A stretch of 64,000 nt of DNA from NCBI GenBank assembly GCA_045809795.1, contig JBJMXD010000005.1, positions 225,177 to 289,176 of the forward strand, given 5' to 3'. This document shows, piece after piece, positions 1 to 64,000 of the stretch (positions are counted from its first letter, which is position 1; each line of letters starts with the position of its first letter). Origin of the DNA: Chthoniobacterales bacterium (GTDB lineage Bacteria > Verrucomicrobiota > Verrucomicrobiia > Chthoniobacterales > UBA10450). The translations under genes were made by a program, and so were the position numbers. Below the pieces are notes generated by a model. It worked only from the letters and a program-made list of their open reading frames with translations, made no database searches and had not been told where the DNA came from.

Positions 1-205
1 GAAACGGCTTTATCCCGCGATCCATTGTTTGCAGACCGCGACCCGGCGGGAGGATTTGCTTTATCACCCGGAGGAATTCGAGCGCGTGCAATTGCTCCGC
101 AAAGCGATGGCCGCGCTGCCACCGATCGAGGCGATGGAAAAGCTGATCGATAATTTAAACGCGACGAAGACGAACGCAGAACTGCTGCTCAGCGGACTCC
201 GCTAA
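1..205 (+). CDS. 3' end of an unidentified CDS entering from the left edge
   Basis: Frame open from nt 2 to TAA at 203-205 (...LRKAMAALPPIEAMEKLIDNLNATKTNAELLLSGLR*). It is absent from the ORF track because no start lies in the window. Family not recognised. Confidence 0.35.
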   Translation, partial: KRLYPAIHCLQTATRREDLLYHPEEFERVQLLRKAMAALPPIEAMEKLIDNLNATKTNAELLLSGLR

Positions 206-222
206 GCAGAAAGTCCAAATTT

Positions 223-341
223 CAAAAACCAAATCCCAAGCAAAGCTGCAAAAATTCCCAAAAGGGGAAATGAAACAAACATCGGCGGCGAATAAGAATT
301 TGAGATTTGGAAATTGGAACTTGGTTGGGATTTGGTTTTTG
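223..341. repeat. 17-bp perfect inverted repeat (CAAAAACCAAATCCCAA / TTGGGATTTGGTTTTTG) separated by 85 nt
   Basis: Arms at 223-239 and 325-341 read directly. GGGATTTGG-like motifs recur in the right arm region. Lies in the intergenic space upstream of rnd. Confidence 0.7.
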
Positions 342-352
342 GGATTTAAGGA

Positions 353-1402
353 ATGATTCAGACCGACGCACAACTGGCCGAGATGCTTCCAAAACTGGAA
401 AGCGTCGACCGCATCGCCGTCGACACGGAAGCGGACAGTTTGCACTGCTATTTCGAAAAGCTTTGCCTGATCCAGATCAGTGTTCCGGGAGAAGACTATC
501 TGGTCGATCCGTTGGCGAACGTCGATCTTGCTCCGCTCTCTCGCGCGCTCACGGGAAAAGAGATCGTGCTCCAAGGCGCGGACTTTGATCTGCGCTTGTT
601 GAGACGGAGTCTCGGGTTCGTGGCTACTCGCGTTTTCGATACGGTGATTGCGGCGCGATTGCTCGGCATTCGGTCATTCAGTCTGGCGGCGTTGGTGGAG
701 AAATTTTTTGGCGTGATCCTGGTCAAAGGATCGCAGAAAGCGAACTGGGCTCGACGCCCGTTGCCACATCACATGGCCGAGTACGCCATGAACGACACGC
801 ATTATCTGTTGCCGTTGGCGGAGAAATTGGAGGCTGGCTTGCGCGAACACGGGCGGCTGGACTGGTTCCGCCAATCATGCGCGCGCGCGCTCGAACAGGC
901 ATCCGTTGAGCGTTCCCGCGATGAGGAGGAAGCGTGGCGAATTTCCGGCTCGGGCAAGCTGGGCGGACGCGCCTGTGCGATTTTGCGCGAGCTTTGGAAT
1001 TGGCGGGACAAGGAAGCGCAGGCCGTCGATCGGCCTTCCTTCCACATTTTGCAAAATCATCTGCTCATCCGAGCGGCGGAAGAATTTGCCGCCGGTGAGC
1101 TGCCCGATTACCGGCACTTTTCGCCGCGGCGCCGCCAAAGTTTTCGCGAAGCGGCGGAGCGCGGATTGCGGTTGCCGGACTCGGAGTTGCCTGTCCGCCC
1201 GAAACGGCGGGGAACCCGGCCCACGCGCGAAATGGAGCGCGCTGCCGAAGAGCTGCGCCGTCGTCGTGACGCCGTGGCCGATCAACACGGCCTCGAACCG
1301 AGTTTGATCGCGCCCCGCGGCGCCCTCGACGCGCTGGCCGCGGATCAGACCCGGCTCGAAACGCTGTTGGTTCCCTGGCAGCGCGATTTGCTGGAGTTAT
1401 AA
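353..1402 (+). CDS. rnd: Ribonuclease D (DEDD 3'-5' exonuclease + HRDC)
   Basis: 349 aa. Has the N-terminal IAVDTEADSL... exonuclease motif and Y-x3-D (MAEYAMNDTHYLL). AAGGA lies upstream of the ATG. Confidence 0.85.
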   Translation: MIQTDAQLAEMLPKLESVDRIAVDTEADSLHCYFEKLCLIQISVPGEDYLVDPLANVDLAPLSRALTGKEIVLQGADFDLRLLRRSLGFVATRVFDTVIAARLLGIRSFSLAALVEKFFGVILVKGSQKANWARRPLPHHMAEYAMNDTHYLLPLAEKLEAGLREHGRLDWFRQSCARALEQASVERSRDEEEAWRISGSGKLGGRACAILRELWNWRDKEAQAVDRPSFHILQNHLLIRAAEEFAAGELPDYRHFSPRRRQSFREAAERGLRLPDSELPVRPKRRGTRPTREMERAAEELRRRRDAVADQHGLEPSLIAPRGALDALAADQTRLETLLVPWQRDLLEL

Positions 1403-1542
1403 GGCGTTTCTGCGAAACGCAGCTTGGCAGCGACCGGGTGGCGTCTGACACAGACGCCCTCCAAGGACGGTAGTTCACTCTTCGCGTTGCGTTTCCTTGC
1501 TTGACGCGTGGAATCTGGAGCGTCACAACTAGACGCTCGATA

Positions 1543-2511
1543 ATGCCCGGCGTTGTTCATCTTATTGCGTTTCGTTTCGCCGCCGGTTTGCTGGCGACGC
1601 TGATCGTGCTCGTCTCCGGTGCTTCCCTGCGCGCGCAACAGGTTAGCGTTCAGGACCGCGCCCAATTGCTTCGCACGCCTGCCACATCGCCCACCGATCC
1701 TTATTCGGAAGAGAACGGGGTCGACAACGGGCGGGCCGCGCAGAGTGAAAACGACGCCGACGTCGGCGAACAGGAAATTCTGAAACGCATCGAGCGTTAC
1801 GAACCGTTCACCGCTTCGGTCGCGGTGCCGTTCTATTATACCTCGAATGTCGGCCTGGTCCGCTCGGGCGAGCAAAGCGACCTGCTGTTTGCGCCGACGG
1901 CCGGGGTGAGTTATGCGCCGCGATTGACGCACACGCTTTATGGCTCGTTGAGCGTGCAGCAGCAGGAATTTTACTACGACAAATACAGCGGTCTGAATTT
2001 CGGCAGTTTCGATTTTCGGGCAGGGCTGTCGTTGATCGTGCCGAAACTGCATAACCTCATCCTCCGGGCCGAGTACGATTACAACCGGCTCACTTTCTCG
2101 AATAGCTTCAACAGTTTCTTCGATAATCACTCGCTCTTCCTCAGCGCCGAGTTGCCGTTTCGAATCGGCCGGGCCCAACAAATCTCGTTAGGCGCGGACA
2201 CGAATGTCAGCCTCAGCGCGAGCGCCTCCGCACCGCAGCGAGATGAATTCGATGTCTATGCCGGCTATGCCGTCAGTCTCACCCGGTCACTTTCCGTCGG
2301 CGCGGTGGGTCGGCTTTTTATTCGCGATTATCGCAGCCTCAACCGAACCGACGTGAGCGAAGTCCTCGCCGTGACGGCAAATTATCGGATCAACAAATAT
2401 TTCTCGGCCGGCGCCGCGACAACCCTCGCGTGGAGTCAATCAAGCAAGAGCGTGTTCGATTACGACGTGGCGAACATCGGCGGAGCGTTGTCGTTGACCT
2501 TTAAGTTCTGA
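1543..2511 (+). CDS. Putative outer-membrane beta-barrel protein
   Basis: ATG at 1543 gives a signal peptide (MPGVVHLIAFRFAAGLLATLIVLVSGASLRAQQ). Alternating amphipathic strands and a C-terminal ...LSLTFKF (terminal Phe). The track start at 1501 is TTG. Confidence 0.6.
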   Translation: MPGVVHLIAFRFAAGLLATLIVLVSGASLRAQQVSVQDRAQLLRTPATSPTDPYSEENGVDNGRAAQSENDADVGEQEILKRIERYEPFTASVAVPFYYTSNVGLVRSGEQSDLLFAPTAGVSYAPRLTHTLYGSLSVQQQEFYYDKYSGLNFGSFDFRAGLSLIVPKLHNLILRAEYDYNRLTFSNSFNSFFDNHSLFLSAELPFRIGRAQQISLGADTNVSLSASASAPQRDEFDVYAGYAVSLTRSLSVGAVGRLFIRDYRSLNRTDVSEVLAVTANYRINKYFSAGAATTLAWSQSSKSVFDYDVANIGGALSLTFKF

Positions 2512-2515
2512 CCCA

Positions 2516-5500
2516 ATGAAAAGGCTTTTGATATTTTCGGGCGCGACGCTGGGTTGCCTGGCCAGCATCGCGTCGCTGAACGGGCAGGGCGGCACCGGCG
2601 CCGTTATGAAGGAGGCGCGAGTCACGCAGATCGTAAAAGACGTGAAGATCCAATCGCCGGAGGCCGCGCCGCGACCGGCTACGACGAGCGACACGGTGCG
2701 CGGGAATACGGCCGTCCGCACCGGCGTTGACTCGCGCGCGGAACTGACTTTTGGCGATCTCACGATCGCGCGATTGGGCGCGAACACGATTTTCAGTTTC
2801 AACGAAGGCTCGCGCACGGTGGATCTCGGCAACGGCGCGATCCTCCTCCGGGTGCCGAAAGGCTCTGGTGGTGCGAAAATCCAAACTGCCGCCGTCACCG
2901 CGGCGATCACCGGCACCACCGTCATCGCGGAATACCATCCGAAATCGTACGCCAAGTATTTGGTGCTCGAAGGCACGATGCGCCTCTACATGAAGGGAAT
3001 TCTCGGTGAATCGACGTTGTTGCATGCAGGCCAGATGATGATCCTCAACCCCAATGCGACCCGGCTCTCCGAACCTGTCGACTTCGATTTGGAGCGACTC
3101 TTGAAAACGTCGCTCTTCATTCAGGGATTTCCGCCGTTGCCGAGCGTGCCGTTGCTGGCCGCGGTGCAGCAAACTCAGTTGGAACAGAAAGCGGCCGGCG
3201 AATTAATCGATACGAACCTCGTGATCTTTGGGCGCGGCACACTGGTTACCATGACCGATCCGCAGTCGTCCGATGTTATCGATCGCAAGACGGCAGCAGT
3301 GACGTTGCCGACGCCGACCGCAACACCGACGGCACCTCCACCCACGCCCACCGCGACTGCTACGGCCACGCCGACAGCAACCCCCACCGCAACTCCGACT
3401 GCTACCCCCACTGCGACGCCCAAACCGAGTAAATTCGGGACTCCGCCACCGATCATAACTTCCGTTCCGTACCCGATCGACAACAGCACCACGATTCAGA
3501 CCGATCCGATGATCACTCGCGCCGGCGTGGACGATTTCGGGAAAATTTATCGCGACTCTGGCCAGGACGGCCCGTTCTCGACATGGGCGTTCACGGCCAC
3601 ATCGCCGTTCGACACGACGGTTGGGATCGACGCGCTCTACGGACCGAACGTGCCAGTGGCCGCTTTCAAATTCGTCGCGCTCCAGCTGGTGGGCGATCCT
3701 ATTATTTCCACCGCTAACGGCGGGGCGACAAATCTGGCGTTGATCTCTGTCGGTCCCATCACCACGGCGACAGCGGGTAATGCCACGTTCACATTTGCCG
3801 GAATGCAAAGCGTGCTCCTGGCCACGCAAAACGGTTCAATCGATATCACCAGCCCCGATATCAGTTTCCAGGGGATTCCGCAGCTCTTTTTCTACGCTCG
3901 CGGGACGGGCTCGAACCTGACGCTTGGCGGCATGGGAATTTTCGGAACGAACGCGCTGCGTCTCATGGCGGAAAACAATATCCAAATTAGTGCGCCAGAA
4001 AGTCTGACGAACGGGGTGAACGGCGGCGTGCTTGTCGGTACGGCAGGCGGAGGGATCACTGTAAATTCTCCGATCGATACTCCGACGGCTTTTGTTGCAT
4101 CCGGGACTTCTGGGAATGGTGGAATGGTGACGCTCTCCGCGTTGGGCGGAACGTTGACGGTGAACTCACGAATCCAGGTTTCATATAACGATCCCGACCC
4201 GAGCGTACCCGGGACGTTGATAAGACGAAGCGCCGAGGGTGGACCGATCGTTCTAAGAAGCGGGCTGACGACAGGAACGGGGATCAGCCTGACCTCCGGG
4301 GCGAGTTTGCTCTCGTTATTGAACCCAGCGGCTCCCGGTCCGCTCCCCGGCAATATCAATCTGTCCACGGCTGGAAGCGACATTGTCATCAACAACGCCA
4401 CCCTCCAAGTCGATCGCGGCGCGATCGGAATTCTGCAAACGGCATCGCCTTCGGCAGGAACGGCGCAGATCACGATCAACGGCGGTACGATCAACAGCGA
4501 AATATTGGGGGTCATTTCCCGTGGCGACCTGACGTTCGGGACCACCTCCCCGGTGAATCTTTCTGCCGTCACGCTGGGTTTGGTCGCGACGAACGACGTA
4601 ACCTGGAATGGAGGGACGCTTAGCGCGGCGGCGGTCAATTCCCAGGGGGATGTCATATTACAGGCCGGGCGTGACCTGCTAATCACCGGGCCGACGACAA
4701 TTGACCGCTCGACCGGCGGTGGCACCATCATCAAGACCCTTAACCTTACTCTCAGCGCCGGCCGGAATTTGCAGACGAACGGAGCGCTCAATCTCCACAC
4801 CGAGGGCAGTGGCCTAACGAACGGTGCGAGCATTAGTTTGAATTCCGGGGGCACGATGACGACGAGCGGCGCGACGAATCTGCAGGCGGAAATATTAAAA
4901 GCCGATGAGGGGGCCGGGAGTGACATCATCATCAGCGCCGGTGGCGCAATCACGATGGCAGACCTTTTCGCCGTTACCTCTCTGGGCGTTAATCGGACAC
5001 TCAACAGCGGCGGAAATGTCAGCCTGACTGGCGCTTCGTACCTTGCGACCGACCCGCAAGGCGGATTGAGACTGGTGGTCATCAACTTCTCCGGCGGAAC
5101 GATAACGTCCGGCGGCAATCTCTCCCTATCGCTGAACGGCGACCTGACGACTGGATCGGCGGGCACCTTCGGACTCGACATCGCCAATTCGACCGGAACG
5201 ATTCAGACCGGAGGAGACATTAATTCCACTGTCGCGGGCAACGTCTCAGCGAACCTGGTCGATATTCGAACCGACAATCGCTTCGGCGCGAGGATCGGGA
5301 CCGGCGGCGTGCTCACGTTCGACGTGAATGGAAGCCTGACTACGACCAGCGACGCCAATCTGGAAATCCTCAACAGCGAGATGGGGACACCGGGCGGCAA
5401 AATCGTGACGCCCGCATTCATACAGTCGACCCTCGGGAATACTAGCATCGGTGGCGATTTCAACGTGTTCGTCGACAACACCGATGGCTCGATCGGCCCC

Positions 5501-6820
5501 TCCGGCAATGATTGGACAGTTACGCTCCAAATAAACGGCACCCTCTCGGTGACGGGTCGCCTCAACGTCTTCGGGGACCTCACCGTTACAGGAGCGGTCA
5601 ATGCCGGGACATTGTCAGCCACGAACATCAATGCGCCGACCATCACGGCCGGCGCCGGCGGCATTACCCGGTTCAGTTTCCCGAACGAGACCACCGTGAA
5701 TCCGCTCCATACCATTACGACCAATTCGCTCACTTCAACTGGCGGCATCAATTTCGACGGTCCGGATTTTGACACGCCTCCAGGTTTCGGGCCTTTCGAT
5801 GGTGGTCAGCTTACGCTCAACGTTCCGTCGCTAACGATCGGACCGAGCGCGGCGGACAACATCCAGGGAACGGTCAGCTTTAATGGCGGCGGCAGCCCGA
5901 ACAACACGACTCCCACCGGCAGTGGTGGCACGTTCATTGTTAATGCGACCGATCTGATCAGCGTGAGCAGTCCCATCACTGCGACCACCGGGTTGCGAAC
6001 CGCGGATCCGCCTCCCAGTGGCACAGGCGGCAACGTCACCCTGAATTCGACCAGCGGGACCGTCGGCATCAGCGCGCCGATTACAGTTTCGTCCAATGAT
6101 ACTCCGGGCGGCGGTGCTCGGATCCGAAAGAGTAATGCCGGTGGAACCATCGGCGTGAAGAGCGACGCTGCGGCAGGTCTCGCCATTAATATCACGAGTA
6201 CCGGGCAGCTTCTCTCGTTGCTCGACGCGGCCGCTGCTGGGCCCGGCGGAAAAATTACGATTCTCGCCACCGGCGCCAACAGCCGCGTCACCGTCAATGG
6301 CGATCCCGGCTCGGCCGGCAAACAGCCGATTGACACGATTCGCGCCGATCGCGGCTCGGTCGACATCCGTCACACGGGAGACAGCGGCACGATCGGAATG
6401 ACAAACGCGCAAATCTCGGCAGACATCGTGAAGGTTGGCGCGCTGGGCAACAATGGCTCGCTCACCATTGGCGGGGGCCGCATCAGTGCGGACACGATCC
6501 TAAAACTTTACGCCGTCGGCACGGGTGGCTCGCTGAATTTCGTCAGCGATGTCACGCTCGCCGGCAGTAGTATGAAAATCCTCGCGGGCAGCACGGTCAC
6601 GGTACAAAACAACGTCATTGTGCAGATCGGCAGCCCCGGCGGGACCCGAGCCGATGTTTACGTGCCCGATGTCAATCATGCCAATTATTCGAACTTCAGC
6701 GGCGGCAATAACTCGACCACCGGGAAGTTCATCATCGAGGGCACGCAGGCGAGCCCGGTGAATGGCGCGAACACGATCTTCGGCGCTCCGCCCGCGTTCG
6801 GGGCGCCCGGCGCACCGTAG
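2516..6820 (+). CDS. Giant secreted protein: N-terminal FecR-like domain, Thr/Pro linker, long Gly/Thr/Asn-rich beta-helix-like repeats
   Basis: 1434 aa. Signal peptide MKRLLIFSGATLGCLASIASL and a FecR-like segment (VRTGVDSRAELTFGDLTIARLGANTIFSF). Degenerate G/T/S/N repeats run through most of the length. Confidence 0.8.
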   Translation: MKRLLIFSGATLGCLASIASLNGQGGTGAVMKEARVTQIVKDVKIQSPEAAPRPATTSDTVRGNTAVRTGVDSRAELTFGDLTIARLGANTIFSFNEGSRTVDLGNGAILLRVPKGSGGAKIQTAAVTAAITGTTVIAEYHPKSYAKYLVLEGTMRLYMKGILGESTLLHAGQMMILNPNATRLSEPVDFDLERLLKTSLFIQGFPPLPSVPLLAAVQQTQLEQKAAGELIDTNLVIFGRGTLVTMTDPQSSDVIDRKTAAVTLPTPTATPTAPPPTPTATATATPTATPTATPTATPTATPKPSKFGTPPPIITSVPYPIDNSTTIQTDPMITRAGVDDFGKIYRDSGQDGPFSTWAFTATSPFDTTVGIDALYGPNVPVAAFKFVALQLVGDPIISTANGGATNLALISVGPITTATAGNATFTFAGMQSVLLATQNGSIDITSPDISFQGIPQLFFYARGTGSNLTLGGMGIFGTNALRLMAENNIQISAPESLTNGVNGGVLVGTAGGGITVNSPIDTPTAFVASGTSGNGGMVTLSALGGTLTVNSRIQVSYNDPDPSVPGTLIRRSAEGGPIVLRSGLTTGTGISLTSGASLLSLLNPAAPGPLPGNINLSTAGSDIVINNATLQVDRGAIGILQTASPSAGTAQITINGGTINSEILGVISRGDLTFGTTSPVNLSAVTLGLVATNDVTWNGGTLSAAAVNSQGDVILQAGRDLLITGPTTIDRSTGGGTIIKTLNLTLSAGRNLQTNGALNLHTEGSGLTNGASISLNSGGTMTTSGATNLQAEILKADEGAGSDIIISAGGAITMADLFAVTSLGVNRTLNSGGNVSLTGASYLATDPQGGLRLVVINFSGGTITSGGNLSLSLNGDLTTGSAGTFGLDIANSTGTIQTGGDINSTVAGNVSANLVDIRTDNRFGARIGTGGVLTFDVNGSLTTTSDANLEILNSEMGTPGGKIVTPAFIQSTLGNTSIGGDFNVFVDNTDGSIGPSGNDWTVTLQINGTLSVTGRLNVFGDLTVTGAVNAGTLSATNINAPTITAGAGGITRFSFPNETTVNPLHTITTNSLTSTGGINFDGPDFDTPPGFGPFDGGQLTLNVPSLTIGPSAADNIQGTVSFNGGGSPNNTTPTGSGGTFIVNATDLISVSSPITATTGLRTADPPPSGTGGNVTLNSTSGTVGISAPITVSSNDTPGGGARIRKSNAGGTIGVKSDAAAGLAINITSTGQLLSLLDAAAAGPGGKITILATGANSRVTVNGDPGSAGKQPIDTIRADRGSVDIRHTGDSGTIGMTNAQISADIVKVGALGNNGSLTIGGGRISADTILKLYAVGTGGSLNFVSDVTLAGSSMKILAGSTVTVQNNVIVQIGSPGGTRADVYVPDVNHANYSNFSGGNNSTTGKFIIEGTQASPVNGANTIFGAPPAFGAPGAP
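3304..3424 (+). repeat. Coding low-complexity (T/P/A)n linker
   Basis: Encodes PTPTATPTAPPPTPTATATATPTATPTATPTATPTATPKP, with ACN-CCN-ACN-GCN periodicity. Confidence 0.8.
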
Positions 6821-6824
6821 AAGA

Positions 6825-7733
6825 TTATTTTCGGCGCAGGTCGTCGAGATACCCCGCGCCCAGTGCAATGCCGGCGAGAATCAATGCTCCTGCCGTCGCG
6901 AACGGCACTGGATCGAATGGCGCCGGTGGCAATGAAATGATTCCGTGTTCGTCCGTTCGTGCCGGCCGCCGAACATAACGGCCGTGGCGCGGCGCGCGAA
7001 ATCTCTCGGCGAAACGTTCCAGCCGTGCGGCGAGCTCGGCATCGCAACGCGGAATCCCGTGGCCGCACCCGACGACATTTGGACGGAGTTTTGCGAGTTC
7101 CTTTACTGACAAGCGGGTTGCGTCCCAATCGGTGTTAAATGGCGCGCCGGCGCGCGCCAGCGTTTTGCGCCCGGTGATGAGTCCGGTCCAGGAATCCATG
7201 TTCATCGTTGCGAAGGCATCGCCGGGAAGCAGAACGCGATCGGATGGCCGAAAAAGGGAAATGTGCCCGGGAGAATGTCCCGGGGTCGCGAGCCATTCCC
7301 AACCGGTCGCTCCGGGAACTTCGTTTGGCTGCAATTCGCGAATCCGCCCCGTTAGATTGCGGGAGCCAGACGGCGTGAAGCGGGAAAGGAAGGCCATGGC
7401 GCCGCCGACGGTCGGATCGGGTGGGGGATAATCGGATTTACCGGTGAGATACGGCATCTCGAGACGGTGGGCGTAAATCGGCACGTTCCAGTAATCGGCC
7501 AACGGCAACGCCGATCCGGCATGATCGAAATGGCCGTGGGTCAGGATGATCGCTTCCGGCGGCGCGCCTGATCCGAACCGCGCTTCCGCTGCTTCGATTA
7601 TCTGATGCGTGCGGCCGGGAAGACCGGCATCGACGAGAACCCAGGCACCGCCGGGCCGTCCGACGAAGTAAACATTAACAAAACTGATCGGCAGCCAGCC
7701 GACGTCGGGTGCTATGCGGGTTATCGTGGTCAC
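6825..7733 (-). CDS. MBL-fold metallo-hydrolase
   Basis: 302 aa with an HxHxDH motif (ILTHGHFDHAGS). GTG start. Confidence 0.8.
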   Translation of the reverse strand: MTTITRIAPDVGWLPISFVNVYFVGRPGGAWVLVDAGLPGRTHQIIEAAEARFGSGAPPEAIILTHGHFDHAGSALPLADYWNVPIYAHRLEMPYLTGKSDYPPPDPTVGGAMAFLSRFTPSGSRNLTGRIRELQPNEVPGATGWEWLATPGHSPGHISLFRPSDRVLLPGDAFATMNMDSWTGLITGRKTLARAGAPFNTDWDATRLSVKELAKLRPNVVGCGHGIPRCDAELAARLERFAERFRAPRHGRYVRRPARTDEHGIISLPPAPFDPVPFATAGALILAGIALGAGYLDDLRRK

Positions 7734-7809
7734 GGGGAAAGGGACAATCTTACGGATACAATTCGTAACCTAACGCAGGAAAAGACGTGGCGCGGCATCA
7801 GTTTTCCGC

Positions 7810-8484
7810 TCACGGAATCGTGAGCGTCATCCCCGGCTTCAACTTCGCCGGGTTTTCGATCGCATTCTGGTTCGCGTCCCGGATTTTTTTCCAGCGGCCC
7901 GACGATTTGTAGAATTTTCGCGAAATCGAGGCCAACGTGTCGCCCTCGCGCACGACGTAGGTGCGCGGCCCGGCTCCCGTTTTTTTGTCGGCTGTTTTCG
8001 GGTCGGTCGCTGGTTTGTCAGGAGAGCGATGGGCGCGCAGGTCTTCCAGTTCCTTGCGCAAAGTGAGATTCTCATTTTTCAAGCGCGCCGCTTCCGCGCG
8101 GCTTACGACCGAGTCGCCGGAGAGGGAAGTCCCGAGTTCCAGCTCCGATTTTTTCATGAAAGTCTTCACTTCGTTTGCGTGAGGGCCGGTTGGCGCGAGC
8201 GTGAGATAGCGTTTGAAGTGATGCAAAGCGTGGAGCGGATCGTGCATTTTTCCGTCATAAAGCAGAGCGAGCCGGTAATGCACCTCCGCGGCCCGCGGCG
8301 AATCGTCGAGCGCGCTTTCGTAAAGCGTGATCGCGCGAAGGTAATTGCCGTCCGCCGCTTTGCTTTCGGCGTCCTTGATGATTTGAGCGCTGCGGGGCGT
8401 TATCATTCGGTCGCAACTTGTTAGGCCGAAGGCAAGACCGAGGAGCGTTGCAGTCGCGAACTTCTTCAGGAAATATTTCAGCAT
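7810..8484 (-). CDS. TPR + C-terminal LysM lipoprotein
   Basis: 224 aa. Lipobox (LAFGLTSC), a TPR-like helix pair, and a C-terminal LysM (YVVREGDTLASISRKFY...KLKPGMTLTIP). Confidence 0.8.
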   Translation of the reverse strand: MLKYFLKKFATATLLGLAFGLTSCDRMITPRSAQIIKDAESKAADGNYLRAITLYESALDDSPRAAEVHYRLALLYDGKMHDPLHALHHFKRYLTLAPTGPHANEVKTFMKKSELELGTSLSGDSVVSRAEAARLKNENLTLRKELEDLRAHRSPDKPATDPKTADKKTGAGPRTYVVREGDTLASISRKFYKSSGRWKKIRDANQNAIENPAKLKPGMTLTIP

Positions 8485-8504
8485 GATCGGCGTCTAACTA
8501 CCGC

Positions 8505-9119
8505 ATGAACATTCACGTTTTCACAGGTCCACGCCGTCTTTCCTTACGCGCGATCTTCGCCGGGCCGCAATGTTTTTTCCTCGTCCTCTGCCTCGCGGCT
8601 GCCACTGCGCACGCCGTCCAGTTGCGGCAGGGAAACACATACCCGCTTACATTTACCGATGTCGATCATCGTCAGCTCTCGACCGCGGATGGCCACGTCA
8701 CCGTTATTTCCGTCGTCACCCGGCGAGACGAAGCGAAAGCAGAGACCGTCGGCGACCGCGTTTCCCAGATTACGTTTGCGGATCCGAAGATCCGATTGAT
8801 TACGCTGGTCAATTTTCAGCAGGGCATTCTTCTGCCTCTGCGCGGGATGGTCTCGGCCGTGATCCGGAGCCGGCTCGATACGGAGGCAAAAGAGATCCAG
8901 AAATCGTATGCCCAGCGCCACATTAACCGGAACGCGAGGGAAGATGTTTTTGTTATCGCGGATTTCGACGGCAAGGCTGTCTCGCAGCTCGGGATCACGC
9001 CGGCCTCATCGGAGTACGTGGTTTTCGTTTTCGATGGAAAGGGCCGGCTTGTGCGCCGATGGAACGATGTGCCGAGCCAGGATCAGCTCGCGCAAGCGAT
9101 CAAAGAAGCGCGTCTGTAG
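8505..9119 (+). CDS. Hypothetical secreted protein
   Basis: 204 aa with a hydrophobic signal-like segment (CFFLVLCLAAATAHA). Its TAG stop lies inside the REP motif TGTAGC. Confidence 0.55.
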   Translation: MNIHVFTGPRRLSLRAIFAGPQCFFLVLCLAAATAHAVQLRQGNTYPLTFTDVDHRQLSTADGHVTVISVVTRRDEAKAETVGDRVSQITFADPKIRLITLVNFQQGILLPLRGMVSAVIRSRLDTEAKEIQKSYAQRHINRNAREDVFVIADFDGKAVSQLGITPASSEYVVFVFDGKGRLVRRWNDVPSQDQLAQAIKEARL

Positions 9120-9183
9120 CGGCGGTCTACGACCGCCGACCGATAACTAACACGCGTTCGGCGGTCATAGACGCCGCTACAGG
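9115..9183. repeat. REPIN-like doublet (family R1: TGTAGCGGCGGTCTAYGACCGCCG ... CGGCGGTCATAGACGCCGCTACA)
   Basis: Two inverted GC hairpins bounded by TGTAGC / GCTACA. Sits between convergent genes. Confidence 0.75.
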
Positions 9184-9187
9184 AGCT

Positions 9188-10372
9188 TCAGTACCTCGGC
9201 ACGGCTGGGTCGACTTCGACGGACCACGCATCGATCCCGCCTTCGAGATTCACGGCATTCTTGAATCCTGCTTCGCGAAGAATGCGCGTGGCGTGTTCGC
9301 TCCGGCCGCCGCTATGGCATTGCAAAACCAATGCGCCGGATTTCGGCAGCTCGCCTATTCGCGTTTCCAATTCTCCGAGCGGAATCAATCGTGACCCTTC
9401 GATCCGCGCGATCTCGTATTCGAAGGTCTCGCGCACGTCGATCAGCGTGATGGTTTCGCCGTTATCCATTTTCGATTTCAATTCGCGAACGGAAATGGCC
9501 GGGACTTCTTCCGGCGCTGCGAACCAGTCCGCTTCGGCGGGGCCGGCGCAAAACTGCTCGTAATCAATCGGCTCAAAAATGGTCGGGCTGTCGCCGCAAA
9601 CCGGGCATTGCGGATCGCGCCGCAGGTTGAACTCGCGGAATTTCATCTTCAGCGCGTCGAAGTGGAGAAGCCGGCCCGCGAGAGTTTCGCCGACGCCGAC
9701 GATAAGCTTGAGCGCTTCGGTCGCTTGAATGAGGCCGATGATTCCCGGCAACACGCCGAGCACGCCGGCTTCCGCGCAACTTGGCGCCGCGCCCGGCGGT
9801 GGCGGTTCGGGAAACAGACAGCGGTAACACGGTCCGCCGAGATGCGGCGCAAAAACACTTGCCTGGCCTTCGAAGCGGAAGACGGAGCCATAGATGTTTG
9901 GTTTGCGCGCGAAAACGCAGACGTCATTCGACAAATAGCGCGTCGGGAAATTATCTGACCCATCAATCACCACATCGTAATCAGCGATGATCTCCGTCGC
10001 GTTCGCGCTTGTGAGGCGCGCTTCGTGAAGCACGATCTCAACGTCCGGATTCAGCTGCTGCAATCGGACCCGGGCTTTTTCCAGTTTCGATTTCCCTACG
10101 TCGTCCGTCGTGTAAAGAATCTGGCGTTGCAGATTGGAAGCATCGACGCAATCCGCATCAACCAATCCCAGCCTGCCGATTCCGGCCGCGGCCAAATAAA
10201 GTGCCGCGGGCGAACCGAGTCCGCCAGCGCCAATGCACAAAACCCGCGCTGCCTTGATCCGGCGCTGGCCGTCGGCGCTCACTTCAGGCAGGAGCAGTTG
10301 GCGCGAGTACCGGGAAAGATCGCCGGCAGTCAGCGCGATCTCAGCAAGGCGTTCGTGATCGACGACGCTCAC
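9188..10372 (-). CDS. moeB: MoeB/ThiF-family adenylyltransferase fused to a C-terminal rhodanese domain (MoeZ-like)
   Basis: 394 aa. Has RYSRQLLLPEV...GAGGLGSP (E1-like nucleotide fold), CxxC pairs, and a C-terminal rhodanese segment (LQCHSGGRS). Confidence 0.8.
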   Translation of the reverse strand: MSVVDHERLAEIALTAGDLSRYSRQLLLPEVSADGQRRIKAARVLCIGAGGLGSPAALYLAAAGIGRLGLVDADCVDASNLQRQILYTTDDVGKSKLEKARVRLQQLNPDVEIVLHEARLTSANATEIIADYDVVIDGSDNFPTRYLSNDVCVFARKPNIYGSVFRFEGQASVFAPHLGGPCYRCLFPEPPPPGAAPSCAEAGVLGVLPGIIGLIQATEALKLIVGVGETLAGRLLHFDALKMKFREFNLRRDPQCPVCGDSPTIFEPIDYEQFCAGPAEADWFAAPEEVPAISVRELKSKMDNGETITLIDVRETFEYEIARIEGSRLIPLGELETRIGELPKSGALVLQCHSGGRSEHATRILREAGFKNAVNLEGGIDAWSVEVDPAVPRY

Positions 10373-10375
10373 GGC

Positions 10376-10663
10376 CTAAGTTTTCACGCGCGACCAATCG
10401 ATTCCGATGATTCGCTTGCCCTCGAAACGCTTCAATGATTTCGGAAACGCCAGGAAACGTGCCCCGGCCTTTTGATTAAACCCGACTTCGCCGAAGTCCG
10501 TCCCGCTCTCTGTCGGTCGCACGGTCATCACACGATTATTTTTCAGGAGCGATTGAAAATGCCGATCCGCTTTCGGCTTTTGCCATAAGGTGTGAACTTC
10601 CGGCTGGCCACATTTGTCCACGATCGCGCTGAAGCGCGCAGTTTTGACTTTGAGGAGCTTCAC
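10376..10663 (-). CDS. Hypothetical protein
   Basis: 95 aa, ending 4 nt upstream of the moeB start. No GG C-terminus, so it is not an obvious ThiS/MoaD. Family not recognised. Confidence 0.45.
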   Translation of the reverse strand: MKLLKVKTARFSAIVDKCGQPEVHTLWQKPKADRHFQSLLKNNRVMTVRPTESGTDFGEVGFNQKAGARFLAFPKSLKRFEGKRIIGIDWSRVKT

Positions 10664-10666
10664 GAG

Positions 10667-10775
10667 AAAAAAAAAGTCCGCCAGAGAACTACGGCAAAGA
10701 GGATCAGACTACCGTTGCTGCATTCCTGCTCTGGCGGGGTTCGTAAGTCCTCAGTCCATAGCCCCTGACGGAAAG
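10667..10775 (-). ncRNA. ffs: Candidate signal-recognition-particle RNA (small bacterial 4.5S type)
   Basis: The minus strand folds into one long hairpin: CCGUCAG/CUGGCGG, CUAUGG/CCGUAG, GAGGA/UCCUC, CCG/CGG, GCA/UGC. It is capped by a GGAA tetraloop flanked by CAGA and AGCA internal-loop strands (compare E. coli CAGG...GGAA...AGCA). A U9 tract follows. Confidence 0.55.
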
Positions 10776-10836
10776 CAACTGTGCGCGCAAGAGCCACGGC
10801 GCGCAATCGGGTTTTCGGGTTCTACCGAGAGAAATC

Positions 10837-11046
10837 CTAACCGAAGGGCAGGTTCGCCTTGATTCGCGCTTCGTCGGTCTTGTGGACCCGGGCTGATTTC
10901 GCCATCAGGCGTTTGCGCTTGGCGCTTTTTGCCGAAAGCAGATGACGCCGCGATGCGTGTTGGCGGAGCACCTTGCCTTTGGCGGTGATCTTGAACCGCT
11001 TCGACACGGCTTTCCGGGTCTTACTGCGCGAAATCGGCTTTGGCAT
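10837..11046 (-). CDS. rpmI: 50S ribosomal protein L35
   Basis: 69 aa, MPKPISRSKTRKAVSKRFKITAKGKVLRQHASRRHLL...; typical L35 sequence. Confidence 0.9.
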   Translation of the reverse strand: MPKPISRSKTRKAVSKRFKITAKGKVLRQHASRRHLLSAKSAKRKRLMAKSARVHKTDEARIKANLPFG

Positions 11047-11111
11047 AAGGCGCGGAAGATAACTCAGTCAGAGCGCGTGACAACCGCTTTTGCTCGGAGG
11101 AAATTGCGGCA

Positions 11112-12392
11112 ATGGAAAACGGGCCCAAACGTAAACCGCAGGTCGTTATCGTCGGTGCCGGTTTCGGTGGATTGGAGGCGGCTAAGGCGCTGATCGACGA
11201 GCCGGTCCGGATGACGGTGATCGACCGGACGAATCATCATCTTTTCCAGCCTCTGCTTTACCAGATCGCGACGGCAGCGCTCTCGCCCGCCGATATTGCT
11301 GCGCCGATTCGCGGCATCCTCGGCCGGTGCAGAAACACAGAAGTGATTTTGGCGGAAGTGAAGTCGGTGAATGTCGAGGCGCGGACGGTGAACACGGGCG
11401 ATCGCGAATTCCCCTATGATTACCTGATTCTCGCGACGGGTGCGCGCCATTCCTACTTCGGACATGACGAATGGGAGAAGCTGGCTCCGGGTTTGAAGAG
11501 CCTCGAAGACGCTATCGAAATTCGGCGGCGCTTGCTTCTGGCCTTCGAATACGCGGAGAAGATCACCGACGAAGCGGCAAAAAAAGCGGCGATGACCTTC
11601 GTGATCATCGGCGGCGGACCGACCGGCGTAGAAATGGCGGGCGCGATCGCGGAGATCGCGCGCTACACTCTGGCGAAAGATTTTCGGCACATCGATCCAT
11701 CGAGCGCGCGAGTAGTTTTAGTCGAGGGCGATAAACGGGTGCTCTCAGCCTTTCCGGAAGACTTGTCGGCGAAAGCGCTGGAGCAATTAAAGGAACTCGG
11801 CGTCGAGGTGCACACTGGAATTCATGCGACGAATCTGACCGAGGCTGGGCTCCAGGTCGGCGACGAATTCATTCCGTGCCGCGTGAAAGTCTGGGCCGCC
11901 GGCAACACCGCCTCCTTCGTGGGCAAAACTACCGGCGCCCAGGTCGACAAGGCTGGCCGCGTGATCGTGAACGACGATCTGACTATTCCTGGGCATCCCG
12001 AAGTTCAGGTCATCGGCGATCTGGCGAATTTCAGCCACGACGGCGGGAAGCCATTGCCTGGTGTCTCTCCGGTGGCGATGCAACAAGGCCGGCACGCCGC
12101 GCGAAACATTCTCGCAATGATGGACGATCGGAAGCCGGAGCGCTTCCATTACTGGGACAAAGGCAGCATGGCCACGATCGGCCGCAACCGAGCCGTGGCC
12201 GAGCTGCACTGGTTCCACTTCAGCGGACTGCTGGCGTGGCTGGCCTGGCTCTTCGTTCACATCATTTTTCTGGTCGGCTTCCGGAATCGCATTGCGGTGC
12301 TGATCCAATGGGCGTGGGCGTATGTCACGTTCAACAAAGGCGCGCGCCTGATCACCCGGAATTTCCAAGCGGAGACCCGACCGCTCACGTGA
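11112..12392 (+). CDS. ndh: Type II NADH dehydrogenase (NDH-2)
   Basis: 426 aa. Has VVIVGAGFGGLEAA and a second GGGPTGVEMAG dinucleotide fold, plus a C-terminal hydrophobic tail. Confidence 0.85.
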   Translation: MENGPKRKPQVVIVGAGFGGLEAAKALIDEPVRMTVIDRTNHHLFQPLLYQIATAALSPADIAAPIRGILGRCRNTEVILAEVKSVNVEARTVNTGDREFPYDYLILATGARHSYFGHDEWEKLAPGLKSLEDAIEIRRRLLLAFEYAEKITDEAAKKAAMTFVIIGGGPTGVEMAGAIAEIARYTLAKDFRHIDPSSARVVLVEGDKRVLSAFPEDLSAKALEQLKELGVEVHTGIHATNLTEAGLQVGDEFIPCRVKVWAAGNTASFVGKTTGAQVDKAGRVIVNDDLTIPGHPEVQVIGDLANFSHDGGKPLPGVSPVAMQQGRHAARNILAMMDDRKPERFHYWDKGSMATIGRNRAVAELHWFHFSGLLAWLAWLFVHIIFLVGFRNRIAVLIQWAWAYVTFNKGARLITRNFQAETRPLT

Positions 12393-12817
12393 CGCCTAGC
12401 ATCAGCGTCTCCAATCGCCAGCGAATGGCTCGCGTCGATGTCGCGACACTCCGTCATTTCGCGAAGCGCGCGTTGGATGCTTGCCTGGAACTGCCGCGAA
12501 GGAAATCGGGCGGGCTCTCGCGTCTCGGACAGGTCGAGGTGGTGTTGGTCTCTGACAAACGGATTGCCGCGATACATCAACAGTTCATGAACGACGCGGC
12601 ACCTACCGACGTCATCACGTTTCAGCACGGAGAGATCGTCATCAGCGTCGAGACCGCGAAAAGACAGGCCCAAGAGTTCGGTACGAGTGTGGACCAGGAA
12701 CTGCGGCTCTATCTTGTCCACGGGCTTCTTCACTTGCTTGGGTTCGACGACAAAACAGCGGCGGCCGCGAAGGAAATGAAACGCGTCCAGGAGAAGCTTG
12801 TCGCCGAGGCGAGCTGA
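12389..12817 (+). CDS. ybeY: rRNA maturation endoribonuclease YbeY
   Basis: GTG at 12389 overlaps the ndh stop (alternative ATG at 12425). Has the metal motif VHGLLHLLGFDD. Confidence 0.85.
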   Translation: MTPSISVSNRQRMARVDVATLRHFAKRALDACLELPRRKSGGLSRLGQVEVVLVSDKRIAAIHQQFMNDAAPTDVITFQHGEIVISVETAKRQAQEFGTSVDQELRLYLVHGLLHLLGFDDKTAAAAKEMKRVQEKLVAEAS

Positions 12818-12942
12818 GGTCGCGCCGCGACGGCGCGTGATCCACCGTTGAACCGCACTTACTCTGTGATAATCTTAATTTCATGAATGGGGCCACGCGA
12901 GCTGGCGAGGGTGGCTGCTGAAATCGTAACCGAACCGCGCCG

Positions 12943-13248
12943 ATGCAGAGTTCCTTCGGATCGACAGTCGACAATCCCGTCATCGAGCAGGAAACAAGCA
13001 CTGCCGAGGAGATCGATCTCCCGTGGCAGGTCATCGTTCATAATGACCCGGTGAATCTGATGAGTTACGTCACCATGGTCTTTCAAAAGGTATTTGGCCT
13101 AACGAAAGAAAAAGCAGAGAAGCACATGCTCGAAGTGCATCAGCTCGGCCGCTCGATCCTGTGGTGCGGAATGCGGGAACGCGCCGAGCTCTACGTTCAA
13201 CAGCTGCACGGTTATCTTCTCCTGGCCACGCTCGAGCGAACGAATTGA
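12943..13248 (+). CDS. clpS: ATP-dependent Clp protease adaptor ClpS
   Basis: 101 aa; WQVIVHNDPVNLMSYVTMVFQKVFGL... Confidence 0.9.
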   Translation: MQSSFGSTVDNPVIEQETSTAEEIDLPWQVIVHNDPVNLMSYVTMVFQKVFGLTKEKAEKHMLEVHQLGRSILWCGMRERAELYVQQLHGYLLLATLERTN

Positions 13249-13251
13249 CCC

Positions 13252-13737
13252 ATGGAGTTTCGCCGTCAGAAGGATTGCCTCGAGATCACCGAGGTGGATC
13301 CTTTTTTGGCGGAACTGCTGCGGCAGATCCCAGAGAGCTGCAACGTCGAGGGAGTCGAGACCGCGCAACAACGGATCTTCAGCACTCCGGCGAAAGAACA
13401 GGAAATCTGCGCCGAGTGGAAGGTGTATGTCGAACCGGAACTGCGCCGGTTATTCCGCTCCGCGACGGAGACCGTCGAAGCTGATCTCCAACAACTGGAC
13501 GGCTGCACGAAGCCCTTCGCGAATTGTACCCTGCGGATCCCGGCGGAGAATGCCCAGGCCTGGTTGAATGCGCTTAATCAAGCGCGGCTCGCCATTGCCG
13601 CGAAATACAACTTCACTGATGGCGAACTGTGCGACCATTACCGGTCACCGATCGGTTCCCGGCGTGACCTCGGCCTGTTCCAAGTAAATTTCTACGGATT
13701 TCTCCAGGAATTCATCCTCCAGGACTTGGAGATTTAA
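13252..13737 (+). CDS. Hypothetical protein tightly linked to clpS (DUF2017-like by position only)
   Basis: 161 aa, starting 4 nt after the clpS stop. Family not verified. Confidence 0.55.
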   Translation: MEFRRQKDCLEITEVDPFLAELLRQIPESCNVEGVETAQQRIFSTPAKEQEICAEWKVYVEPELRRLFRSATETVEADLQQLDGCTKPFANCTLRIPAENAQAWLNALNQARLAIAAKYNFTDGELCDHYRSPIGSRRDLGLFQVNFYGFLQEFILQDLEI

Positions 13738-13750
13738 GCCGCGCCAGCGG

Positions 13751-13850
13751 CTTCATGCTCTTGCTCGTGATCATGATCCTGATCTTCGAGTGAGGTGCTT
13801 CTCCCCACGAAAGATCATGAGCACGATCAGCATCAGGAGCAGGAATGAAG
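13751..13850. repeat. GATC-hexamer palindromic element, copy 1
   Basis: Left arm CTTCATGCTCTTGCTCGTGATCATGATCCTGATCTTCG, 20-nt spacer, and an inverted right arm ending AGGAGCAGGAATGAAG. Contains 5 GATC sites. Confidence 0.8.
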
Positions 13851-13857
13851 ATAGCGC

Positions 13858-14094
13858 TCAGCTCTTCTGACGATTCCGCACCATCGTCATCAAGCGGTCT
13901 TTGAGCGCGTCGGACGATTTGGCCGGTCGCAGGCTCAGGGCGAACGCTTCGTGCATCGAGTAGCACTTGCTGATGAAATCTTCTGCCTTTTGCCCAAAAT
14001 CTTTTCGGGCCTCTTCAAACGCTTCCAGTTCTTCCGGTTCCAAAGCCCCTATCACGTAGAGGCGCGATTGGTTCTGGAATTCGTCAAAGCTCAT
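13858..14094 (-). CDS. Putative short anti-sigma factor
   Basis: 78 aa from ATG at 14094 (MSFDEFQNQSRLYVIGALEPEELEAFEEARKDF...). It overlaps the 3' end of the ECF sigma gene. No TM segment. Confidence 0.5.
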   Translation of the reverse strand: MSFDEFQNQSRLYVIGALEPEELEAFEEARKDFGQKAEDFISKCYSMHEAFALSLRPAKSSDALKDRLMTMVRNRQKS

Positions 14095-14746
14095 CTCGAA
14101 GTTCCTTAAGCCCGTCATAGATTTTTTTCAGGCCCAACTCGAGCCTGGTTTTGACCGTCCCTAACGGTGTATTCGTTTTTGCGGCGATTTCGCGCTGACT
14201 CATCCCCCGAAAAAATGCGAGATTTATCGCCTCCTGTTGAGCCTCCGGCAAAGTGTCGATCACCTGGCGAACCAAGACCCGAGTGTCGCCGAAGCTGATT
14301 TCCTGTTCGGTGGCGTTGTGCACCCAGGCGTCAGGTTGTTGCTCGGTCTCGCTCTGAAGTCGCTCGCCGGCCCGCGCATAAGCCTGTTTCTTCCGCAATC
14401 CATCGATGGCCCGCCGGCGCGCCAGAGTCACCATCCACCCGAGCGGTTTTCCTTTTTGTGGCGAAAAGTTTTTGGCCTGGTTCCAGATCTCCATGAAGAT
14501 TTCCTGGAGCAGATCGTCCGCTTCCGTTTCGTTGTGAATGACGCGGAGAATGAGCGCCTTGATGATGCCGTTGTAGCGGTCATACAATTGCGAGAGCGCT
14601 TCGGGATCTTCCGCCTGGATGCCGTGCATTAATTCCAGATCGGTCGGCGCGCCCGGTTCCAAAGGCGGTGTCGCCGCGGGCAGCCGGACGTTGCGCGCTT
14701 CGGCAGACTCATCCGGTAGTCCGGTGATGGACAAATCTAGCGCCAT
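14084..14746 (-). CDS. ECF-type RNA polymerase sigma-70 family factor
   Basis: 220 aa from ATG at 14746. Region 2 (LLQEIFMEIWNQAKNF...) and a region 4 HTH (MSQREIAAKTNTPLGTVKTRL). Confidence 0.85.
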   Translation of the reverse strand: MALDLSITGLPDESAEARNVRLPAATPPLEPGAPTDLELMHGIQAEDPEALSQLYDRYNGIIKALILRVIHNETEADDLLQEIFMEIWNQAKNFSPQKGKPLGWMVTLARRRAIDGLRKKQAYARAGERLQSETEQQPDAWVHNATEQEISFGDTRVLVRQVIDTLPEAQQEAINLAFFRGMSQREIAAKTNTPLGTVKTRLELGLKKIYDGLKELRDEL

Positions 14747-14949
14747 GGTTAGCTCGGTCCTGTCTCGCTTCTCATGAAGTAGTGGAGATGTAGTGGGAAC
14801 TGCCCGCCGCGTCCAACGATTTGAAACGCCAATCACTCAAAAGACCGGATTGCCGGCTGAATTATCCGCGAAAAAGGTATTGCTCTTGACCCAGCAGACG
14901 CACGCGGGCTAGCGTCGCCCAAAGGAATTTTTTCAGGAGAAACATTCAC

Positions 14950-16074
14950 ATGCGCCCATTTGTTTTCGCTATTGCGCTGCTCGTCACGGCCGCGTTCGTT
15001 CGTGCGCAAGACGCCGCCTCCACTCCTTTCCAGGCCAAGTCCCCGACAACTTCTGAAGAATCGCCCAGCCCTACCGCAAAGCCAAAGCCTACTTCGACCC
15101 CGAAGCCTTCTCCGAAATCCTCGGTCAAGCCGCTTGAAAGCGCGACTCCGGAGCCACTCGAGAGCCCAATGAGTACGCCGGAGCCGATTGAAACCGAGCC
15201 GCTGACTCTGATGCCGTCGCCCAGCCCGATGGTGACGCCGATCACAATCGCTTCACCAATTCCAAGCGTGCGTCCCGCGCTCTCGGCGACGCCGACTGCC
15301 GTACCGAGCCTAACGAAAGCGCCGATGACTTTTCCGACCGTGCGTCCTCTCTCAACTTCGAGTGGACCTCGCCCGAACCCGTCCTCGACGGCGCGGCCGA
15401 ATCCCACATTGACCCCGCGACCGGCGGCGAGCGCGAGTCCGACCGTGAAGCCTTCGCCTACGGCCACGGCAACTGCGAAGCCTTCACCAACTCCCACGCC
15501 GAAACCGACCCCAACGCCAAAACCAACGCCAACGCCGAAACCGACGCCAACGCCGACACCAAAACCGACTCCTTCACCGAAGCCGACGCCGACTCCTACG
15601 CCGAAACCGACTCCGACAGAGAAACCCACGCCGACGCCCAAATCATCTCCCACTCCAGAGTCATCGCCATCTGTCGAAACCTCGCCCGCTACTGGGGACG
15701 TCACGTCGCGTATCAAAGAACTCGAATCCCGCTGGGAAGGCTCGCTCTTGAGTCACGACACCGCGGTCATTGAAAAAATCGTGGCGGACGATTTCATCGG
15801 CACCTCATCAAGCGGCAAGACTGGCGACAAGGCGACGTTGCTCGCGGAAGCGAAACGCGACAACAACACTTATATCTCCGCAGTTTCGAGCGACATGACG
15901 GTGCATATGTTCGGCGAAGGCGTCGCCGTCGTCACCGGTATCGCCAAAGAGACCGGCAAGACGAAGGCCGGCAAGACTTTCACTCACAGCTATCGCTTTA
16001 CCGACACATGGGTGGAACGGAACGGCGAATGGCAGTGCGTCGCCGCCCACGCCATGGCGCTGCCAAAGAAGTAG
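14950..16074 (+). CDS. Secreted protein: long Pro/Thr/Lys-rich linker + C-terminal SnoaL/DUF4440-like domain
   Basis: 374 aa. Signal peptide [19 protein letters not shown] and a C-terminal NTF2-like segment ([17 protein letters not shown]...[18 protein letters not shown]). Confidence 0.75.
15448..15665 (+). repeat. Coding low-complexity (PTPK)n tract
   Basis: Encodes [55 protein letters not shown]. Confidence 0.8.
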
Positions 16075-16107
16075 CTCCTCGGGTTCGGTTAGGCCCTTCG
16101 GCGGCGC

Positions 16108-16200
16108 CTTCATGCTCTTGATCATGATCTTGCTCTTGATCCTGTGAGCCAGCGTCGCTTTCACAAAAGATCATGAGCAGGATCACGATCATGAGCATGA
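16108..16200. repeat. GATC-hexamer palindromic element, copy 2
   Basis: CTTCATGCTCTTGATCATGATCTTGCTCTTGATCCT ... AAGATCATGAGCAGGATCACGATCATGAGCATGA. Contains 6 GATC sites. Arm mismatches fall on every sixth base. Confidence 0.85.
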
Positions 16201-16254
16201 TTTGCTCATCGCCGCATTGCGCCTCCTTGCTTATTGCGCCACCTGTCTAGTCTC

Positions 16255-19200
16255 ATGCCGAACGAGACGCAGGATCAGGCTATCGACGCGCTTTGGTACA
16301 AAGACGCGGTCATCTATGAGCTCCACGTCAAAACGTTTCACGACAGCGACGGCGACGGCATCGGCGATTTTCGCGGGCTGATCGAGAAACTGGATTATCT
16401 CCAGGAACTCGGCGTCACCGCGCTCTGGCTCCTGCCGTTTTATCCGTCGCCGATGCGCGATGACGGCTACGACATCGCCGACTATTACGACGTAAATCCG
16501 AACTTCGGCACGCTGGAAGATTTCCGCGCGTTTCTGGATGCGGCACACAAGCGGGGCTTACGCGTCATCACCGAGCTCGTGATCAATCACACCTCGGACC
16601 AAAATCCGTGGTTCCAAAAATCGCGCCGGGCCGCGCCCGGTTCCCCGGAGCGGGAGATGTACGTCTGGAGCGACACGCCGGAAAAGTACAAGGAAACGCG
16701 GATTATTTTTAAAGACTTCGAGACTTCGAACTGGGCTTGGGATCCCGTTGCGAAAGCATATTACTGGCACCGGTTTTATTCGCACCAACCCGATTTGAAT
16801 TTCGATAACCCGGCGGTGCACGAAGCCGTCGAGAAGGTGCTCGATTTCTGGCTCGCCATGGGGGTCGACGGCCTCCGGCTCGACGCCGTTCCGTACCTTT
16901 ACGAGCGGGAAGGGACGATCTGCGAGAACTTGCGCGAGACGCACGAGTACCTGGTGAAACTGCGCGCTCATGTCGATCGGAAATTCCAAGGGCGAATGTT
17001 GCTCGCGGAAGCGAACCAGTGGCCGGAAGACGCGGTCGCGTATTTCGGAAAAGGCGACGAGTCCCACATGAATTTTCATTTCCCCCTGATGCCGCGAATG
17101 TTCATGGCGCTTCAGATGGAAGATCGTTTTCCGATCATCGACATCCTCGAGCAAACGCCGCCGATCCCTGAGACTTGCCAATGGGCCATGTTCCTGCGCA
17201 ACCACGACGAGCTCACGCTCGAAATGGTGACTGATGAAGAACGCGATTACATGTGGCGCGTTTACGCAAACGATCCGACCGCTCGGATTAATCTCGGCAT
17301 CCGCCGCCGGCTCGCGCCGCTCCTCGCTAACAGTCGACGCAAAATCGAGCTGCTGAACATTCTCCTTTTTTCCATGCCCGGAACGCCGGTTCTCTATTAC
17401 GGCGACGAGATCGGGATGGGCGACAATTTTTACCTCGGCGATCGCAACGGTTGCCGGACCCCGATGCAGTGGAGCCCGGATCGCAACGCCGGTTTTTCGA
17501 AAGCGAATCCGCAGCAGCTCTACCTGCCGATCACGATCGACCCCGAGTATCACTACGAAGCGATCAACGTCGAAAATCAGCAGAAGAACCTGTCGTCGCT
17601 CCTTTGGTGGACACGGCGCGTCATCGCGATGCGGAAAAATTTCCGCGCGTTCTCCCGCGGGTCGCTCGAGTTTTTGCTCCCGGAAAACAACAAGGTCCTC
17701 GCGTTTCTCCGGAGGCACGAAGACGAAACGATTCTCGTCGTCGTAAATCTGTCGCGCTTTGCCCAGGCGGCCGAGCTCGACCTGTCTCGCTTCGCGGGCT
17801 GCGCGCTCATGGAAGTATTCAGCCAGAATTATTTTCCGGCGATCGGCAAGACGCCTTACGTCCTCACGCTCGGACCGCACTCGCATTATTGGTTTGTCCT
17901 GCGTTCCGAACCAGCGGCTTCCGTGGCGTCGAAAGAACGCAAAATTCCGACGATCGATCCGGCACCGAACCCTGGAGCGCTGCTGGATAACGGACAGCGG
18001 GCCCGGATCGAACGGGAAGTTTTGCCTGGTTTCATCCGCAATTGCCGGTGGTTTGGCGCGAAGGCGCGAACGGTGCGGCAAATGCGCGTCATCGAAGAAA
18101 TCCCGGTCTCGGACGGAGCCGATGCTGCCCAAATCTGGTTCGTCGAAGTCAGTTATCTTGACGGGCCGACTGAGACCTACACGCTTCCGGTGCAAATCGC
18201 GCGGGACGATGCAGCGCGCACAATCGAACGGACCGCGCCGCAATCCGTTATCGCCCGGTTACACGGCGACGGAGACGCCATTCTCCACGACGCCATTTAC
18301 GACGAATCCTTCCGCAAAGCGCTCTTCAAACTAATGACTGGGGCGCAATCTTTGCGGGGCAATAACGGAAGTCTGACCGGCCTAACGAGCAGTGCATTCC
18401 CGAACGAAGGGAAGGGGAGGACGCCCGCGTCGCAAGTCTTGAGCGCGGAGCAGAGCAATTCGTCGATGCTCTTCAAAAACAAATTTTTCCTGAAGCTGTA
18501 TCGCAAGCTCGAGGACGGCGTTAATCCCGATGTCGAAGTCACGCGCTTCCTCACCGAGCGCGCCCAGTTCCCGAATGTTCCAGCTTTCCTCGGGGCGATC
18601 GAATACCGGCGACCCAAGGCGGAACCGACGGTGGTGTGTCTGCTCCAGAGCGCGGTCGCAAATGAAGGGGACGCCTGGACGCTTACGCTCGATGCGGTCG
18701 GTCGTTATTACGAACGAGTCCTCACCCGCAAAGCCGATTTGCAAAACCAGAGCAGTCCGGCCGGTCCTCTCCTTGAGGAATTGATACGCGGCGTTTATCG
18801 CGAGAAAGCGAAACTCATCGGACAGCGCACCGGCGAATTGCACCGCGCTTTGGCCCTCAGTGCCGATGAACGCGGATTTGCTCCCGAGCAATTCAACGCC
18901 ATGGCGCAACGCTCGGTTTACCAGAACATGCGCGCCTCGCTCCGGCGCAATTTTGATTTGCTCGAAAAGAAATTGCCAACCTTGCCGGACGCTTTTCGCA
19001 ATGAGGCTGCGCACATCCTCGCTTCCGAAGACCAGATCCTCGCGCACGAACAACGCATCCTGGATCGGCGCGCGAACGCCACCAAAATCCGCATCCACGG
19101 CGACTATCATCTCGGCCAGGTCCTCTACACCGGGAAAGATTTTGTTATTCTCGATTTCGAAGGCGAACCGGCCCGGCCATTGAGCGAACGGAAACTGAAG

Positions 19201-19539
19201 CGATCCGCGTTGCGCGACGTCGCCGGGATGATGCGCTCCTTCCAGTACGCGGCTTACTCGGCGCTCTGGCAGCCGGCGATGCGCGCGGAAGACATGCCGT
19301 TCCTCGAACGCTGGGCCGATCTTTGGTATCGCCAAATGAGCAGCGTCTTTCTCCACAGCTATCTCGCCGCCACCGACGGCGCCGATTTCATTCCACCCGA
19401 TGAAAACGACTTCCAAATTCTGCTCGAGGCCTATCTCCTCGACAAAGCGGTTTACGAAGTTGGCTACGAACTAAACAACCGCCCGGCCTGGGTTGTCATT
19501 CCGATTCGCGGCATCAAACACATTCTCGGCGCGACGTAA
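16255..19539 (+). CDS. treS: Trehalose synthase (maltose alpha-D-glucosyltransferase) fused to maltokinase (TreS-Pep2)
   Basis: N-terminal GH13 motifs ([52 protein letters not shown]). The C-terminal ~500 aa are kinase-like ([11 protein letters not shown]). ATG at 16255 is preferred over the TTG at 16234. Confidence 0.9.
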   Translation: [1094 protein letters not shown]

Positions 19540-19551
19540 TTCAGTTTCTTC

Positions 19552-19578
19552 TGTAGCCGTCGCCCTGTGGGCGACGCC
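19552..19578. repeat. REP-like singlet (family R3: TGTAGCCGTCGCCCTGTGGGCGACG)
   Basis: GTAG motif followed by a CGTCGCCC/GGGCGACG hairpin, downstream of treS. Confidence 0.65.
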
Positions 19579-19652
19579 GGAATACGCGAGATCAAAAAAG
19601 ATTCGCGCTTCCCTGCGCTCACGGTTACAACCAACCCATCCGGAGAACCCAA

Positions 19653-20324
19653 ATGAACCAACATCTCGACACCATCGATCGCCAAATCGCCGCCAAACAT
19701 TTGCTCACGCATCCCTTCTATCTCGCCTGGACCCGCGGCGAATTGAGCCGGGCCGCGCTCGCCGATTACGCGCGCCAATATTATCACCACGTCGCGGCGT
19801 TCCCGACTTATCTCTCGGCCGTGCACGCGAAGTGCGACGATCAACCGACTCGCCGCCAGCTCCTCGCTAATCTTATCGACGAAGAAGCCGGCTCACCGAA
19901 CCATCCAGAGCTCTGGCTCCGGTTCGCCGAATGCCTCGGCGTCTCCAAAGAGGACGCGCAATCGACTGCGAAGTGGAACGAGACAAAGAACCTGATTGAA
20001 ACGTTTCGTTCCGTCTGCGCGAGCGGCAACACGGCCGAAGGCCTGGCCGCGCTTTACGCTTACGAAAGCCAGATTCCTGCTGTCTCCGAATCGAAGATCA
20101 AAGGTCTGATCGAGAACTACGGCGTCTCCGCGCCGCGCGACTACGAATATTTCTCGGTCCACGTCGAGGCCGACCGCGAACATTCCGCCGCCGAACGCCA
20201 GATGCTTTCTGAATATGTGAGGGACGAAAACGCCGTGCCGGTTTCGACTGCCGTCACTCGCATCCTCGACGCGCTTTGGGAAATGCTCTCCGGCGTTTGC
20301 CGCCGCCACGCCATCGCCTGCTGA
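19653..20324 (+). CDS. CADD / PqqC / TenA-like haem-oxygenase-fold di-iron protein
   Basis: 223 aa; HPFYLAWTRGELSRAALADYARQYYHHVAAFPTYL...IDEEAGSPNHPELWLRFAECLG. This resembles Chlamydia CADD-type proteins. Confidence 0.75.
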   Translation: MNQHLDTIDRQIAAKHLLTHPFYLAWTRGELSRAALADYARQYYHHVAAFPTYLSAVHAKCDDQPTRRQLLANLIDEEAGSPNHPELWLRFAECLGVSKEDAQSTAKWNETKNLIETFRSVCASGNTAEGLAALYAYESQIPAVSESKIKGLIENYGVSAPRDYEYFSVHVEADREHSAAERQMLSEYVRDENAVPVSTAVTRILDALWEMLSGVCRRHAIAC

Positions 20325-20342
20325 CCACGTCCTTCCTGACGC

Positions 20343-20368
20343 TGTAGCGACGGCGCTCTGTCGCCGTA
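20343..20368. repeat. REP-like singlet (family R2: TGTAGCGACGGCGCTCTGTCGCCGT)
   Basis: Same unit as both halves of the doublet at 59861-59923. Confidence 0.65.
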
Positions 20369-20397
20369 TGGTCGCCGGGCTCGATTTCGCTTTCTAG

Positions 20398-21909
20398 CTA
20401 CTTCGAGTTCTCGAGGCTGCTGAAAAACGCGGCGAAAACTTCGATGCCGTCCCAGAGATTTTGGAGACGGATGTTTTCGTTCGCGGCGTGTTGATTATCG
20501 TCGTGATTCGCGATCGGGAAGGCGATAACGGGAACATTGTTGCCTTGCTGGAAGAGATCCATCGGCAGACTGCCGCCCGCGGTCGGCAAACGAACTGGCT
20601 CGTGGCCGGCGGCGGTCATGATGGTCGCCAGTTCTCGCGAGACGGGAAGATCGAGTGGGGTCCGCGACGCCGGGTATCCGGCGGACCATTCAACTTTTAT
20701 CAATTTCGCGTTCGCGAGCCGCTGGGCGGAGTCCGGTGTGTCGCGCACGATCGTGTAGCCTTCGGCGGTCAGGTGTTTTTCCACGAGCGGCTTGATGGAC
20801 TCGGGGGTTTCGTCGGGAACGAGGCGGAAATCGATCGAAGCGCGGGCTTCGGTCGGAATTGTATTGGACGCCTGCGCGCCGACGTGGCCGGCTTCGATGC
20901 CCCGCAAATTCAGTCCCGGGAGTAATAGAAGTTCGTTCAGAGGTTTTTTGTTTCCTTCCGTGTCCGCGATTTGGAATTCCCGGCGAAGATCGGCTTCCAC
21001 GTCCGGAATTTTTGCCAGTGCGTCTTTTTCCGCAGCCGTGGGCGGGCGGACGTTGTCGTAAAACCCTTTAATGAGGATGTGGCTGTCCTCGTCGCGCATC
21101 GAATCGATCAGGTGAGTGAGACAGACAATCGGATTGGGCACCCAGTTTCCGTAGTGCCCGTCGTGCAGTCCTTTGATCGGACCGTAAACCGTCAGGTCGA
21201 GACCGATCGTGCCGCGCGCGCCGAAGACGAGCTCCATTCGCCGGCTCTGGTGCACCGGTCCGTCGCAAAAGACCCACGCATCGGGATGGGAAATATTGGA
21301 AAGCTTTTTCAGATACTCGGCGAGATGCGGTGAGCCGGCTTCTTCTTCGCCTTCGAAAAAGAAGCGAAGATTAACCGCGGGCCGGACCGCTTGATCGCGT
21401 AACGCGTCGAGTGCAGCGAGCATCGCGATGATCGGCACTTTGTCGTCGCCGGACGAGCGCGCGAACAAGCGCCACTCCGGATCGATCGATTCCGCATTCT
21501 GCCAATCGACGTCCTGGCCATCGCGATCACGCATGACCGGCTTCCACGGTTCGCTTTTCCATTGACCCGGATCGACCGGTTGCCCGTCGTAGTGCGCGTA
21601 GAATGCGATCGTCCGTTTCGCATTCGGAGTAACGAGATCCGCCACCACGACTGGCGGCGCGCCTTCCACGGTCACGAGATTTGCGGTGAGCCCGCGTTTC
21701 TCACACAGCGCTTTGATGGCTTCGGCGTTGCGCTGAATGTTCGTCTTGTCGCTCGCGAGATTCGGAATCGATAGCAAGTCGGCAAACTCTGCCAGGATCT
21801 GCTTGTCGTGAGCGATTCGCCAGGCGCGCGCTTGATTAGCGACCGCGGCCGGATCGGCGTGCACGGATCCAACAAGCATTGGGAGGATTAGAGCGAGAGC
21901 CGTTTTCAT
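20398..21909 (-). CDS. Secreted M20-family dipeptidase/peptidase
   Basis: ATG at 21909 gives the signal peptide MKTALALILPMLVGSVHA. Has FYAHYDGQPV, SSGDDKVPI and FFFEGEEEAGSP motifs. The upstream 77 codons of the track ORF were rejected. Confidence 0.8.
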   Translation of the reverse strand: MKTALALILPMLVGSVHADPAAVANQARAWRIAHDKQILAEFADLLSIPNLASDKTNIQRNAEAIKALCEKRGLTANLVTVEGAPPVVVADLVTPNAKRTIAFYAHYDGQPVDPGQWKSEPWKPVMRDRDGQDVDWQNAESIDPEWRLFARSSGDDKVPIIAMLAALDALRDQAVRPAVNLRFFFEGEEEAGSPHLAEYLKKLSNISHPDAWVFCDGPVHQSRRMELVFGARGTIGLDLTVYGPIKGLHDGHYGNWVPNPIVCLTHLIDSMRDEDSHILIKGFYDNVRPPTAAEKDALAKIPDVEADLRREFQIADTEGNKKPLNELLLLPGLNLRGIEAGHVGAQASNTIPTEARASIDFRLVPDETPESIKPLVEKHLTAEGYTIVRDTPDSAQRLANAKLIKVEWSAGYPASRTPLDLPVSRELATIMTAAGHEPVRLPTAGGSLPMDLFQQGNNVPVIAFPIANHDDNQHAANENIRLQNLWDGIEVFAAFFSSLENSK

Positions 21910-22003
21910 TTGGAAATTTTCGCCGGGACCAGAATAGCCAGCTTGCGCGGTTGTGTCCCGCTTTTTGACTGGCGCACTACGCGAGGCAGGCACAGGTTTA
22001 GGA

Positions 22004-22558
22004 ATGAAATATTTCAGTCGCAGTTTCCTGGTGCTTTCCCTTTCGGTCTTCGTTGCGGCGGTCGCGTTCGCCCAAGACAAGCCGCGCGTCAGTCCGCACG
22101 AAACCATCACGGCCGATATTGATGGAAGCGCGGTGACCATCGTTTACGGACGTCCCTACACCAAGGATCCGAAAACCGGTGCGCCCCGCAAAATTTGGGG
22201 CGAGCTAGTTCCGTTCGGGAAAGTTTGGCGGACCGGCGCGGACGAAGCCACGCTGCTGACTACCAAAGAGCCGCTCGATATCGGAGGCACGACTGTCCCC
22301 GCGGGAACTTATTCGTTGTTTACGCTTCCGGAACAAAGCGGCGGCGCGAAGCTCATCGTGAACAAGCAGACCGGTCAATGGGGAACGAAGTACGACGAGA
22401 AACAGGACCTGGCCCGGATCGAAATGAAAAAAGAAGCAGCGAGCAAACCCGTCGATCAATTCACGATGGCGCTTGAAAAAAATCCAGCGGGCGGTGGAAC
22501 GTTGAAACTGACCTGGGAAAACACGCAATATTCCGTCGCGCTAAAAGCGAAGAAGTAA
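22004..22558 (+). CDS. DUF2911-like secreted protein
   Basis: ATG at 22004 (MKYFSRSFLVLSLSVFVAAVAFA); IWGELVPFGKVWRTGADEATLLT...VPAGTYSLFTLP. Confidence 0.75.
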   Translation: MKYFSRSFLVLSLSVFVAAVAFAQDKPRVSPHETITADIDGSAVTIVYGRPYTKDPKTGAPRKIWGELVPFGKVWRTGADEATLLTTKEPLDIGGTTVPAGTYSLFTLPEQSGGAKLIVNKQTGQWGTKYDEKQDLARIEMKKEAASKPVDQFTMALEKNPAGGGTLKLTWENTQYSVALKAKK

Positions 22559-23677
22559 TCACGCGACAGAAAAATGGTGCCGCAAAACACCGGCACCGAA
22601 ATCTTCGAACCAGGTGACGTGTTCGGCGACCATGTCGAACTCGATGATGTAGCTGCCGGGATCGTTCGGCGCGCGAAAACCGAAATCAATCTCGGCGGTC
22701 TCTCCCGGTTCGAGATCTCGCGGAAGAATCGCGCGGCCGCCGTCCCACTCGATTTCTTCTTCATCCGCGCCCAGCAGGTGAGCACCGAGGCGGACAATAC
22801 CTTTCGTCTCCGACGCGCCGACTGCGGGCCACCGCGCGACGCCTGAGTTCGTCGTTCGCACCGTGAAGGTGACCTGTTCGCCCGGTTGAAAGACCGCTCG
22901 AGGCGCGGCGACAAAGGCGAGGCTCGCGACGTAATCGTGAACCGTCCGGCGAACGCCGGCTGAGCTCTTGCGACAAACCAGAACAGCGCGATCGCGGACG
23001 ATGCTCGCAACGGTTACGTCTTCGAAGCCCGTGTTCTCCAGGAGCGACCGCAAGGCGTCGGGACTCGGCAGGAACCAATTGTAAACCTGCTCTTTCGCTT
23101 CCGGTGGATTCTCCGCGTAAAAAATTGGGTGAAGCGTCTGGCGAATTTCGCCGAGCGATTGCACAAACGACGACGGCGTTTGTTCGGGTGGAAGAATCGC
23201 GGTCTCGACGATAAGCAGTTCGCGGGTGACGTCGTAAAGGCGTTCCAGCGCCAGGACGAGATGCTTGAGGTGATAAACGAGGCCAAGCGCGAGCGTGATA
23301 TCGAACCGACCAACCGTAGCCGGATCCAGGTCGTAAACGGAAAACCGCCGAAACTCGAGATCGAGTCCCAACACTTTCCGGACGAAGAGCGCCTGGCGAA
23401 CATGCTGCCGCTGGCCGTCGACGCCGAGGACGCGTTGGGCGCCGCGGCGTTTCGCTTCGACGCAATAGAAGCCGCCGTTGCAACCGACATCGAGGAGGCT
23501 CTTGCCGTTCAGGTCGGGCGGTAGACATCGCTGAATTACTTCCCAGCTTTCGCGCGGATGATCGACTGGCTCCCCCATCACGCTTTCGGTCTTGGTGAAG
23601 ATTCCGTCGCCGAGATCGATTCGGTGGAACCAGGGCTCGAGCAGCTTGAGGCCGCTCAAAATTTCAGAGCGCGTCAT
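22559..23677 (-). CDS. Class I SAM-dependent methyltransferase (CmoB/DUF1698-like) with a C-terminal Ig-like domain
   Basis: 372 aa. SAM motif LLDVGCNGGFY. Its start overlaps the stop of the upstream membrane gene by 4 nt (ATGA). Confidence 0.8.
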   Translation of the reverse strand: MTRSEILSGLKLLEPWFHRIDLGDGIFTKTESVMGEPVDHPRESWEVIQRCLPPDLNGKSLLDVGCNGGFYCVEAKRRGAQRVLGVDGQRQHVRQALFVRKVLGLDLEFRRFSVYDLDPATVGRFDITLALGLVYHLKHLVLALERLYDVTRELLIVETAILPPEQTPSSFVQSLGEIRQTLHPIFYAENPPEAKEQVYNWFLPSPDALRSLLENTGFEDVTVASIVRDRAVLVCRKSSAGVRRTVHDYVASLAFVAAPRAVFQPGEQVTFTVRTTNSGVARWPAVGASETKGIVRLGAHLLGADEEEIEWDGGRAILPRDLEPGETAEIDFGFRAPNDPGSYIIEFDMVAEHVTWFEDFGAGVLRHHFSVA

Positions 23678-25482
23678 AAAGTTTTGCGCATGACTGCTGC
23701 GGCCTGTTCTGCGCCGGTCACTTCGATCATGACCAGGTCCAGGCGGTAATCAGGCGAGTAAAACGGAAGATCGATGGGTGTCTGCGCGCCGGCGATGAGA
23801 CCGCGCTTCTGGATCGTGCCCAAAGCGTCGGGAAGATCTTCGGCAAAGCACAGGGTGAACATCCGTTTGCCGGCAGCACGCTCGATCGCCGTAACGAAGC
23901 GGCGGCGCGATTCCGGACTCGCGAAACTTTCGTAACTGCGCAGGCCGATCACCGGCGCCTTTCGGTTGAGCATGATTTCCAAACTCGCTGTCTTGATGCT
24001 GCTCTCGATCCAGACTTCGACTTCGTTGAAGCGGACTCGATTCGCTTTCGAACTGAAGCTCGCAAGGGAGCGACGATCACGGAACAAATATTGCGCTTCC
24101 CGTTTCCAGGCGTCCGGGTATTTAAAAAACGTCGGACGCCCACTCCATTCTGTTTTGGCGGTGTATCGGCAGGCGAGAACCGCTTGCCCACCTAACGAGC
24201 AGAGGACGAGAATCGCAATTACGACAAGCCGGCGATCTTTCATCGTTTGAACCGCCAGCATTATCAGGACTACGCCGGCCAGCAATTCCAGGAAGAGCGC
24301 GTAGCGAATGTAGCCCGTGCCCAGACTCCACAGGAACAATCCGGCCAGCGTCACGAAACTCAGCCGGCGAAGTCGCGCGTCTCGCCACGCCGCAAGCCAT
24401 GCAACCAAAGCGCCAACAAAGCCGAGCGACAACCGGCCCGAATAAACCAGCAGCTCCGACAAGCGGTCGGGGCGAAAAAATATTTTCACCGGCCAAATGA
24501 GGACTTCCCAAAATCCGAATGGACCCCAGCGATTGTCCCAGCCGCTGTTCGGAGGCCAATAGGGCGATTTGAAAACGCCATTTAAAATCGGGAACACCGG
24601 GCTGCCCATTTCCACGTAGAGATAAATTGTGAAAGGGAGGACGGGGAGCAGAAAGGCGCCGAGAGAAAGCAGAATCGTGCGACCCAGTCCTTTTGCCTGA
24701 AACGGCTGGCGAAAAAATCGCCACGCGCAGAGCAGCGCGATCGGCAACGCCATCACCAGGTAAATGAGTTTGAAAGCTACGCTCAGTCCGAGAAGAAACG
24801 CGATCCGCGCCATCCGTCCGCTGCGGTTTTCGGACAGCTCATCGGTTAGGCTGAGCCGTGTTGCTTCCAAGAGCAGCGGCACCGCCAGCAGATCGATCAT
24901 GTAAGTATTGATCTCGAAAAAAATGTGTTCGACCGCGAAGACCAGCAGGACAGAGCCGACGCGCATCCAGTCGTTCGAGAGATGATCCCGGAGTAATCGG
25001 TCGATAATCCGCGCGGCCCACAGAAGGCTGAAAAGGTTGATCAAGGTTCCCAATCGATATCCAAACGCGATGCGGGTGATGCCCATCGCCATGTCTGGCG
25101 CGGTGTTGTAAGGCGCGGGCGTGGGGAAAAAATCTCCCGGCCGGTAGAGGAATCCGCGAAGGCCGCGAATGCCGTGAAAGAGCCGATAATTCAAGACATC
25201 GAACGAGACGTCCGGGAACGTGACGCGCAGCAGAAAACAAAATGTCAGCGGTAGAACAACGACGATCCCGAAGGCGAGTGACATACGGGGCCGCGGTTCA
25301 TTCCTGGTTACGATGTAAAGCCATAAAGCGACCGCCGCGAAAATCGTGGCGAGGACCCATGCGATGACGTTCTGGAACGGGATCCAACACAAATACTGCC
25401 GAAAAATTGTGGCCAGATAGAGAAACAGGAGAGCGTCGCCGGCTTCCAGGCGATCGAGGAGTGCCCGGCGCGAATGCTCCAT
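23674..25482 (-). CDS. Large polytopic membrane protein, GT-C-like glycosyltransferase candidate
   Basis: 602 aa with more than 10 hydrophobic helices followed by a soluble C-terminal domain. The ATG shares one base with the TAA of the upstream GT2 gene (TAATG). The functional call rests on context. Confidence 0.6.
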   Translation of the reverse strand: MEHSRRALLDRLEAGDALLFLYLATIFRQYLCWIPFQNVIAWVLATIFAAVALWLYIVTRNEPRPRMSLAFGIVVVLPLTFCFLLRVTFPDVSFDVLNYRLFHGIRGLRGFLYRPGDFFPTPAPYNTAPDMAMGITRIAFGYRLGTLINLFSLLWAARIIDRLLRDHLSNDWMRVGSVLLVFAVEHIFFEINTYMIDLLAVPLLLEATRLSLTDELSENRSGRMARIAFLLGLSVAFKLIYLVMALPIALLCAWRFFRQPFQAKGLGRTILLSLGAFLLPVLPFTIYLYVEMGSPVFPILNGVFKSPYWPPNSGWDNRWGPFGFWEVLIWPVKIFFRPDRLSELLVYSGRLSLGFVGALVAWLAAWRDARLRRLSFVTLAGLFLWSLGTGYIRYALFLELLAGVVLIMLAVQTMKDRRLVVIAILVLCSLGGQAVLACRYTAKTEWSGRPTFFKYPDAWKREAQYLFRDRRSLASFSSKANRVRFNEVEVWIESSIKTASLEIMLNRKAPVIGLRSYESFASPESRRRFVTAIERAAGKRMFTLCFAEDLPDALGTIQKRGLIAGAQTPIDLPFYSPDYRLDLVMIEVTGAEQAAAVMRKTL

Positions 25483-26468
25483 TAAAGGCTGTCCTCACTC
25501 GTTCGTTCGCGCCGCATTTGATCGCTGAGCATTTGCACCTGGTAGTCGAATTCCTGGGCGCGGCGCGCGATCGAATGGAGCAGGAGACCGATCGCGACCG
25601 ACATCATGCCGCCCAATCCCAGCACAGCGGCGAGGATCGCGGATGGGAACTGGCGGACCGAGCCAATCCCAAATGCCGACACGAGCGCGGCCAGAATCAG
25701 GACCAGGCCTAACGACCCAAAAAAAGTAAGCGGTTTGTAATCGCGGAACAGCGTGAGGATCGTGCTGAGGATCACCATGCCATCGCGAAAGAGGCGAACT
25801 TTCGAATGACTTTGCCCGGGTCTCGCGACCAGATTAACGGGGATCTCCTTGATTCGATAACCTTTCATCACGGCTTTGATGGTGAGCTCAGTTTCAATCT
25901 CGAAGCCGCCGCCGAAAAGCGCGAGGTTCTTGACGAATCGCCGGTTGAAGGCGCGGTAACCGGAGAGGACGTCCGTGAGGCGCACGCCAAAGACGAGCTT
26001 GAGGAGAAGCAAAACAAGGCCGTTCGCCAAGCGGTTCACCTGCTTGAATTCGCTGCGGGATTGCGGATGGAGTCGCGAACCGACCACCATGTCCGCATCT
26101 CCGGCGGCGATCGGCGCGATGAGCGCGTGCACAGCCGGGGCGGGATAAGTCGCATCGCCGTCGACCATCACGTAAACGTCGGCGTCGATATGCCGAAACA
26201 TCGATTGCACGACAAACCCCTTTCCGCGGCGCGCTTCCGCAAGCACACGCGCGCCGGCTGCCTGGGCGCGTCCGACCGTCTGGTCGGTGGAATTGTTGTC
26301 GAACACGCAGATGCGCGCGCCCGGCAGCTCGTTGCGAAATTGGTGGACGACGTCCGCGATGGTGACCTCCTCGTTAAAACACGGAATCACCACGGCGACT
26401 CGTGGAGGGCCGGGTTTACCAGGTTCGTCGGAAATCGGCATACGAGGCGGAATGATAGCCGCCGCCAT
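25482..26468 (-). CDS. Family-2 glycosyltransferase (polyprenyl-phosphate sugar synthase, GtrB/ArnC/DPM1-like) with C-terminal TM helices
   Basis: VAVVIPCFNEE...FDNNSTD...DGD motifs and two C-terminal TM helices. ATG at 26468. Confidence 0.85.
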   Translation of the reverse strand: MAAAIIPPRMPISDEPGKPGPPRVAVVIPCFNEEVTIADVVHQFRNELPGARICVFDNNSTDQTVGRAQAAGARVLAEARRGKGFVVQSMFRHIDADVYVMVDGDATYPAPAVHALIAPIAAGDADMVVGSRLHPQSRSEFKQVNRLANGLVLLLLKLVFGVRLTDVLSGYRAFNRRFVKNLALFGGGFEIETELTIKAVMKGYRIKEIPVNLVARPGQSHSKVRLFRDGMVILSTILTLFRDYKPLTFFGSLGLVLILAALVSAFGIGSVRQFPSAILAAVLGLGGMMSVAIGLLLHSIARRAQEFDYQVQMLSDQMRRERTSEDSL

Positions 26469-26533
26469 CAAAACCGGAAGCGCGCATCGCGGCGGTTTTG
26501 CCGGTGGCGAAAGGCGGGTATGGTGACGCCGTT

Positions 26534-27310
26534 ATGGCAGAGCAAGTTCTGGCAGGAAAAGTTGGCTTGGTGTTTGGCGTAGCGAACAAGCGCAGTATTG
26601 CGTGGGCGATCGCAAAGGCGTGGGCGGCCGCGGGCGCGAAATTAATTTTCAATTACCAGGGAGAACGGCTGAAGGACAACGTCGAGGAACTTGTCGGCGA
26701 GTTCGGGGAGGGGACGCCGCTTTGGCCGTGTGACGTCTCGAAGGACGAAGACATCGCGGAATTTTTCAGCAAAGTCCGCGGCGAAACGGATCGGGTCGAT
26801 CTGGTGCTCCACTCAGTGGCGTTCGCACCGAAAGAAGCGCTCGAAGGCGATTTCGTGAGCACGACGCGGGAAGCGTTTCGGACCGCGCACGATATCAGCG
26901 CGTATTCGCTCGTGGCGCTGGCGCGGGAAGCGGCGCCCCTGATGACCGACGGCGGCAGCATCGTGGCGATGACGTATTACGGAGCGGAGAAAGTAGTGCC
27001 GCACTACAACGTGATGGGCGTCGCGAAAGCGAGCCTCGAAGCGTCGACTCGTTATCTCGCCTACGATCTGGGGCCAAAAAAAATCCGGGTGAATTGCATT
27101 TCGGCTGGGCCGGTGAACACGCTGGCGGCACGCGGGATCAGCGGGTTCAGCGCGATGCTGAAACATTATCAGGAGCACGCGCCCTTGAAACGGAGCTGCG
27201 AACCGGCGGAATTAGGAGCGATGGGCGTTTTTCTGGCGAGCGATGGAGCTGGTTCGATTACGGGGCAGGTGATTTACGTCGATGGTGGGTATCAGGTGAT
27301 GGGAATGTAG
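26534..27310 (+). CDS. fabI: Enoyl-[acyl-carrier-protein] reductase (NADH) FabI
   Basis: ATG at 26534 (MAEQVLAGKVGLVFGVANKRSIAWAIA). Has Y-x6-K (YNVMGVAKASLE). Confidence 0.9.
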   Translation: MAEQVLAGKVGLVFGVANKRSIAWAIAKAWAAAGAKLIFNYQGERLKDNVEELVGEFGEGTPLWPCDVSKDEDIAEFFSKVRGETDRVDLVLHSVAFAPKEALEGDFVSTTREAFRTAHDISAYSLVALAREAAPLMTDGGSIVAMTYYGAEKVVPHYNVMGVAKASLEASTRYLAYDLGPKKIRVNCISAGPVNTLAARGISGFSAMLKHYQEHAPLKRSCEPAELGAMGVFLASDGAGSITGQVIYVDGGYQVMGM

Positions 27311-27311
27311 T

Positions 27312-27414
27312 CCCCATTCCTGCTCTTGATCATGATCATGATCGTGCTCCTGATCTTCCGAGAAAGCGTCGGCCGAGGATTATGATCATGATCAGGATCA
27401 TGAGCATGAAGGGG
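27312..27414. repeat. GATC-hexamer palindromic element, copy 3
   Basis: CCCCATTCCTGCTCTTGATCATGATCATGATCGTGCTCCTGATCTTC ... GAGGATTATGATCATGATCAGGATCATGAGCATGAAGGGG. Contains 7 GATC sites. Confidence 0.85.
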
Positions 27415-27416
27415 TC

Positions 27417-28781
27417 GTGAAAGACGCGCTTGTCGAATTGCTCGGCGCCGATCTGGTGGTCGACGACGAAGAGATTCTCGTGGCCCATGCCGGAGACAAA
27501 TGGTTCGCGAGCCACGCACCGGAAGTTGTCGTTTTCGCGGAATCGACAGAGCAGGTGAGCAAGCTGCTCAAGTTTGCCTCCGCGAATAAGATTCCGGTGA
27601 CGGCGCGCGGGGCGGGATTTGGCTACGTGGGCGGATGCGTGCCGGTCCGCGGCGGGATCGCGTTGTCGCTCGCGCGAATGAACCGGATCAAGGAAATCAA
27701 TTTCGCGGACGCGATCGCGATTGTGGAACCCGGCGTGATCACGGCTGAATTACAGGCGCGGGTTCGGGAGCAGAAACTTTTTTATCCGCCCGATCCGGCG
27801 AGTAAAAAGGATTGCAGCCTCGGCGGAAACGTGGCGACGAATGCAGGCGGCCCGCGCTGTTTGAAGTACGGGGTCACGCGAAATTACGTGGTCGGCCTGG
27901 AAGTCGTTCTCGCCAGCGGTGAAGTCTTGCGAACCGGTGGGCGCGTCCACAAGAACAAGACCGGATTCAACCTGGTCGGACTGTTCGTTGGCTCGGAAGG
28001 AATGCTGGGCGTGGTCACCGAGATCACGCTGAAGCTACTGCCGTTGCCGCCCGCACGCGCCACGCTGTCCGCTTCGTTTTCGAGCATGAGCGAAGCAGCC
28101 GCGACTGTGCAGAAAATTTTCGCCGCAGGATTTTTACCCGCCGGAGTTGAGTTGGCGGACGCTTTCACCCTCGAAGCCGCGCGTCACGATTCCGACGCGG
28201 CCGATGTGCCGGAGGGAAATGCCCATCTCCTCGTCGAGCTCGATGGACAACCGGAAACTGTTCTCGTCGAAATGGAAAAATTGTGCGCGCTGGTGAGCCA
28301 GGGCCCGACGGTGTCGTTGCGCGTCGCGACGACCGAAGAAGATTGTGAGCGTTTCTGGGCCCTGCGAAGAGCGTTCAGCAATTCATTGCGCGCGACTGGC
28401 CTGACAAAACTGAATCAAGATATCGTCGTGCCGCGCAGCAAGCTGGTCGAGTTGGTGGAATTCGCCGAAAGCCTTTCGACGCGCTCCGGATTTCCGATCG
28501 CCTGTTTCGGTCACGCGGGAGACGGCAACATACATGTCAACATCATGGCGGACCGGTACAACCGCGACGCAGAAGTGCGGGAGCGAGCCGAACGGGCGCT
28601 CGATGAATTGTTCGCGCAGGTCCTGGCGTTCGGCGGCGTGATCACCGGCGAGCATGGGATCGGGCTCGCCAAAAAACGGTGGTGGCCGGAAGCAACGAGC
28701 GATGTCTCGCGAGAAATTCACCACGCGATCAAGGATGCGCTCGATCCGGAAGGAATACTCAATCCGGGGAAGTTCTTGTAG
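27417..28781 (+). CDS. FAD-linked oxidase (GlcD / D-lactate dehydrogenase-like)
   Basis: 454 aa. Has the PCMH FAD-binding region (PVTARGAGFGYVGG) and a C-terminal GEHGIGLAKK. The TAG stop lies inside the REP motif. Confidence 0.85.
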   Translation: MKDALVELLGADLVVDDEEILVAHAGDKWFASHAPEVVVFAESTEQVSKLLKFASANKIPVTARGAGFGYVGGCVPVRGGIALSLARMNRIKEINFADAIAIVEPGVITAELQARVREQKLFYPPDPASKKDCSLGGNVATNAGGPRCLKYGVTRNYVVGLEVVLASGEVLRTGGRVHKNKTGFNLVGLFVGSEGMLGVVTEITLKLLPLPPARATLSASFSSMSEAAATVQKIFAAGFLPAGVELADAFTLEAARHDSDAADVPEGNAHLLVELDGQPETVLVEMEKLCALVSQGPTVSLRVATTEEDCERFWALRRAFSNSLRATGLTKLNQDIVVPRSKLVELVEFAESLSTRSGFPIACFGHAGDGNIHVNIMADRYNRDAEVRERAERALDELFAQVLAFGGVITGEHGIGLAKKRWWPEATSDVSREIHHAIKDALDPEGILNPGKFL

Positions 28782-28840
28782 CGGCGGTCTATGACCGCCG
28801 ACCTAATTAATATTCGGCGGTCATAGACCGCCGCTACAGG
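28777..28840. repeat. REPIN-like doublet (family R1)
   Basis: TGTAGCGGCGGTCTATGACCGCCG-ACCTAATTAATATT-CGGCGGTCATAGACCGCCGCTACAGG. Both convergent flanking genes stop in its TAG/CTA. Confidence 0.8.
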
Positions 28841-29706
28841 TTCAGAACCGCGGTCACGGCGCGATGATCGCTGGATTGCGGCGAAGTGTCTGCGACCCAA
28901 ACCTTCATCAACGTCGCGCCCCGATAGAAAATGTGATCGAAGCAGGCGGCGGGATATCGAAGATCGGCGGGCAGAGTAATTCGGGAGTTGAATGGAATTC
29001 CCTGCCAGCACCAGCGAAAACCGGCGGCCCGGAGATTTGGAATTGTTTTTTCGCTGGCGAAACGCAGCTCGTCGGGCGCGGTGTTGAAGTCGCCGCCAAC
29101 GATCCAGCTGAGCTCGCCGAGTTTACCGTAAGCGTCGTTCATTGCTTTCATGTGGGTGAGAAGTTGTTTCATGGACTCTTCGCGAATCCGGATGTTCTCG
29201 TGGATTTCGCCCCGGTTACTCTTCAAATGGAGCGCGTAAACGAGCACAAGTTTTCGCGGAGCGAGTTGATAGGCCGCGAAGGCAAACCCGCGGGGCGGGA
29301 CGAGCGCGCCCGAAGACTTCCACAATTCCGACCACGCGCTCAACGGCTGTAGCCGGCTGGTAATCGCGACCTGCTGCGCTTCATTCTGGCCTTCGCGCGG
29401 TGGGAAGGCGGAACAAACGTCGACCTTGAATCCGGCCAGCGGCTTTACTGCGAGCGACGCATGCTCGTAATCGCGCACTTCTTCAAGCGCGACGATATCG
29501 GAATTCAATCGCGCGAGATCGGCGTGGACCGCGTGAGTCTGCCGGTTTTCTTCGGTGCGCGAAGCGCTCGGCCGCCGGCCCGGGAACCATTGCACGTTCC
29601 AGAAGGTGACGGTGATTTGGGATGAAGGCGGGTGGTCTTCAGCGGGAACGGGGACGGGGAGGAGAAATATCGCGGCGAATAATGCGAAGAGGGCTCTGGG
29701 GAGCAT
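28834..29706 (-). CDS. Secreted endonuclease/exonuclease/phosphatase (EEP) family protein
   Basis: 290 aa with a signal peptide. Has TFWNVQWF, VALEEV, GDFN and SDHRAV motifs. Confidence 0.8.
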   Translation of the reverse strand: MLPRALFALFAAIFLLPVPVPAEDHPPSSQITVTFWNVQWFPGRRPSASRTEENRQTHAVHADLARLNSDIVALEEVRDYEHASLAVKPLAGFKVDVCSAFPPREGQNEAQQVAITSRLQPLSAWSELWKSSGALVPPRGFAFAAYQLAPRKLVLVYALHLKSNRGEIHENIRIREESMKQLLTHMKAMNDAYGKLGELSWIVGGDFNTAPDELRFASEKTIPNLRAAGFRWCWQGIPFNSRITLPADLRYPAACFDHIFYRGATLMKVWVADTSPQSSDHRAVTAVLNL

Positions 29707-29717
29707 GGCGGCAGAAG

Positions 29718-29799
29718 TGTAGCCATCGCCCTGCGGGCGACGCGAGAGGGAACTTGGAAAGCAATCTTTCTCAGAGGTCGCCGCGGCGACCTGCTACAG
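29718..29799. repeat. REP-like pair (TGTAGCCATCGCCCTGCGGGCGACG ... GGTCGCCGCGGCGACCTGCTACA)
   Basis: Two different GC hairpins bounded by TGTAGC and GCTACA. Confidence 0.6.
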
Positions 29800-29805
29800 A
29801 AGACG

Positions 29806-31359
29806 CTAACCCCGCTTGATGATTTGCCGCAGTTGCTCCAGCGCGGCGGCCTCGGCCTTTTCGGGGTCGTCGTAGCCCCAGGCCACGAGCTCCAGCATTT
29901 GGGTGCCAACGTCGCGCTTGCCGCGCTTTACCGCGTCGAGCCGGCCAGCCGGCGTCCAGTTTTCCTTGTCGACCATTCCCGGTGTGGGTGGTGTGCCGTC
30001 CCAATAGCAGTAGAAGACGTGGAGTGGGCGGCCGGCATTTTCGAAAACGTAGGCGCGAATCGGCAAAGGCACGCCGTTCACGTTGAGCAATTTATTTTGG
30101 ACTCCGCCGCGCTGCGTCATGCCACTGGCGGGCAGGCAGATGTCCGGTCGGTGATTTTTGATGAAAAGCCCAGCAGTGCGGCCGGGGAGCCACTTAAAAA
30201 AATACATGCTCCAGTTGTGACCGTCCGCGGACCAGTCGCCGCCGCCGCCTTCGTTGTAACGAAGCAAGGACTGCGCGGCCTCGTCGACCGGCACTTCTTT
30301 CCAATTACCGGCCTGGGTGGGCCAGGCGATGCTCCACGGGGCCAGCTTGGCGGAGCGCGCTTCGTGGACGCCATACCAAATCTGGGTACCGGCCTCCGCG
30401 AACACAGTAAGCGCAAGCAACAAAATCAGAACGAACCGCGGAATTCGAAAACCGGTGCGCGTATGGGATGTGACTGGAACGTTTTGATCTTTGCGGCCGA
30501 GAATGACACTCAAGCCCCACAGGCCCAACATGCAGATCGTCAAAATCGTGTAGCCCGCTGGATCGTGCCAACTCTTGATGGCCTGGAACCCGTGCTCCGC
30601 TCCAAGATAAACGAGGAGAAATGTCCGGACGAGATTGCACAAGAACGCGAGGAGCGCACCCGACAAGATCAGGATTATGCGACGGCGGACGGAAAAACCG
30701 TAGAATTCGCCGAGAAAAAGCGAGACCATGAAGGTGGCCTGCAACGAGCGGATACCCGTGCAGGCTTCGTCAATGCCGACGTACCCGGAACCGACTTCAA
30801 TAACGTTTCCGAGTTGCACAGCCGGAATCCCGATTGCCGTCAGGAACTCGACGTTGATGAGCGCGTCGATCCGCATCAATCCCTGGATCACGATTTGTTC
30901 GAGACCGGTCGGCCACGGAACGGCGACGAGAAAGAACAGGATGGGAAACGCGAAATGACGGAGCCACTTTGCGCCGCCCGCGAGATAAATGCCCGAGACA
31001 GAAATAAGCACCGCGCACAAGGCCATCGCCCAACTGAGTAAACGCCAATCGGGATTCGCTTCTTGAATCATGCGCACCGGCAAAAGGAAGAGCGCCGGCA
31101 GAACGATGAGCGCCATCCAAAAGAAGCTCGCGCGTGGAGCGGCAGGTGCGGGCGCGGTTTGCCACCGCCGCCAGAAAATGTAGGCCACCAGGACCGGCAC
31201 CGCCCAACCGTAACCGTATTGTGGATTGATCGACCATTCGAACCGCAGCCGCGAAACAACTTCGAGCCAGACTAGCGCGAACACCGTGATGGGAAACCAG
31301 GCGACGGCCGTTGAAGCGCTCTCGATTTTTGGCGGAGCCGCAGTGGCGACGGCATTCAT
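29806..31359 (-). CDS. Exosortase (EpsH/Xrt family) fused to a C-terminal EpsI-family domain
   Basis: ATG at 31359 (MNAVATAAPPKIES...). Exosortase core (GIDEACTGIRSL, FLCNLVRTF, HDPAGY), then an EpsI-like periplasmic domain (HRPDICLPASG). The 256 upstream codons of the track ORF were rejected. Confidence 0.85.
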   Translation of the reverse strand: MNAVATAAPPKIESASTAVAWFPITVFALVWLEVVSRLRFEWSINPQYGYGWAVPVLVAYIFWRRWQTAPAPAAPRASFFWMALIVLPALFLLPVRMIQEANPDWRLLSWAMALCAVLISVSGIYLAGGAKWLRHFAFPILFFLVAVPWPTGLEQIVIQGLMRIDALINVEFLTAIGIPAVQLGNVIEVGSGYVGIDEACTGIRSLQATFMVSLFLGEFYGFSVRRRIILILSGALLAFLCNLVRTFLLVYLGAEHGFQAIKSWHDPAGYTILTICMLGLWGLSVILGRKDQNVPVTSHTRTGFRIPRFVLILLLALTVFAEAGTQIWYGVHEARSAKLAPWSIAWPTQAGNWKEVPVDEAAQSLLRYNEGGGGDWSADGHNWSMYFFKWLPGRTAGLFIKNHRPDICLPASGMTQRGGVQNKLLNVNGVPLPIRAYVFENAGRPLHVFYCYWDGTPPTPGMVDKENWTPAGRLDAVKRGKRDVGTQMLELVAWGYDDPEKAEAAALEQLRQIIKRG

Positions 31360-31371
31360 GACGGGCGGGAC

Positions 31372-33213
31372 TTGAGCAGGATACAAGCCGACAAGCCCTG
31401 CCGTCGCGCCGTGGCTCGCGGGTTGCTCCCCTGCACATTTGTCCCTGTCCTGACCGGGCGCTTCGATAAATTGACTTTGGAGCGGGGCATAGAAAGCTTC
31501 ATCAACTTGGAACATCCTCACAATAAAATCGAGCGTTCGATCCTGAAGATCATTCTTTGGACAGTCGGGCTGATTCTGCTCGTCGCCATCGGCGGAGTGG
31601 TTGGCTTTCGCCAGTTTAGAGCATGGCAACAACGGCGACTGGTCGCGGAGGCCTACGGGTTGGTCGCGCAAGGTGATTATCATCGCGCCAGTCTCGATGC
31701 CCGGCGCATCCTCCAGATTAATCCCGATAGCGCGGAGGGTTGCCGAATCATGGCCCGGCTTTCCGAGATCGCTGGCACGCGCGGGGCGTTGGACTGGCGA
31801 CGGCGTGTGATGGAGCTCGGTAACGCTACGCCTGACGATTTGATTCTTTTGGCCCGCGCTGCTGTGAAGTTCGACGATCGCCAGACGGCGGACGTCGCGA
31901 TCGGGAAGCTGCCGGCGAGTGCGAAAGAGACGGCGGATTACCACGCTTTGCTCGCGGACATTGCCTTTGCCCGGCGCGATGGCGTTGAAATGGAACGCCA
32001 GCTCAGCGAAGCGGCGCGCCTCGCCCCGACAAATAAGGATTATGCGATGCGGCTGGCCTCGTTGCGGTTGGGGGCGAACGATCCAAGCATTCGCGCCGAG
32101 GGAAAACAGGCGCTCCTGGAAATGCAAAAGGATCCGGCCTTACGCCGTGACGCGACCCGTTACCTCGTGGAGGATGCGTTGCGGCAAAAGCTGACTCTTA
32201 CCGCGCTCGAACTGGCGCGTCAGCTCGACAGTTTCCCGGACAAGTCCTTTTCCGACCGGCTCCTTCTTCTCACCGCGCTCGATGCCGCGAAAGACAACGG
32301 ATTCGCCGCGTTTTTGGAGGAGATGAAAACGGCCTCAGCTGACGATCCGGAACGCGCGGCGGCGTTACTGACCTGGTTTAACATGCACAGGCGTGAGGCA
32401 GACGCGATCGCGTGGAGCGCGAACCTGCCACCTGGAGTGCTCGGACAAAAAATGGTGCAAATAGCACTGTCCGATTCGTACGTCGCGGCAAAAGACTGGA
32501 CGGGCTTGCAGCGGCTCGTGAACTCGGGCAACTGGGGGACGGTCGATTTTCTCCGGAACGCGCTTGATGCCCGCGCCCTGCGTGAACTTGGGAACCAGCC
32601 GGAATCCGAGGTGCAGTGGAATGAAGCGATCAAAAAAGTGGCCGGCGATTCGCGGCAGGCGCTGACCCTGGCGGAAACGGTTGAGAAATGGGGCTGGCGC
32701 CCGGAAGCGATCGATCTGCTCTGGTTGCTCGCGAAAGATCCGGTGAGAGCGGACGACGCGCTTCGCACTTTATACGGCTACTTCGCCAGGAACGATGACA
32801 CGGAAAACATGTATCGCGTTTTGCTCCACCAGGTGGAATTGCATCCCGACGATTTGAACACGCAGAATAATTTCGCGCAGCTTTCGCTCCTCCTGAACCT
32901 GAATACCGCTCGCGGACAAAAGGCCGCCCGTGACGTTTACGAGAAAAGTCCAAAGAATCCCGCTTACGTTTCGACCTACGCCTTCGCGCTTCACACAGCC
33001 GGCGATTCGAAGAAAGCACTGAAAATTCTGGAGACTTTAACGCCGGAACAACTGCACAAGCCCGAGATCGCGGCCTACTACGGCGTGATTCTGGCCGCGG
33101 GCGGCGATCAGACCCGCGCTGCTGAATTTCTCGATATCGGCGAGAAAGCGACCCTCTTGCCGCAGGAAAAAGACCTCATCGAAAAAGCGCGCCGTTCCCT
33201 GGCGCAACGCTGA
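31372..33213 (+). CDS. TPR-repeat protein with an N-terminal membrane anchor, divergent from the exosortase
   Basis: ~570-613 aa. TM segment ILKIILWTVGLILLVAIGGVV followed by many TPR-like helices. The start is uncertain: no ATG precedes the TM, and TTG candidates lie at 31372 and 31507. Confidence 0.7.
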   Translation: MSRIQADKPCRRAVARGLLPCTFVPVLTGRFDKLTLERGIESFINLEHPHNKIERSILKIILWTVGLILLVAIGGVVGFRQFRAWQQRRLVAEAYGLVAQGDYHRASLDARRILQINPDSAEGCRIMARLSEIAGTRGALDWRRRVMELGNATPDDLILLARAAVKFDDRQTADVAIGKLPASAKETADYHALLADIAFARRDGVEMERQLSEAARLAPTNKDYAMRLASLRLGANDPSIRAEGKQALLEMQKDPALRRDATRYLVEDALRQKLTLTALELARQLDSFPDKSFSDRLLLLTALDAAKDNGFAAFLEEMKTASADDPERAAALLTWFNMHRREADAIAWSANLPPGVLGQKMVQIALSDSYVAAKDWTGLQRLVNSGNWGTVDFLRNALDARALRELGNQPESEVQWNEAIKKVAGDSRQALTLAETVEKWGWRPEAIDLLWLLAKDPVRADDALRTLYGYFARNDDTENMYRVLLHQVELHPDDLNTQNNFAQLSLLLNLNTARGQKAARDVYEKSPKNPAYVSTYAFALHTAGDSKKALKILETLTPEQLHKPEIAAYYGVILAAGGDQTRAAEFLDIGEKATLLPQEKDLIEKARRSLAQR

Positions 33214-33238
33214 ATTCTGGGCCAGATTACGCCCGAAC

Positions 33239-33260
33239 CGGTCCCTCGGACCGATTCTTA
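33239..33260 (+). terminator. Possible intrinsic terminator after the TPR gene
   Basis: CGGTCC-CTC-GGACCG hairpin followed by ATTCTTAATT. Confidence 0.35.
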
Positions 33261-33298
33261 ATTAGACAAGTTTCAACCCGGCTGCGGTCCGGCATGCT

Positions 33299-34168
33299 AT
33301 GAAACCAGGAAAATTCACCCACACCATCGCCGTCCTGCTTTCTTCGATTACGGCGTTCTTTACCCACTCCGCGCCGGCCGCGGTCCCGGCGTCGAAGATC
33401 AAGCTCAGCAAGAAATCGAATTCGTCGAAGAAAGAAGGCCTCCTCAAGGTCGATCCTATTTCTTACACGCCCATGGCGAGCAACGATCCCCCATTGAACA
33501 ACCCCGGCGAAAAGTTTCCGTGGCGAAAAGAAATCGTCACCACCGTTTTTTGGATCGGCGAGAAACCGACCGCGAATAATCCCGTACCGAATCGCTCCAG
33601 TTCATGGGACGCAAACTGGACGAAGAACTACGGCGGGTTCGACGATCCGGAGAAATCGCATCGGCACGATTTCATTCCGGCGAAGTTCACCCCGCGACAA
33701 AATCCGTTCTACTGCGCGCTGCCTTACAACGACAAAGCGCGCGACGGCCACCGGCCCGAAGCGCCGCGCGTCGTGCCGTGGTTCAACGAAGCGTATCAAG
33801 GCCCCGGCGTTTCCACCTGCAAAGGCCGCTGGATCGCGATCCGCAAAGGAAACAAGGTCGCCTACGCGCAATGGGAAGATGCCGGTCCATTTCGGACCGA
33901 TCACTGGCAATACGTTTTCGGCAACGAACGTCCGAAACCGAACCTGAACAAAGGCGCCGGGCTCGACGTTTCACCAGCCGTCCGCGATTACCTGGGCATT
34001 GACGAGACCGACGTAACCGATTGGAAATTCGTCGACTTCAGCGAAGTACCTCACGGCCCCTGGTCCAAGCTCGGTGATAACAACACGTTTGTGATCAACG
34101 CCCGTAAAGGCATCGCGACGGTGGCCTCCGCGAATCCTACCCCCGGCGGCGTGACGGTTCGGCCCTAG
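33299..34168 (+). CDS. Hypothetical secreted protein (possibly the first, degenerate cassette)
   Basis: 289 aa. Signal peptide (IAVLLSSITAFFTHSAPA), then a conserved-looking Trp/Pro-rich core. The TAG stop lies in a degenerate R''-like CCCTAGC. Confidence 0.65.
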   Translation: MKPGKFTHTIAVLLSSITAFFTHSAPAAVPASKIKLSKKSNSSKKEGLLKVDPISYTPMASNDPPLNNPGEKFPWRKEIVTTVFWIGEKPTANNPVPNRSSSWDANWTKNYGGFDDPEKSHRHDFIPAKFTPRQNPFYCALPYNDKARDGHRPEAPRVVPWFNEAYQGPGVSTCKGRWIAIRKGNKVAYAQWEDAGPFRTDHWQYVFGNERPKPNLNKGAGLDVSPAVRDYLGIDETDVTDWKFVDFSEVPHGPWSKLGDNNTFVINARKGIATVASANPTPGGVTVRP

Positions 34169-34263
34169 CAACGACATGACGCCCCGTTCCCTCCCGACTT
34201 CGCCGTGATAGGCGAAAAAATGTTCGCCTTTAAATACGAACCTTCGTCTAATTCTCGTTAGAC
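34163..34263 (+). repeat. attC0, a decayed attC-like site (R''-like CCCTAGC ... R' GTTAGAC)
   Basis: The 3' end CGTCTAATTCTCGTTAGAC matches the attC7 3' end. The 5' half is only loosely similar, and the L-box pairing is lost. Confidence 0.5.
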
Positions 34264-34264
34264 G

Positions 34265-34561
34265 TTGAGAGCCGTGCACTATCACGATGGAACACCAGTG
34301 AAGCTCGGCGATCGGGTGCGTGCGGCCATTCCGGGCGGCACAGCCCCGGCACGCATCGTCATGCTCGGAGACACCTATGAGCATCTGGAGATCGATCCAC
34401 AGTTCCTGAGCTGGGTGAAGCGTGACAGAGTGCTGGAGCCAGCGCATGTTGTGCTCGAGTGGATCGAGGAAAACCCCTTTGCACATGACGATCCGAAATA
34501 TGCTCCAGTCGGAAACTTCATGTTTTCACCGCTCGATTCTGCAGTCACGCGTGACGTCTAA
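34265..34561 (+). CDS. Cassette 1 ORF, hypothetical
   Basis: 98 aa. TTG at 34265 (alternative GTG at 34274) lies 2 nt after the R' core. The stop TAA is the TAA of the attC1 R'' box. No family recognised. Confidence 0.5.
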   Translation: MRAVHYHDGTPVKLGDRVRAAIPGGTAPARIVMLGDTYEHLEIDPQFLSWVKRDRVLEPAHVVLEWIEENPFAHDDPKYAPVGNFMFSPLDSAVTRDV

Positions 34562-34678
34562 CCATGCGATGGAGCGAACGCCGGACCGCTTCGCGTCCAC
34601 ATTTGAGATGACTTCGACACTTCCACTCCGAGCGATGCGCGGTCTCGCCAGCCGTCGCTCATCTTGTTCTCGTTAGAT
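34556..34678 (+). repeat. attC1 (123 bp, loop class I)
   Basis: GTCTAAC...GGAGCGAACG...TTTGAGATGACTTCGACACTTCCACTCCGAGCGA...CGTCGCTCATCTTGTTCTCGTTAGAT. Confidence 0.85.
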
Positions 34679-34725
34679 GACGCGACGTGCCTTCTGGAAT
34701 CACCAAGAAATAGCTCGCGACCCAC

Positions 34726-35124
34726 ATGAGCTCCGATTTTGACCCGCGCCCGGACGAGCCTGCCGGCCACGTCGCGGACTCCTTTGTTCGGATGTTCTTC
34801 GGTGACGACGAGACTCGAGCGGAAGCCCTATCCTGGCTCAAAGCGGGTGGTGACAAGCACACTTTGGGAGAGCTAGCCTCCACTTCCGTATCAGTTCGCT
34901 TAGTCAACGCCGTTTATCGCGCCGGTGCGACGAAGGTTTGGGCCGTCGAGATCGACAGGTATCCCGATGGCAGGGAAAATACTGGCAAGATTGTTATCGA
35001 GTTGCCGGACGAGCCCCGGCTACGCAGTCAAGTCTTGGCGTGGGCGAGTCGGAAATCTAGAGCCAAAGGTTTTGGTGAAATCTACGACGAAAAGCAACAT
35101 TATGTTTTCCTCATGCTGGACTGA
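34726..35124 (+). CDS. Cassette 2 ORF, hypothetical cytoplasmic
   Basis: 132 aa with an ATG start. Stops 3 nt before attC2. Confidence 0.6.
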   Translation: MSSDFDPRPDEPAGHVADSFVRMFFGDDETRAEALSWLKAGGDKHTLGELASTSVSVRLVNAVYRAGATKVWAVEIDRYPDGRENTGKIVIELPDEPRLRSQVLAWASRKSRAKGFGEIYDEKQHYVFLMLD

Positions 35125-35127
35125 GTC

Positions 35128-35250
35128 ATCTAACCAAGCGATGGAGCGAACGGCGACCCGCTTTCGGTCCGCGCGCTCGCCAGCTAGAGTGTCTTTCGTG
35201 AAGGCACAGCGCGCTCTCGGTCGCCGTCGCTCATCTTGTTCTCGTTAGAT
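35128..35250 (+). repeat. attC2 (123 bp, unique loop)
   Basis: ATCTAAC ... GAGCGAACGGCGACC / GGTCGCCGTCGCTC ... GTTAGAT. Confidence 0.85.
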
Positions 35251-35521
35251 GGTGAATGCCGTTCCCAAAGCAGCGAACAAAAGACCAGCGTGGCAGCGCC
35301 GCGCTGTGAGTCAGCTTCAGTGGCGGCATCTTTATGCATGGCTTTTGAGTCTTGGTGTGGCACTTGTCATCGGATACGCCCTTCAGCAATGTGGATTGGC
35401 TTCGGTTCCTTGGGCGCTTTTATTCGTTCTTCCTTTTGTCCTTGCCTCCAGTTTCATGATCCCGCTCGCATATCGTCGCGGCTTGGAGGACGGGAGAGCG
35501 CACCCGTCTGACTCGGAGTGA
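35249..35521 (+). CDS. Cassette 3 ORF, small membrane protein (2 TM)
   Basis: 90 aa. The ATG overlaps the R' core (GTTAGATG). Hydrophobic helices LYAWLLSLGVALVIGYAL and WALLFVLPFVLASSFMI. Confidence 0.55.
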   Translation: MVNAVPKAANKRPAWQRRAVSQLQWRHLYAWLLSLGVALVIGYALQQCGLASVPWALLFVLPFVLASSFMIPLAYRRGLEDGRAHPSDSE

Positions 35522-35542
35522 GCTGATGCAGCAGCGCCGACC

Positions 35543-35665
35543 ATCTAACCATGCGATGGAGCGAACGGCGGACCGCCGCATGACAAGTATGAAGGAAAAA
35601 TTAAGAATTAAGAAGTATCCGGAGCGCGCTCCCGTCCGCCGTCGCTCATCTTGTTCTCGTTAGAT
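35543..35665 (+). repeat. attC3 (123 bp, loop class III)
   Basis: ATCTAAC ... GAGCGAACGGCGGAC ... ATGACAAGTATGAAGGAAAAATTAAGAATTAAGAAGTAT ... GTCCGCCGTCGCTC ... GTTAGAT. Confidence 0.85.
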
Positions 35666-36206
35666 GTTTCGACTGCACGTAACACGAACGATTTGGTTCG
35701 CAGCACTCGCGTGTGGGCTTGCCGCGATGGGTGAGGACACGCCAGTAACCAGCGCTCAGCAGCCCGCGCTCGAGAAGCTCGCAGGATCGGTCGGGGTTTG
35801 GGAGAGCACCACGCGGTATCGATTCGCGCCGGATATGCCTGTCTTTGAGAGCCACAGTGTCGAGACGACGCAGTGGTCCCCGAACCACAAGTTTCTGATT
35901 TCGGACCAGCGAGGAACAATGCCTGACGGGACGATAAACCGGGTCGTTGTCATTACTTGGGATCCGAAGGAGAAGTTGTACAAGCTGGTGGCGATCTATG
36001 CCGGAGGAGAAACCGAGCAACTGGCAATGACTGTCGAGGGCAGCGTGCGAACCATCGTCTCCTATCGTCACATCGGTGAGCGCATGATTCGCTGTGAGAA
36101 TAAGATGGAAGACACATCACCTACGGAATTTAAGGCCCGCTGCGAATGCACGGATCGGGAAACGAATTGGACCTTCTCGGAGGCAAGCTCAAAGAAAGTG
36201 CAGTGA
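35664..36206 (+). CDS. Cassette 4 ORF, secreted protein (DUF1579-like, tentative)
   Basis: 180 aa. The ATG overlaps the R' core. Signal peptide TIWFAALACGLAAMG. Confidence 0.65.
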   Translation: MFRLHVTRTIWFAALACGLAAMGEDTPVTSAQQPALEKLAGSVGVWESTTRYRFAPDMPVFESHSVETTQWSPNHKFLISDQRGTMPDGTINRVVVITWDPKEKLYKLVAIYAGGETEQLAMTVEGSVRTIVSYRHIGERMIRCENKMEDTSPTEFKARCECTDRETNWTFSEASSKKVQ

Positions 36207-36212
36207 GCCAAC

Positions 36213-36335
36213 ATCTAACCAAACGATGGAGCGAACGGCTGGCAGCCATGGAAAGTAAGATTTAAGAATTATGAAGCATGAAACCGCAGCGACGCGCCGT
36301 CCCGCCAGCCGTCGCTCATGTTGTTCTCGTTAGGC
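36213..36335 (+). repeat. attC4 (123 bp, loop class II)
   Basis: ATCTAAC ... GAGCGAACGGCTGGC ... GGAAAGTAAGATTTAAGAATTATGAAG ... GCCAGCCGTCGCTC ... GTTAGGC. Confidence 0.85.
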
Positions 36336-36353
36336 GACTAGCACGCGTCACCC

Positions 36354-36704
36354 ATGGATCCATTTCCAGAACCGCATGAACTGCTCTCATTCTTCTCGCA
36401 GGAGCCGGAGCTCGCGCACGCCGACACGCCGCCCTTTTACAATACCCTCAGATTCAGCGGGCGCGTCGGTGAGATCGCTTACGTCGTCAGGATTTCTCCG
36501 TCAGATCGCGAGCTACGGCTGCAGACGCAGTCCGACCAGATGAATGTCGATCTTGCCGTCACAGATGTCGCTGGCCTTACGGTTCACGAGGGGCCGACGG
36601 AGTCCCTTATGATGGCGACGTTTTCGCCTGACAGTCGACGCGGGCTTCTTAAGTTTCGTCTGCATCCACGCCTTGAGGTCGAATGGCCGTTCGAGAAGCA
36701 TTGA
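36354..36704 (+). CDS. Cassette 5 ORF, hypothetical
   Basis: 116 aa with an ATG start. No signal peptide. Confidence 0.55.
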   Translation: MDPFPEPHELLSFFSQEPELAHADTPPFYNTLRFSGRVGEIAYVVRISPSDRELRLQTQSDQMNVDLAVTDVAGLTVHEGPTESLMMATFSPDSRRGLLKFRLHPRLEVEWPFEKH

Positions 36705-36714
36705 CGACCGGTCG

Positions 36715-36837
36715 CCTAACCATGCGATGGAGCGAACGGCGGACCGCTGTGCGCTCCACTTTTGAGATGACTTCCACACTTCCACTCCGAGCGACGCGCG
36801 CTCTGGTCCGCCGTCGCTCATCTTGTTCTCGTTAGGC
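36715..36837 (+). repeat. attC5 (123 bp, loop class I)
   Basis: GCCTAAC ... GAGCGAACGGCGGACC ... TTTGAGATGACTTCCACACTTCCACTCCGAGCGA ... GGTCCGCCGTCGCTC ... GTTAGGC. Confidence 0.85.
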
Positions 36838-36839
36838 GT

Positions 36840-38072
36840 ATGAAACCACGCCCTCGATATTATTATGCCGCACTGCTCGGTGTCTTGTGTGCCGCTGGTT
36901 CGGGCCCCCTTCGGGCCGATCACGTGGATGACGTCGTAGCGGCGCAGATAAGACAACACCACATTCCGGGACTCGCGCTGGCAATCATCGAAGGAGGTGC
37001 GGTCGCCAGAGAACAAGGTTATGGATACGCGGACACAAGCCAGAGGACGGCAGTGACGCCTTCAACGCTTTTTCAGGCCGGCTCCGTCAGCAAAGCCGTC
37101 TCCGCATTGGGCGCGCTGCATCTCGTTGATCAGGGCAAAGCGTCACTAGACGAGGATATCAACTCGAAGCTGCGGACATGGCAAATACCGCAGAACGGGT
37201 TCACAAAAGAACATGCCGTGACGCTGCGGCTGATTCTCAGCCATAGTGCGGGTCTGACAGTGCATGGGTTTTCAGGCTATCCGGTGGACGCACCGCTCCC
37301 GTCCCTCGTGCAGATTCTCAACGGGCAAAGGCCGGCTAATTCAGCCGCGGTTCGCGTTGAAGAAGTTCCGGGGAGCCATTGGAATTACTCGGGAGGAGGC
37401 TATCTCGTCATTCAGCAAATGATAATGGATCTTACAGGAAAGCCGTTTGGGCAGTATATGCATGAGACGGTTCTGCAGCCTCTCGGGATGGTTTCCAGCT
37501 CGTATGCACAGCCGTTGCCAGCCGCAATGGCCGACCACGCGGCGACGGGTTACGCCGGTCTGTTTCGCCGTGCCATCAAAGGCCGCTGGCGTGTTCATCC
37601 GGAGTTGGCGGCCGCGGGTCTGTGGACGACGCCTGGCGATCTGGCTCGCTTCTTGATAGGTATCCAGCGCTCACGCGCTGGCACCTCCAATCCGATCATC
37701 TCGCGGTCCACCACGCGTCAAATGCTGACGAACCAAAAAAATGATGATGGTCTCGGCGTATTTATCGGAGGCGAGCCGCTCAAGTTCGGCCACGACGGAA
37801 GCAACGTGGGGTTCGATACCATGACCATCGCTTTTGCCGATAGAGGGCAAGGCGCAGTTATCATGATGAACACCAATGTGGACATCAAAGCTCTGAAAGA
37901 GATTCTGTTGGATGCTATCGGCGAGCAGTATCGCTGGCCGGGTTATCCAGTTGGATCGCGCCGAACGCCTAACCATGCGATGCAGCCAACCCCTGGCCGG
38001 CGTACGACCCAGTTTTCCATGACTTTAACCTCTCATCCCGCAGCCACGCGCGCCCACGCCAGCGGTGGCTGA
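36840..38072 (+). CDS. Cassette 6 ORF, secreted beta-lactamase-fold serine hydrolase (class C / family VIII esterase / PBP-like)
   Basis: 410 aa. Signal peptide YYYAALLGVLCAAGSGPLRA. Has SxxK (FQAGSVSKAV), YSGGGY and HDGSNVGF motifs. The last ~35 codons run through attC6. Confidence 0.85.
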   Translation: MKPRPRYYYAALLGVLCAAGSGPLRADHVDDVVAAQIRQHHIPGLALAIIEGGAVAREQGYGYADTSQRTAVTPSTLFQAGSVSKAVSALGALHLVDQGKASLDEDINSKLRTWQIPQNGFTKEHAVTLRLILSHSAGLTVHGFSGYPVDAPLPSLVQILNGQRPANSAAVRVEEVPGSHWNYSGGGYLVIQQMIMDLTGKPFGQYMHETVLQPLGMVSSSYAQPLPAAMADHAATGYAGLFRRAIKGRWRVHPELAAAGLWTTPGDLARFLIGIQRSRAGTSNPIISRSTTRQMLTNQKNDDGLGVFIGGEPLKFGHDGSNVGFDTMTIAFADRGQGAVIMMNTNVDIKALKEILLDAIGEQYRWPGYPVGSRRTPNHAMQPTPGRRTTQFSMTLTSHPAATRAHASGG

Positions 38073-38089
38073 TCTTGTTCTCGTTAGGT
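37967..38089 (+). repeat. attC6 (123 bp, divergent, class IV-related loop)
   Basis: GCCTAAC ... CAGCCAACCCCTGGC / GCCAGCGGTGGCTG ... GTTAGGT. Fully contained in the 3' end of the preceding ORF. Confidence 0.8.
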
Positions 38090-38107
38090 GACTAGAACGT
38101 CCTCCCT

Positions 38108-38461
38108 GTGGCCAATCCCGACAAACGCACTTCGTATCTCAAAAAGCTCGTCAGTGCCGCGCGCGCCGTCATCACCTATCAGGTCGGTTTGCCATTCGGC
38201 TGCGCGCGCATTGGCGGGCTCCTCTCTGCGCTGCGCCCGTTCGAGCCGCTCGATTATCCTGTATTCGACGAGTACCGTAATGCCATCGTCAATCTGCCGG
38301 TGGGGACGGAGCGGCTTCATTGGGCCCGTGAGAGTCTCCGCGAGAAGGACATTCGGCTCGAAGCCATCACTGGTGAGTTTCGCGATCGCATTTTCGAGGC
38401 CTGTTATGACATCATTGATCGCCATGCCGAGCCTGTTGACAAGCAACGCGACGTCACCTAA
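38108..38461 (+). CDS. Cassette 7 ORF, hypothetical
   Basis: 117 aa with a GTG start. The stop TAA is the TAA of the attC7 R'' box. Confidence 0.5.
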   Translation: MANPDKRTSYLKKLVSAARAVITYQVGLPFGCARIGGLLSALRPFEPLDYPVFDEYRNAIVNLPVGTERLHWARESLREKDIRLEAITGEFRDRIFEACYDIIDRHAEPVDKQRDVT

Positions 38462-38578
38462 CCAAGCGATGGAGCGAACGGCCGGCAGTCCTGGAAAGTA
38501 AGATTTAAGAATTATGAAGGATGAAACCAAAGCCACGCGCTCTCCGGCCAGCCGTCGCTCATCTAATTCTCGTTAGAT
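38456..38578 (+). repeat. attC7 (123 bp, loop class II)
   Basis: ACCTAAC ... GGAAAGTAAGATTTAAGAATTATGAAGG ... CCAGCCGTCGCTCATCTAATTCTCGTTAGAT. Confidence 0.85.
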
Positions 38579-38972
38579 GGCTCCGCGCTCCTTTTGGCGG
38601 TCTCGCTTGATCCTCCTTTGCGCATTTCTGCTGGTTGCCGGATGCGTATCACTGACAAGTGTCGTTCTCGCACCCAATCCCCACCCGCGTGAGGCATTAA
38701 CCCTCGATTTGCGCCTGGCGTACGTGCACATTCACCGTCAAACCATAATGGACACGCTTCTCGCGATCGACAGCGCCATCAAACGACAGTCCGGCCGGAG
38801 GCATGGCCTCGCCTTCTCCGTGGAATACGGAGGGGGCAAAAATGTTTCCATTGATGCTCACGACATGACTGTGAGGAGCTTGCTCCTCCAGATCTGTCGC
38901 CAGTCTGACCTCATTTGCGAGATGGACGATCCGAATTCGCCTTACGACGTTTCCATCACCTCCCGAAACTAG
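38577..38972 (+). CDS. Cassette 8 ORF, lipoprotein
   Basis: 131 aa. The ATG overlaps the R' core. Lipobox LLVAGC. Confidence 0.65.
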   Translation: MAPRSFWRSRLILLCAFLLVAGCVSLTSVVLAPNPHPREALTLDLRLAYVHIHRQTIMDTLLAIDSAIKRQSGRRHGLAFSVEYGGGKNVSIDAHDMTVRSLLLQICRQSDLICEMDDPNSPYDVSITSRN

Positions 38973-38981
38973 AGTGAAAAC

Positions 38982-39104
38982 ATCTAACCATGCGATGGAG
39001 CGAACGGCGGACCGTCCGTATGCAAGGCGGAATTAAAAATTAAGAATTATGAAACAAGCAACGCGCGCTCTCGTCCGCCGTTGCTCATCTTGTTCTCGTT
39101 AGGC
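38982..39104 (+). repeat. attC8 (123 bp, class III variant)
   Basis: ATCTAAC ... GAGCGAACGGCGGAC ... AATTAAAAATTAAGAATTATGAAAC ... GTCCGCCGTTGCTC ... GTTAGGC. Confidence 0.85.
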
Positions 39105-39112
39105 CTCTCCAA

Positions 39113-39802
39113 ATGCGCTGGTTACAAATCTTCGCCATTCCAGCTGTTGTGGTAACCGCTTTTGCGGCAGACCAAGCTATCACAGTCGGCGGCGACCGAG
39201 CGAAGGAACTGTCCCGGGAAGACATCAGCAATATCGTATTGCTTTGCAAACAGACGCGACCTTCGGAACGTCTGTGGGCGGTTGTTACCGATAAGAGCCC
39301 TGCCGCACCAAACCAGATGTTACGCGCCACAGTCTATTTCTATCCGACTTTGATTCAGTCTCGGCTCAGGACGGGTTCGGCAGCTTCGGTGACCGCGGGA
39401 GTATCTGCCGACAAATTCGTCAGCATACAATCTCGGCAAGGACGCTGGATTAGCAGCGGAGCGCAATTAGCCAAGTATGCACAAGTTGCCATCGATGATA
39501 GCCAGTTCCTGAATGCACCTGGAGACATTCGCGACCCCCAAGAAGGCCCATTTTTTGTCGCCAACGAGATTTTAGACGCGGACATTGTTTCGATCGTCGA
39601 TTCCTTGCGCGCTTTCTTACGGGCCGATCCCAGTTCCGCCGGACCGGCGCGCAGGACTCATCCAATCACCATCATGATGGGTTCCAAGAGTCATGCTGAG
39701 GTCTGGTCGAGTGGGGGCGATAAGCATTTTGACACCTACGTGCTCGACAAGCACGGCGAGAAGTGGAGCATTTCTAAGACTGGACAGTTCGACGCACAAT
39801 GA
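39113..39802 (+). CDS. Cassette 9 ORF, secreted protein
   Basis: 229 aa. Signal peptide MRWLQIFAIPAVVVTAFAA. Confidence 0.65.
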   Translation: MRWLQIFAIPAVVVTAFAADQAITVGGDRAKELSREDISNIVLLCKQTRPSERLWAVVTDKSPAAPNQMLRATVYFYPTLIQSRLRTGSAASVTAGVSADKFVSIQSRQGRWISSGAQLAKYAQVAIDDSQFLNAPGDIRDPQEGPFFVANEILDADIVSIVDSLRAFLRADPSSAGPARRTHPITIMMGSKSHAEVWSSGGDKHFDTYVLDKHGEKWSISKTGQFDAQ

Positions 39803-39818
39803 CAAGTCGCCCCACGAC

Positions 39819-39941
39819 GCCTAACCAAGCGATGGAGCGAACGGCGGACCGCCGGATGACAAGTATGAAGGAAGAATTAAGAATTAAGAAGTATTCGGAG
39901 CGCGCTCTCGTCCGCCGTCGCTCATCTTGTTCTCGTTAGGC
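39819..39941 (+). repeat. attC9 (123 bp, loop class III)
   Basis: GCCTAAC ... ATGACAAGTATGAAGGAAGAATTAAGAATTAAGAAGTAT ... GTTAGGC. Nearly identical to attC3. Confidence 0.85.
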
Positions 39942-39943
39942 CC

Positions 39944-40318
39944 ATGCAGCGCGTCTTGATGCCATTGGTCACCTTCATCGGTGCGATTATCGCATCTACG
40001 GTGATGGCGGCGTCGGATATCCCATTAATCTGCGAGGAGAACCTTGCCACCGAACACAAGCGGTGCGGCATCTCTGACGCGCAGGCTCGTGAGGCCATGC
40101 GCTTCGTCAGGAGGATTCCCGGTGTGAGTCATCAGATCATCACGATCGATGCGCTCGATCTACCGCAGGTTGTCGTCACCACAGGCGAGCCATTCGAGCG
40201 GGGCCACACCGTCTTTTTGCGACGGATGGGTCGGCGTTGGACAGTGGAGAAGACGGTCCCGTGGACCAAGAAAGATTGGATCATCTTAGGCGCGAACAGG
40301 CCTAACCAAACGCTGTAG
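39944..40318 (+). CDS. Cassette 10 ORF, secreted protein
   Basis: 124 aa. Signal peptide LMPLVTFIGAIIASTVMAA. The reading frame passes through the attC10 R'' box. Confidence 0.6.
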   Translation: MQRVLMPLVTFIGAIIASTVMAASDIPLICEENLATEHKRCGISDAQAREAMRFVRRIPGVSHQIITIDALDLPQVVVTTGEPFERGHTVFLRRMGRRWTVEKTVPWTKKDWIILGANRPNQTL

Positions 40319-40423
40319 CGAACGCCTACCCGTCGTTCGCCCAACATTTCCTATGACTAAACCATTTCACCTCCGATCGACGCTCGCCTCTGGTAGGCGT
40401 CACTGATCTCTTTCTGGTTAGAC
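40300..40423 (+). repeat. attC10 (124 bp, loop class IV)
   Basis: GCCTAAC ... GTAGCGAACGCCTACC ... CATGACTAAACCATTTCAC ... GGTAGGCGTCACTG ... GTTAGAC. Confidence 0.8.
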
Positions 40424-40425
40424 CT

Positions 40426-41028
40426 ATGAGCACGCCATTCCAAGTCGTCGCGCTGGTCGGACTAGCGGCCTGGCTGTGCCCGAAGGCCTACGCGCCGATC
40501 TACGGTGGCTATCCAGGTTTGCATTCGCTCATCAAACAGTCAGAAATTGTCGCCGCCGTCACGATACTCGAGCGGTTGTCGGACGACGATTTCGGTGATT
40601 CCGCGCGATACAAGATACAGTTCGACAAGCTGCTGAAGGGATCCGCGTCAGAGAAGCAAGTCGTCGCTTACCTCCGCTACCTCGAAATCATTCCAGAGGA
40701 GGAGATGCGACGCACCCCTCGGCCGGGGCCGCAGCCATCAACCCATTACTTTGCTCTAACGGACCGGCTTGAGCCGTTCCGTAGGCAAGCGCGGTTCGTT
40801 GTCTTCTTAACGAAAGCGAGGAAAGAGGTCGAGACGGCATACGAAAACGTTAACTGCATGGGATCGACATTTCCTTTGTCCCCGCTAAGAGATCTTGACG
40901 CGCTCAAGATGGATTCATTGCCGGATACCCTGATTCTCCTTTTCCGAGAGTATGTTGACTTCAGGCGCACAGAGCTGAAGGAAGTTGAGGCGCAGCTAAG
41001 TGAATTTGTTCATCATCGCGACGAATAG
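40426..41028 (+). CDS. Cassette 11 ORF, secreted protein
   Basis: 200 aa. Signal-like N-terminus FQVVALVGLAAWLCPKAYA. The TAG stop abuts attC11. Confidence 0.65.
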   Translation: MSTPFQVVALVGLAAWLCPKAYAPIYGGYPGLHSLIKQSEIVAAVTILERLSDDDFGDSARYKIQFDKLLKGSASEKQVVAYLRYLEIIPEEEMRRTPRPGPQPSTHYFALTDRLEPFRRQARFVVFLTKARKEVETAYENVNCMGSTFPLSPLRDLDALKMDSLPDTLILLFREYVDFRRTELKEVEAQLSEFVHHRDE

Positions 41029-41151
41029 GTCTAACCAAGCGATGGAGCGAACGGCTGGCAGCAGTGGAAAGTAAGATTTAAGAAGTATGAAGGAAAAAAC
41101 CGCAGCCACGCGCTGTTCCCCCAGCCGTCGCTCATCTTGTTCTCGTTAGAC
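41029..41151 (+). repeat. attC11 (123 bp, loop class II)
   Basis: GTCTAAC ... GAGCGAACGGCTGG ... GGAAAGTAAGATTTAAGAAGTATGAAGG ... CCAGCCGTCGCTC ... GTTAGAC. Confidence 0.85.
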
Positions 41152-41154
41152 CCA

Positions 41155-41682
41155 GTGAAAACGTTCGCCCTCTTGCTCTGCGTTGTTGGAATCGCGGCTG
41201 GCGAAACCCGGTCGATTAGCGATCTGACCCCGAGCGGCATAGTGGGTAATTGGGAGTCCCTGGCAGCGCGGGCGGACGGGGTACCGGTCCCCATCGTGCT
41301 CCAAATGTCTTTTACCGCTCCGGACGCCGCACACCTCGTGGTCAGTAACTCCACGGATCCGGAGTCTACTCCTCGGTTTCTTGGGAAGCTGACGAGTTCC
41401 AGCCTAATCAAAGGGAAGATCCATCTTAGATTTTCTGCAGTGCCTCCATATCCGATTCCTGCCGAGGGAGTGGATTATGGATATGATCGAGTAGAGATCG
41501 ACGGGCGCGCGACCGATGCCGGTGAGCTCTCCTCGGTGGAAGGAACGCTTGTGATGCACGGTACAAAGGAGAAGGAAGTGACGTATCGCGTTTTTTTCCT
41601 TAAGTCGCTTTGGGTGCATGAGCTTGCTCAATATTCGAGAGCCGCTCAGGAAATCATAAAGAATGTGCAAGCTCACCATTAG
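41155..41682 (+). CDS. Cassette 12 ORF, secreted protein
   Basis: GTG at 41155 gives (M)KTFALLLCVVGIAAG. The track start at 41137 is a TTG inside attC11 and was rejected. Confidence 0.6.
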   Translation: MKTFALLLCVVGIAAGETRSISDLTPSGIVGNWESLAARADGVPVPIVLQMSFTAPDAAHLVVSNSTDPESTPRFLGKLTSSSLIKGKIHLRFSAVPPYPIPAEGVDYGYDRVEIDGRATDAGELSSVEGTLVMHGTKEKEVTYRVFFLKSLWVHELAQYSRAAQEIIKNVQAHH

Positions 41683-41804
41683 TCTAACCACGCGATGCAG
41701 CGAACGCCTACCCGTCGTTCGCCTGACATTTCCCATGACTAAATCATTCCACTTCCGACCAACGCTCGCCTCGGTAGGCGTCGCTGATCTCTTTCTCGTT
41801 AGAT
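41682..41804 (+). repeat. attC12 (123 bp, loop class IV)
   Basis: GTCTAAC ... CAGCGAACGCCTACC ... CATGACTAAATCATTCCAC ... GGTAGGCGTCGCTG ... GTTAGAT. Confidence 0.85.
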
Positions 41805-42312
41805 GGTAACCGCCAAGACTATTACCACGCTGCTCGCCATAGCACCGATCGTCGTCCTCGTGGTGGCTTGGGCACGGCGCTTCATATCCAACACCGATGG
41901 TGGGCTCGTTTCGGTCGATGACGTTCCGCAGCTGCTATCGGCGCTTACTGGCACCGGCAAGGATGGCTCGTTTTGGGTCGTGCTTGTCCCGAACACGGCG
42001 CGAGAGGATGGCAATTTCGCGAATCTACAATTCTCGATCGAAGGTGACCGCGTCGGGATGGATTGGGTGTTGCTCGCCAAGCGCAATATTGAAGACCAAG
42101 GCGCTTTTACCCAGTTTGTCGCTGCCGCTGGGGCGACTGTGCAAGACATAACGATGAATGGCGTCCGGTATCTCCGAGTAAGTGACGGTCCCGATCTGGC
42201 AAAGCTCGGTCAGGACTTTCTTCAGCAGGTTTATCACGTGGCGCCAGAAGACAAGCTACAGCTGATCATCACGGATTTCGCATGGACACCGAAGACGGCT
42301 GCGAAAAATTAA
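41803..42312 (+). CDS. Cassette 13 ORF, N-terminally anchored protein
   Basis: 169 aa. The ATG overlaps the R' core. TM segment TTLLAIAPIVVLVVAWA. The 3' end runs into the truncated attC13. Confidence 0.6.
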   Translation: MVTAKTITTLLAIAPIVVLVVAWARRFISNTDGGLVSVDDVPQLLSALTGTGKDGSFWVVLVPNTAREDGNFANLQFSIEGDRVGMDWVLLAKRNIEDQGAFTQFVAAAGATVQDITMNGVRYLRVSDGPDLAKLGQDFLQQVYHVAPEDKLQLIITDFAWTPKTAAKN

Positions 42313-42366
42313 GAAGTGCTCAACGTCCGCTCAGGCCAGCCGTTGCTCGCCCTGTTCTCATTAGAC
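42306..42366 (+). repeat. attC13, a 5'-truncated attC remnant (class III-like 3' half, R' degenerated to ATTAGAC)
   Basis: AAATTAAGAAGTGCT...CCAGCCGTTGCTCGCCCTGTTCTCATTAGAC. No R''/L'' half is present. Confidence 0.6.
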
Positions 42367-42379
42367 CAACGCAGGCGAA

Positions 42380-42697
42380 ATGAATGGATTATTGCTCGTC
42401 GTTACTTCTATTTCGGGCATGTTGGCATTCGCGTTTTTCCTTCTCGCGTTCATGTCGCTCACGGCGATCGACGCAGCAGAGAGGGCCGAGATAAATGAGG
42501 CCGCGCGACGGTTCTTTCCAGGAGACGGCTTCTTTGCGCAGTTAAATCGGCGTGGGTACATCCAAAGCGAAGCAGGGTCGGCGTCCCGGATGGGCGATCA
42601 TTGGCGGGCACGCCCACAAATTCGCACGTTCCTTTCACTGGGCGCCGGCTTTCTCCTTATCGCTGTGATTTGCGGGCATTTCGCCACGCTGCCATAA
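42380..42697 (+). CDS. Cassette 14 ORF, small membrane protein (2 TM)
   Basis: 105 aa; LLLVVTSISGMLAFAFFLLAFM and FLSLGAGFLLIAVICG. Confidence 0.55.
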   Translation: MNGLLLVVTSISGMLAFAFFLLAFMSLTAIDAAERAEINEAARRFFPGDGFFAQLNRRGYIQSEAGSASRMGDHWRARPQIRTFLSLGAGFLLIAVICGHFATLP

Positions 42698-42710
42698 AGT
42701 CGTATTAAAG

Positions 42711-42831
42711 GTCTAACCAGGTGATGCAGCGAACCGTGCTTGATTTTGGTTCACGTTTCAGAGCAGCAAAAGCTTTAGCTCGCCGCCAACACGCTCTCGC
42801 GGACGGAAGTTGGTCTTGTGTCTCATGAGGA
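42711..42831 (+). repeat. attC14, an attC with intact R'' (GTCTAAC) but a degenerate 3' end (…GTCTTGTGTCTCATGAGGA)
   Basis: The 5' GTCTAACCAGGTGATGCAGCGAAC matches the family. The 3' end resembles ATCTTGTTCTCGTTAG with substitutions. Confidence 0.55.
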
Positions 42832-43085
42832 GCCGACGTGTCGTGAAAACTCTCAGCGTGATTGTCGGGGGAATTCTTGTCGCGGTCGGTGTTGTCGGCA
42901 GCGCAGCGGGCGTCTTCGCGTTAATTGATCCAAAAGGTTCAAAGGCGGCAGATGATGGAGATCCATTCGGCCCGCCGTCGGGCGTTCTGGAGTCTTCGGT
43001 CATGCTGGGTGTCTACGTCGCAATTACCGCGGTTGGGGTTTACCTGTTGTGGAGGTCACGCCGGAGGCAGCGCATATCCACCTAA
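42825..43085 (+). CDS. Cassette 15 ORF, small membrane protein (2 TM)
   Basis: 86 aa from ATG at 42825, which occupies the position of the degenerate R'. The stop TAA is the TAA of the terminal R'' stub. Confidence 0.5.
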   Translation: MRSRRVVKTLSVIVGGILVAVGVVGSAAGVFALIDPKGSKAADDGDPFGPPSGVLESSVMLGVYVAITAVGVYLLWRSRRRQRIST

Positions 43086-43100
43086 CGAGGCGATCAGAAG
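43080..43100 (+). repeat. attC15, a terminal attC stub (ACCTAACGAGGCGAT...)
   Basis: Only R'' plus ~8 nt are retained. Similarity ends where the convergent kinase stop codon (43094-43096) begins. Confidence 0.5.
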
Positions 43101-44656
43101 AGTTCCGGATGATCGTCGGCGACGGGTTCGGGGGTGATGATGGAGCGGATTTTGGCGAGGAGATCGTTGAAGTCGTAGGGCTTTTGGATCGTGTCGATGA
43201 CCCCGGCTTTCAACATTTCGGAACGAATCGCGGGTTCTAGATACCCGCTAGCGACGATGGCGCGGACGCCGGGGCGGCTCTCTTTCATTTTCAGAAAGGC
43301 TTCGCGGCCACCGAGGCGGGGCAGACCGAGATCGCAAACGACGAGGCCAATCTCGGCACTATGGGTTTCGAAAAGAGAGACGGCTTCGATGCCGTCCTTC
43401 GCGGGAAGAACGCGGAAGCCTTCGCTCTCCAGGATGGAAACGCCGAGTTCGCGGAGCATGTCTTCGTCTTCCACCAGCAGGATGGTTTGCGGAATGTCCT
43501 GGCGCGGCGCGCCGGTCCGATCGGGGCCCAGTTGCTCGGCGGCGACGTGTTTGACCGGTAAATAAATGATGAAGCTGGTGCCGGTGCCGGGCTCGCTCTC
43601 GACCTGGACGAAACCGCGGTGGTTGTTGACCACGCCGTAAACGACGGAGAGCCCGAGGCCGGTGCCTTTGCCGCGCTCTTTCGTGCTGAAGAACGGCTCG
43701 AAAATGTGCGACTTTACCTCACGCGTCATGCCGATGCCGGAGTCGCGCACCCGAATGCAGGCGTAATTGTCCGCGGTCACGCCGGAAAAAATTTCCATGA
43801 GATCGGAGCCGGGAGTGATGCCGGTGCTGAGAGTCAGCGTGCCGCCCTCGGGCATCGCGTCCCGGGCGTTCACGCAAAGATTCAGCAGGACTTGGTGAAG
43901 CTGGCTCTTATCGGCGGTGACGAGCGAAAGTTCGGAGGCGAGGTCGAGATTGAAGCTGATCGTCTTCGGAAATGTTGCCTGGAGCATCGGTTCGAGATCG
44001 CGCACCAGCGCGTTCAGATCGACCGACGAAAAACGCGCTTCAGTCTGGCGCGCTGAGGTCAGCAATTGCTGAACGAGGGCCGCGCCGCGATCGACGGCTT
44101 CCTTGATGACTTTGATCGCGCCGGGAAATTCGTTTGGCTTCGCGTGCGAGCTTTCGAGTTTGTTGGTGTACCCGAGAATGATCGCAAGGATGTTGTTGAA
44201 ATCGTGCGCGATGCCGGCGGCCAGCGTGCCCAGGCCTTCCATCTTCTGCGCCTGGACGAGTTGCTCCTCGAGCCTCTTCCGTTTTGTATCGTTGAAGAGG
44301 TAAACGTGGAGATCGACCAATTCGCCGGCCGTGAAATTTCCAACCAACCGGCCGACGACATACACGGGGTTGCCGTTGCGCTGCGTCATTTCCAATTCGT
44401 GGCGGTCGACGATTCCGTGCTGCCGCACCATCTCCAGCAATTCGACTCCGTCCTGCCGGCTCCGAAGCAACGAAAGAACGTTCGCGGACCGCGCTTCTTC
44501 CGCCGATTCAAATCCAAACATGGTTAAGGCGGCCGGATTGCACCCGATAATCTGGCCATCCGTCCGCATCACGAGGATGCCGGTGAAGTTGTCAGCGACG
44601 AAACGCAGGGCGCGTTTCTCCATTTCGTCTGGTGCGTCGGAAGAATGGTTCGTCAC
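43094..44656 (-). CDS. Hybrid sensor histidine kinase/response regulator (PAS - HisKA - HATPase - REC)
   Basis: 520 aa. H-box GIAHDFNNILAIILGY, G-boxes DSGIGM and GTGLGLS, and a C-terminal receiver (ILLVEDEDMLRE...VVCDLGLP). The GTG start overlaps the upstream stop (GTGA). Confidence 0.85.
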   Translation of the reverse strand: MTNHSSDAPDEMEKRALRFVADNFTGILVMRTDGQIIGCNPAALTMFGFESAEEARSANVLSLLRSRQDGVELLEMVRQHGIVDRHELEMTQRNGNPVYVVGRLVGNFTAGELVDLHVYLFNDTKRKRLEEQLVQAQKMEGLGTLAAGIAHDFNNILAIILGYTNKLESSHAKPNEFPGAIKVIKEAVDRGAALVQQLLTSARQTEARFSSVDLNALVRDLEPMLQATFPKTISFNLDLASELSLVTADKSQLHQVLLNLCVNARDAMPEGGTLTLSTGITPGSDLMEIFSGVTADNYACIRVRDSGIGMTREVKSHIFEPFFSTKERGKGTGLGLSVVYGVVNNHRGFVQVESEPGTGTSFIIYLPVKHVAAEQLGPDRTGAPRQDIPQTILLVEDEDMLRELGVSILESEGFRVLPAKDGIEAVSLFETHSAEIGLVVCDLGLPRLGGREAFLKMKESRPGVRAIVASGYLEPAIRSEMLKAGVIDTIQKPYDFNDLLAKIRSIITPEPVADDHPELF

Positions 44657-44925
44657 GGTGCGTGGGCGGAAGGCGTAGCGGTAGAGGTCGCGCTGTTATG
44701 GTTGCGTAAATCGTCGAGACCGCCAGCAACGAAGACGTAATAAAAGGCCACAACCGCCCCGATGATCACCGCGAAAAGAAAAACGAAACTGGCGAGGCGG
44801 AAACCGCGGAAAGGCGTTCCCGCCCGCTGGCGTGCAGCCCGACTTTGCGCCAACTCGATTTCGAGAAGGCGCAAGACCTGGTCAGGGTCGTTCGGTTCGG
44901 GCTTGCCGTCGCTGTGGGGATTCAT
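44653..44925 (-). CDS. Small single-pass membrane protein translationally coupled to the hybrid kinase
   Basis: 90 aa. TM segment LASFVFLFAVIIGAVVAFYYVFVAG. Confidence 0.55.
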   Translation of the reverse strand: MNPHSDGKPEPNDPDQVLRLLEIELAQSRAARQRAGTPFRGFRLASFVFLFAVIIGAVVAFYYVFVAGGLDDLRNHNSATSTATPSAHAP

Positions 44926-44948
44926 CGAGAAAGAATCTTAACCATTCT

Positions 44949-45653
44949 ATGGAAAGACAAATGGATTCTGAGCAACCGAGGTCAGACACGCGAAAACTCG
45001 TCGCGTTCACTTTGCCAATGGCGGTGTTCGTCACCCTGCTTGGAATGACCAGCGCAGGCAATCGGCCCGAGACGGTTTCCTGGTTCGCTTATCCGGCGCA
45101 CTGGACATATCCGGCGCAGACGGCGATTTGCGGCGCACTCATTCTTTTTTTCTGGCGCGACTACGAACTTAGAGTGCCGCGGAAGCTTTGGTTCGCGATC
45201 GTGATCGGATTAGTTGTGTTCGCGGTCTGGATCGCGCCGCAGCAATTTTTAGGGTTCGCTCCGCGCACAGCGGGTTTCGATCCGGAGCTCTTTGGCAAGG
45301 GGATGCCGATGTATTGGGCGACCGTCTTTATGCGCTTTCTCCGGCTGGTGGTGGTCGTGCCCCTGGTCGAGGAGATTTTTTGGCGCGGATTTCTTCTCCG
45401 CTACCTCATCGACCAAAAATTCACGGCGATTGCTGTCGGAACATTCTCCTGGCTCTCGTTTGTCGTCGTCATGGGCCTTTTCGGTTTCGCCCATTCCCGG
45501 GCCGATTGGGTCGCGGCCCTGATCTGCGGCGCGCTCTATAATCTCGTGGCTTACCGAACAAGGAGCCTGAGTTCCTGCGTAGTTGCCCACGGCCTGACGA
45601 ATCTGCTCCTGGGTCTCTGGATCATGCAGACGCGGCAATGGGGATTTTGGTAG
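44949..45653 (+). CDS. CPBP-family intramembrane glutamic endopeptidase (CAAX protease-like)
   Basis: ATG at 44949 (alternative 44961). Has EEIFWRGFL and FGFAHS...VAHGLTN motifs and multiple TM segments. Confidence 0.8.
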   Translation: MERQMDSEQPRSDTRKLVAFTLPMAVFVTLLGMTSAGNRPETVSWFAYPAHWTYPAQTAICGALILFFWRDYELRVPRKLWFAIVIGLVVFAVWIAPQQFLGFAPRTAGFDPELFGKGMPMYWATVFMRFLRLVVVVPLVEEIFWRGFLLRYLIDQKFTAIAVGTFSWLSFVVVMGLFGFAHSRADWVAALICGALYNLVAYRTRSLSSCVVAHGLTNLLLGLWIMQTRQWGFW

Positions 45654-45689
45654 GCCAAGGCACCGCTCCTGCTTCCCAGGAGAGGCTCC

Positions 45690-45854
45690 ATGCACGCCAC
45701 CTTTTTCCAAAAAGTCATCATTTGCGCGATCGCCGGTTTCCTGGCAGCGGCGCTTTTGGAGTGGGGAAAAATGTTCGTAACGGGCGCCGACGATGCCTTG
45801 AACAAGGGTTATCACCACACGGCGCCGGGCGTGAGTCTCAAGTCCAAGCCGTAG
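45690..45854 (+). CDS. Possible small membrane protein (54 aa), not in the ORF track
   Basis: ATG preceded by AGGAGAGG; MHATFFQKVIICAIAGFLAAALLEWGKMF.... The TAG stop lies inside a REP GTAG motif. Confidence 0.35.
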   Translation: MHATFFQKVIICAIAGFLAAALLEWGKMFVTGADDALNKGYHHTAPGVSLKSKP

Positions 45855-45890
45855 TCGCGGCTTCGGCGGTCATAGACCGCCGCTACAGGA
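45851..45890. repeat. REP-like unit (family R1, right half intact, left half degenerate)
   Basis: CGTAGTCGCGGCTT-CGGCGGTCATAGACCGCCGCTACAGG. Confidence 0.65.
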
Positions 45891-45895
45891 AAGGC

Positions 45896-45993
45896 CTTCC
45901 TGCTCCTGATCTTGATCTTGCTCATGATCTCGTGAGCGGGCATGGCCGTTTCCATGGATCAGGATCATGATCAAGAGCATGAGCACGAAGAAG
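45896..45993. repeat. GATC-hexamer palindromic element, copy 4
   Basis: CTTCCTGCTCCTGATCTTGATCTTGCTCATGATCT ... GGATCAGGATCATGATCAAGAGCATGAGCACGAAGAAG. Contains 6 GATC sites. Confidence 0.85.
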
Positions 45994-46042
45994 AAATGCG
46001 CGCGCCTTGCTGCATTCCGCCGTAGCACATAGCTTGCGGCGC

Positions 46043-47671
46043 ATGAAAATCGGGTTCGCGCAGATCAATCCAACCGTTGGTGACCTGAACGGGAACTTCG
46101 AGAAAATCGTCGCGGCTTACGAGCGGCTGGCGAATGACGGAGCGGAATTGATTTTAACGCCCGAACTGGCGATCACCGGTTATCCGCCGCAGGACCTCGT
46201 CTTCAAGTCGCGCTTCGTTCCCCAAAACCTCGAAATCCTCGATAAGCTCCAGACGCGGCTTGGGAAAGCAGCGTTGCTGGTTGGTTACGTCGAACGGAAC
46301 CAGGACAAGGGAAAGCCGTTTCACAATGCGGCCGCTCTCCTTCAGCCCGGCCAGCCGATCCAGAAAACCTTCAAGTCGCTCCTGCCGACCTACGACGTTT
46401 TCGACGAAGACCGTTACTTCGAGCCAGGATGCAATTCCGCGCCGCTGATGTTAGGCGCGAAAAAAATTGGCGTAACGATCTGCGAAGATATCTGGACTGA
46501 ACATTATTTGCCGCGGCCGTTCTACGACGTCGAACCGGTCCGCGCGCTGGTGGAACAGGGGGCGGAAATCATTCTGAACCTGAGCGCGTCGCCGTTCAGC
46601 CTCAACAAAACGGCGGTGCGCCATGAGATGGTGTCGGCGCTCGCGCAGGCCCATCAGCGTCCGATCTTTTATTGCAACGCGGTCGGCGGAAACGACCAGC
46701 TGATCTTCGACGGGCACTCGATTGCGGTCGACGCAGCGGGCGAATTGATCGCGCAGTTGCCCGGATTTCAAACCGCGGAGCAGGTGATCGACACGGACGT
46801 GGTGAAGCCCATCGAATTCAAGGAGCCGGAGCGAAGCGCCAATCTTTACGCGGCGGTGTCGTTAGGCGTGCGCGATTACCTGGCGAAATGCGGATTCAGA
46901 TCGGCCGTGCTCGGGTTAAGCGGTGGGATCGACTCGGCGGTCGTCGCTGCGATCGCGGTGGAGGCGCTCGGCGCTGAGAACGTCTTCGGCGTATCGATGC
47001 CGAGCCCGTACTCTTCCCGCGGCAGCATCGACGACGCGCTCGCCCTCGCGAAAAATCTCGGGATCAAATGCTTCGAGGTCCCGATCGGAAATGCCTTTAC
47101 CGCGTTCAAAGCACAATTCACGGAAATCTTCGCCGGCCTGAAGGAAGACACGACAGAAGAGAACATGCAGGCGCGTTTGCGGGGAATGATCCTGATGTCG
47201 CTCTCGAATAAGTTCGGGCACATCGTGCTCAGCACGGGAAACAAGAGCGAACTCGCAGTCGGTTACTGCACGATCTACGGCGACATGGCCGGCGGGCTCG
47301 CCGTGATCAGCGACGTGCCCAAGACAATGGTCTACGAGCTAGCGCGCTGGATGAATCGCGATCGTGAGATCGTTCCGCGATCCACGATCGAGAAACCGCC
47401 GAGCGCCGAATTGAAACCTGGCCAAAAAGACCAGGACACCCTGCCGCCCTACGACGTGCTCGACGAAATTTTGCGACTCTACGTTGAAGAAAATCTCAGC
47501 GCGCGCGACATCATCGCGCATGGGTTCGACGAAAAAACGGTGCGCTGGGTGCAGCGTCGCGTCGATATCAACGAATATAAACGCGAACAGGCGGCGCCCG
47601 GTCTCAAAGTAACGAGCCGCGCCTTCGGGGTCGGTCGGCGGATGCCGATCGCGCAGCGTTACATTGACTGA
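46043..47671 (+). CDS. nadE: Glutamine-dependent NAD+ synthetase (CN-hydrolase + NAD synthase domains)
   Basis: ATG at 46043 (MKIGFAQINPTVGDL). Has the P-loop-like SGGIDS (LGLSGGIDSAVVAAIA). Confidence 0.9.
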   Translation: MKIGFAQINPTVGDLNGNFEKIVAAYERLANDGAELILTPELAITGYPPQDLVFKSRFVPQNLEILDKLQTRLGKAALLVGYVERNQDKGKPFHNAAALLQPGQPIQKTFKSLLPTYDVFDEDRYFEPGCNSAPLMLGAKKIGVTICEDIWTEHYLPRPFYDVEPVRALVEQGAEIILNLSASPFSLNKTAVRHEMVSALAQAHQRPIFYCNAVGGNDQLIFDGHSIAVDAAGELIAQLPGFQTAEQVIDTDVVKPIEFKEPERSANLYAAVSLGVRDYLAKCGFRSAVLGLSGGIDSAVVAAIAVEALGAENVFGVSMPSPYSSRGSIDDALALAKNLGIKCFEVPIGNAFTAFKAQFTEIFAGLKEDTTEENMQARLRGMILMSLSNKFGHIVLSTGNKSELAVGYCTIYGDMAGGLAVISDVPKTMVYELARWMNRDREIVPRSTIEKPPSAELKPGQKDQDTLPPYDVLDEILRLYVEENLSARDIIAHGFDEKTVRWVQRRVDINEYKREQAAPGLKVTSRAFGVGRRMPIAQRYID

Positions 47672-47684
47672 CGCGAAGGAAAAA

Positions 47685-47757
47685 TGCACCGCGTTGGAAT
47701 CGAACCAACAACCCAGTGATTAAGAGTCACTTGCTCTGCCAATTGAGCTAGCGGTGC
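47685..47757 (-). tRNA. tRNA-Lys (anticodon CUU)
   Basis: 73-nt cloverleaf read by hand. Acceptor GCACCGC/GCGGTGC, D stem GCTC/GAGC, anticodon stem AGTGA/TCACT with loop CTCTTAA, and T arm GTTGG-TTCGATT-CCAAC. No encoded CCA. Confidence 0.9.
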
Positions 47758-47821
47758 GTTTTAGCGCCGGGAAGAGCGCTAGTTTGCCGCAGATTTTTCT
47801 GGAATCAACCGCCGCGTTTTT

Positions 47822-48109
47822 TCACTTCTCCGCCGCGCGGCGTGCATCAGGGAGCCATCCAACGTCGATCGGAGTTGCGTCGCTCGCCAGGGTAGAAAAG
47901 CGAATCATCCCGTCATTCCGGAATTCGACACTCCAATGTTCGCGCTCGGCCATCGCGAAAATGTGGCCAAACTGGATCCCAATCGGATCGCTCTTAGAAA
48001 CAAAGACGAGTAACTTTTCGCAGTCGACAATACTTTGGCCGTACCGCCGAATGTCGTGGCGCATCACCGTTAATAACGCGCGCGCCTGAGGCGAAAACAT
48101 GTCTATCAT
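47822..48109 (-). CDS. Possible small hypothetical protein (95 aa)
   Basis: This is the 3' part of the 412-aa track ORF that does not overlap the kinase gene. ATG at 48109 (MIDMFSPQARALL...). No family recognised. Confidence 0.3.
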   Translation of the reverse strand: MIDMFSPQARALLTVMRHDIRRYGQSIVDCEKLLVFVSKSDPIGIQFGHIFAMAEREHWSVEFRNDGMIRFSTLASDATPIDVGWLPDARRAAEK

Positions 48110-48250
48110 AGGGCAGGCCACATGCCACAGCGGCGGGGTTGCGGTTAGTACGGACTTTGCGCCAACATCGGCGCGGTTTTCGAGCCGCTCATCGCCGGTT
48201 GCGCCGAAGTCGCCGGCAATGACGCAAATGCTTTGCGCGAGCCCGTAAAG

Positions 48251-49744
48251 ATGCCTTCTTTTCAGGGGATGAAGCCGCAGCAGGAAGAGGATTACCGACG
48301 GTTGATCGCGATCAGCGAGGAGCGGTATCGCGCGTTGCTCGAAAATTTCCCGGGCGGCAACGTGGCTCTGTTCGATCGAGATATGCGGATTCTTTTTGTC
48401 GGCGGTGAAGACACCAAGCGTTACGGCTCGCCGGAAGCGGCCGTGGGCAAGCTGCTCACTGAAGTAGCGCCTGCCGAAACGTGCGCCATCGTGCTGCCAA
48501 ATCTGCGGCTCGCTTTCGAAGGAAAAAAAGTCACGTACGAAACGCCTTACAAATGGGGCACGAAATATCGCGCCACCGCTACGCCGCTTTTGTCGATGGA
48601 CGGTACTGTCGCGGAAGTGTTGGTCGTGGCCGCCAACATCACAGAGCAGGAACGAGCGCGCGAAGCGCTCCAGGAGAGCGAACAGCGTTTTCGTTTGCTG
48701 GCGGAAGTAACTAATGACGCGATCTGGGACTGGGACCTCGTCACTGATGAGCTCTGGTGGAATGAAGGTTTTGAAACGCTCTTTGGATATCGCCGGGCAG
48801 AGGTCGAGAAAACAATCGATAGTTGGTATAACCGCGTCCACCCCGACGAGCGCGCGCGCGTCATCTCCGGCATTCACCGCGTGATTGACGAGGGTGGAAG
48901 GACTTGGTCGGACGAATACCGGTTTCTGTGCAAGAACGGGAATTACGCGTATGTCCTGGACCGCGGTCAGGTGATCCGCAACAACGCGGGCGAACCGGTG
49001 CGGATGGTGGGCGGCATGCGGGATCTGACGGAGCGGAAGCGAGCCGAGGAGGCGGCTCATGCCCTGCCGGCGGAATTATTAAAGGCACAGGATGAGGAGC
49101 GAAGGCGCATCGCCCGCGAATTGCATGATTCGACCGCGCAGGAGTTAGCGGTGGTGTCGATGAATCTTGGCCGACTCGAAGATTGGATCGAAGGCCGCGA
49201 TGCCTGGGCGGAGAACCTTTTGGCGGACAGCCTCGCCGTCCTGGCCCAGGGCAATCGTGACCTGCGCACGCTCGCTCATCTCCTTCATCCACCAATGCTC
49301 GAGGAGCTCGGCCTGATCGGCGCGCTGCGAGATTACGTGGAAGGCTTTTCAGCGCGCAGCGGAATCGAGGTGGCGCTGGAATTCACGGAAAATTTTGAGC
49401 GATGCTCGGAGGAGATTGAAACCGCCCTCTTTCGTGTCGTCCAGGAAAGCCTTGCCAACGTCCATCGACATTCCGGCAGCAAATCGGCTCTCGTGAAACT
49501 CGCGCGGACTGACAACCTCATCGAGCTTACGATTGCCGACGCTGGCAAGGGTTTGCCGACCGGCCTTCTCACCGGCACGGCAGATAGAGTCCGTGTCGGC
49601 GTTGGTATTTCCGGAATGCGGCAGCGAATTCTTCAATTGCAGGGCCGGCTCGAAATAACCTCGGACGAAACGGGCACTACGATGTTTGCCGTTCTTCCAT
49701 TTCGGGCGGAACGCCCTCCGGGTGAAGTTCTATCGCCGCAATGA
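48251..49744 (+). CDS. PAS/PAS sensor histidine kinase, NarX/LiaS-type (HisKA_3)
   Basis: Two PAS-like segments, H-box IARELHDSTAQELAVV, and a C-terminal HATPase. Start is ATG 48251 or 48269; the track start is TTG 48233. Confidence 0.85.
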   Translation: MPSFQGMKPQQEEDYRRLIAISEERYRALLENFPGGNVALFDRDMRILFVGGEDTKRYGSPEAAVGKLLTEVAPAETCAIVLPNLRLAFEGKKVTYETPYKWGTKYRATATPLLSMDGTVAEVLVVAANITEQERAREALQESEQRFRLLAEVTNDAIWDWDLVTDELWWNEGFETLFGYRRAEVEKTIDSWYNRVHPDERARVISGIHRVIDEGGRTWSDEYRFLCKNGNYAYVLDRGQVIRNNAGEPVRMVGGMRDLTERKRAEEAAHALPAELLKAQDEERRRIARELHDSTAQELAVVSMNLGRLEDWIEGRDAWAENLLADSLAVLAQGNRDLRTLAHLLHPPMLEELGLIGALRDYVEGFSARSGIEVALEFTENFERCSEEIETALFRVVQESLANVHRHSGSKSALVKLARTDNLIELTIADAGKGLPTGLLTGTADRVRVGVGISGMRQRILQLQGRLEITSDETGTTMFAVLPFRAERPPGEVLSPQ

Positions 49745-50376
49745 AAAAGCTTCGCATCCTGATTGCCGACGATCACCCGCTGGTCAGGCAGGGGCTGCGT
49801 TCCGTGCTCGAAGCGCAGGAAGGATGGACGGTTTGCGCGGAAGCGGAAAACGGCCGGACCGCCGTGAAGCTCGGCTTGGAATTGAAGCCCGATGTTTTTC
49901 TGATCGACGTGACAATGCCGGAATTGAATGGCCTCGATGCGACGCGACAACTTTGCCGGGAACGTCCCAACGCCGCCGTCTTAATCCTGACCATGCATGA
50001 GTCCGACCAGCTGTGCGCGGACTTGATGCGAGCTGGCGCGCGCGGTTGCCTGCTAAAAAGTGACAGCCCGCGCCAGTTGCTAGCCGCCGTTGAAGCGGTC
50101 GCCAGCGGCAAGCAATATTTCACCTCTTTTGTTGCGGCCAGCGACAAATCTTCTTCCGAAACTCCCGTGCGGTCTCCGCCGCGATTGAGCGCGCGAGAGA
50201 GAGAAATCGTCCAACTTCTGGCGGAGGGTCGAAGCAACAAAGAAATCGCCACATTTCTCGGCATCGCGTTCAAGACGGTCGACGCTCATCGCACAAACAT
50301 CATGAAGCGTCTCAACATGCATTCCGTGGCGGAACTGGTCCGTTACGCCATTCGCGAGCGCATTATCGAAGCCTGA
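49741..50376 (+). CDS. NarL/FixJ-family response regulator (REC + LuxR HTH)
   Basis: 211 aa. ATGA overlap with the kinase stop. ILIADDHPLVRQG...DVTMPELNG...SNKEIATFLGIAFKTVDAHR. Confidence 0.9.
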   Translation: MKKLRILIADDHPLVRQGLRSVLEAQEGWTVCAEAENGRTAVKLGLELKPDVFLIDVTMPELNGLDATRQLCRERPNAAVLILTMHESDQLCADLMRAGARGCLLKSDSPRQLLAAVEAVASGKQYFTSFVAASDKSSSETPVRSPPRLSAREREIVQLLAEGRSNKEIATFLGIAFKTVDAHRTNIMKRLNMHSVAELVRYAIRERIIEA

Positions 50377-50528
50377 CCGCAGCGTCTAAGGTTTCTGCCC
50401 TAGGGTAAATCAGTCTTCGAAATAGGGAGGACTGCGTCCGTTTTGGTCGGATATTTAATGGCCCTGGAAAGGCAAACAACGGCCCGACTGAGAGTTAGCG
50501 GTCGCAACGAACCCTGGAAAACCATTCG

Positions 50529-51194
50529 ATGGCTGAGAAGCAACTACGCATTCTTATTGCCGATGATCACGATATCGTGCGGCAAGGGACGCGTGCTGTG
50601 CTCGAAGCCCAGCCCGGCTGGCAGGTTTGCGGTTTCGCCGAGAATGGGCGCGAAGCCGTGGCGCGGGCGATTGAGCTCAAGCCCGACATCGTTATCCTCG
50701 ACATGACGATGCCGGATCTCAACGGCCTCGACGCCGCGATCCAGATTAAGGAACAACTTCCGGAAACCGAAATCCTCATATTCAGCGGGCACGAAAGTGA
50801 AGAGTTGATTCGTCGCGCGTTCGAAGCTGGAGTGAAAAGCTTCATTTTTAAGAGTAAGGCGCACGAGTCTCTCGTCCACGCCGTCACCGCGCTTAGCCTG
50901 CATAAGCCATTTTTCACGGCGAAAGTTTCGGAAATTCTTTTCTCGAACATGGTCAATCGAGCCGATGGGAGTGGTCACCACGATACCGCCCCCGGCCAGA
51001 GTTTGAGCGCGCGCGAGCGCGAAATTGTGCAGCTCCTTTCTGCTGGAAAAAGTAATAAGGAGGTCGCGGACGCCCTCGCGATCAGTGTTCGCACCGCCGA
51101 AAGCCACCGCGCCAATATTTTGCGCAAACTGAATATCGACTCAATCGCGGGCCTTGTGCGCTACGCGATTCGCAACCACCTGATCGAGCCGTAG
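50529..51194 (+). CDS. NarL/FixJ-family response regulator (second copy)
   Basis: 221 aa; ILIADDHDIVRQG...DMTMPDLNG...SNKEVADALAISVRTAESHR. Confidence 0.9.
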   Translation: MAEKQLRILIADDHDIVRQGTRAVLEAQPGWQVCGFAENGREAVARAIELKPDIVILDMTMPDLNGLDAAIQIKEQLPETEILIFSGHESEELIRRAFEAGVKSFIFKSKAHESLVHAVTALSLHKPFFTAKVSEILFSNMVNRADGSGHHDTAPGQSLSAREREIVQLLSAGKSNKEVADALAISVRTAESHRANILRKLNIDSIAGLVRYAIRNHLIEP

Positions 51195-51202
51195 GCGCAA
51201 CC

Positions 51203-52828
51203 TCAGAGCGTCTTCAGATACTCCATCAACTCGTGCTTCTGTTCGGCGGTCAGCTTCGTGCCGTAATCGTGGCCGGAGTTCGAGTTTCCCTCGGTCGTTG
51301 TGTCGAAAACGTAAACCCCGGCATCGGCGTAGCCCATTTGGCTCGGATCGAATTCCTGGGAGCCGCGATGGAAATTCTTCGCTCGTTGCGCAGGCGGAGT
51401 CAGCAATTCATGCATCGTGCGCACCGAACCGTTGTGCAAATAAGGCGAGCGCGCCCAAACGCCATTCAAGGTCGCGGCCCAATATTTTCCAGTGCTCCGG
51501 ACACCGAATTCTTTCGGGGGCTCGTAGCCAACCGCTTCCAGCTCAGCCAGAAACTTATTGAACCCTTCCGCCTGTTTCTCGGTGAACAATTCCGCGCGAT
51601 GCGGGTCGGTCCCGACTTCTGCGATCGAATAAAGGCGCTTGTCGCTCTCGGCCCCGCCATGACACGACGCGCAGTTCGACTGAAAATGGGCCTCGCCCCG
51701 TTTCGCGGCCGTCTTGTCTATCGCAAACGGATATTTCGGTGGCCGGATACTCTCCGAAAGATCGGTCTGGCGTTTCACCATCGCGAAATCCAGATCACCG
51801 CGTTTCCCGTGCAACGGCGCGCCGAGCCCGAGCGACGCCAGCAGATTTCTCGAAATCGGAGATTTGGTGTTGCCGTCCCAATGCACCCACGTTCGCTTGT
51901 CCACGTCCCACACGAGCCCGAATTTCGTCGGCGCATAAGGCTGAGGTTTGTTCAAGAGACTCGCCGCTAAAATTCCAAACGCATCGTTTCGTCCCGGCCC
52001 GGAAGCCGGCGGAACTTTTTCCGGCGGTTGATCCGGGACATGAAGGGCCGCGCGGATGTTGTGGAAGAGCTTCAGCATCGAATGCGAGAGCTTCGCGTAA
52101 TCGACTCCACTGGCGGCAAGCTCTCCGTCGAGAACCAACTCTCCCGGTGCGATATCGTGCAGTTCTCCAGGTTGAAGTCCATTCGAACCGAATGGGTCTG
52201 CAGCCATCGCTTCTGTAATGTGAGCTTCCTGTTGCTGCCATGCGGTCTCGAACAACTCGACCGCCTTAGCCTCAGGCTTGCCCAACAACTGTTGCGCGGC
52301 CTGGTTGGATTTCGGATCCGGTAGCGATCCGTAGACGCTCAAGAACAGCTTCATGTTTCCCGGCTCGGATGTTTTGAAAGTCGCGATCAGAACGGAGCCG
52401 AAATAGGCCTCCACATTGAAATGGCTCGTCGCTCCGAGGATTCGAATCGGTTCTTTTGTTGTGCTCGAATGGATTTGGGCGACGTGACATGACGCGCAGT
52501 TGATGCCGATCGCCGATAATCCGCCGAGATGTTTGACCTCAGCTTTTCGGCTGAAACCGATTGGCCAACCGAACGCCGAGTCGGGAATTAAACCGAGATA
52601 AGCGAGGTCCGACGCCGGAAACAGATCGGGATAAATTTTGATAAACGCGCGCAGGACGCGTTCCGGAACCACTTCGGTGCTCATCGATCCGTGCAGGAAA
52701 AATTCGAGATCGTCGGCCGACCATTTAGGAACTTGAGCCGGATCGATTTTCGGTTTCACCGGTTGATCGGCGGCCGTGGCGACGAAGGTCGCAACTGCGA
52801 TGGCGAACGCTGAGAGGATCGTCTTCAT
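51203..52828 (-). CDS. Secreted di-haem c-type cytochrome family protein
   Basis: ATG at 52828 (MKTILSAFAIAVATFVATA). Two CxxCH motifs (CASCHV and CASCHG). Confidence 0.75.
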   Translation of the reverse strand: MKTILSAFAIAVATFVATAADQPVKPKIDPAQVPKWSADDLEFFLHGSMSTEVVPERVLRAFIKIYPDLFPASDLAYLGLIPDSAFGWPIGFSRKAEVKHLGGLSAIGINCASCHVAQIHSSTTKEPIRILGATSHFNVEAYFGSVLIATFKTSEPGNMKLFLSVYGSLPDPKSNQAAQQLLGKPEAKAVELFETAWQQQEAHITEAMAADPFGSNGLQPGELHDIAPGELVLDGELAASGVDYAKLSHSMLKLFHNIRAALHVPDQPPEKVPPASGPGRNDAFGILAASLLNKPQPYAPTKFGLVWDVDKRTWVHWDGNTKSPISRNLLASLGLGAPLHGKRGDLDFAMVKRQTDLSESIRPPKYPFAIDKTAAKRGEAHFQSNCASCHGGAESDKRLYSIAEVGTDPHRAELFTEKQAEGFNKFLAELEAVGYEPPKEFGVRSTGKYWAATLNGVWARSPYLHNGSVRTMHELLTPPAQRAKNFHRGSQEFDPSQMGYADAGVYVFDTTTEGNSNSGHDYGTKLTAEQKHELMEYLKTL

Positions 52829-52889
52829 CGCGGGGCATCGTAGAAAATTGCGTTCGCCGATGTAAAGCAGTACAACCGCAGTCACGTCG

Positions 52890-53555
52890 ATGGCCCAATA
52901 CGAACCAACTTCGCGGCGGCCAATCGGCGAAGGCTTTCGGTCCACTGCACGCTTCGCGACCGCGCTCTGCGTCCGACTCGACATTCATCCGGATACGATC
53001 TCCTATGCTTCCGTCGTCGCGGCGGCCATCGGCGCGCTTTGTTTTTGGAAATCAGGTTTTCAGCCGTGGCTGCTCTTTCTCGCGCCGCTTTTCTGCTATC
53101 TGCGCCTCTGGTTCAACATGCTCGACGGCATGGTCGCGCTCGCTTCCGGGAAAGCGAGCTGGCGCGGTGAGATCCTGAACGATCTGCCTGATCGCGTTTC
53201 CGACGTGCTGATTTTTGCGGGCGTCGCTCACAGCGGCTGGCTGAACCCGTTTCTCGGATATTGGGCTGCCATCTTCGCGCTGCTGACAGCTTATGTCGGA
53301 ATGTTTGGACAGGCGGTTGGCGTTCAGCGCGAATTCAGCGGCGTCATGTCGAAGCCGTGGCGCATGGTCGTGCTTCACCTCGGCACGTGGGTTACGCTCG
53401 CCTGTTTCTGGTGGAACGATGGCATCGTGTTTCTCGGCGGTCTGATGATTCTCGATTGGGTTTGTCTCGTCATTATCGTCGGCTGCGTGCAAACAATCGC
53501 CGTTCGGCTGAAGCGGATCATGGCGGCGTTGCGTTCTAAGTCGGCTGTCCAATAG
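52890..53555 (+). CDS. CDP-alcohol phosphatidyltransferase family protein
   Basis: 221 aa with the motif DG-x2-A-x8-G-x3-D-x3-D (NMLDGMVALASGKASWRGEILNDLPDRVSD). Confidence 0.8.
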   Translation: MAQYEPTSRRPIGEGFRSTARFATALCVRLDIHPDTISYASVVAAAIGALCFWKSGFQPWLLFLAPLFCYLRLWFNMLDGMVALASGKASWRGEILNDLPDRVSDVLIFAGVAHSGWLNPFLGYWAAIFALLTAYVGMFGQAVGVQREFSGVMSKPWRMVVLHLGTWVTLACFWWNDGIVFLGGLMILDWVCLVIIVGCVQTIAVRLKRIMAALRSKSAVQ

Positions 53556-54509
53556 ATGTCACCCCAGCACGCGCTTCATGACCCGATTTTTCTCGCCTAT
53601 CTGCGAATCATCTTCGTCTCCCTTGTCGTGGGAGGAATCGCGCTCAGCTTTTTGCATTGGGGTTTCAAGAAAGATCTCGGCTCGATCTGGAGCACTTATC
53701 GCTCGTGGCTCATCATGGCGCCGGTCGGAATGATCGCGGTTTTCCTCGGGCGCGTTCCAACGATCGTCGGAGCGACGCTGCTGGCCGTTTTCGGTTTCAA
53801 GGAATTTGCCCGCGCTTCCGGTTTGTATCGGGACTGGTGGATGACCGGCGCGGTCTATGCCGGAATCGTGACCGTTGGGGCCGCTTCGTTGATGTCGCAG
53901 CCGCAAGGATTGGAACCCGGTCCGGGATGGTACGGCTTGTTTGTCGCGGTCCCGGTCTTCGCCATCGCCTTGATTTTGCTCGTGCCTATCCTGCGGAACC
54001 GCGCCCGCGGGGAATTACAACGGATGTCGTTAGGCATCGTCGGTTTCGTTTACATCGGTTGGATGTTTGGTCATCTCGGATTCCTGGCGAACGCCGCGAA
54101 CGCCTACGGCTATGTTATCTACGTCGTGTTCGCGACGGAGTTGAACGACATTGCCGCGTTCACTTTCGGTCGACTCTTGGGCCGTCATCCGGTGCGCAGC
54201 GAAATCAGTCCGAAGAAAACCTGGGAAGGTTCCGCCGGCGCTTTAACCGTCTCGATGATTCTGCCGTGGCTCCTGCGTTTTTCGTTTCCGGACTTCGGGC
54301 CGTGGCAATTGATTCTCACCGGCCTCATCGTTGGCATCGGCGGTCAGCTCGGCGATCTTTCGATCAGCGTGATCAAGCGTGACATCGGAACGAAAGATAT
54401 GGGCGCCCTCATTCCCGGCCACGGCGGCATCCTTGATCGGATCGACAGTTTGATTTACGTCGCGCCGCTCTTTCTTCACATGGCGAATTATTATTCCAAG
54501 CTGAGATGA
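53556..54509 (+). CDS. cdsA: Phosphatidate cytidylyltransferase (CDP-diglyceride synthase)
   Basis: 317 aa; SPKKTWEGSAGAL...GDLSISVIKRDIGTKDMG..IPGHGGILDRIDS. Confidence 0.85.
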   Translation: MSPQHALHDPIFLAYLRIIFVSLVVGGIALSFLHWGFKKDLGSIWSTYRSWLIMAPVGMIAVFLGRVPTIVGATLLAVFGFKEFARASGLYRDWWMTGAVYAGIVTVGAASLMSQPQGLEPGPGWYGLFVAVPVFAIALILLVPILRNRARGELQRMSLGIVGFVYIGWMFGHLGFLANAANAYGYVIYVVFATELNDIAAFTFGRLLGRHPVRSEISPKKTWEGSAGALTVSMILPWLLRFSFPDFGPWQLILTGLIVGIGGQLGDLSISVIKRDIGTKDMGALIPGHGGILDRIDSLIYVAPLFLHMANYYSKLR

Positions 54510-55234
54510 AACGATGGCAATACGAGCCTGCCGCCGATCTCGATCAGTCTTTGACCGAGCGTCTTCGGAATTTTCCCCGTCAACCGGATATCCTCGTGTA
54601 TGGCCTGCGTTCGCTTGTCGCCCTCGTCATTCGCGGATTGCTCCGCACCTGGTGCCGCTTCGAAATCGTGGGGGAAGAGCATCTCCGCAATAATCGCTCG
54701 TTCGTTCTCGTCGCGAATCATTCGAGCCATCTCGATACGGTTTGTCTTCTCGCCGGTTTGCCGCTGCGCCGATTGCATCGCGCTTTTCCGGCTGCGGCTG
54801 CCGATTATTTTTTCAAGAGCGTGCCGAGAACGTGGATCGCGACCGTCATCGTGAACGCGCTCCCGTTCGCGCGCCAAACCCAAGTCCGTCATAGCCTGGC
54901 GATCTGTCGCGAGCTCCTCGCGAATGCCGGCAACGTTCTCATCATTTTCCCCGAAGGCACCCGGTCCAAGACGGGCGACATTCAGGATTTTAAAGCCGGG
55001 ATCGGTGCGCTTGTCGCCGGGCGCGACGTCCCGGTTCTGCCTTGTTATCTCGATGGAGCCTTCCGCGCCTGGCCGAAGGGGAAAAGAATTCCGCGCCCGC
55101 GCAAGGTCCGGTTGATCATCGGCGCGCCGCGCAACTATGCGTCTGTGCCCTCCGACAAAACTGGAGGCGCGATCGTCGCGAGCGAATTGCGCGCGGCGGT
55201 CCAGCAGCTGGCGCAACAACATGCAAGCCGCTGA
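54506..55234 (+). CDS. plsC: 1-acyl-sn-glycerol-3-phosphate / lysophospholipid acyltransferase
   Basis: 242 aa with HxxxxD (NHSSHLD) and FPEGTRS. ATGA overlap with cdsA. Confidence 0.85.
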   Translation: MKRWQYEPAADLDQSLTERLRNFPRQPDILVYGLRSLVALVIRGLLRTWCRFEIVGEEHLRNNRSFVLVANHSSHLDTVCLLAGLPLRRLHRAFPAAAADYFFKSVPRTWIATVIVNALPFARQTQVRHSLAICRELLANAGNVLIIFPEGTRSKTGDIQDFKAGIGALVAGRDVPVLPCYLDGAFRAWPKGKRIPRPRKVRLIIGAPRNYASVPSDKTGGAIVASELRAAVQQLAQQHASR

Positions 55235-56963
55235 GTACACGATGTCGAGCTGGGACGGCGCCCAGCTCTTTTACCGCGCCTCGATTCCGGAATCACCGAC
55301 GCAAAAAGCGCTGCTGCTTTTTCATCGCGGGCACGAACACTCAGGCCGCTGGGCCGAGTTTGTGGAAATGCTGGCGCTCAGCGACGTCGCCATTTTTGCC
55401 TGGGACGCGCGCGGGCACGGACGCTCGGCGGGTGAGCGCGGCGCCGCGCCGAATTTCGGCACGCTGGTAAAAGACGTTGATGCGTTCGTCCGGCGCCTTC
55501 GCGATCACCACGGTTTCGCACTCGAAAACATGATCGTTCTCGCGCATAGCGTCGGCGCTCTCGTGGTTTCGGCCTGGGTTCACGATTACGCACCGCCGAT
55601 TCGCGCGATGATCCTGGCGACGCCGGCTTTTCGTGTTCGCCTGTATGTTCCCTTCGCGATTCCCTCACTCCGCCTGAAACAGAAATTCATCGGGCCTGGT
55701 CACGTGAAAAGTTACGTGAAAGCGAAAATGCTCACTCACGACCCGGAGCAGTCTGCGCAGTACGACGCGGATCCGCTCATTTTCCGCCAGATCGCGGTCA
55801 ACGTTTTGATTGCATTGCACGATGCCGGGACGCGTTTGCTCGCGGACGCCGGCGCGATTCAGGTCCCGACCCTGATGCTTACGGCTGGCCGCGATTGGGT
55901 GGTCAGCGTCAAGGCGCAGCGCGATTTCTTCAACGGCCTTTCGTCACCCATAAAACGGATGCACATTTTTCCGGCCGCGTATCACGCGCTTTTCCATGAG
56001 TGCGAGCGGGCCCAGGTTGCGGATCGGGTGCGCGATTTTGTTCGTGAACGATTTGCGGCGCCTCCGCTCAAGCCTTCGGTTCTGCAGGCGGACAAATACG
56101 GCCACACCTGGGAGGAATTCGAGCGCCTGAAATTGCGGGGCAGTCCGCACTTCGCGGTTGTTCGCGGCGGAATGAAAACCGGCGGTCGTTTAAGCAGGGG
56201 GATCGATCTCGGCTGGCGGACTGGTTTCGATTCGGGTCTCACTCTTGATTACGTTTACGAAAATAACGCGCGCGGCCTCACGCCGCTCGGCCGACTGATC
56301 GATCGCAATTATCTGAACAGTCCCGGCTGGCGCGGCATCCGGCAGCGGAAGGAAAATCTCGTCACGCTGCTGCGTCGCGTAATCGAACGCGCTTACGCTG
56401 ACGGCCTCCCAGTGCGCATCCTCGACGTTGCAGCCGGCGGTGGTCGTTATCTTTTGGAAACAATGCGCAGCCTTCCGACAATTCCGATGACCGCGACGCT
56501 GCGCGATTACAAGCAGGAGAACGTCGACGCAGCGACGCGGCTCGCCGCGGAGTTTGGCCTAACGAATGTGGCTGTCGGACTGGGCAACGCCTTCGACCGC
56601 TCTTCAATCGCCGCGCTCAATCCGCGGCCGACCATAGCGATCGTCTCCGGCCTCTTCGAATTGTTCCCGGAAAATGCGGGCGTCCTCGAGTCGTTGCACG
56701 GGTTGGCGGAAGCGATTGAGCCCGGTGGTTATCTCATTTACACGAACCAACCGTGGCATCCACAGGTGGAATTCATCGCGCGGGTGCTGCAGAACCGGGA
56801 AGGCAAGCCGTGGATCATGCGCCGGCGCACAACCGCGGAAATGGACGAGCTCGTGAGCGCCGCCGGATTCGAGAAAAAGGAAATGGAAGTGGACGAGTGG
56901 GGAATGTTCACGGTTTCGCTCGCGCGGCGTGGCAGTCGGAATGGCGCCAATGGAGCAAGTTGA
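55221..56963 (+). CDS. Fusion: alpha/beta hydrolase (lysophospholipase-like) + class I SAM-dependent methyltransferase
   Basis: ATG at 55221. Nucleophile elbow AHSVGA and SAM motif ILDVAAGGGRY in the C-terminal half. Overlaps the plsC end by 14 nt. Confidence 0.8.
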   Translation: MQAAEYTMSSWDGAQLFYRASIPESPTQKALLLFHRGHEHSGRWAEFVEMLALSDVAIFAWDARGHGRSAGERGAAPNFGTLVKDVDAFVRRLRDHHGFALENMIVLAHSVGALVVSAWVHDYAPPIRAMILATPAFRVRLYVPFAIPSLRLKQKFIGPGHVKSYVKAKMLTHDPEQSAQYDADPLIFRQIAVNVLIALHDAGTRLLADAGAIQVPTLMLTAGRDWVVSVKAQRDFFNGLSSPIKRMHIFPAAYHALFHECERAQVADRVRDFVRERFAAPPLKPSVLQADKYGHTWEEFERLKLRGSPHFAVVRGGMKTGGRLSRGIDLGWRTGFDSGLTLDYVYENNARGLTPLGRLIDRNYLNSPGWRGIRQRKENLVTLLRRVIERAYADGLPVRILDVAAGGGRYLLETMRSLPTIPMTATLRDYKQENVDAATRLAAEFGLTNVAVGLGNAFDRSSIAALNPRPTIAIVSGLFELFPENAGVLESLHGLAEAIEPGGYLIYTNQPWHPQVEFIARVLQNREGKPWIMRRRTTAEMDELVSAAGFEKKEMEVDEWGMFTVSLARRGSRNGANGAS

Positions 56964-58326
56964 AAATATCGAGCGCTCCCGCGAACGTGGGATTCGGTCC
57001 ACCCAACTCGCGGCGTCGATCGGACTCTCGCTGCTCTTTCTAATTCTTTATCCGCTGTGCAACTGGCTGGCGGCGCAACGCGCTTACGTCCCAAGCCTGT
57101 TCTTCGGATGGGAACGCGCGATTCCATTCGTGCCCTTGATGATCGCGCCCTACATGTCGCTCGATCTCTTGTTCGTTGCGGCTCCCTTTCTTTGTCGCAA
57201 CAATCGAGAGCTTGCCACGTTGTCGAAACGGATCGTGGCGGCGTTGCTCGTCGCCGGAGTTTGCTTCCTTTTGTTTCCGCTCCGTTTCGCCTTCGAGCGC
57301 CCGCCGTTGTCGGGCTGGCTCGGTGATTTTTTCGCCTGGTTTGGCGGATTGGATCGGCCCTTCAATTTGCTTCCCTCGCTGCACATCGCGTTCTGCACGA
57401 TCCTCGGTGAATTCTATGCGCGGCAAACCCGGCGGGCTTTACGGCACGCGTTCGTCGTTTGGTTTGTCCTGATCGCCTTTTCTGCCGTCCTCACTTTTCA
57501 GCATCACACCATGGACGTCGTGGGCGGATTCGCGCTCGGCGCTTATTGTCTTTATTTCTTTCCCGAATCGAACGCGCGTGTTCCGTTCGTCGCCAACCGC
57601 CGCGTTGGATTTTATTATTCGATCGGCGCGGTCGCCGCTGGCTCGCTCGTAATTCTTTTTTGGCCTTGGGGCGCCTTCCTGCTCTGGCCGTTCATCGCGT
57701 TTAGCATCATGACGGGCGCGTACTTCTGGCTGGGCCCGTCAGTTTTCCGGAAGCGCGATGGTCGCCTGCCGTGGACAACGTGGTGGGCGCTCGGGCCCAT
57801 TTTGTTTGGCCATAAAGTTTCGCGCCTCTATTACCGCCGGCGAGCCCGGCCCTGGGATCGATTGACTTCATCGGTCTGGATTGGTGGAGTGCTTACCCGC
57901 CGCGAAGCGATTTCGTGTGTGCGCGAAGGAGTAACAGCTGTGCTGGACCTAACCGCCGAATTTTCAGAGCCGTCGCCCTTTCGCGCTCTCGCCTACAAAA
58001 ACATTCCGATTCTTGATCTGACCTCGCCCATCACCACCCAACTGCGGGAAATGGTGTCCTTCATCGAACGCGAGTCCGCCATTGGGATCGTCTATGTTCA
58101 CTGCAAGATCGGCTACTCTCGGACGGCAGCGGTAGCCGCCGCGTATTTGCTTGGTAGTGGTGCCGCCGCTTCCGTCTCGGAAGCGATCGATCATGTCCGG
58201 CGCCTTCGCCCGTGCGTCGTTATCCGGCCGGAAGTGCTTACAGCGTTGCGGGAATACGCGACGGACGGTTTCTCCTCGCGTCTCGTCACGCGCTCCTTCA
58301 ATAATGACGCTGCCTATGAAATATAA
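56941..58326 (+). CDS. Fusion: PAP2_C-like polytopic membrane domain + dual-specificity phosphatase domain
   Basis: N-terminal TM domain with SLHIAF...FQHHTMDVVGG (PAP2 / sphingomyelin-synthase-like). C-terminal CX5R P-loop VHCKIGYSRT. Start is ATG 56941 or GTG 56929. Confidence 0.75.
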   Translation: MAPMEQVENIERSRERGIRSTQLAASIGLSLLFLILYPLCNWLAAQRAYVPSLFFGWERAIPFVPLMIAPYMSLDLLFVAAPFLCRNNRELATLSKRIVAALLVAGVCFLLFPLRFAFERPPLSGWLGDFFAWFGGLDRPFNLLPSLHIAFCTILGEFYARQTRRALRHAFVVWFVLIAFSAVLTFQHHTMDVVGGFALGAYCLYFFPESNARVPFVANRRVGFYYSIGAVAAGSLVILFWPWGAFLLWPFIAFSIMTGAYFWLGPSVFRKRDGRLPWTTWWALGPILFGHKVSRLYYRRRARPWDRLTSSVWIGGVLTRREAISCVREGVTAVLDLTAEFSEPSPFRALAYKNIPILDLTSPITTQLREMVSFIERESAIGIVYVHCKIGYSRTAAVAAAYLLGSGAAASVSEAIDHVRRLRPCVVIRPEVLTALREYATDGFSSRLVTRSFNNDAAYEI

Positions 58327-58756
58327 CGATTTGATCCAGCTCTACTTCGAGCGCACGATAGCGTTGCAAAATTATTGGACGCTTTACGTCGTGATCGTCG
58401 GGGGTCTGCTCGCCTTCTCGTCTCTGCGCAAGCAACCGGCGGCTCTCACGACGCTTATCGTTTCAATCCTGTTTGGTTTGTTCGCTTACGAAAATCTGGA
58501 CGCGATTAAAGCGACCGCCACGCAGCGCCACGCCACGCTTGCCGCGATCAAACAATCCGACCCGGGCTCGACCGCGCCGGAAATCAAACCGGTGCGCGAT
58601 CTTCTCGAGCCCACCCTGAATCCGGCCAGCGTCAGCTCCACCCAGATGACCCACTTGATCAGTGACGTCCTTACCATCATCGGTCTTTGGGCGATGGAAT
58701 TGCGCCGGCGAAAAAATCTCGCGGTCAACACGATCGCGGCCCAGCCGTTTCCCTGA
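58316..58756 (+). CDS. Small membrane protein, last gene of the lipid operon
   Basis: 146 aa from ATG at 58316, overlapping the previous gene by 11 nt. Has 3-4 hydrophobic helices. Confidence 0.5.
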   Translation: MKYNDLIQLYFERTIALQNYWTLYVVIVGGLLAFSSLRKQPAALTTLIVSILFGLFAYENLDAIKATATQRHATLAAIKQSDPGSTAPEIKPVRDLLEPTLNPASVSSTQMTHLISDVLTIIGLWAMELRRRKNLAVNTIAAQPFP

Positions 58757-58759
58757 TTC

Positions 58760-59848
58760 ATGTTCAGATGGCGTAACCCGATCCCGGGCGAGCCGCCCGG
58801 GACACTCCGGGCGCGGGATGAGCCCGTTCGGCGAAAGCCGGTCATCAAGCTGATCGAATACGACCGCACGCACCTCGAAGAGACGGTGATCGAGGACCGC
58901 GAAGAGTTGGTGTCGCATCTCGATAATCAACGCGTCACCTGGATCAACATCGATGGGCTGGGGGACATCGAAGTTCTCCGCACTCTCGGTTCGAAATTTA
59001 ATCTCCACCCGCTCGCGCTCGAAGACGTTCTCGATACCGCTCAACGCCCGAAGGTCGAGCTCTACGACAACTATCTCTTCATCGTCGCGCACATGCTTTA
59101 CCTCGATCGCGGCAAGGTCATGTGCGGCGAACAGGTCAGCATGTTTCTCGGCAAACATTTTCTGATCACGTTGCAGGAGGAAGCCGACTTCGATGTTTTC
59201 GAGCCGGTCCGAGCGCGGATCCGGAACGCCAACGGCACGATTCGCAAGATGGGCCCCGATTATCTCGCCTACGCGCTGCTCGATTCGATCATCGATCATT
59301 ATTATCCCGTGCTCGAGGACGTCGGGGCGAAGATCGATTTGATCGAGGAAAGCCTGGTGGACTTGCAACCGGGCCGCAGCCCAGTCGGGGAGTTGCACGG
59401 ACATAAACGCGCGCTCACTCAAATCCGCCGTTTCATCTGGCCCGTGCGCGATCTCGTCAATTTCATGCTCCACGAGGAGAGCGGGATCATCACAAAACCG
59501 GCGAAAGTTTATCTGCGCGATTGCTACGATCACACGGTGCAGCTGATGGATCTGGTCGAAAGCTATCGCGACGTGCTCTCGGGCTTGATGGAACTTTACC
59601 TGTCCGCTGTCGGGATTCGGACGAACGAAATCATGCGGGTGCTCACCGTTATTTCGTCGGTCTTTATTCCGCTCACATTCATTGCCGGCGTTTACGGAAT
59701 GAATTTCGCGCACGAAGTCGACGGCAAGAAACTGCCGTGGAACATGCCGGAGCTTTTCAGTCCTTACGGTTACATCGCGTGCCTGCTCTTCATGCTGGCG
59801 GTGGCGATTTTCCAAATCGTCTATTTTAAAAAGAAGCGCTGGCTGTAG
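58760..59848 (+). CDS. corA: Magnesium/cobalt transporter CorA
   Basis: 362 aa with the YGMNF signature followed by a final TM segment. The TAG stop lies in a GTAG motif. Confidence 0.9.
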   Translation: MFRWRNPIPGEPPGTLRARDEPVRRKPVIKLIEYDRTHLEETVIEDREELVSHLDNQRVTWINIDGLGDIEVLRTLGSKFNLHPLALEDVLDTAQRPKVELYDNYLFIVAHMLYLDRGKVMCGEQVSMFLGKHFLITLQEEADFDVFEPVRARIRNANGTIRKMGPDYLAYALLDSIIDHYYPVLEDVGAKIDLIEESLVDLQPGRSPVGELHGHKRALTQIRRFIWPVRDLVNFMLHEESGIITKPAKVYLRDCYDHTVQLMDLVESYRDVLSGLMELYLSAVGIRTNEIMRVLTVISSVFIPLTFIAGVYGMNFAHEVDGKKLPWNMPELFSPYGYIACLLFMLAVAIFQIVYFKKKRWL

Positions 59849-59860
59849 CGATTCCTGTCT

Positions 59861-59923
59861 TGTAGCGACGGCGCTCAGTCGCCGTATTCACGCGTGTCAC
59901 GGCGACAGAGCGCCGTCGCTACA
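59861..59923. repeat. REPIN-like doublet (family R2)
   Basis: TGTAGCGACGGCGCTCAGTCGCCGT-ATTCACGCGTGTC-ACGGCGACAGAGCGCCGTCGCTACA. Confidence 0.8.
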
Positions 59924-59964
59924 ACAAGAATTGCAGGCGTAAGTCCTGCTGCCTTTTGTGCGTC

Positions 59965-62064
59965 ATGCGACGTGTTCTGTTGTTCCTCTTGTCTTTGAGC
60001 TGCGTCGCCCACGCCGAACGCATCAATCACGAAGGGCGCATCCTCGGGTCGGCGCCGATTGTAACTGCGCCGATCTTGTTCAATACGCCAGCAGCGGACG
60101 CGATCGTTTCCGCGATGCAGATCATGCCGCGCGATAATCCCTGGAACGAAGACATTTCTCGCCGGCCGATATTGGCAAACTCCGACGCCATGATCGCGCA
60201 GATCAAGGCCGACCTGGGTACTCGCCAAACGTTACAGCCGTTCTACGAGATGAATTACGTGCTCGTTCCGGATAATCAGCCGCGGGTTCAGATTCCGTTT
60301 CTGGATTATCCGGATGAATCCGATCTGGACGGCGGAACTTACCCGAACGGGCTGTATCCGGTTCCCGCAAATCAGCCGATCGAGAGTTGGCCGAAAGACA
60401 CCGGGAGCCTGACCTTGCAGCAATGGCAGCAGGACGTGAACAACAACGGTGGCGATCGCCACGGAATCATGGTCACGCCAGGCGTCGGTTCGGTTTGGGA
60501 GACGTGGCAGATGAAATTGACACCGAGCGGCTGGCAGGCGTCGAACGGCGCGAAGTTTAATCTCAACTCGAATGCCCTGCGCCCGGCCGGCTGGACCTCG
60601 GGGGACGCCGCGGGGCTATCGATGTTCGCCGCGACCGTGCGTTACGATGAATGCGAACGCGGCATGGTCGAGCACGCCTTGCGTCTCGTCGTGAAAAGAT
60701 CGCGCAAAGAATACCTCTATCCCGCGACTCACTTTGCGTCCTCCATTCCCGCGAGCTCGACAAATTATCCCGCGATGGGGCAACGGCTGCGTTTGAAAGC
60801 GAATTTCGCGATCCCCGCGAACTGGACAATCGAAGAGAAAGCGGTGCTCCTCGCGCTCAAGAAGTACGGCGCGATCGTCGCTGACAACGGTAATTTCTTT
60901 TCGGTCTCCGTCTGCCCCGACGATCGGTTCAGTTCGAATTCGTTCAGTCACCTTACGACCATCGACATAAACAATTTCGAAGTCGTCCAAACGACCGGTC
61001 CCAACGAAGGTCCGCGTTCGGCCGGCGCTCCAACGGTCGACGCCGGTCCGGACCAATTCCTGGAGTTCCCGACGAGCATTTCACTGAACGGTTCAGTAAA
61101 CGATCCATCGGGGCGTGCGAACGTCGTCTGGAAGCTTTATTCGGGACCGAGCGGTGCATCCTTCGCTAACACCAATCAGGCGGCCACGACGGTCACGATC
61201 AACGCGCCCGGAACCTACACTTTCATGCTCAGCGCGGATGACAGCGTCCACACTGTCGCGTACGACGCCGTCGTGGTCCGCGTCACGGGCCGCGACGCAT
61301 TGGCGAATCTTGCGACGCGAGTCCAGGTGGGCGCGGCGAATAACGTTGCGATCGCCGGTTTCATCGTGACGGGAAACTCTGCAAAACAAATCGTGATCCG
61401 CGGTTTGGGTCCGTCGCTCGCGGGCGCCGGCGTGCAAGGCGCGTTGAACGATCCGCTGCTGGAGCTCTACGATGCGAGCGGCAATTTCTTATCGAGCAAC
61501 AATGATTGGCAGGACACCCACGCTCAAGCGTTGCGCGACGCAAACCTTGCCCCCACGAATGATCTCGAATCCGCGATCCTGACTACGCTCGCGCCCGGCG
61601 CCTACACGGTCATCCTGCGCGGGAACGCCGGCGCGACTGGGATTGGCCTCGTGGAACTTTACGATTTGCAGATCAGCGCTTCGTCGAAGCTTGGTAATCT
61701 TAGCACGCGCGGGCTCGTCGGCGCGGACCAGAGTGTGATGATTGGCGGGACTATCGTGACCGGCCAGGACAATGCGCGAGTCGCGTTCCGCGCGCTTGGT
61801 CCATCCCTGTCCGCGGCGGGAATTGCGAATGCGCTGGCCGATCCCGAACTTAATCTGTTTGACGTCAACGGGACCCGACTCGCGTCGAACAACAACTGGA
61901 AGGACTCGCAGCAATCCGCTATCGCAAGCGTTGGCCTCGCGCCCGCCAACGATTTGGAATCCGCAATCGTCATCGATCTCGCGCCCGGAAATTATACCGC
62001 CGTTGTCAGTGGCGTGAACGGCACGAACGGCGTCGCGTTGGTGGAAGCCTACCATTTGCAATAG
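59965..62064 (+). CDS. Secreted multidomain protein (unknown N-terminal domain, PKD/Ig-like domain, two tandem ~125-aa C-terminal repeats)
   Basis: ATG at 59965 (MRRVLLFLLSLSCVAHA). The repeat units begin LANLATRVQVG... and LGNLSTRGLVG..., and both end ...LVE[LA]Y[DH]LQ. Confidence 0.75.
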   Translation: MRRVLLFLLSLSCVAHAERINHEGRILGSAPIVTAPILFNTPAADAIVSAMQIMPRDNPWNEDISRRPILANSDAMIAQIKADLGTRQTLQPFYEMNYVLVPDNQPRVQIPFLDYPDESDLDGGTYPNGLYPVPANQPIESWPKDTGSLTLQQWQQDVNNNGGDRHGIMVTPGVGSVWETWQMKLTPSGWQASNGAKFNLNSNALRPAGWTSGDAAGLSMFAATVRYDECERGMVEHALRLVVKRSRKEYLYPATHFASSIPASSTNYPAMGQRLRLKANFAIPANWTIEEKAVLLALKKYGAIVADNGNFFSVSVCPDDRFSSNSFSHLTTIDINNFEVVQTTGPNEGPRSAGAPTVDAGPDQFLEFPTSISLNGSVNDPSGRANVVWKLYSGPSGASFANTNQAATTVTINAPGTYTFMLSADDSVHTVAYDAVVVRVTGRDALANLATRVQVGAANNVAIAGFIVTGNSAKQIVIRGLGPSLAGAGVQGALNDPLLELYDASGNFLSSNNDWQDTHAQALRDANLAPTNDLESAILTTLAPGAYTVILRGNAGATGIGLVELYDLQISASSKLGNLSTRGLVGADQSVMIGGTIVTGQDNARVAFRALGPSLSAAGIANALADPELNLFDVNGTRLASNNNWKDSQQSAIASVGLAPANDLESAIVIDLAPGNYTAVVSGVNGTNGVALVEAYHLQ

Positions 62065-62096
62065 CGCACGCCCCGCGGACGCGCGAAGTTAGCGCG

Positions 62097-63044
62097 ATGC
62101 ACACCGTCCACGGACTTCATCACGTCACTGCCATCGCCGGTCCGGCTCAGGAAAATCTCGATTTTTACGCTGGCGTGCTCGGCATGCGGCTGGTGAAGCG
62201 CAGCGTGAACCAGGACGATCCCGGGACCTATCATTTGTTTTACGCGGACGCCGAAGGTCATCCTGGAACCGACCTCACGTTTTTCCCTTGGGCGCAAATG
62301 GCGCCGAGCCGCGAAGGTTACGGCTTGAGCAGCGAAGTCGCGCTCGCCGTGCCGCCGGACAGTCTCGATTTCTGGGGCGATCGCCTGCGAAAACATCGCG
62401 CCGCGGTCGGTGAAGTGGAGTCGCGGTTTGGCAGAACGGTTTTGCCCTTGCGCGATCCCCACGGGTTGCGCGTCGCGCTCGTTGAAAACGAGGAGTCGTT
62501 AGGCCGTCCTTTCACCGCGTGGAAGGGCAGTCCGATTCCCGAGCAATATCAAATCCGCGGACTCGAAAGTGCGCGGATGGTTGAGCGCGATCTGATTCGG
62601 ACAACGTCATTCCTGACCAACGCGATGGGTTTCACGCATCTCGGCACCGAGAACGGCTGGCACCGTTACGGTGTCGCTGGCGGAAAGTCGGGCGCGTACG
62701 TCGACCTTTACGAAAGTCCTACGTCCGGACGGGGCGCGTGGGGGACAGGAAGCATCCACCATCTCGCCTGGCGCGTAGACGATGAGAAACATCAGGACGA
62801 AGTCCGGACCCGGGTGCGCGAAGGTGGTTCGCGGCCGACGCCGGTGATCGATCGGTTTTGGTTTAAGTCAGTTTATTTCCCGGAACCCGGCGGAGTGTTG
62901 TTCGAGCTCGCGACAGAAGGCCCGGGTTTCGCGGTCGATGAAGATCCCGCGCATCTTGGCGAATCGCTGGTCTTGCCTCCATGGCTCGAGCCGGAACGAG
63001 CTAGCATCGAGGCCGTGCTTCCGCGGCTCGCTATGAACAAATGA
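62097..63044 (+). CDS. Ring-cleaving dioxygenase / VOC (glyoxalase-fold) family protein
   Basis: 315 aa; GLHHVTAIAGPAQENLDFYAGVLGMRLVKRSVNQDDPGTYHLFYAD, and a second VOC module with IHHLAWRV. Confidence 0.85.
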   Translation: MHTVHGLHHVTAIAGPAQENLDFYAGVLGMRLVKRSVNQDDPGTYHLFYADAEGHPGTDLTFFPWAQMAPSREGYGLSSEVALAVPPDSLDFWGDRLRKHRAAVGEVESRFGRTVLPLRDPHGLRVALVENEESLGRPFTAWKGSPIPEQYQIRGLESARMVERDLIRTTSFLTNAMGFTHLGTENGWHRYGVAGGKSGAYVDLYESPTSGRGAWGTGSIHHLAWRVDDEKHQDEVRTRVREGGSRPTPVIDRFWFKSVYFPEPGGVLFELATEGPGFAVDEDPAHLGESLVLPPWLEPERASIEAVLPRLAMNK

Positions 63045-63110
63045 TTTGGAGGGACGGGCGCCGTCCCGTCCTGCTTGTTTCCCGGACGACACCGCGGTCG
63101 TCCCTCCAAA
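63045..63110. repeat. Compound inverted repeat (TTTGGAGGGACGGGCGCCGTCCC ... GGACGACACCGCGGTCGTCCCTCCAAA)
   Basis: Outer arms TTTGGAGGGA/TCCCTCCAAA enclose two GC hairpins. Lies downstream of the dioxygenase gene. Confidence 0.65.
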
Positions 63111-63191
63111 ATTCACGCAAGATCGTTAGGTCAGCCGCGTCAGGTAGTTGCGTGCTTGTCACGCGACAACCGCTTCGTTAAAAACTTCGCC

Positions 63192-64000
63192 ATGTCGCCG
63201 CGCCCTACGATCTTTATCTCCGCTGTTAGCAAGGAATTGCGCAGTGCTCGCCAGCTCGTTTCCAACACCCTGACCTTCCTCGGGTACGAACCGATCTGGC
63301 AGGACATTTTCGGGACGGAGACCGGCGATCTCCGCCAGATGTTGCGGGACAAAATCGACCAGAGCAAAGGCGTGGTGCAGCTCGTGGGTCAGTGTTATGG
63401 CGCCGAACCATCCTCGCCGGATCCCGATTTCGGCCGAGTCAGCTACACCCAATATGAAGCGCTCTACGCCCGGAAAAAGGGAACCAAGGTCTGGTACCTT
63501 TTCATGGACGAAGATTTTCCGATCGATCCGCACGAACCGGAGCCGGAAGAGTTGCGTCAGCTCCAGGCGGCGTATCGAGGTGTGCTCAAGGCGGACTCGC
63601 ATCTTTTCCATCCGCTCAAAACCCGCGAAGCGCTGGAGGCAGGCGTGCTCAAACTCCGCGACGATCTCACTCAATTGCGGAAAGGCGCTCGCCGCTGGGC
63701 TTGGGGAATCGCGGCTCTCCTGGCGTTTGTCGCCGTGCTCGTGATCTGGCTCGTGTTTGGCCAGAGCAAAGTATCCACGAAGCTCGACAAGAGCCAGGCG
63801 ACGCTGGACAAAATCGCGGACCGCTTTGAAGCGCTCGCTTCGAACGGTGGCGTCATTCAAAATCCCAAGACGCCAGAAGAGCATTATCACAACGCGAGAA
63901 TCCAGGAGCTCGGCGGAAACTTTACCGCCGCTCGCAAGGAATACTCCGAATACCTGGTCTCTAACCTGGAAGCGATCGATCCGTGGATGAGTTACGAGAC
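63192..64000 (+). CDS. DUF4062-like (TIR-like fold) N-terminal domain protein with a TM segment; 5' partial, continues beyond the window
   Basis: ATG at 63192, with the frame open to the window end. MSPRPTIFISAVSKELRSARQLVSNTLTFLGYEPIWQDIF...VVQLVGQCYGAEP, then TM segment WAWGIAALLAFVAVLVIWLVF. Missing from the ORF track because no stop lies in the window. Confidence 0.7.
   Translation, partial: MSPRPTIFISAVSKELRSARQLVSNTLTFLGYEPIWQDIFGTETGDLRQMLRDKIDQSKGVVQLVGQCYGAEPSSPDPDFGRVSYTQYEALYARKKGTKVWYLFMDEDFPIDPHEPEPEELRQLQAAYRGVLKADSHLFHPLKTREALEAGVLKLRDDLTQLRKGARRWAWGIAALLAFVAVLVIWLVFGQSKVSTKLDKSQATLDKIADRFEALASNGGVIQNPKTPEEHYHNARIQELGGNFTAARKEYSEYLVSNLEAIDPWMSYE

Follow-up and report, generated by a model that had tools for sequence, protein, structure and literature searches.

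Cassette starts pair with their own attC sites in a chromosomal integron array that retains attI and lacks an integrase gene in a Chthoniobacterales bacterium

On the chromosome of a soil bacterium of the Chthoniobacterales (Verrucomicrobiota), a series of open reading frames (ORFs) alternates with repeats of about 123 nt, and the box that opens each unit raises the question of which repeat it belongs to. A first-pass annotation of this DNA had proposed that the 5' end of each unit is the reverse complement of the R'' box at its own 3' end, as in integron gene cassettes. Gene cassettes, their attC sites (59-base elements) and a crossover between G and TT in GTTRRRY were reportedly described by Hall, Stokes and colleagues in the 1990s. 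The locus was analyzed within a stretch of 64,000 nucleotides, referred to here as the window.

An attI site followed by 15 co-oriented gene cassettes makes up the integron array. It lies between a conserved 289-aa gene on the left (33299–34168, forward strand) and a gene for a hybrid histidine kinase/response regulator on the right (43094–44656, reverse strand; Pfam PAS, HisKA, HATPase_c and Response_reg). The 289-aa gene, which gave no match in a Pfam scan and has no assigned function, has thousands of orthologues in Chthoniobacterales at 77–92% identity. Twelve attC sites are complete, one is truncated at its 5' side and one has a decayed R' box, giving 14–15 in all; the attC sites of the final three cassettes are decayed. 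Core sites (GTTRRRY) start at positions 34257, 34672, 35244, 35659, 36329, 36831, 38083, 38572, 39098, 39935, 40417, 41145 and 41798, with an additional ATTAGAC at 42360. R'' boxes (RYYYAAC) start at 34556, 35128, 35543, 36213, 36714, 37967, 38456, 38982, 39819, 40300, 41029, 41682 and 42711. All 15 cassettes contain one forward-strand ORF, starting 5–54 nt past the G of the core, and the stop codons fall inside or beside R''.

By the attC boundary rule, the cassette boundaries can be set to the base. Cassette 1 (34258–34672; ORF 34265–34561; attC1 34556–34678) starts with TTAGAC and has the R'' box GTCTAAC, with a 9-bp pairing run, and its stop codon is the TAA of its own R''. Cassette 2 (34673–35244; ORF 34726–35124; attC2 35128–35250) combines TTAGAT with ATCTAAC in a 10-bp run. 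Runs of 10 bp are also found in cassette 3 (35245–35659; ORF 35249–35521; attC3 35543–35665), where the ATG start overlaps the core (GTTAGATG), in cassette 4 (35660–36329; ORF 35664–36206, DUF1579 in Pfam; attC4 36213–36335) and in cassette 5 (36330–36831; ORF 36354–36704; attC5 36714–36837). The product of cassette 6 (36832–38083; ORF 36840–38072; attC6 37967–38089; 9-bp run) is a serine hydrolase assigned to the beta-lactamase family PF00144 (Pfam E=1.4e-53), and the ORF extends 105 nt inside attC6. In cassette 7 (38084–38572; ORF 38108–38461, DUF2489; attC7 38456–38578) the start GTTAGGTGAC pairs with GTCACCTAAC on the R'' side. Shorter runs of 8, 7 and 8 bp are present in cassette 8 (38573–39098; ORF 38577–38972; attC8 38982–39104), cassette 9 (39099–39935; ORF 39113–39802; attC9 39819–39941) and cassette 10 (39936–40417; ORF 39944–40318; attC10 40300–40423), respectively. 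The start GTTAGACCTAT of cassette 11 (40418–41145; ORF 40426–41028; attC11 41029–41151) pairs with ATAGGTCTAAC at its R'' side, and cassette 12 (41146–41798; ORF 41137/41155–41682; attC12 41682–41804) has a 7-bp run.

The distal part of the array is decayed. Cassette 13 (41799–42360; ORF 41803–42312) ends in an attC remnant (42304–42366; R' ATTAGAC) without a 5' half; a search for its R''/L'' end found none, and only the 3' end was recognized, with 5 mismatches. Cassette 14 (42361–42825; ORF 42380–42697; attC14 42711 to about 42831) starts with TTAGAC and has the R'' box GTCTAAC. The 5' end of its attC is recognizable (4 mismatches), while the 3' end was not detected and R' has decayed to ATGAGGA. 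The first-pass annotation ended the array at 42717; the pairing within that span is as it described, and a further decayed cassette lies beyond it. This probable fossil cassette 15 (42826–43093; ORF 42810/42825–43085) starts at ATGAGGA (42825), and ACCTAAC at 43080, which resembles an R'' box, lies directly against the histidine-kinase stop codon. Support for this assignment is weak, since L121, a related locus with an empty site, has a similar GCGA..TCAG stretch there.

Complementarity between (G)TTRRRY at the 5' end and RYYYAAC of the cassette's own R'' was exact in 13/13 testable cassettes; cassette 13, whose attC lacks the 5' half, was left out. The two boxes of one physical repeat matched in only 5/12 cases, so the adjacent repeat is not an equal or better partner. 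The heptamers quoted in the first-pass annotation were all correct, including the discordant pairs in attC1 (GTCTAAC vs GTTAGAT) and attC4 (ATCTAAC vs GTTAGGC). Its entry for cassette 14 holds for the pairing (TTAGAC/GTCTAAC), and the full start there is ATTAGAC at 42360, with A replacing G. Pairing starts and R'' boxes (13 of each) at random would give 13/13 with an exact probability of 2.2e-6, and this score was reached once in 200,000 permutations. As had been claimed, complementarity in most cassettes continues past the 7-bp core: the runs span 7–11 bp, with at least 8 bp in 11/13, and the quoted runs of 11 bp in cassette 11 and 10 bp in cassette 7 were confirmed. The mean extension past 7 bp was 2.0 bp with the own partner vs 0.78 bp with other partners of the same core. 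Core positions 1–5 (GTTAG) are invariant, and the sequences therefore show only that the crossover lies left of position 6. The exact cut between G and TT is taken from the literature (PMC3518468).

The hairpin energetics agree with the cassette-wise assignment. When the cassettes were circularized in silico, stability increased over the array-order attC for all 12 sites compared (mean folding energies of -26.2 and -23.3 kcal/mol, respectively), and the own start ranked first among 14 candidate starts for 7/12 attC. The folded bottom strand comprises an R stem, a spacer left unpaired (8 nt on one side and 5 nt on the other), an L stem and a variable loop. The '' arm has two extrahelical bases in the arrangement T-N6-C, the second being C where the canonical base is G. 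Across 110 attC the stem pairs are 91–100% paired, the inner L''/L' stem is conserved in structure and not in sequence, and covariation is strong (GC:76/CG:27; GC:47/UA:47; GC:71/CG:21/UA:11). The R''/R' stem of this family is effectively 9 bp, and the pairing therefore extends beyond the 7-bp core.

The same attC family was found at 118 loci, nearly all in metagenome-assembled genomes (MAGs) of Chthoniobacterales. In the arrays of these relatives, the cassette-wise match held for 256/315 cassettes (81%); array-order pairing gave 109/333, and shuffled partners gave about 80/315 (maximum of 103 in 1000 shuffles). Watson-Crick pairing at positions 6–9 was 92/90/85/67% with the own start and 58/57/43/36% with the start of the next cassette. 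Single transitions account for 36 of the 59 cassettes (of 315) that break the rule, and these exceptions may reflect mutation after insertion or tolerated G-T wobble. In other genomes, homologues of the window's cassettes retain their start and R'' next to different neighbors. For example, L049 has a cassette 91% identical to cassette 5, and both the attC before it and the cassette after it are different. A homologue of cassette 10 in L102 (68% amino acid identity) has GTTAGAC/GTCTAAC in place of GTTAGGC/GCCTAAC, a compensatory double change (GAC/GTC vs GGC/GCC); one to two homologous cassette pairs show such changes.

At the head of the array, positions 34202–34263 (forward strand) have the core GTTAGAC at their 3' end, its G being at 34257, and 34202–34262 are homologous to the attI sites of relatives. 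Two motif pairs, GGCGAA..TTCGCC and ACGAA..TTCGTC, are followed here by the 8-nt spacer TAATTCTC. Identity to the attI located 3' of the integrase gene (intI) in L123 is 92.6%, and the stretch was also aligned with L018, L113, L079 and L092. An nhmmer profile built from the 3' end of intI and attI of relatives had this site as its sole match in the window (E=2.7e-13). From this homology, the site appears to be a genuine attI.

The integrase gene itself is absent from the whole 64-kb window, including 31 kb upstream and 21 kb downstream of the array, and no remnant was found there either. Pfam scans of the window detected no integron integrase, tblastn with the IntI proteins of 11 relatives gave nothing below E=0.1, and nhmmer found no trace of intI in it. 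In relatives, integron integrases adjoin arrays of the same attC family (TIGR02249, 445–493 bits; cutoff 265). The intI gene is co-oriented with the cassettes in L018, L079, L092, L104, L113 and L123, and a second clade of IntI, divergently oriented, shares this attC family. One chromosomal locus occurs in three states. Downstream of the 289-aa orthologue, the histidine-kinase orthologue follows immediately in L121 (empty), intI and cassettes follow in L123/L124 (complete), and cassettes without intI follow in L119. In the locus alignment, positions 866–2452 of L123, which include all of intI, are missing from the window, a clean deletion of ~1.6 kb that removed intI. A scan for the cassette promoter Pc with the sigma-70 consensus, which may not suit Verrucomicrobia, gave 4 sites vs 4.5 expected, none of them near attI.

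Taken together, the region is very probably a chromosomal integron cassette array that kept its attI and lost intI by deletion. Each cassette consists of one promoterless ORF and an attC of ~123 nt, and would have been brought in, and could be taken out, by IntI-mediated recombination within the conserved core G|TTRRRY. With a crossover at this point, the 5' end of a cassette holds the last six bases of the R' box of its circular form. The R' that physically closes an attC in the array would then be a hybrid, with G from its own cassette and TTRRRY from the next one, and the complementarity is therefore expected to be perfect cassette-wise and merely at chance level within a physical repeat. 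The co-oriented intI, located upstream of attI in relatives, was removed here by the ~1.6-kb deletion. The exact G/TT cut, recombination of the bottom strand and circular intermediates are assumed from established integron biology. The first-pass annotation had called the pattern direct evidence of circular cassettes. Recombination at the core site is upheld, but the claim for circles was too strong since circles were not observed. Its cassette-wise interpretation is supported, yet it is not new, being the standard integron definition (cassette and circular-form attC; PMC2674596).

Other origins of the pattern were weighed against this one. As the array uses only four core variants (GAC, GAT, GGC and GGT), some chance matches are expected, and 5/12 in array order is close to what chance would give. 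That the cassette-wise match itself arose by chance is practically inconceivable, however, and is refuted by the exact probability given above together with the replication in 315 independent cassettes, where no shuffle approached the observed count. The repeats could instead belong to another intergenic family, for instance REP-like elements or hairpins that act as terminators, the complementarity serving mRNA or DNA hairpins that flank genes. They do lie 3' of every ORF, as terminators would, and an Rfam search returned no match; Rfam contains no attC family. Against this, T-tract terminators are not enriched, the full attC anatomy is present, bona fide integron integrases and attI adjoin the repeats in relatives, and homologous units break exactly at the GTTAG core with different neighbors. 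Such a family is effectively refuted and very improbable.

More weight is given to the view that the array is a dead fossil, in which nothing has moved cassettes since the deletion of intI and the complementarity is an undecayed historical trace. This differs from the integron array proposed above only in its present state, the origin being the same, and the two do not contradict each other. The window without intI or a pseudogene, the three truncated or mutated distal attC and the lack of a sigma-70 promoter signal would fit a fossil. On the other hand, 12/14 attC, along with the attI, remain intact, and pairing is perfect in every one of the 13 testable cores vs 81% in relatives. A supply of IntI in trans is also plausible because related genomes often hold several separate arrays per chromosome, some with intI (for example, OY970345.1 at 48–64 kb, 392 kb and 832 kb, and CBDCJE010000002.1 at 1.36 Mb and 3.33 Mb). 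Any current mobility, a notion likewise drawn from integron biology, would need such IntI in trans. On balance, a fossil state is a serious minority view.

The integron array proposed here shares with known cassettes and attC sites the R''/L''/L'/R' architecture and a bottom strand that folds into a hairpin in which the spacer is unpaired and two bases are extrahelical (T-N6-x). As in known cassettes, each unit also has a single promoterless ORF, and its first six bases pair with the own R''. It differs in its long (~123 nt), lineage-specific attC with C as the second extrahelical base instead of G, an asymmetric spacer (8 nt vs 5 nt) and an effective 9-bp R stem. The Vibrio superintegron is a sedentary chromosomal integron with VCR repeats. 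Like it, the array is chromosomal, its attC family is lineage-specific and conserved at the ends, and its cassettes encode products of unknown function, whereas it is much smaller (15 cassettes), has no integrase, and occupies a locus at which the integron is absent, present or complete among close relatives. Sedentary chromosomal integrons are defined by presence in all genomes of a species or by >19 attC sites (PMC4889954). The window has 14–15, and the locus is occupied in L119 and L123/L124 and empty in L121. In Treponema, the chromosomal integrons (PMC3607928) are part of the "inverted integrase group" (PMC3575428), and T. phagedenis has lost intI and kept attC sites at a syntenic locus (PMC3607928). 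The co-directional intI (here in relatives) and a lineage that lost intI and kept attC are common to both, while the phylum, integrase and attC family differ and an additional divergent IntI clade shares the attC family here. As defined by Cury et al. (2016; PMC4889954), CALINs comprise two or more attC sites with no intI closer than 4 kb. In the IntegronFinder sense (an attC cluster without integrase), the window qualifies as a CALIN, one that retains attI. Its cassettes are mostly of unknown function, as in other CALINs, and intI is absent from 64 kb. CALINs in general mostly have no traceable history of this kind, whereas this one has a recognizable attI at its head and a clean intI deletion that can be traced through a complete integron at the same locus.

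Chthoniobacterales may carry an undescribed integron family, a possible but rather doubtful proposal when all its parts are taken jointly. Such a family would have attC sites of 123 nt in which the R stem has 9 bp and the R' and R'' boxes incorporate start and stop codons, two IntI clades of opposite orientation drawing on one common attC pool, and a docking site that is empty, complete or intI-less among close relatives. In the window, IntI from a second integron of the same genome would still load and unload cassettes in trans. The pairing rule is a textbook consequence of integron recombination and therefore adds nothing mechanistic. Candidatus Udaeobacter, a member of the Chthoniobacterales, is among the most abundant soil bacteria, and the 315 cassettes tested show that the rule also applies in a large and poorly studied family of integrons from abundant soil Verrucomicrobia. 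The natural series at one locus (empty, complete and intI-deleted) documents the origin of a CALIN by integrase loss. The serine hydrolase of cassette 6, as a member of the beta-lactamase family, is of modest interest for surveys of resistance genes in soil.

The region 33500–43500 was read directly and all core boxes were listed, reproducing the table of the first-pass annotation. On the forward strand, R′ (GTTRRRY, the core at the 3′ end of an attC) occurs at 34257, 34672, 35244, 35659, 36329, 36831, 38083, 38572, 39098, 39935, 40417, 41145, and 41798, with a variant, ATTAGAC, at 42360. R″ (RYYYAAC, the inverse core at the 5′ end) occurs at 34556, 35128, 35543, 36213, 36714, 37967, 38456, 38982, 39819, 40300, 41029, 41682, and 42711. 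The annotation had claimed that each cassette starts with the reverse complement of its own downstream R″ and that the two boxes of one physical repeat often disagree. The observation is confirmed and its cassette-wise interpretation is supported: the complementarity is exact for the six bases following the G in all 13 testable cassettes, and only 5 of 12 R″/R′ pairs of one repeat match. C13 was untestable because the thirteenth repeat, attC13, is truncated and has lost its 5′ half (remnant 42304–42366). Since the window has only four core variants (GAC, GAT, and GGC four times each, GGT once), the exact probability of 13 matches under random pairing is 2.2e-6; the outcome was seen once in 200,000 permutations. 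The complementary runs are 7–11 bp long, and the mean extension past the core is 2.0 bp with the own partner versus 0.78 bp with other partners sharing the same core.

Relatives were found by searching contigs, with one genome per species, for a 21-mer taken from the attC 3′ end. At least 118 loci matched, the window itself being absent from those listed, and nearly all were from Chthoniobacterales, Verrucomicrobiae or Candidatus Udaeobacter soil MAGs. Both ends of the relatives' attC sites were located by fuzzy matching and the rule was tested on these independent arrays. Among the matches listed, the cores agreed in 256 of 315 cassette-wise comparisons versus 109 of 333 in array order; shuffled partners gave approximately 80 matches (maximum 103 in 1000 shuffles), and 36 of the 59 exceptions were single transitions. 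In 230 cassettes, Watson–Crick pairing of positions 6, 7, 8, and 9 was 92%, 90%, 85%, and 67% with the own start versus 58%, 57%, 43%, and 36% with the start of the next cassette. Pairing drops toward background from position 10, so that the R stem of this attC family is effectively 9 bp; the earlier claim that complementarity extends beyond the 7-bp core thus holds, with a bound of about 9 bp. Four loci with the attC family (L019, L051, L056, and L109; all on short contigs of 2.8–9.3 kb) come from bins assigned to Terriglobales, Acidobacteria or Bryobacteraceae, which could reflect mis-binned repeat-rich contigs or cross-phylum cassette transfer.

For in-silico circularisation, each attC (R″ through G) was joined to its own TTRRRY plus five bases or to the array-order one, and the bottom strand, presumably the strand used, was folded with DNA parameters. 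As the first-pass annotation had anticipated, the circular form was the more stable in all 12 sites, with a mean folding energy of −26.2 versus −23.3 kcal/mol. In seven of these sites the own start was the best of the 14 possible starts, and in the other five it was among the top four. The folds have the canonical attC anatomy: the R stem is followed by an unpaired spacer of 8 nt on the ′ side and 5 nt on the ″ side, then by an L stem whose ″ arm bears two extrahelical bases (spacing T-N6-C), and the terminal region is variable. The attC sites of the window are 123–124 nt long, with between-site identity of ~80% at the ends and ~46% in the centres. These “variable” centres can be grouped into a small number of subfamilies, which reappear both in the array and in other genomes (e.g. 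34585–34640 and 36745–36800; 35575–35625 and 39850–39900; 36245–36290, 38490–38535, and 41060–41105), with the motif ..TTTTGAGATGACTTCCACACTTCCACTCCGAGCGA.. in one and ..AAGAATTAAGAAGTAT.. or ..GGAAAGTAAGATTTAAGAATTATGAAG.. in others; this recurrence suggests that attC templates are reused in cassette making. A fuzzy search of both strands for isolated attC ends in the rest of the window found none, and Rfam (E-value mode) gave no match in 33000–44000.

The same cassettes were also sought elsewhere, and homologues of C5 and C10 were located in other genomes. C5 is 91% identical to a cassette of a relative's locus, L049. The similarity starts at GTTAGGCGACTAGC, includes the attC, and ends at the next GTTAGGC; L049 has a different attC before this cassette and a different cassette after it. 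The C10 homologue in L102 has 68% amino acid identity, and its ends are GTTAGAC and GTCTAAC, versus GTTAGGCC and GGCCTAAC in the window, a compensatory double change in which both ends were altered together. Start and R″ are identical in 18 of 28 homologous cassette pairs, and the next cassette's start differs in most of these. Such end sharing is the evolutionary signature of units moving with their boundaries in the core.

The pattern is a direct consequence of the established integron model, in which a circular cassette recombines with attI at G|TT. Once inserted, the cassette begins with the TTRRRY that it brought along, and the TTRRRY completing its attC belongs to the downstream neighbour. 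Textbook integron biology already accounts for the cassette-wise rule, and the ACID database paper uses it to define a cassette and “its” attC (PMC2674596). The pattern is what the model predicts for units that were once circular; the first-pass annotation called it direct evidence of this, which is too strong, as the circular intermediates themselves are what we infer. For the claimed cut between G and TT, core positions 1–5 are invariant, so that our data locate the crossover no more precisely than left of position 6; the exact position is taken from the literature, where crossover occurs between G and TT of the core (PMC3518468).

The 61 nt preceding the first crossover, GCCGTGATAGGCGAAAAAATGTTCGCCTTTAAATACGAACCTTCGTCTAATTCTCGTTAGA, align with the sequence directly 3′ of the co-oriented integron integrase gene (intI) in L018, L113, L079, and L092, and an nhmmer profile of the relatives' intI–attI regions matches the window only at 34202–34262 (E=2.7e-13). 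These matches identify the array head as an attI. The alternative that the sequence 5′ of 34257 (cgtctaattctcGTTAGAC) is a truncated attC was rejected, as the relatives have attI after a co-oriented intI. A MAFFT alignment suggested that remains of an intI 3′ end (CATCGCGACG, “HRD...Y”) lie within the last part of the 289-aa gene, but this was rejected as alignment noise; the nhmmer profile gave no support upstream of ~34180 and found no intI remnant in the window. Pfam scans of all plausible ORFs in the 64 kb detected no tyrosine recombinase, and tblastn of eleven relatives' integrases against the window gave nothing below E=0.1. In blastn, the window and L123 align in two blocks, and L123 866–2452, comprising the intergenic region and the entire intI, is absent from the window. 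The array is a CALIN (an attC cluster without an integron integrase) in IntegronFinder terms (PMC4889954), and its origin by integrase deletion is demonstrable from this comparison. Array activity would need IntI supplied in trans; the presence of more than one array, at separate places on a single chromosome, in several relatives makes this plausible. The attI (34202–34256 in the window, viewed together with the attI regions of L018, L079, L092, and L113) contains two inverted-hexamer pairs, GRCGAA..TTCGYC (GGCGAAaaaatgTTCGCC and ACGAAccTTCGTC in the window), and in the L079 attI all four copies are altered together (GATGTAA..TTACGC, GACGTAgTTACATC); this suggests candidate IntI-binding repeats or hairpins co-evolving with the integrase.

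The array is flanked by ordinary chromosomal genes, namely an exosortase, a TPR protein, and a 289-aa conserved protein upstream and a hybrid histidine kinase, an Rce1-like protease, and NAD synthase downstream. An exact look-up of the 289-aa protein found one 5.9-kb Logan contig only, ending ~500 nt downstream of the gene. The gene is conserved in Chthoniobacterales, and its orthologues reveal three states of one locus. L121 is an empty site with the same flanks as the window: the histidine kinase lies within 12 nt of the gene, followed by Rce1 and NAD synthase. L123/L124 is a complete integron with a co-oriented 341-aa intI, the attI of the window, and cassettes, among which is an IS1595-family transposase (L123/L124:14879–15835); IS elements have been proposed as one way in which CALINs form (PMC4889954). 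L119 contains cassettes but no intI. Because it retains just the final 20 nt of attI and a 350-nt spacer (L119:10871–11240) unrelated to the L123 intergenic region (L123:10874–11430), it lost intI independently of the window, and intI loss at this locus therefore seems recurrent. The closest published parallel is Treponema, where intI is also co-oriented and where T. phagedenis, as in the window, lost intI and kept attC sites at a syntenic locus (PMC3607928).

At the distal end of the array, where attC13 is truncated, the R′ of attC14 (42711–42831) is mutated to ATGAGGA, whose ATG is possibly the present start codon of the last ORF. An R″-like ACCTAAC at 43080 (in 43080–43093) abuts the histidine kinase stop codon. 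It is possibly a stub of attC15; alternatively, it may be intergenic sequence of the original locus, since the empty site L121 has a similar stretch there. Cassettes are usually older away from attI, and the decayed distal end fits this gradient.

Tyrosine-recombinase ORFs adjoin the arrays at 11 loci among the matches listed, three being short fragments. Seven of eight scanned ORFs match TIGR02249 (integron integrase) with 445–493 bits (cutoff 265); that of L113 matches in its C-terminal part only (129 bits), and L092 and L009 have only IntI fragments of 173–180 aa. The Chthoniobacterales integrases form two clades of opposite orientation, one divergent from the cassettes (L007, L045, L050, L052, and L102; 65–82% identity within the clade) and one co-oriented with them (L009, L018, L079, L092, L104, L113, and L123; 68–74%), with 57–64% identity between the clades. 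Both adjoin one attC family, and their attI sites are similarly built, ending ..CTTCTCGTTAG / ..ATTCTCGTTAG. Integrons were already known in the phylum Verrucomicrobia (PMC4889954), and a text search for Udaeobacter and integron found no relevant paper. The modestly new points are the 9-bp R stem, the two oppositely oriented IntI clades with a common attC family, and the three-state locus.

Each unit carries one forward-strand ORF, most without a Pfam family; C4 and C7 encode DUF1579 and DUF2489, respectively. The C6 ORF (36840–38072) encodes a 410-aa serine hydrolase of the beta-lactamase family (PF00144, E=1.4e-53) with an SVSK motif. It extends 105 nt into attC6, so that the last ~35 residues are attC-encoded, and through this tail tblastn matches numerous attC sites besides its own. 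Cassettes with the core GTTAGAT (C3, C4, C8, and C13) use GTTAGATG, in which the ATG start codon overlaps R′ (35244–35251, 35659–35666, 38572–38579, and 41798–41805), and the stop codon of C1 and C7 is the TAA within R″ (CTAAC; 34556–34562 and 38456–38462). The cassettes are therefore base-tight, leaving no room for a ribosome-binding site of their own. A promoter/terminator scan gave no enrichment, and exact-sequence look-ups of the C5 and C8 proteins returned no record. The GC content is 56.1% in the array (34264–43090), 58.9% in the left flank, and 58.3% in the right flank; the slightly lower array value is consistent with cassettes from a pool within the same lineage.

Follow-up and report, generated by a model that had tools for sequence, protein, structure and literature searches.

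Identity and arrangement of the repeated sites

The locus examined here raises a simple question: are the repeats that separate the open reading frames (ORFs) of a cassette array lacking its own integrase gene really attC recombination sites, and what do the compensating changes in their arms tell us about recent function? The array lies in a window of 64,000 nt from a Chthoniobacterales bacterium (contig JBJMXD010000005.1, positions 225,177 to 289,176). Our analyses lead to the view that the repeats are, very probably, attC sites of a sedentary chromosomal integron whose arms covary under selection for shape and whose platform has lost intI. The whole array occupies 34260..43093 on the + strand and comprises approximately 15 cassettes with + strand ORFs, between chromosomal flanks that are conserved on both sides. 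A scan with the site pattern TAACC-N85-115-GTTAG returned 14 matches, compared with 0.42 expected by chance. Twelve sites of 123-124 nt, all on the + strand within 34556-41804, were found exactly where the initial annotation had placed them, and the outer boxes of all 12 read [AG][TC]CTAAC and GTTAG[AG][TC], in agreement with R'' (RYYYAAC) and R' (GTTRRRY) of attC sites.

The sites differ in their inner stems and in their state of preservation. Pairing is perfect in attC2 (35128..35250; GGCGACC/GGTCGCC), attC3 (35543..35665; GGCGGAC/GTCCGCC), attC9 (39819..39941), which is 96% identical to attC3, and attC12 (41682..41804; GCCTACC/GGTAGGC, with C-G at pair 17-106), while attC5 (36714..36837) has the longest perfect stem, with a bulged G at 36729 and a bulged A at 36735/36736, and scores 124.9 bits. 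At least one uncompensated mismatch was observed in 7 of the 12 sites. The quoted arm sequences of the initial annotation were correct on re-reading, but its description required several amendments. Its list left out attC1 (34556..34678; CM 117 bits), a hybrid of an attC5-type 5' arm and an attC4-type 3' arm that has three stem mismatches and yet retains both bulged bases, and attC7 (38456..38578), with one C.A mismatch (pair 28-96) and a 3' end, TCTAATTCTCGTTAGA, identical to the attI core. The arm type said to be shared by attC4 (36213..36335; GGCTGGC/GCCAGCC, one G.G mismatch in the L box at pair 13-109) and attC11 (41029..41151; GGCTGGC/CCCAGCC) is interrupted in the latter by a single terminal C.C mismatch at pair 31-93. 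The most divergent arms, those of attC6 (37967..38089), are indeed compensated at pairs 17-106, 21-102 and 25-99 but carry one uncompensated C.C at pair 26-98. In attC8 (38982..39104), pair 21-102 is G.T on the top strand and thus C.A on the bottom strand. Finally, attC10 (40300..40423; R' = GGTTAGAC, 100.6 bits), previously credited with one wobble, is a decayed relative of attC12 with three defects.

The two distal sites of the array are broken. A truncated attC at 42304..42366 (+) has lost its R''-L'' arm and consists only of the loop and the 3' arm (R' = CATTAGAC), and the ORF at 41803-42312 extends into it. The decayed terminal attC at 42711..42831 (+) has a whole 5' arm (GTCTAACCAGGTGATGCAGCGAAC) and a degenerate 3' arm, and scores 26 bits.

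Conserved fold and extrahelical bases

An extra A on the upstream arm (AA facing a single T) had been reported for every site and is present in all 12. This base was described as the one conserved bulge; it is invariant, but a second invariant bulge had been missed, namely a G at alignment column 16, next to column 17, which pairs with column 106 and covaries between GC and CG. In every window site, the first bulge is at +15 from the site start and the second at +21/22, corresponding to alignment columns 16 and 22/23. Throughout the genome, the bulged G16 is found in 58 of 62 sites and the bulged A in 59 of 62; the corresponding values in relatives are 57/62 and 62/62. In 61 of 62 sites the 3' arm offers no partner for the bulges, and both bulges are thus confined to the R''-L'' arm, opposite the AAC cleavage triplet. 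Read on the bottom strand, they form T-N5/6-C, which corresponds to the published extrahelical base (EHB) positions 16 and 23 (PMC5027507). In the comparison with the published attC structure that the initial annotation had called for, the A represents the conserved bottom-strand T, which is the conserved EHB (PMC5027507; PMC3053210). A C as the first of the two bases is atypical. T-N6-G is described as canonical, and IntI1 is reported to use T-N6-C and T-N5-C as well (PMC3053210). The central spacer is unpaired but asymmetric: the '' arm contributes 5 nt to it and the ' arm 8 nt in approximately 95% of sites.

On the single-stranded bottom (-) strand, each site would fold, from outside to inside, into a 7-bp R box (RYYYAAC/GTTRRRY), an unpaired spacer of 8/5 nt, a 3-bp L box, an extrahelical C, a stem of 5 bp, an extrahelical T, a 9-bp stem and a loop of approximately 60 nt. 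The extrahelical T would be one of a TT, hence a spacing to the C of 5 or 6. With both bulges opposite the AAC arm, this is the geometry that would let an integrase choose the bottom strand and integrate cassettes oriented for expression. RNAalifold, run independently on the window sites, recovered the same helices and both bulges. The prediction that minimum-energy folds would place the bulge consistently held largely, since bottom-strand ssDNA folds put the T bulge in the same place in 10 of 12 sites (11 of 12 with centroids); attC1 is the site that fails. Folding was more stable on the bottom than on the top strand in 49 of 62 sites (p = 7e-9). RNAalifold also gave a further helix, 32-34/85-87, past a 5-nt asymmetric loop, and its pair 32-86 ranks among the ten highest by covariation; support for this helix was thin and it was left out of the structural model.

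Covariation of the arms

The central claim of the initial annotation, that the inner arms change in a compensating way, was confirmed. Under the structure described above, 96.0% of cells pair in the window and eight pairs have changed on both sides, with a covariation score of 0.245 against 0.086 +/- 0.017 for shuffled alignments (0 of 500 shuffles reached the score). When the 3' partner was slid, pairing fell to 17-48% of cells. The 62 sites of the whole genome gave 93.8% paired cells and 12 covarying pairs, and a set of 67 distinct sites drawn from over 15 other genomes gave 96.7% and again 12. Pairing is thus conserved in the L boxes and the stem (94-97% of cells) and the sequence is not, which is the imperfect palindrome expected of attC. 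These cell counts exaggerate how many independent events there were, because the sites inside one genome are kin. A tree-aware null was also applied, using our own R-scape-like implementation rather than R-scape itself, under which pairs 30-93, 17-105 and 28-95 ranked 1-3 among 7,503 column pairs and six proposed pairs fell in the top 11.

At least nine distinct, fully complementary arm haplotypes were identified, including those of 62-63-nt sites that have an unrelated inner stem and the same bulges. The integrase would read the shape of the hairpin rather than its sequence; stem positions would then be free to change if the partner follows, which would give both the covariation and the invariant bulges. 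As the compensated arm types of the window also occur in the main integron array and in other species, the covariation reflects selection on a genus-wide cassette pool and not changes within this array. A wobble asymmetry (47 bottom-strand G.T mismatches vs 29 on the top strand, p = 0.05, with cells that are not independent) is suggestive as a strand indicator, though weak. Taken together, the covariation mainly validates the attC annotation, and as far as sequence can speak, the initial reading of the repeats as attC sites is supported in every feature. The conservation of the hairpin and its extrahelical bases is established integron biology; the attC family itself is new and lineage-specific.

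Phase, content and turnover of the cassettes

Cassettes would move as units through a crossover at G|TT, by which the last six bases of a site belong to the next cassette, and movement of this kind entails that the start of a cassette (TTAGxy) matches its own distal R''. This complementarity was observed in 12 of 12 cassettes here (13 of 13 with the truncated site) and in 31 of 31 in the main array, whereas the chimeric sites as they stand in situ match only at chance level (5/12 and 11/31, respectively). One + strand ORF lies between successive sites, so that each site follows the 3' end of a co-oriented ORF. Stop codons of these ORFs are frequently within the TAA of R'', many cassette start codons adjoin R' (GTTAGATG), and the products are mostly orphans.

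The frame ending at the TAG of R' is open over a median of 47 codons, compared with 21-23 in the other two frames. A small ORF inside attC was considered and rejected, as the frame from the ATG of GATGG to the R' TAG is fully open in only 5 of the 12 window sites; an ORF starting in the loop occurs in only 12 of 55 sites and was judged incidental.

The orthologous arrays of two relatives, G032 and G012, have no cassette in common with the window, while their flanks are 78-87% identical. Four single cassettes recur, one by one, in the arrays of other species at 78-88% identity. A blastn search with the array found no duplicated window cassettes elsewhere in the genome, its one hit being a paralogue of the upstream gene at 71% identity.

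Probable loss of intI from a conserved locus

The array is headed by an attI-like site at 34203..34265 (+), with a hairpin AGGCGAA/TTCGCCT, a core inverted repeat GTCTAA-TTCTCG-TTAGAC and the crossover GTT at 34259-34261. Over 63 nt it is 92% identical to the sequence that follows the intI stop in the genome's complete integron and leads up to the first cassette there; it is regarded here as a putative attI. A third attI copy heads an array on contig C6. The complete integron lies on the same contig as the window: an intact IntI (C5:72689-73627, 187 kb upstream; 458 bits against TIGR02249, cut-off 265) is followed by attI and 31 attC sites, with intI co-oriented with the cassettes.

No intI or remnant of it was detected in the window by tblastn with the genome's IntI (best E = 1.1). 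The array thus has no integrase in cis, and its neighbours encode an exosortase, a TPR protein, an unknown secreted protein and a histidine kinase. In G018 and G044, the orthologous locus has the order upstream gene-intI-attI-cassettes, and their attI copies, like the main copy, lie between intI and the first cassette. Since intI occupies this locus in both sister species, the gene was probably deleted here. Homology to the relatives' loci breaks off at the GTT crossover, at 34261/34262, to the left of the array and is restored at 43094/43103 to its right. The locus would represent a long-established integron platform in a conserved chromosomal position that kept attI and lost intI through a clean deletion of approximately 1.6 kb. 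A retained attI together with sister intI genes at the locus points to an integron with a clean intI deletion rather than to a split-off array or an insertion at a secondary site. The attI hairpin AGGCGAA/TTCGCCT may be the old intI terminator; a promoter and terminator scan of the left end of the array gave nothing convincing.

Alternative explanations and present activity

The pairing could in principle be a by-product of descent, in which a few palindromic repeat sub-families were amplified without selection on pairing. The 12 window sites do fall into approximately five arm types, many of their cells being copies of few events, but the number of fully complementary haplotypes, the collapse of pairing in slid controls that preserve relatedness, the top ranks of the proposed pairs under the tree-aware null and the like behaviour of the independent sample from other genomes make this highly improbable. 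Equally remote is a role at the RNA level, as a terminator or translational attenuator, or an identity as a REP/MITE-like repeat rather than a DNA recombination site. Situated between co-oriented ORFs, the sites would be transcribed, and the start codons beside R' and the long open frame to its TAG would suit such a role; yet G.U-type wobbles are rare on the top strand (about 1% of cells), the better fold is on the bottom strand and not on the transcribed-sense strand, no T-tract terminators follow the hairpins, and only integron recombination accounts for the cassette-phase complementarity and for the occurrence of the repeats beside intI and attI. A scan of 33000-44000 against Rfam gave no family match at E <= 0.1.

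A more serious alternative accepts the sites as true attC but regards the array as an inert relic, its pairing inherited from before the intI deletion, with no recombination now and a covariation that is silent on recent function. We consider this possible, though doubtful. It accords with the absence here of an intI that G018 and G044 carry at the orthologous locus, with the damage to attC1, attC10 (three mismatches each) and the two terminal sites, and with the finding that every compensated arm type also exists in other arrays, none having arisen in situ; moreover, some relatives without detectable intI have several attI-headed arrays (seven attI copies in G032 and five in G012). Against it stand the intact IntI on the same contig together with its attI (92% identity) and its attC sites of the same family, the wholly different cassettes between flanks that are approximately 80-87% identical to those of the orthologous arrays, and the state of pairing: mismatches per site average 0.92 in the window and 0.68 in the intI-proximal array (p = 0.58), compared with 3.9 in other orphan clusters. 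The earlier conclusion that the sites were recently functional is therefore supported only indirectly: pairing equal to that of the intI-proximal sites, the 13 of 13 phase matches, content turnover and cassettes shared with other arrays favor it, while the loss of the array's own intI and the decay of attC1, attC10 and the two most distal sites speak against it.

As the window contains no intI, present activity of the sedentary integron proposed here would depend on supply in trans, and service by the IntI 187 kb upstream may still occur. Recombination of folded bottom strands by an integron integrase finds indirect support in the same repeat family following an intact intI and attI and in the better predicted folding of that strand; acceptance of a C-type first EHB and a 5/8 spacer by the genome's IntI is a prediction. 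Genus-wide, genomes have up to seven attI copies and 0-2 intI genes, and attI-headed arrays outnumber integrase genes. We tentatively propose, as an idea that may well prove wrong, that one IntI, either resident or transient through horizontal transfer, serves several attI platforms in trans, that the arrays remain structurally whole and go on swapping cassettes, that the window array is a working second integron, and that T-N5/6-C with the 5/8 spacer is the recognition code of the clade. If so, an integrase-less array of this kind would be a working second integron and not a fossil, and the locus offers a natural test case for one integrase serving several attI platforms.

Comparison with known systems

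IntegronFinder detects attC sites by covariance model, and a lineage-specific attC family from a poorly studied soil phylum may help in tuning such models and in asking how different IntI clades read their sites. The sites resemble the attC of mobile integrons, such as attCaadA7, in their RYYYAAC/GTTRRRY boxes, the 3-bp L-box half followed by an EHB at 16, the second, conserved bottom-strand T at 22/23, both EHBs opposite AAC, the unpaired central spacer, a stem that is free in sequence but keeps its pairing, and the better folding of the bottom strand (Nivina et al. 2016, PMC5027507; Larouche & Roy 2011, PMC3053210). They differ in that the first EHB is C instead of the usual G (T-N5/6-C vs T-N6-G), the spacer is 5 and 8 nt rather than 5-6 nt on both arms, and the sites, 123-124 nt long, have a variable terminal structure of approximately 60 nt in few sequence classes.

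Like the Vibrio cholerae repeats (VCR, ~130 nt), they are long, homogeneous attC sites common to tens of cassettes across the genome and genus, the cassettes encode mostly orphan proteins, and array content differs between close species. In contrast to the VCR, they belong to another phylum (Chthoniobacterales-like) and another repeat sequence, with several arrays per genome, two extrahelical bases vs three in VCR2, and, in the complete copy, an intI that points the same way as the cassettes. The array also conforms to the integrase-less cassette clusters described previously (PMC4889954), with at least two attC sites, no intI within 10 kb, no intI pseudogene and an IntI encoded elsewhere in the genome. 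It departs from them in that its origin can be read from the retained attI and from the sister species with intI at the locus, and it thus provides a clean natural case of how such a cluster originates: a precise intI loss with attI kept, polymorphic within the genus.

Array organization and cassette content

Twelve repeats of 123-124 nt each (attC1 to attC12, numbered from left to right) are located between positions 34556 and 41804 of the window on the + strand. All twelve begin with [A/G][T/C]CTAAC and end with GTTAG[A/G][T/C], and a single co-oriented ORF lies between each two successive repeats. The pattern TAACC-N85-115-GTTAG has 14 matches in the window, where 0.42 would be expected by chance. 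Past attC12 the array runs on to about 43093 and includes two further sites, a truncated attC (42304-42366), of which only the loop and the 3' arm are left, and, beyond it and near the array end, a decayed attC (42711-42831). The biggest cassette (36840-38072) encodes a 410-aa product with a beta-lactamase/penicillin-binding fold (PF00144, 183 bits) and the product of 35664-36206 matches DUF1579, while no Pfam family was found for the 8 other cassette products scanned.

Structure and covariation of the attC sites

The initial annotation had proposed that the inner arms of these repeats change in a compensating way around one extra A that is always bulged at the same position. A structure was derived by hand from the alignment of the 12 window sites, to which its column numbers refer. 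The R box (columns 2-7 with 118-123) is followed by an unpaired spacer (8-12 on the 5' arm, 110-117 on the 3' arm), the L box (13-15 with 107-109), the unpaired base G16, a helix (17-21 with 102-106), a second unpaired base, which is one A of A22/A23, and a further helix (23-31 with 93-101). Standard pairs occupy 96.0% of the cells, and double-sided changes were found in eight pairs (17-106, 21-102, 25-99, 26-98, 28-96, 29-95, 30-94 and the outer R-box pair). The observed covariation values were matched by none of 500 shuffles, and with the 3' partners slid by 1-3 columns, a control that keeps the relatedness among sites, pairing fell to 17-48%. RNAalifold, given the alignment alone, returned these helices together with both bulges. 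As single-stranded DNA, the bottom strand folds into the canonical hairpin in most sites, with the T bulge in register in 10 of the 12 MFE structures, or 11 when centroids are counted; attC1 gave no canonical fold.

Further sites were gathered with a covariance model (R1). The 62 sites of the whole genome were 93.8% paired with 12 covarying pairs (slid controls, 26-37%), and 67 distinct sites taken from over 15 further genomes, almost all of them congeneric, were 96.7% paired, also with 12 covarying pairs, which there included L-box pairs. In our own equivalent of R-scape, per-column parsimony substitutions were re-thrown on the branches of a FastTree tree, and all 7,503 column pairs were scored by an APC-corrected G-test against 30 null alignments. 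The top three of the whole pair matrix were proposed base pairs, namely 30-93 and 17-105, for which no null pair scored as high, and 28-95 (E = 0.17). Proposed pairs made up 6 of the top 11, and six pairs reached E < 0.01 when E was scaled to the given structure with its 23 pairs. The arms occur in nine or more different haplotypes that are fully complementary, the 62-63-nt sites of contig C8 among them. The slid controls and the tree-aware null exclude a phylogenetic artefact, as do the large number of independent haplotypes and the agreement with sites from other genomes. The covariation, fold and haplotype results therefore uphold the compensatory change and the consistent bulge: the observation is real, and its interpretation as attC sites is correct.

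The first site, attC1 (34556-34678), is a hybrid, with a 5' arm and loop of the attC5 type and a 3' arm (GCCAGCC) of the attC4 type, and it therefore contains three stem mismatches; this looks like homologous exchange between adjacent attC sites and not like integrase action. A possible extra 3-bp helix, CGC/GCG (columns 32-34 with 85-87; e.g., 36745-36747 with 36798-36800), lies past a conserved asymmetric loop of 5 nt in the 3' arm (CTCTC or CTCCC), and its pair 32-87, CG in nine sites and AU in two, is one of the ten highest-ranking pairs in the covariation matrix.

About 80% of the sites are 123-124 nt long. Short sites of 62-63 nt on contig C8 of this genome have an unrelated inner stem, although neither the R and L boxes nor the two bulges differ. 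In this locus (C8:12500-20500; e.g., 4036-4098, 5734-5795 and 6304-6366 within the extracted segment, - strand), the spacer is also unchanged, the inner stem is GC-only and the loop is almost absent. A homologue of window cassette 2 in one relative (G045) carries a 62-nt attC where the window has a 123-nt site. Sites of 193 nt in two other relatives (L147, 2407-2599, in G032; L049, 537-729, in G011) match the model end to end and presumably contain a loop insertion of ~70 nt. A frame running from the ATG in the conserved GATGG of L'' to the R' TAG (35 codons; e.g., 35556-35663) is open throughout in 5 of the 12 window sites, and the frame ending at this TAG has a median of 47 open codons, versus 21-23 in the other two frames; it is probably incidental.

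A putative attI copy and the probable loss of the integrase gene

No recombinase gene adjoins the array among its neighbours, which are an exosortase, a TPR protein and a 289-aa protein of unknown function upstream and a hybrid histidine kinase downstream, and tblastn found no intI remnant. The gene of the 289-aa protein (33299-34168), just upstream of the array, is kept at this locus across the genus; its product was without a Pfam or NCBIfam family and has a paralogue, 71% identical, on another contig (C2:76650-77231).

The one integron integrase of the genome (C5:72689-73627) is encoded on the contig of the window, 187 kb upstream. Its TIGR02249 score is 458 bits (cut-off 265), it has the catalytic residues as well as the insertion specific to IntI, and it is co-oriented with its own array of 31 cassettes (the main array), which carries the same attC family as the window. 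The 60 nt between this intI and its first cassette recur, 92% identical, at window 34203-34265, and this copy runs as far as the first GTTAGAC in the array; the left end of the array is therefore a probable copy of attI rather than simply a decayed attC. A 7-bp hairpin lies within the element, as does a core inverted repeat, GTCTAA-N6-TTAGAC. The 3' end of attC7 (38557-38578, TCTAATTCTCGTTAGA) has 16 nt identical to the attI core, and in general attI and the attC sites are ~80% alike over their final ~20 nt.

In two sister species (G018 and G044), intI comes next after the orthologue of the upstream gene, and then attI and the cassettes; their integrases are 72-73% identical to that of this genome. 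In this genome and four relatives (G003, G012, G032 and G048), attI directly follows the upstream gene. The simplest reading is that an ancestral integron at this locus lost intI by a clean deletion of ~1.6 kb. Within the genus this locus is polymorphic (window 34168-34203 versus 1038-2626 of L150, from G018:C24, and L151, from G044:C166). The attI-like element heads three arrays in this genome (window 34203-34265; C5:73675-73736; and a small array at C6:786887-786942), only one of which adjoins intI. Among 40 genomes of the genus, up to seven copies were found per genome, and several genomes have copies without a detectable intI, e.g., G032 (seven) and G012 (five).

Cassette mobility and turnover

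In the sites as found, with R'' and R' of the same attC, the two outermost R-box positions match in 5/12 cases here and 11/31 in the main array, approximately the random expectation. Between R'' and the R' end preceding the same cassette, complementarity is perfect in 12/12 cases here (13/13 with the truncated site) and 31/31 in the main array. Insertion of each cassette as a circle, with crossover at G|TT, would produce such complementarity, which represents an independent signature of cassette mobility.

A role of the hairpins at the RNA level, as terminators or as REP-like elements would leave unexplained both the complementarity in cassette phase and the link to intI and attI; moreover, wobble pairs are rare, no Rfam match was obtained and the hairpins lack terminator tails. 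The live alternative is that the array is an inert relic, its attC sites being genuine but out of service. In G032 and G012 the flanks of the array show 78-87% identity to those here; the arrays of these two genomes at the same locus (4.3 kb and 2.9 kb, with three attC sites each, versus 8.8 kb in the window) have no cassettes in common with the window array. Window cassettes 2, 5, 8 and 10 recur singly, at 78-88% identity, in arrays of other species at other loci, where their neighbours are not homologous. The 12 window sites pair as well as the intI-proximal sites, with 0.92 versus 0.68 Watson-Crick mismatches per 17 pairs (p = 0.58), and the other orphan clusters of the genome average 3.9 mismatches per site. 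Cassette turnover and this quality of pairing support the earlier suggestion that the sites were recently functional, on an evolutionary timescale; they are mute on activity since the loss of intI.

Comparison with known attC sites

Covarying stems are a defining and long-known property of attC sites, and the attC detector of IntegronFinder is itself a covariance model (PMC4889954). The AA-against-T asymmetry occurs in 12/12 window sites, as had been claimed of the extra A, and in 59/62 genome sites and 62/62 sites of relatives; G is found at column 16 in 58/62 and 57/62, respectively, and the 3' arm lacks an extra base in 61/62 sites. Columns 17 and 106 covary (GC 41, CG 15), and the unpaired base is therefore G16, not G17. 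On the bottom strand the sites read 5'-RYYYAAC-(8 nt)-GAT...stem...loop...stem-T-CGCT[C/G]-C-ATC-(5 nt)-GTTRRRY-3', with both extrahelical bases on the arm facing the AAC triplet. Counted from the R'' end, the bulges occupy the canonical register, at positions 16 and 22/23: in published attC sites the extrahelical bases are located near L'', the one within L'' is at position 16 and usually G, the furthest is a conserved T at position 23 or 24, and spacer arms are usually 5-6 nt (Nivina et al. 2016, PMC5027507). The bottom strand is predicted to be more stable than the top strand in 49/62 sites (Wilcoxon p = 7e-9), in agreement with the strand skew described by Larouche & Roy (2011, PMC3053210).

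In the notation of these authors, the family is T-N5/6-C, whereas canonical sites are T-N6-G; for IntI1, T-N6-C works as well as T-N6-G, and T-N5-C still works at a reduced level (Larouche & Roy 2011, PMC3053210). What is new, relative to known systems, is an attC family specific to this lineage, which the closest IntI homologues indicate to be Chthoniobacterales-like, its non-canonical C as first extrahelical base together with a 5/8 spacer, and a well-documented integrase-less array that probably arose by deletion of intI with attI kept.

Follow-up and report, generated by a model that had tools for sequence, protein, structure and literature searches.

A gene cassette for a predicted exported S12-type serine hydrolase whose reading frame extends through most of its attC site in a Chthoniobacterales genome

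Described systems and the cassette array

The stop codon of the coding sequence overlaps attC in the majority of resistance cassettes, and when translation was forced on to attC, the downstream cassette was reportedly expressed about 2-fold more strongly (PMC11511950). The TAG within GTTRRRY is the stop codon of ORF-11 at attI1, where it is associated with translational coupling (PMC8876359). In view of these two descriptions, the overlap of stop codons with attC is already known in kind; literature searches for explicit descriptions of an ORF extending far into attC yielded only general statements on stop-codon overlap. Clusters of attC sites devoid of an integrase (CALIN) were described by Cury et al. 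2016, who noted that cassettes in such clusters are out of reach of the Pc promoter yet may still be excised in trans (PMC4889954). Like the resistance cassettes, the cassette described here carries a promoterless ORF placed against attC, with the stop codon inside the site and with the TAA of the R'' box and the TAG of the R' box as built-in stops. Unlike them, its ORF spans 106 of the 123 nt of attC and gains a 34-residue tail, and its host is a sedentary chromosomal CALIN of a probable Verrucomicrobiota genome, whereas resistance cassettes reside in mobile integrons of classes 1–5.

The DNA stretch analysed, hereafter the window, is 64,000 nt long (C5:225177-289176) and belongs to an assembly of 3.7 Mb in 8 contigs. 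Membership of Verrucomicrobiota is probable: a genome of the same genus (G003) encodes a protein that, in the parts compared by eye, looks identical to database entry P0077, which carries the NCBI label "Verrucomicrobiota bacterium". The window contained an array of 12 intact attC sites of 123–124 nt at nt 34556–41804, with decayed copies at both ends, and the array was flanked by genes encoding an exosortase, a TPR protein and a hybrid histidine kinase; no integrase was present among the flanking ORFs. With a CALIN taken as at least 2 attC sites having no intI within about 4 kb, the array is a CALIN, since 12 intact attCs lie together with no integrase beside them, and it resembles the arrays of Cury et al. 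(PMC4889954) in the homogeneity of its intact sites. It had no Pc promoter, and a promoter and terminator scan of nt 33900–38400 gave nothing above the shuffle background. Elsewhere in the assembly, an uninterrupted reading frame at C5:72689-73627 encoded one full-length integron integrase, which scored 457.9 bits with TIGR02249 (cut-off 265). It lay on the same contig, 186 kb from the cassette, and 30 attCs of the window's type followed it on its own strand, the integrase being co-oriented with its cassettes. The genome, therefore, holds a complete integron with the same attC type in addition to the CALIN, an arrangement that Cury et al. describe (PMC4889954) and that is typical of secondary or split arrays in genomes encoding IntI.

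Cassette ends were set according to the well-established rule that integron crossover takes place at G|TTRRRY. The cassette so bounded covered nt 36832–38083 on the forward strand, and its 1252 bp made it the largest of the 40 cassettes that could be delimited in the genome, the rest measuring 367–837 bp; both its cassette status and its being the largest had been proposed in the original prediction. Its 5' end was the TTAGGC (nt 36832–36837) of the R' box of the upstream site attC5 (nt 36714–36837, forward strand), which was recognised by its R''/R' pair, by alignment and by a covariance model score of 125.8 bits. The ATG of the hydrolase ORF (nt 36840–38072, forward strand; 410 aa) was situated 2 nt downstream of the R' core GTTAGGC, and non-coding sequence was limited to 8 nt ahead of the ATG and 11 nt behind the stop, 19 bases in 1252, a clean example of tight fusion between an ORF and its attC. 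The downstream site attC6 (nt 37967–38089, forward strand; 123 nt) comprised the R'' box GCCTAAC (nt 37967–37973), an L''/L' stem, a variable loop and the R' box GTTAGGT (nt 38083–38089). Its score of 114.4 bits was in the middle of the range, as for an ordinary member of the family, and is circular in that the covariance model was trained on the window's own sites; the same model detects related attC types only.

RNAalifold applied to the 12 attCs of the array gave 27 pairs, 10 of which had double-sided compensatory changes, and the repeats are therefore structurally constrained attCs. In attC6, the pairs 17:106, 21:102 and 25:99 were inverted, from G-C in the sibling sites to C-G. The bottom strand of attC6 folded into the expected arrangement of R boxes, spacer and L stem, with an energy no better than that of shuffled sequences (z = -0.36); thus, support for the structure comes from covariation and not from energy. 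With intact attCs flanking it and a full-length integron integrase available in the genome, the cassette appears mobilisable in principle, as had been suggested, and presumably in trans by this IntI.

Read-through into attC6 and its recurrence

The hydrolase ORF entered attC6 as ACG CCT AAC, and for this reason the TAA of the R'' box (nt 37970–37972) was out of frame. Positions 1–106 of the site were contained in the ORF, encoding residues 377–410 (nt 37968–38069, forward strand; PNHAMQPTPGRRTTQFSMTLTSHPAATRAHASGG), that is, 34 codons plus one base of the codon for T376, and translation would end at a TGA at nt 38070–38072 (attC6 positions 104–106). The ORF and its TGA, the bypass of the R'' TAA and an attC-encoded extension, put at about 35 residues, were as originally predicted. 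At alignment column 106, a change from C to G had created the TGA, and a G-to-C change at the partner column 17 compensated for it.

All 42 attCs of the genome were read in three frames. In frame A, every one of the 42 stopped at the R'' TAA. In frame B, the frame used by the hydrolase ORF, 18 of the 42 were open to the R' TAG (position 119) and another 2 to position 104, giving 20 sites open to at least position 104, with the R' TAG as the latest stop in 123-nt sites. In frame C, the usual stops were near positions 51–54 or at 105–120, and 4 of the 42 had no stop. The conserved boxes of these attCs, in other words, amount to frame-specific fail-safe stop codons. Among the 40 cassettes, the longest ORF ended at +106 or +121 in six, although some of these short ORFs may not be genes. 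Since half of the attCs or nearly so (20 of 42) are open in frame B to at least position 104, the read-through is not statistically unusual, and deep read-through is expected whenever a stop-less ORF enters in that frame. It is a recurrent, frame-dependent by-product of this attC family and is not peculiar to the hydrolase cassette. The extent of the overlap and the reliance of a whole cassette lineage on it are a little unusual.

The AlphaFold model had pLDDT values below 50 over residues 380–410, and we conclude that the tail is probably a tolerated, unstructured by-product, which may be dispensable. A PEP-CTERM sorting tail was also considered, an exosortase gene being in the neighbourhood, and was rejected as the tail had neither a PEP motif nor a transmembrane segment.

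Similar read-through was observed in homologous cassettes. In those of NCBI assembly GCA_038230255.1 (L006) and a Logan assembly (L007), with 64% identity, a TAA was located at exactly the equivalent attC position; in ENA and JGI contigs with 96-nt attCs (L089/L090 and L091), the hydrolase stop was the R' TAG itself, which in L089 and L091 abutted the start codon of the following cassette ORF (GTTAG-ATG); and in an NCBI metagenome-assembled genome (MAG; L092), the hydrolase stop was in the middle of attC. The same entry frame, reading …T/L-P-N…, was shared by four independent assemblies and by about 30 database proteins. The tails of the window protein and L006 shared TPNxAMQP…GRR… and …ASG(G/S), with unrelated middles encoded by the loop, so that conservation between the two was confined to the parts encoded by attC boxes. 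The equal stop position in these two cassettes, 64% identical, might hint at selection on tail length.

A tail beginning with the R''-encoded PN, from 2 to about 37 aa long, was present in 33 of the 116 nearest database homologues, a label that was taken from protein C-termini and was confirmed at the DNA level for five contigs only. With the tail columns removed before tree building, the tail-bearing homologues clustered, requiring 14 changes versus about 29 in label shuffles, none of 500 shuffles being as low; this clustering holds for the homologues, the window protein itself being placed on a long, unsupported branch. Most homologues lacking a PN tail or a detected attC had a stop of their own 4–8 residues past WPG/D. 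In one relative, a Chthoniobacterales MAG (L020), a one-base difference in the spacing before R'' brought the R'' TAA into frame; this gene also had a frameshift and an early TAG, and only a decayed half of attC was retained beside a further homologue (L008). The attC covariance model, which sees related types only, found no attC beside the three same-genus homologues (L094–L096), and L094, the only one of the three that was inspected closely, was a non-cassette gene with its own stop.

Family, motifs and fold of the encoded protein

The hydrolase gene was far beyond chance, its product matching PF00144 over residues 29–349 with 182.7 bits (gathering threshold 27; E 1.4e-53). The three motifs named in the original prediction were all present, namely the SxxK nucleophile motif S82-V-S-K85 (nt 37083–37094), Y183-S-G-G-G-Y188 (nt 37386–37403) and H318-D-G320 (nt 37791–37799), all on the forward strand, and together they supply the SxxK, the second-motif Tyr and the [KH]-x-G of family S12. 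In 109 homologues of 45–67% identity, S82, K85, Y183, G185, G187 and G320 were invariant and H318 was kept in at least 90%; because of this conservation of the catalytic residues, the active site looks intact and the enzyme is presumably active. In alignments, Y183-S-G185 corresponded to Y-S-N of Flp and Y-L-N of Pab87, the Asn being replaced by the invariant Gly185, and H318-D-G320 corresponded to H-S-G of Flp; HDG is thus an HxG variant, a form found also in R61 and Flp, whereas class C enzymes have KTG.

Residues 1–26 (nt 36840–36917, forward strand) form a predicted Sec signal peptide, as had been proposed, recognised by eye and from the homologue alignment: the N-terminus reads MKPRPR, a hydrophobic core and then LRA|DH, and the homologues have AXA-like sites directly ahead of a conserved DHVDD. 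The possibility of a lipoprotein was rejected as GVLC is not a canonical lipobox.

An AlphaFold model computed from the 109-sequence alignment had a mean pLDDT of 89 and a pTM of 0.85, with values above 90 over roughly residues 30–370. An earlier model based on 23 sequences was poor (pLDDT 53.7) and was replaced by this one. The best Foldseek matches, with E of about 1e-21 to 1e-23, were Flp, Pab87, R61, ClbP, IS11 and AmpC, and the nearest solved proteins, at about 20–22% identity, were Flp, Pab87, IS11, R61, EstU1, ClbP, AmpC/MOX/PDC and LACTB, which scored about equally by sequence and by fold and are mostly not lactamases. Flp (4gdn), the "CubicO" peptidase Pab87 (2qmi) and the Streptomyces DD-peptidase R61 (1cef/3pte) share with the hydrolase the fold, SxxK, the catalytic Tyr and an HxG where KTG would otherwise stand (profile E 1e-21 to 1e-33; Foldseek E about 1e-22); unlike them, the hydrolase has Gly for the Asn of YxN, their identity to it is only about 20–22%, and it lacks the C-terminal lipocalin-like domain of Pab87. 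For R61, at about 20% identity and with the same difference at the YxN Asn, the values were phmmer E 1.5e-14, profile E 2e-21 and Foldseek E 6e-22. The family VIII esterases EstB (1ci8; E 6.7e-11), EstU1 (4ivi; E 2.9e-14) and IS11 (7spn; TM-score 0.71, the highest query TM-score) likewise have the beta-lactamase fold, SxxK and the Tyr, but differ in that the hydrolase has a predicted signal peptide and is at most 22% identical to them; family VIII carboxylesterases are mostly cytoplasmic. No curated NCBIfam model was passed by the hydrolase, the scores for D-aminopeptidase and AmpH being 55.9 and 44.7 bits against cut-offs of 443 and 266, respectively.

From motifs and export signal, we read the protein as an exported S12-type serine hydrolase, which its motifs and neighbours would place closer to the D-peptidase/esterase side than to AmpC. 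The original assignment to a beta-lactamase-fold SxxK serine hydrolase is borne out by the Pfam match, the fold matches and the motifs. Of the finer typing as class C, family VIII esterase or penicillin-binding-protein-like enzyme, the S12 fold and the SxxK stand; the class C part is not supported, as YxN and KTG are replaced by YSG and HDG. The earlier remark that the substrate cannot be inferred from the sequence alone was correct.

Explanations of the cassette and its tail

The reading that we regard as probable is that of a cassette in a CALIN which encodes an exported PF00144/S12 hydrolase, not a dedicated beta-lactamase, and which carries an incidental, unstructured attC-encoded tail. 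On this account, the integrase-less chromosomal array would encode an exported, catalytically intact hydrolase of PF00144/MEROPS S12, assigned to the COG1680 or "CubicO-group peptidase" type, which would most likely function as a periplasmic or extracellular enzyme of the D-peptidase, amidase or esterase type. The gene has no stop of its own: the fold ends at …EQYRWPGY, attC is reached about 7 residues later, the entry frame CCT-AAC bypasses the R'' TAA, and translation would terminate at the TGA in the L' arm, 15 nt ahead of the fail-safe TAG of the R' core. The 34-residue tail would then be a largely incidental result of an ORF packed directly against attC. The hydrolase fails the tests for a known beta-lactamase, and read-through commonly arises as a side effect in this family of attCs, so that most of the finding is nothing out of the ordinary.

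That the cassette carries a genuine class C-like serine beta-lactamase belonging to an environmental resistance reservoir, the relevance claimed in the original prediction, is consistent with the beta-lactamase fold, the SxxK, the catalytic Tyr and the predicted export to the periplasm, all of which the hydrolase has in common with class C enzymes (AmpC, including the IDC type), as well as with partial matches to many class C models and to the AmpC, MOX-1 and PDC structures. The hallmark motifs of class C are Y150-x-N152 and K315-T-G317, at which the hydrolase has YSG, with the invariant Gly185 for the Asn, and HDG. Class C enzymes on integron cassettes do exist, IDC-1 being mentioned as one (PMC13674405). 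Against this, the hydrolase scored only 65.5 bits with the class C model NF033085, the best of the lactamase models, versus a cut-off of 415, and at most 64 bits with all beta-lactamase allele-family models versus cut-offs of 680–900; by fold, AmpC was matched no more closely than non-lactamases were, with identities of about 20% throughout; and the plasmid-borne homologues, of at most 45% identity and located on environmental replicons, were annotated only as "serine hydrolase". Lactamase identity is accordingly improbable, and the resistance-reservoir relevance appears unsupported by sequence-based comparison; for resistance surveillance the result would be mainly negative, "beta-lactamase" being here the name of a fold and not of a resistance determinant. 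Some family VIII esterases, such as EstU1 (PDB 4ivi), hydrolyse beta-lactams promiscuously, and the hydrolase could still turn over beta-lactams.

A functional role of the read-through, in which translation would melt the attC hairpin in the mRNA and couple the hydrolase to the following cassette in a promoter-poor array, is a tentative alternative that we consider rather unlikely. The GTTAG-ATG junctions of L089 and L091 agree with it, as do the recurrence of the trait in the hydrolase family, the roughly 2-fold increase downstream when translation extends up to or into attC (PMC11511950) and the use of the GTTRRRY TAG in coupling of ORF-11 (PMC8876359). In the window, however, coupling would not be tight, since 36 nt separate the stop from the probable start codon of the next gene, a GTG at nt 38108 for a DUF2489 protein; moreover, the tails end at many depths, even 2 residues into attC, and half of the attCs of the genome are open in frame B by default. 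A stronger version of it, in which the hydrolase cassette lineage has permanently lost its own stop, the attC that is carried writes the C-terminus and read-through cassettes boost downstream expression, is unlikely. Tails of 2 to about 37 residues would then change as attC evolves, and translation would unfold the hairpin and couple to the next cassette as the TAG-ATG junctions of L089 and L091 suggest; if true, such "read-through cassettes" would, in chromosomal arrays poor in promoters, boost the expression of the cassettes that follow them. Should the tail or the translation of attC prove functional, a small piece would be added to the ways in which translation shapes the expression of cassette arrays. 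That the gene is decaying and non-functional, a relic within a silent CALIN, is very unlikely: the array does lack an adjacent integrase and a Pc promoter and has decayed ends, and decay has occurred in relatives (the frameshift and early TAG of L020, the decayed attC of L008), but the 410 codons are uninterrupted, every residue that is invariant in the family is retained, the fold is modelled with confidence and both flanking attCs are intact. A fault of assembly or sequencing, such as an indel of 1 nt just before R'' that conceals a protein ending at the R'' TAA, is hardly credible. In its favour, a one-base change of spacing in L020 puts that TAA in frame; the frame …T/L-P-N… is, nevertheless, common to homologous cassettes from NCBI, Logan, ENA and JGI assemblies and to the database proteins, and because four independent assemblies share it, the read-through is not a sequencing error, contradicting the possibility, raised with the original prediction, that a corrected R'' box would restore the earlier stop.

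The locus also documents a widespread, uncharacterised subfamily of predicted exported S12/PF00144 hydrolases, for which soil metagenomes and MAGs are the main sources; some of its members travel as integron cassettes in Verrucomicrobiota-type arrays. The gene neighbourhood was not conserved at the 63 homologue loci that were negative with the attC model, where no Pfam family occurred in more than 2 of the 107 neighbouring ORFs. In a collection of 5.8 billion proteins, no near-identical copy was detected and the closest non-self match was 67% identical. Homologues were present in 3 of 18 genomes of the same genus and absent from all 12 genomes that represented the order's other families.

Hydrolase stop codons and two-domain homologues

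In L089 and L091, two loci with homologous hydrolase genes in other assemblies, the hydrolase ORF stopped at the TAG of the R' core of attC, and the start codon of the next cassette ORF, an ATG, came directly after it (L089:6174-6179 and L091:3645-3650; junction sequence, GTTAGATG). Such a TAG-ATG junction would suit termination-reinitiation coupling. Two database homologues of the window hydrolase, P0084 and P0102 (580 aa), possessed an additional domain (PF11954), roughly 200 aa long, at the C-terminus, indicating that a two-domain form also exists in this hydrolase family.

Apparently damaged homologous cassettes

A homologous cassette sharing 65% identity was located at L020:2965-4198 in a Chthoniobacterales MAG. 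It was apparently frameshifted, with the ORF ending at 3906 and similarity extending to 4067; a TAG directly followed WPGYS, and the R'' TAA was in frame. This cassette may be either a decaying copy or the product of an assembly error. At L008:7093-7198, on a 434-kb JGI contig, the attC of another homologue was reduced to its 3' half, with R' mutated to GCTGGCC; this homologue resembles a cassette that has become fixed in the chromosome as a fossil.

Neighbouring cassettes

In L091, a JGI metagenome contig, the homologous hydrolase cassette lay directly downstream of a D-Ala-D-Ala ligase gene (1257-2440) possessing its own attC (2343-2440). Ddl cassettes in a Treponema reverse integron are linked to D-cycloserine resistance in a preprint (bioRxiv 10.1101/2020.05.09.085589). 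In the window, Pfam searches identified a DUF1579 protein (35664-36206) and a DUF2489 protein (38108-38461) in cassettes neighbouring the hydrolase, and gave no matches for the remaining cassette ORFs tested. The cassette ORF at 39944-40318 terminated 19 nt into its own attC, at a TAG that arises because attC10 has a T in alignment column 17.

Complete integron and scattered attC-like pairs in the genome

The intI gene and the cassettes of integrons are usually divergent. Outside the window, a complete integron was observed at C5:72689-88489 (locus L001 spans C5:71189-75127), in which a full-length intI (TIGR02249, 458 bits) was located upstream of, and on the same strand as, 30 homogeneous attCs of 123–125 nt, a co-oriented ('reverse') arrangement. 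More isolated attC-like R''/R' pairs, matching the window attCs in type, were found elsewhere in the same genome at C6:787523-788265 (+ strand) and, on the − strand, at C6:188467-189005, C6:1432688-1432804 and C8:15367-19340, and these may represent small CALINs or solo cassettes.
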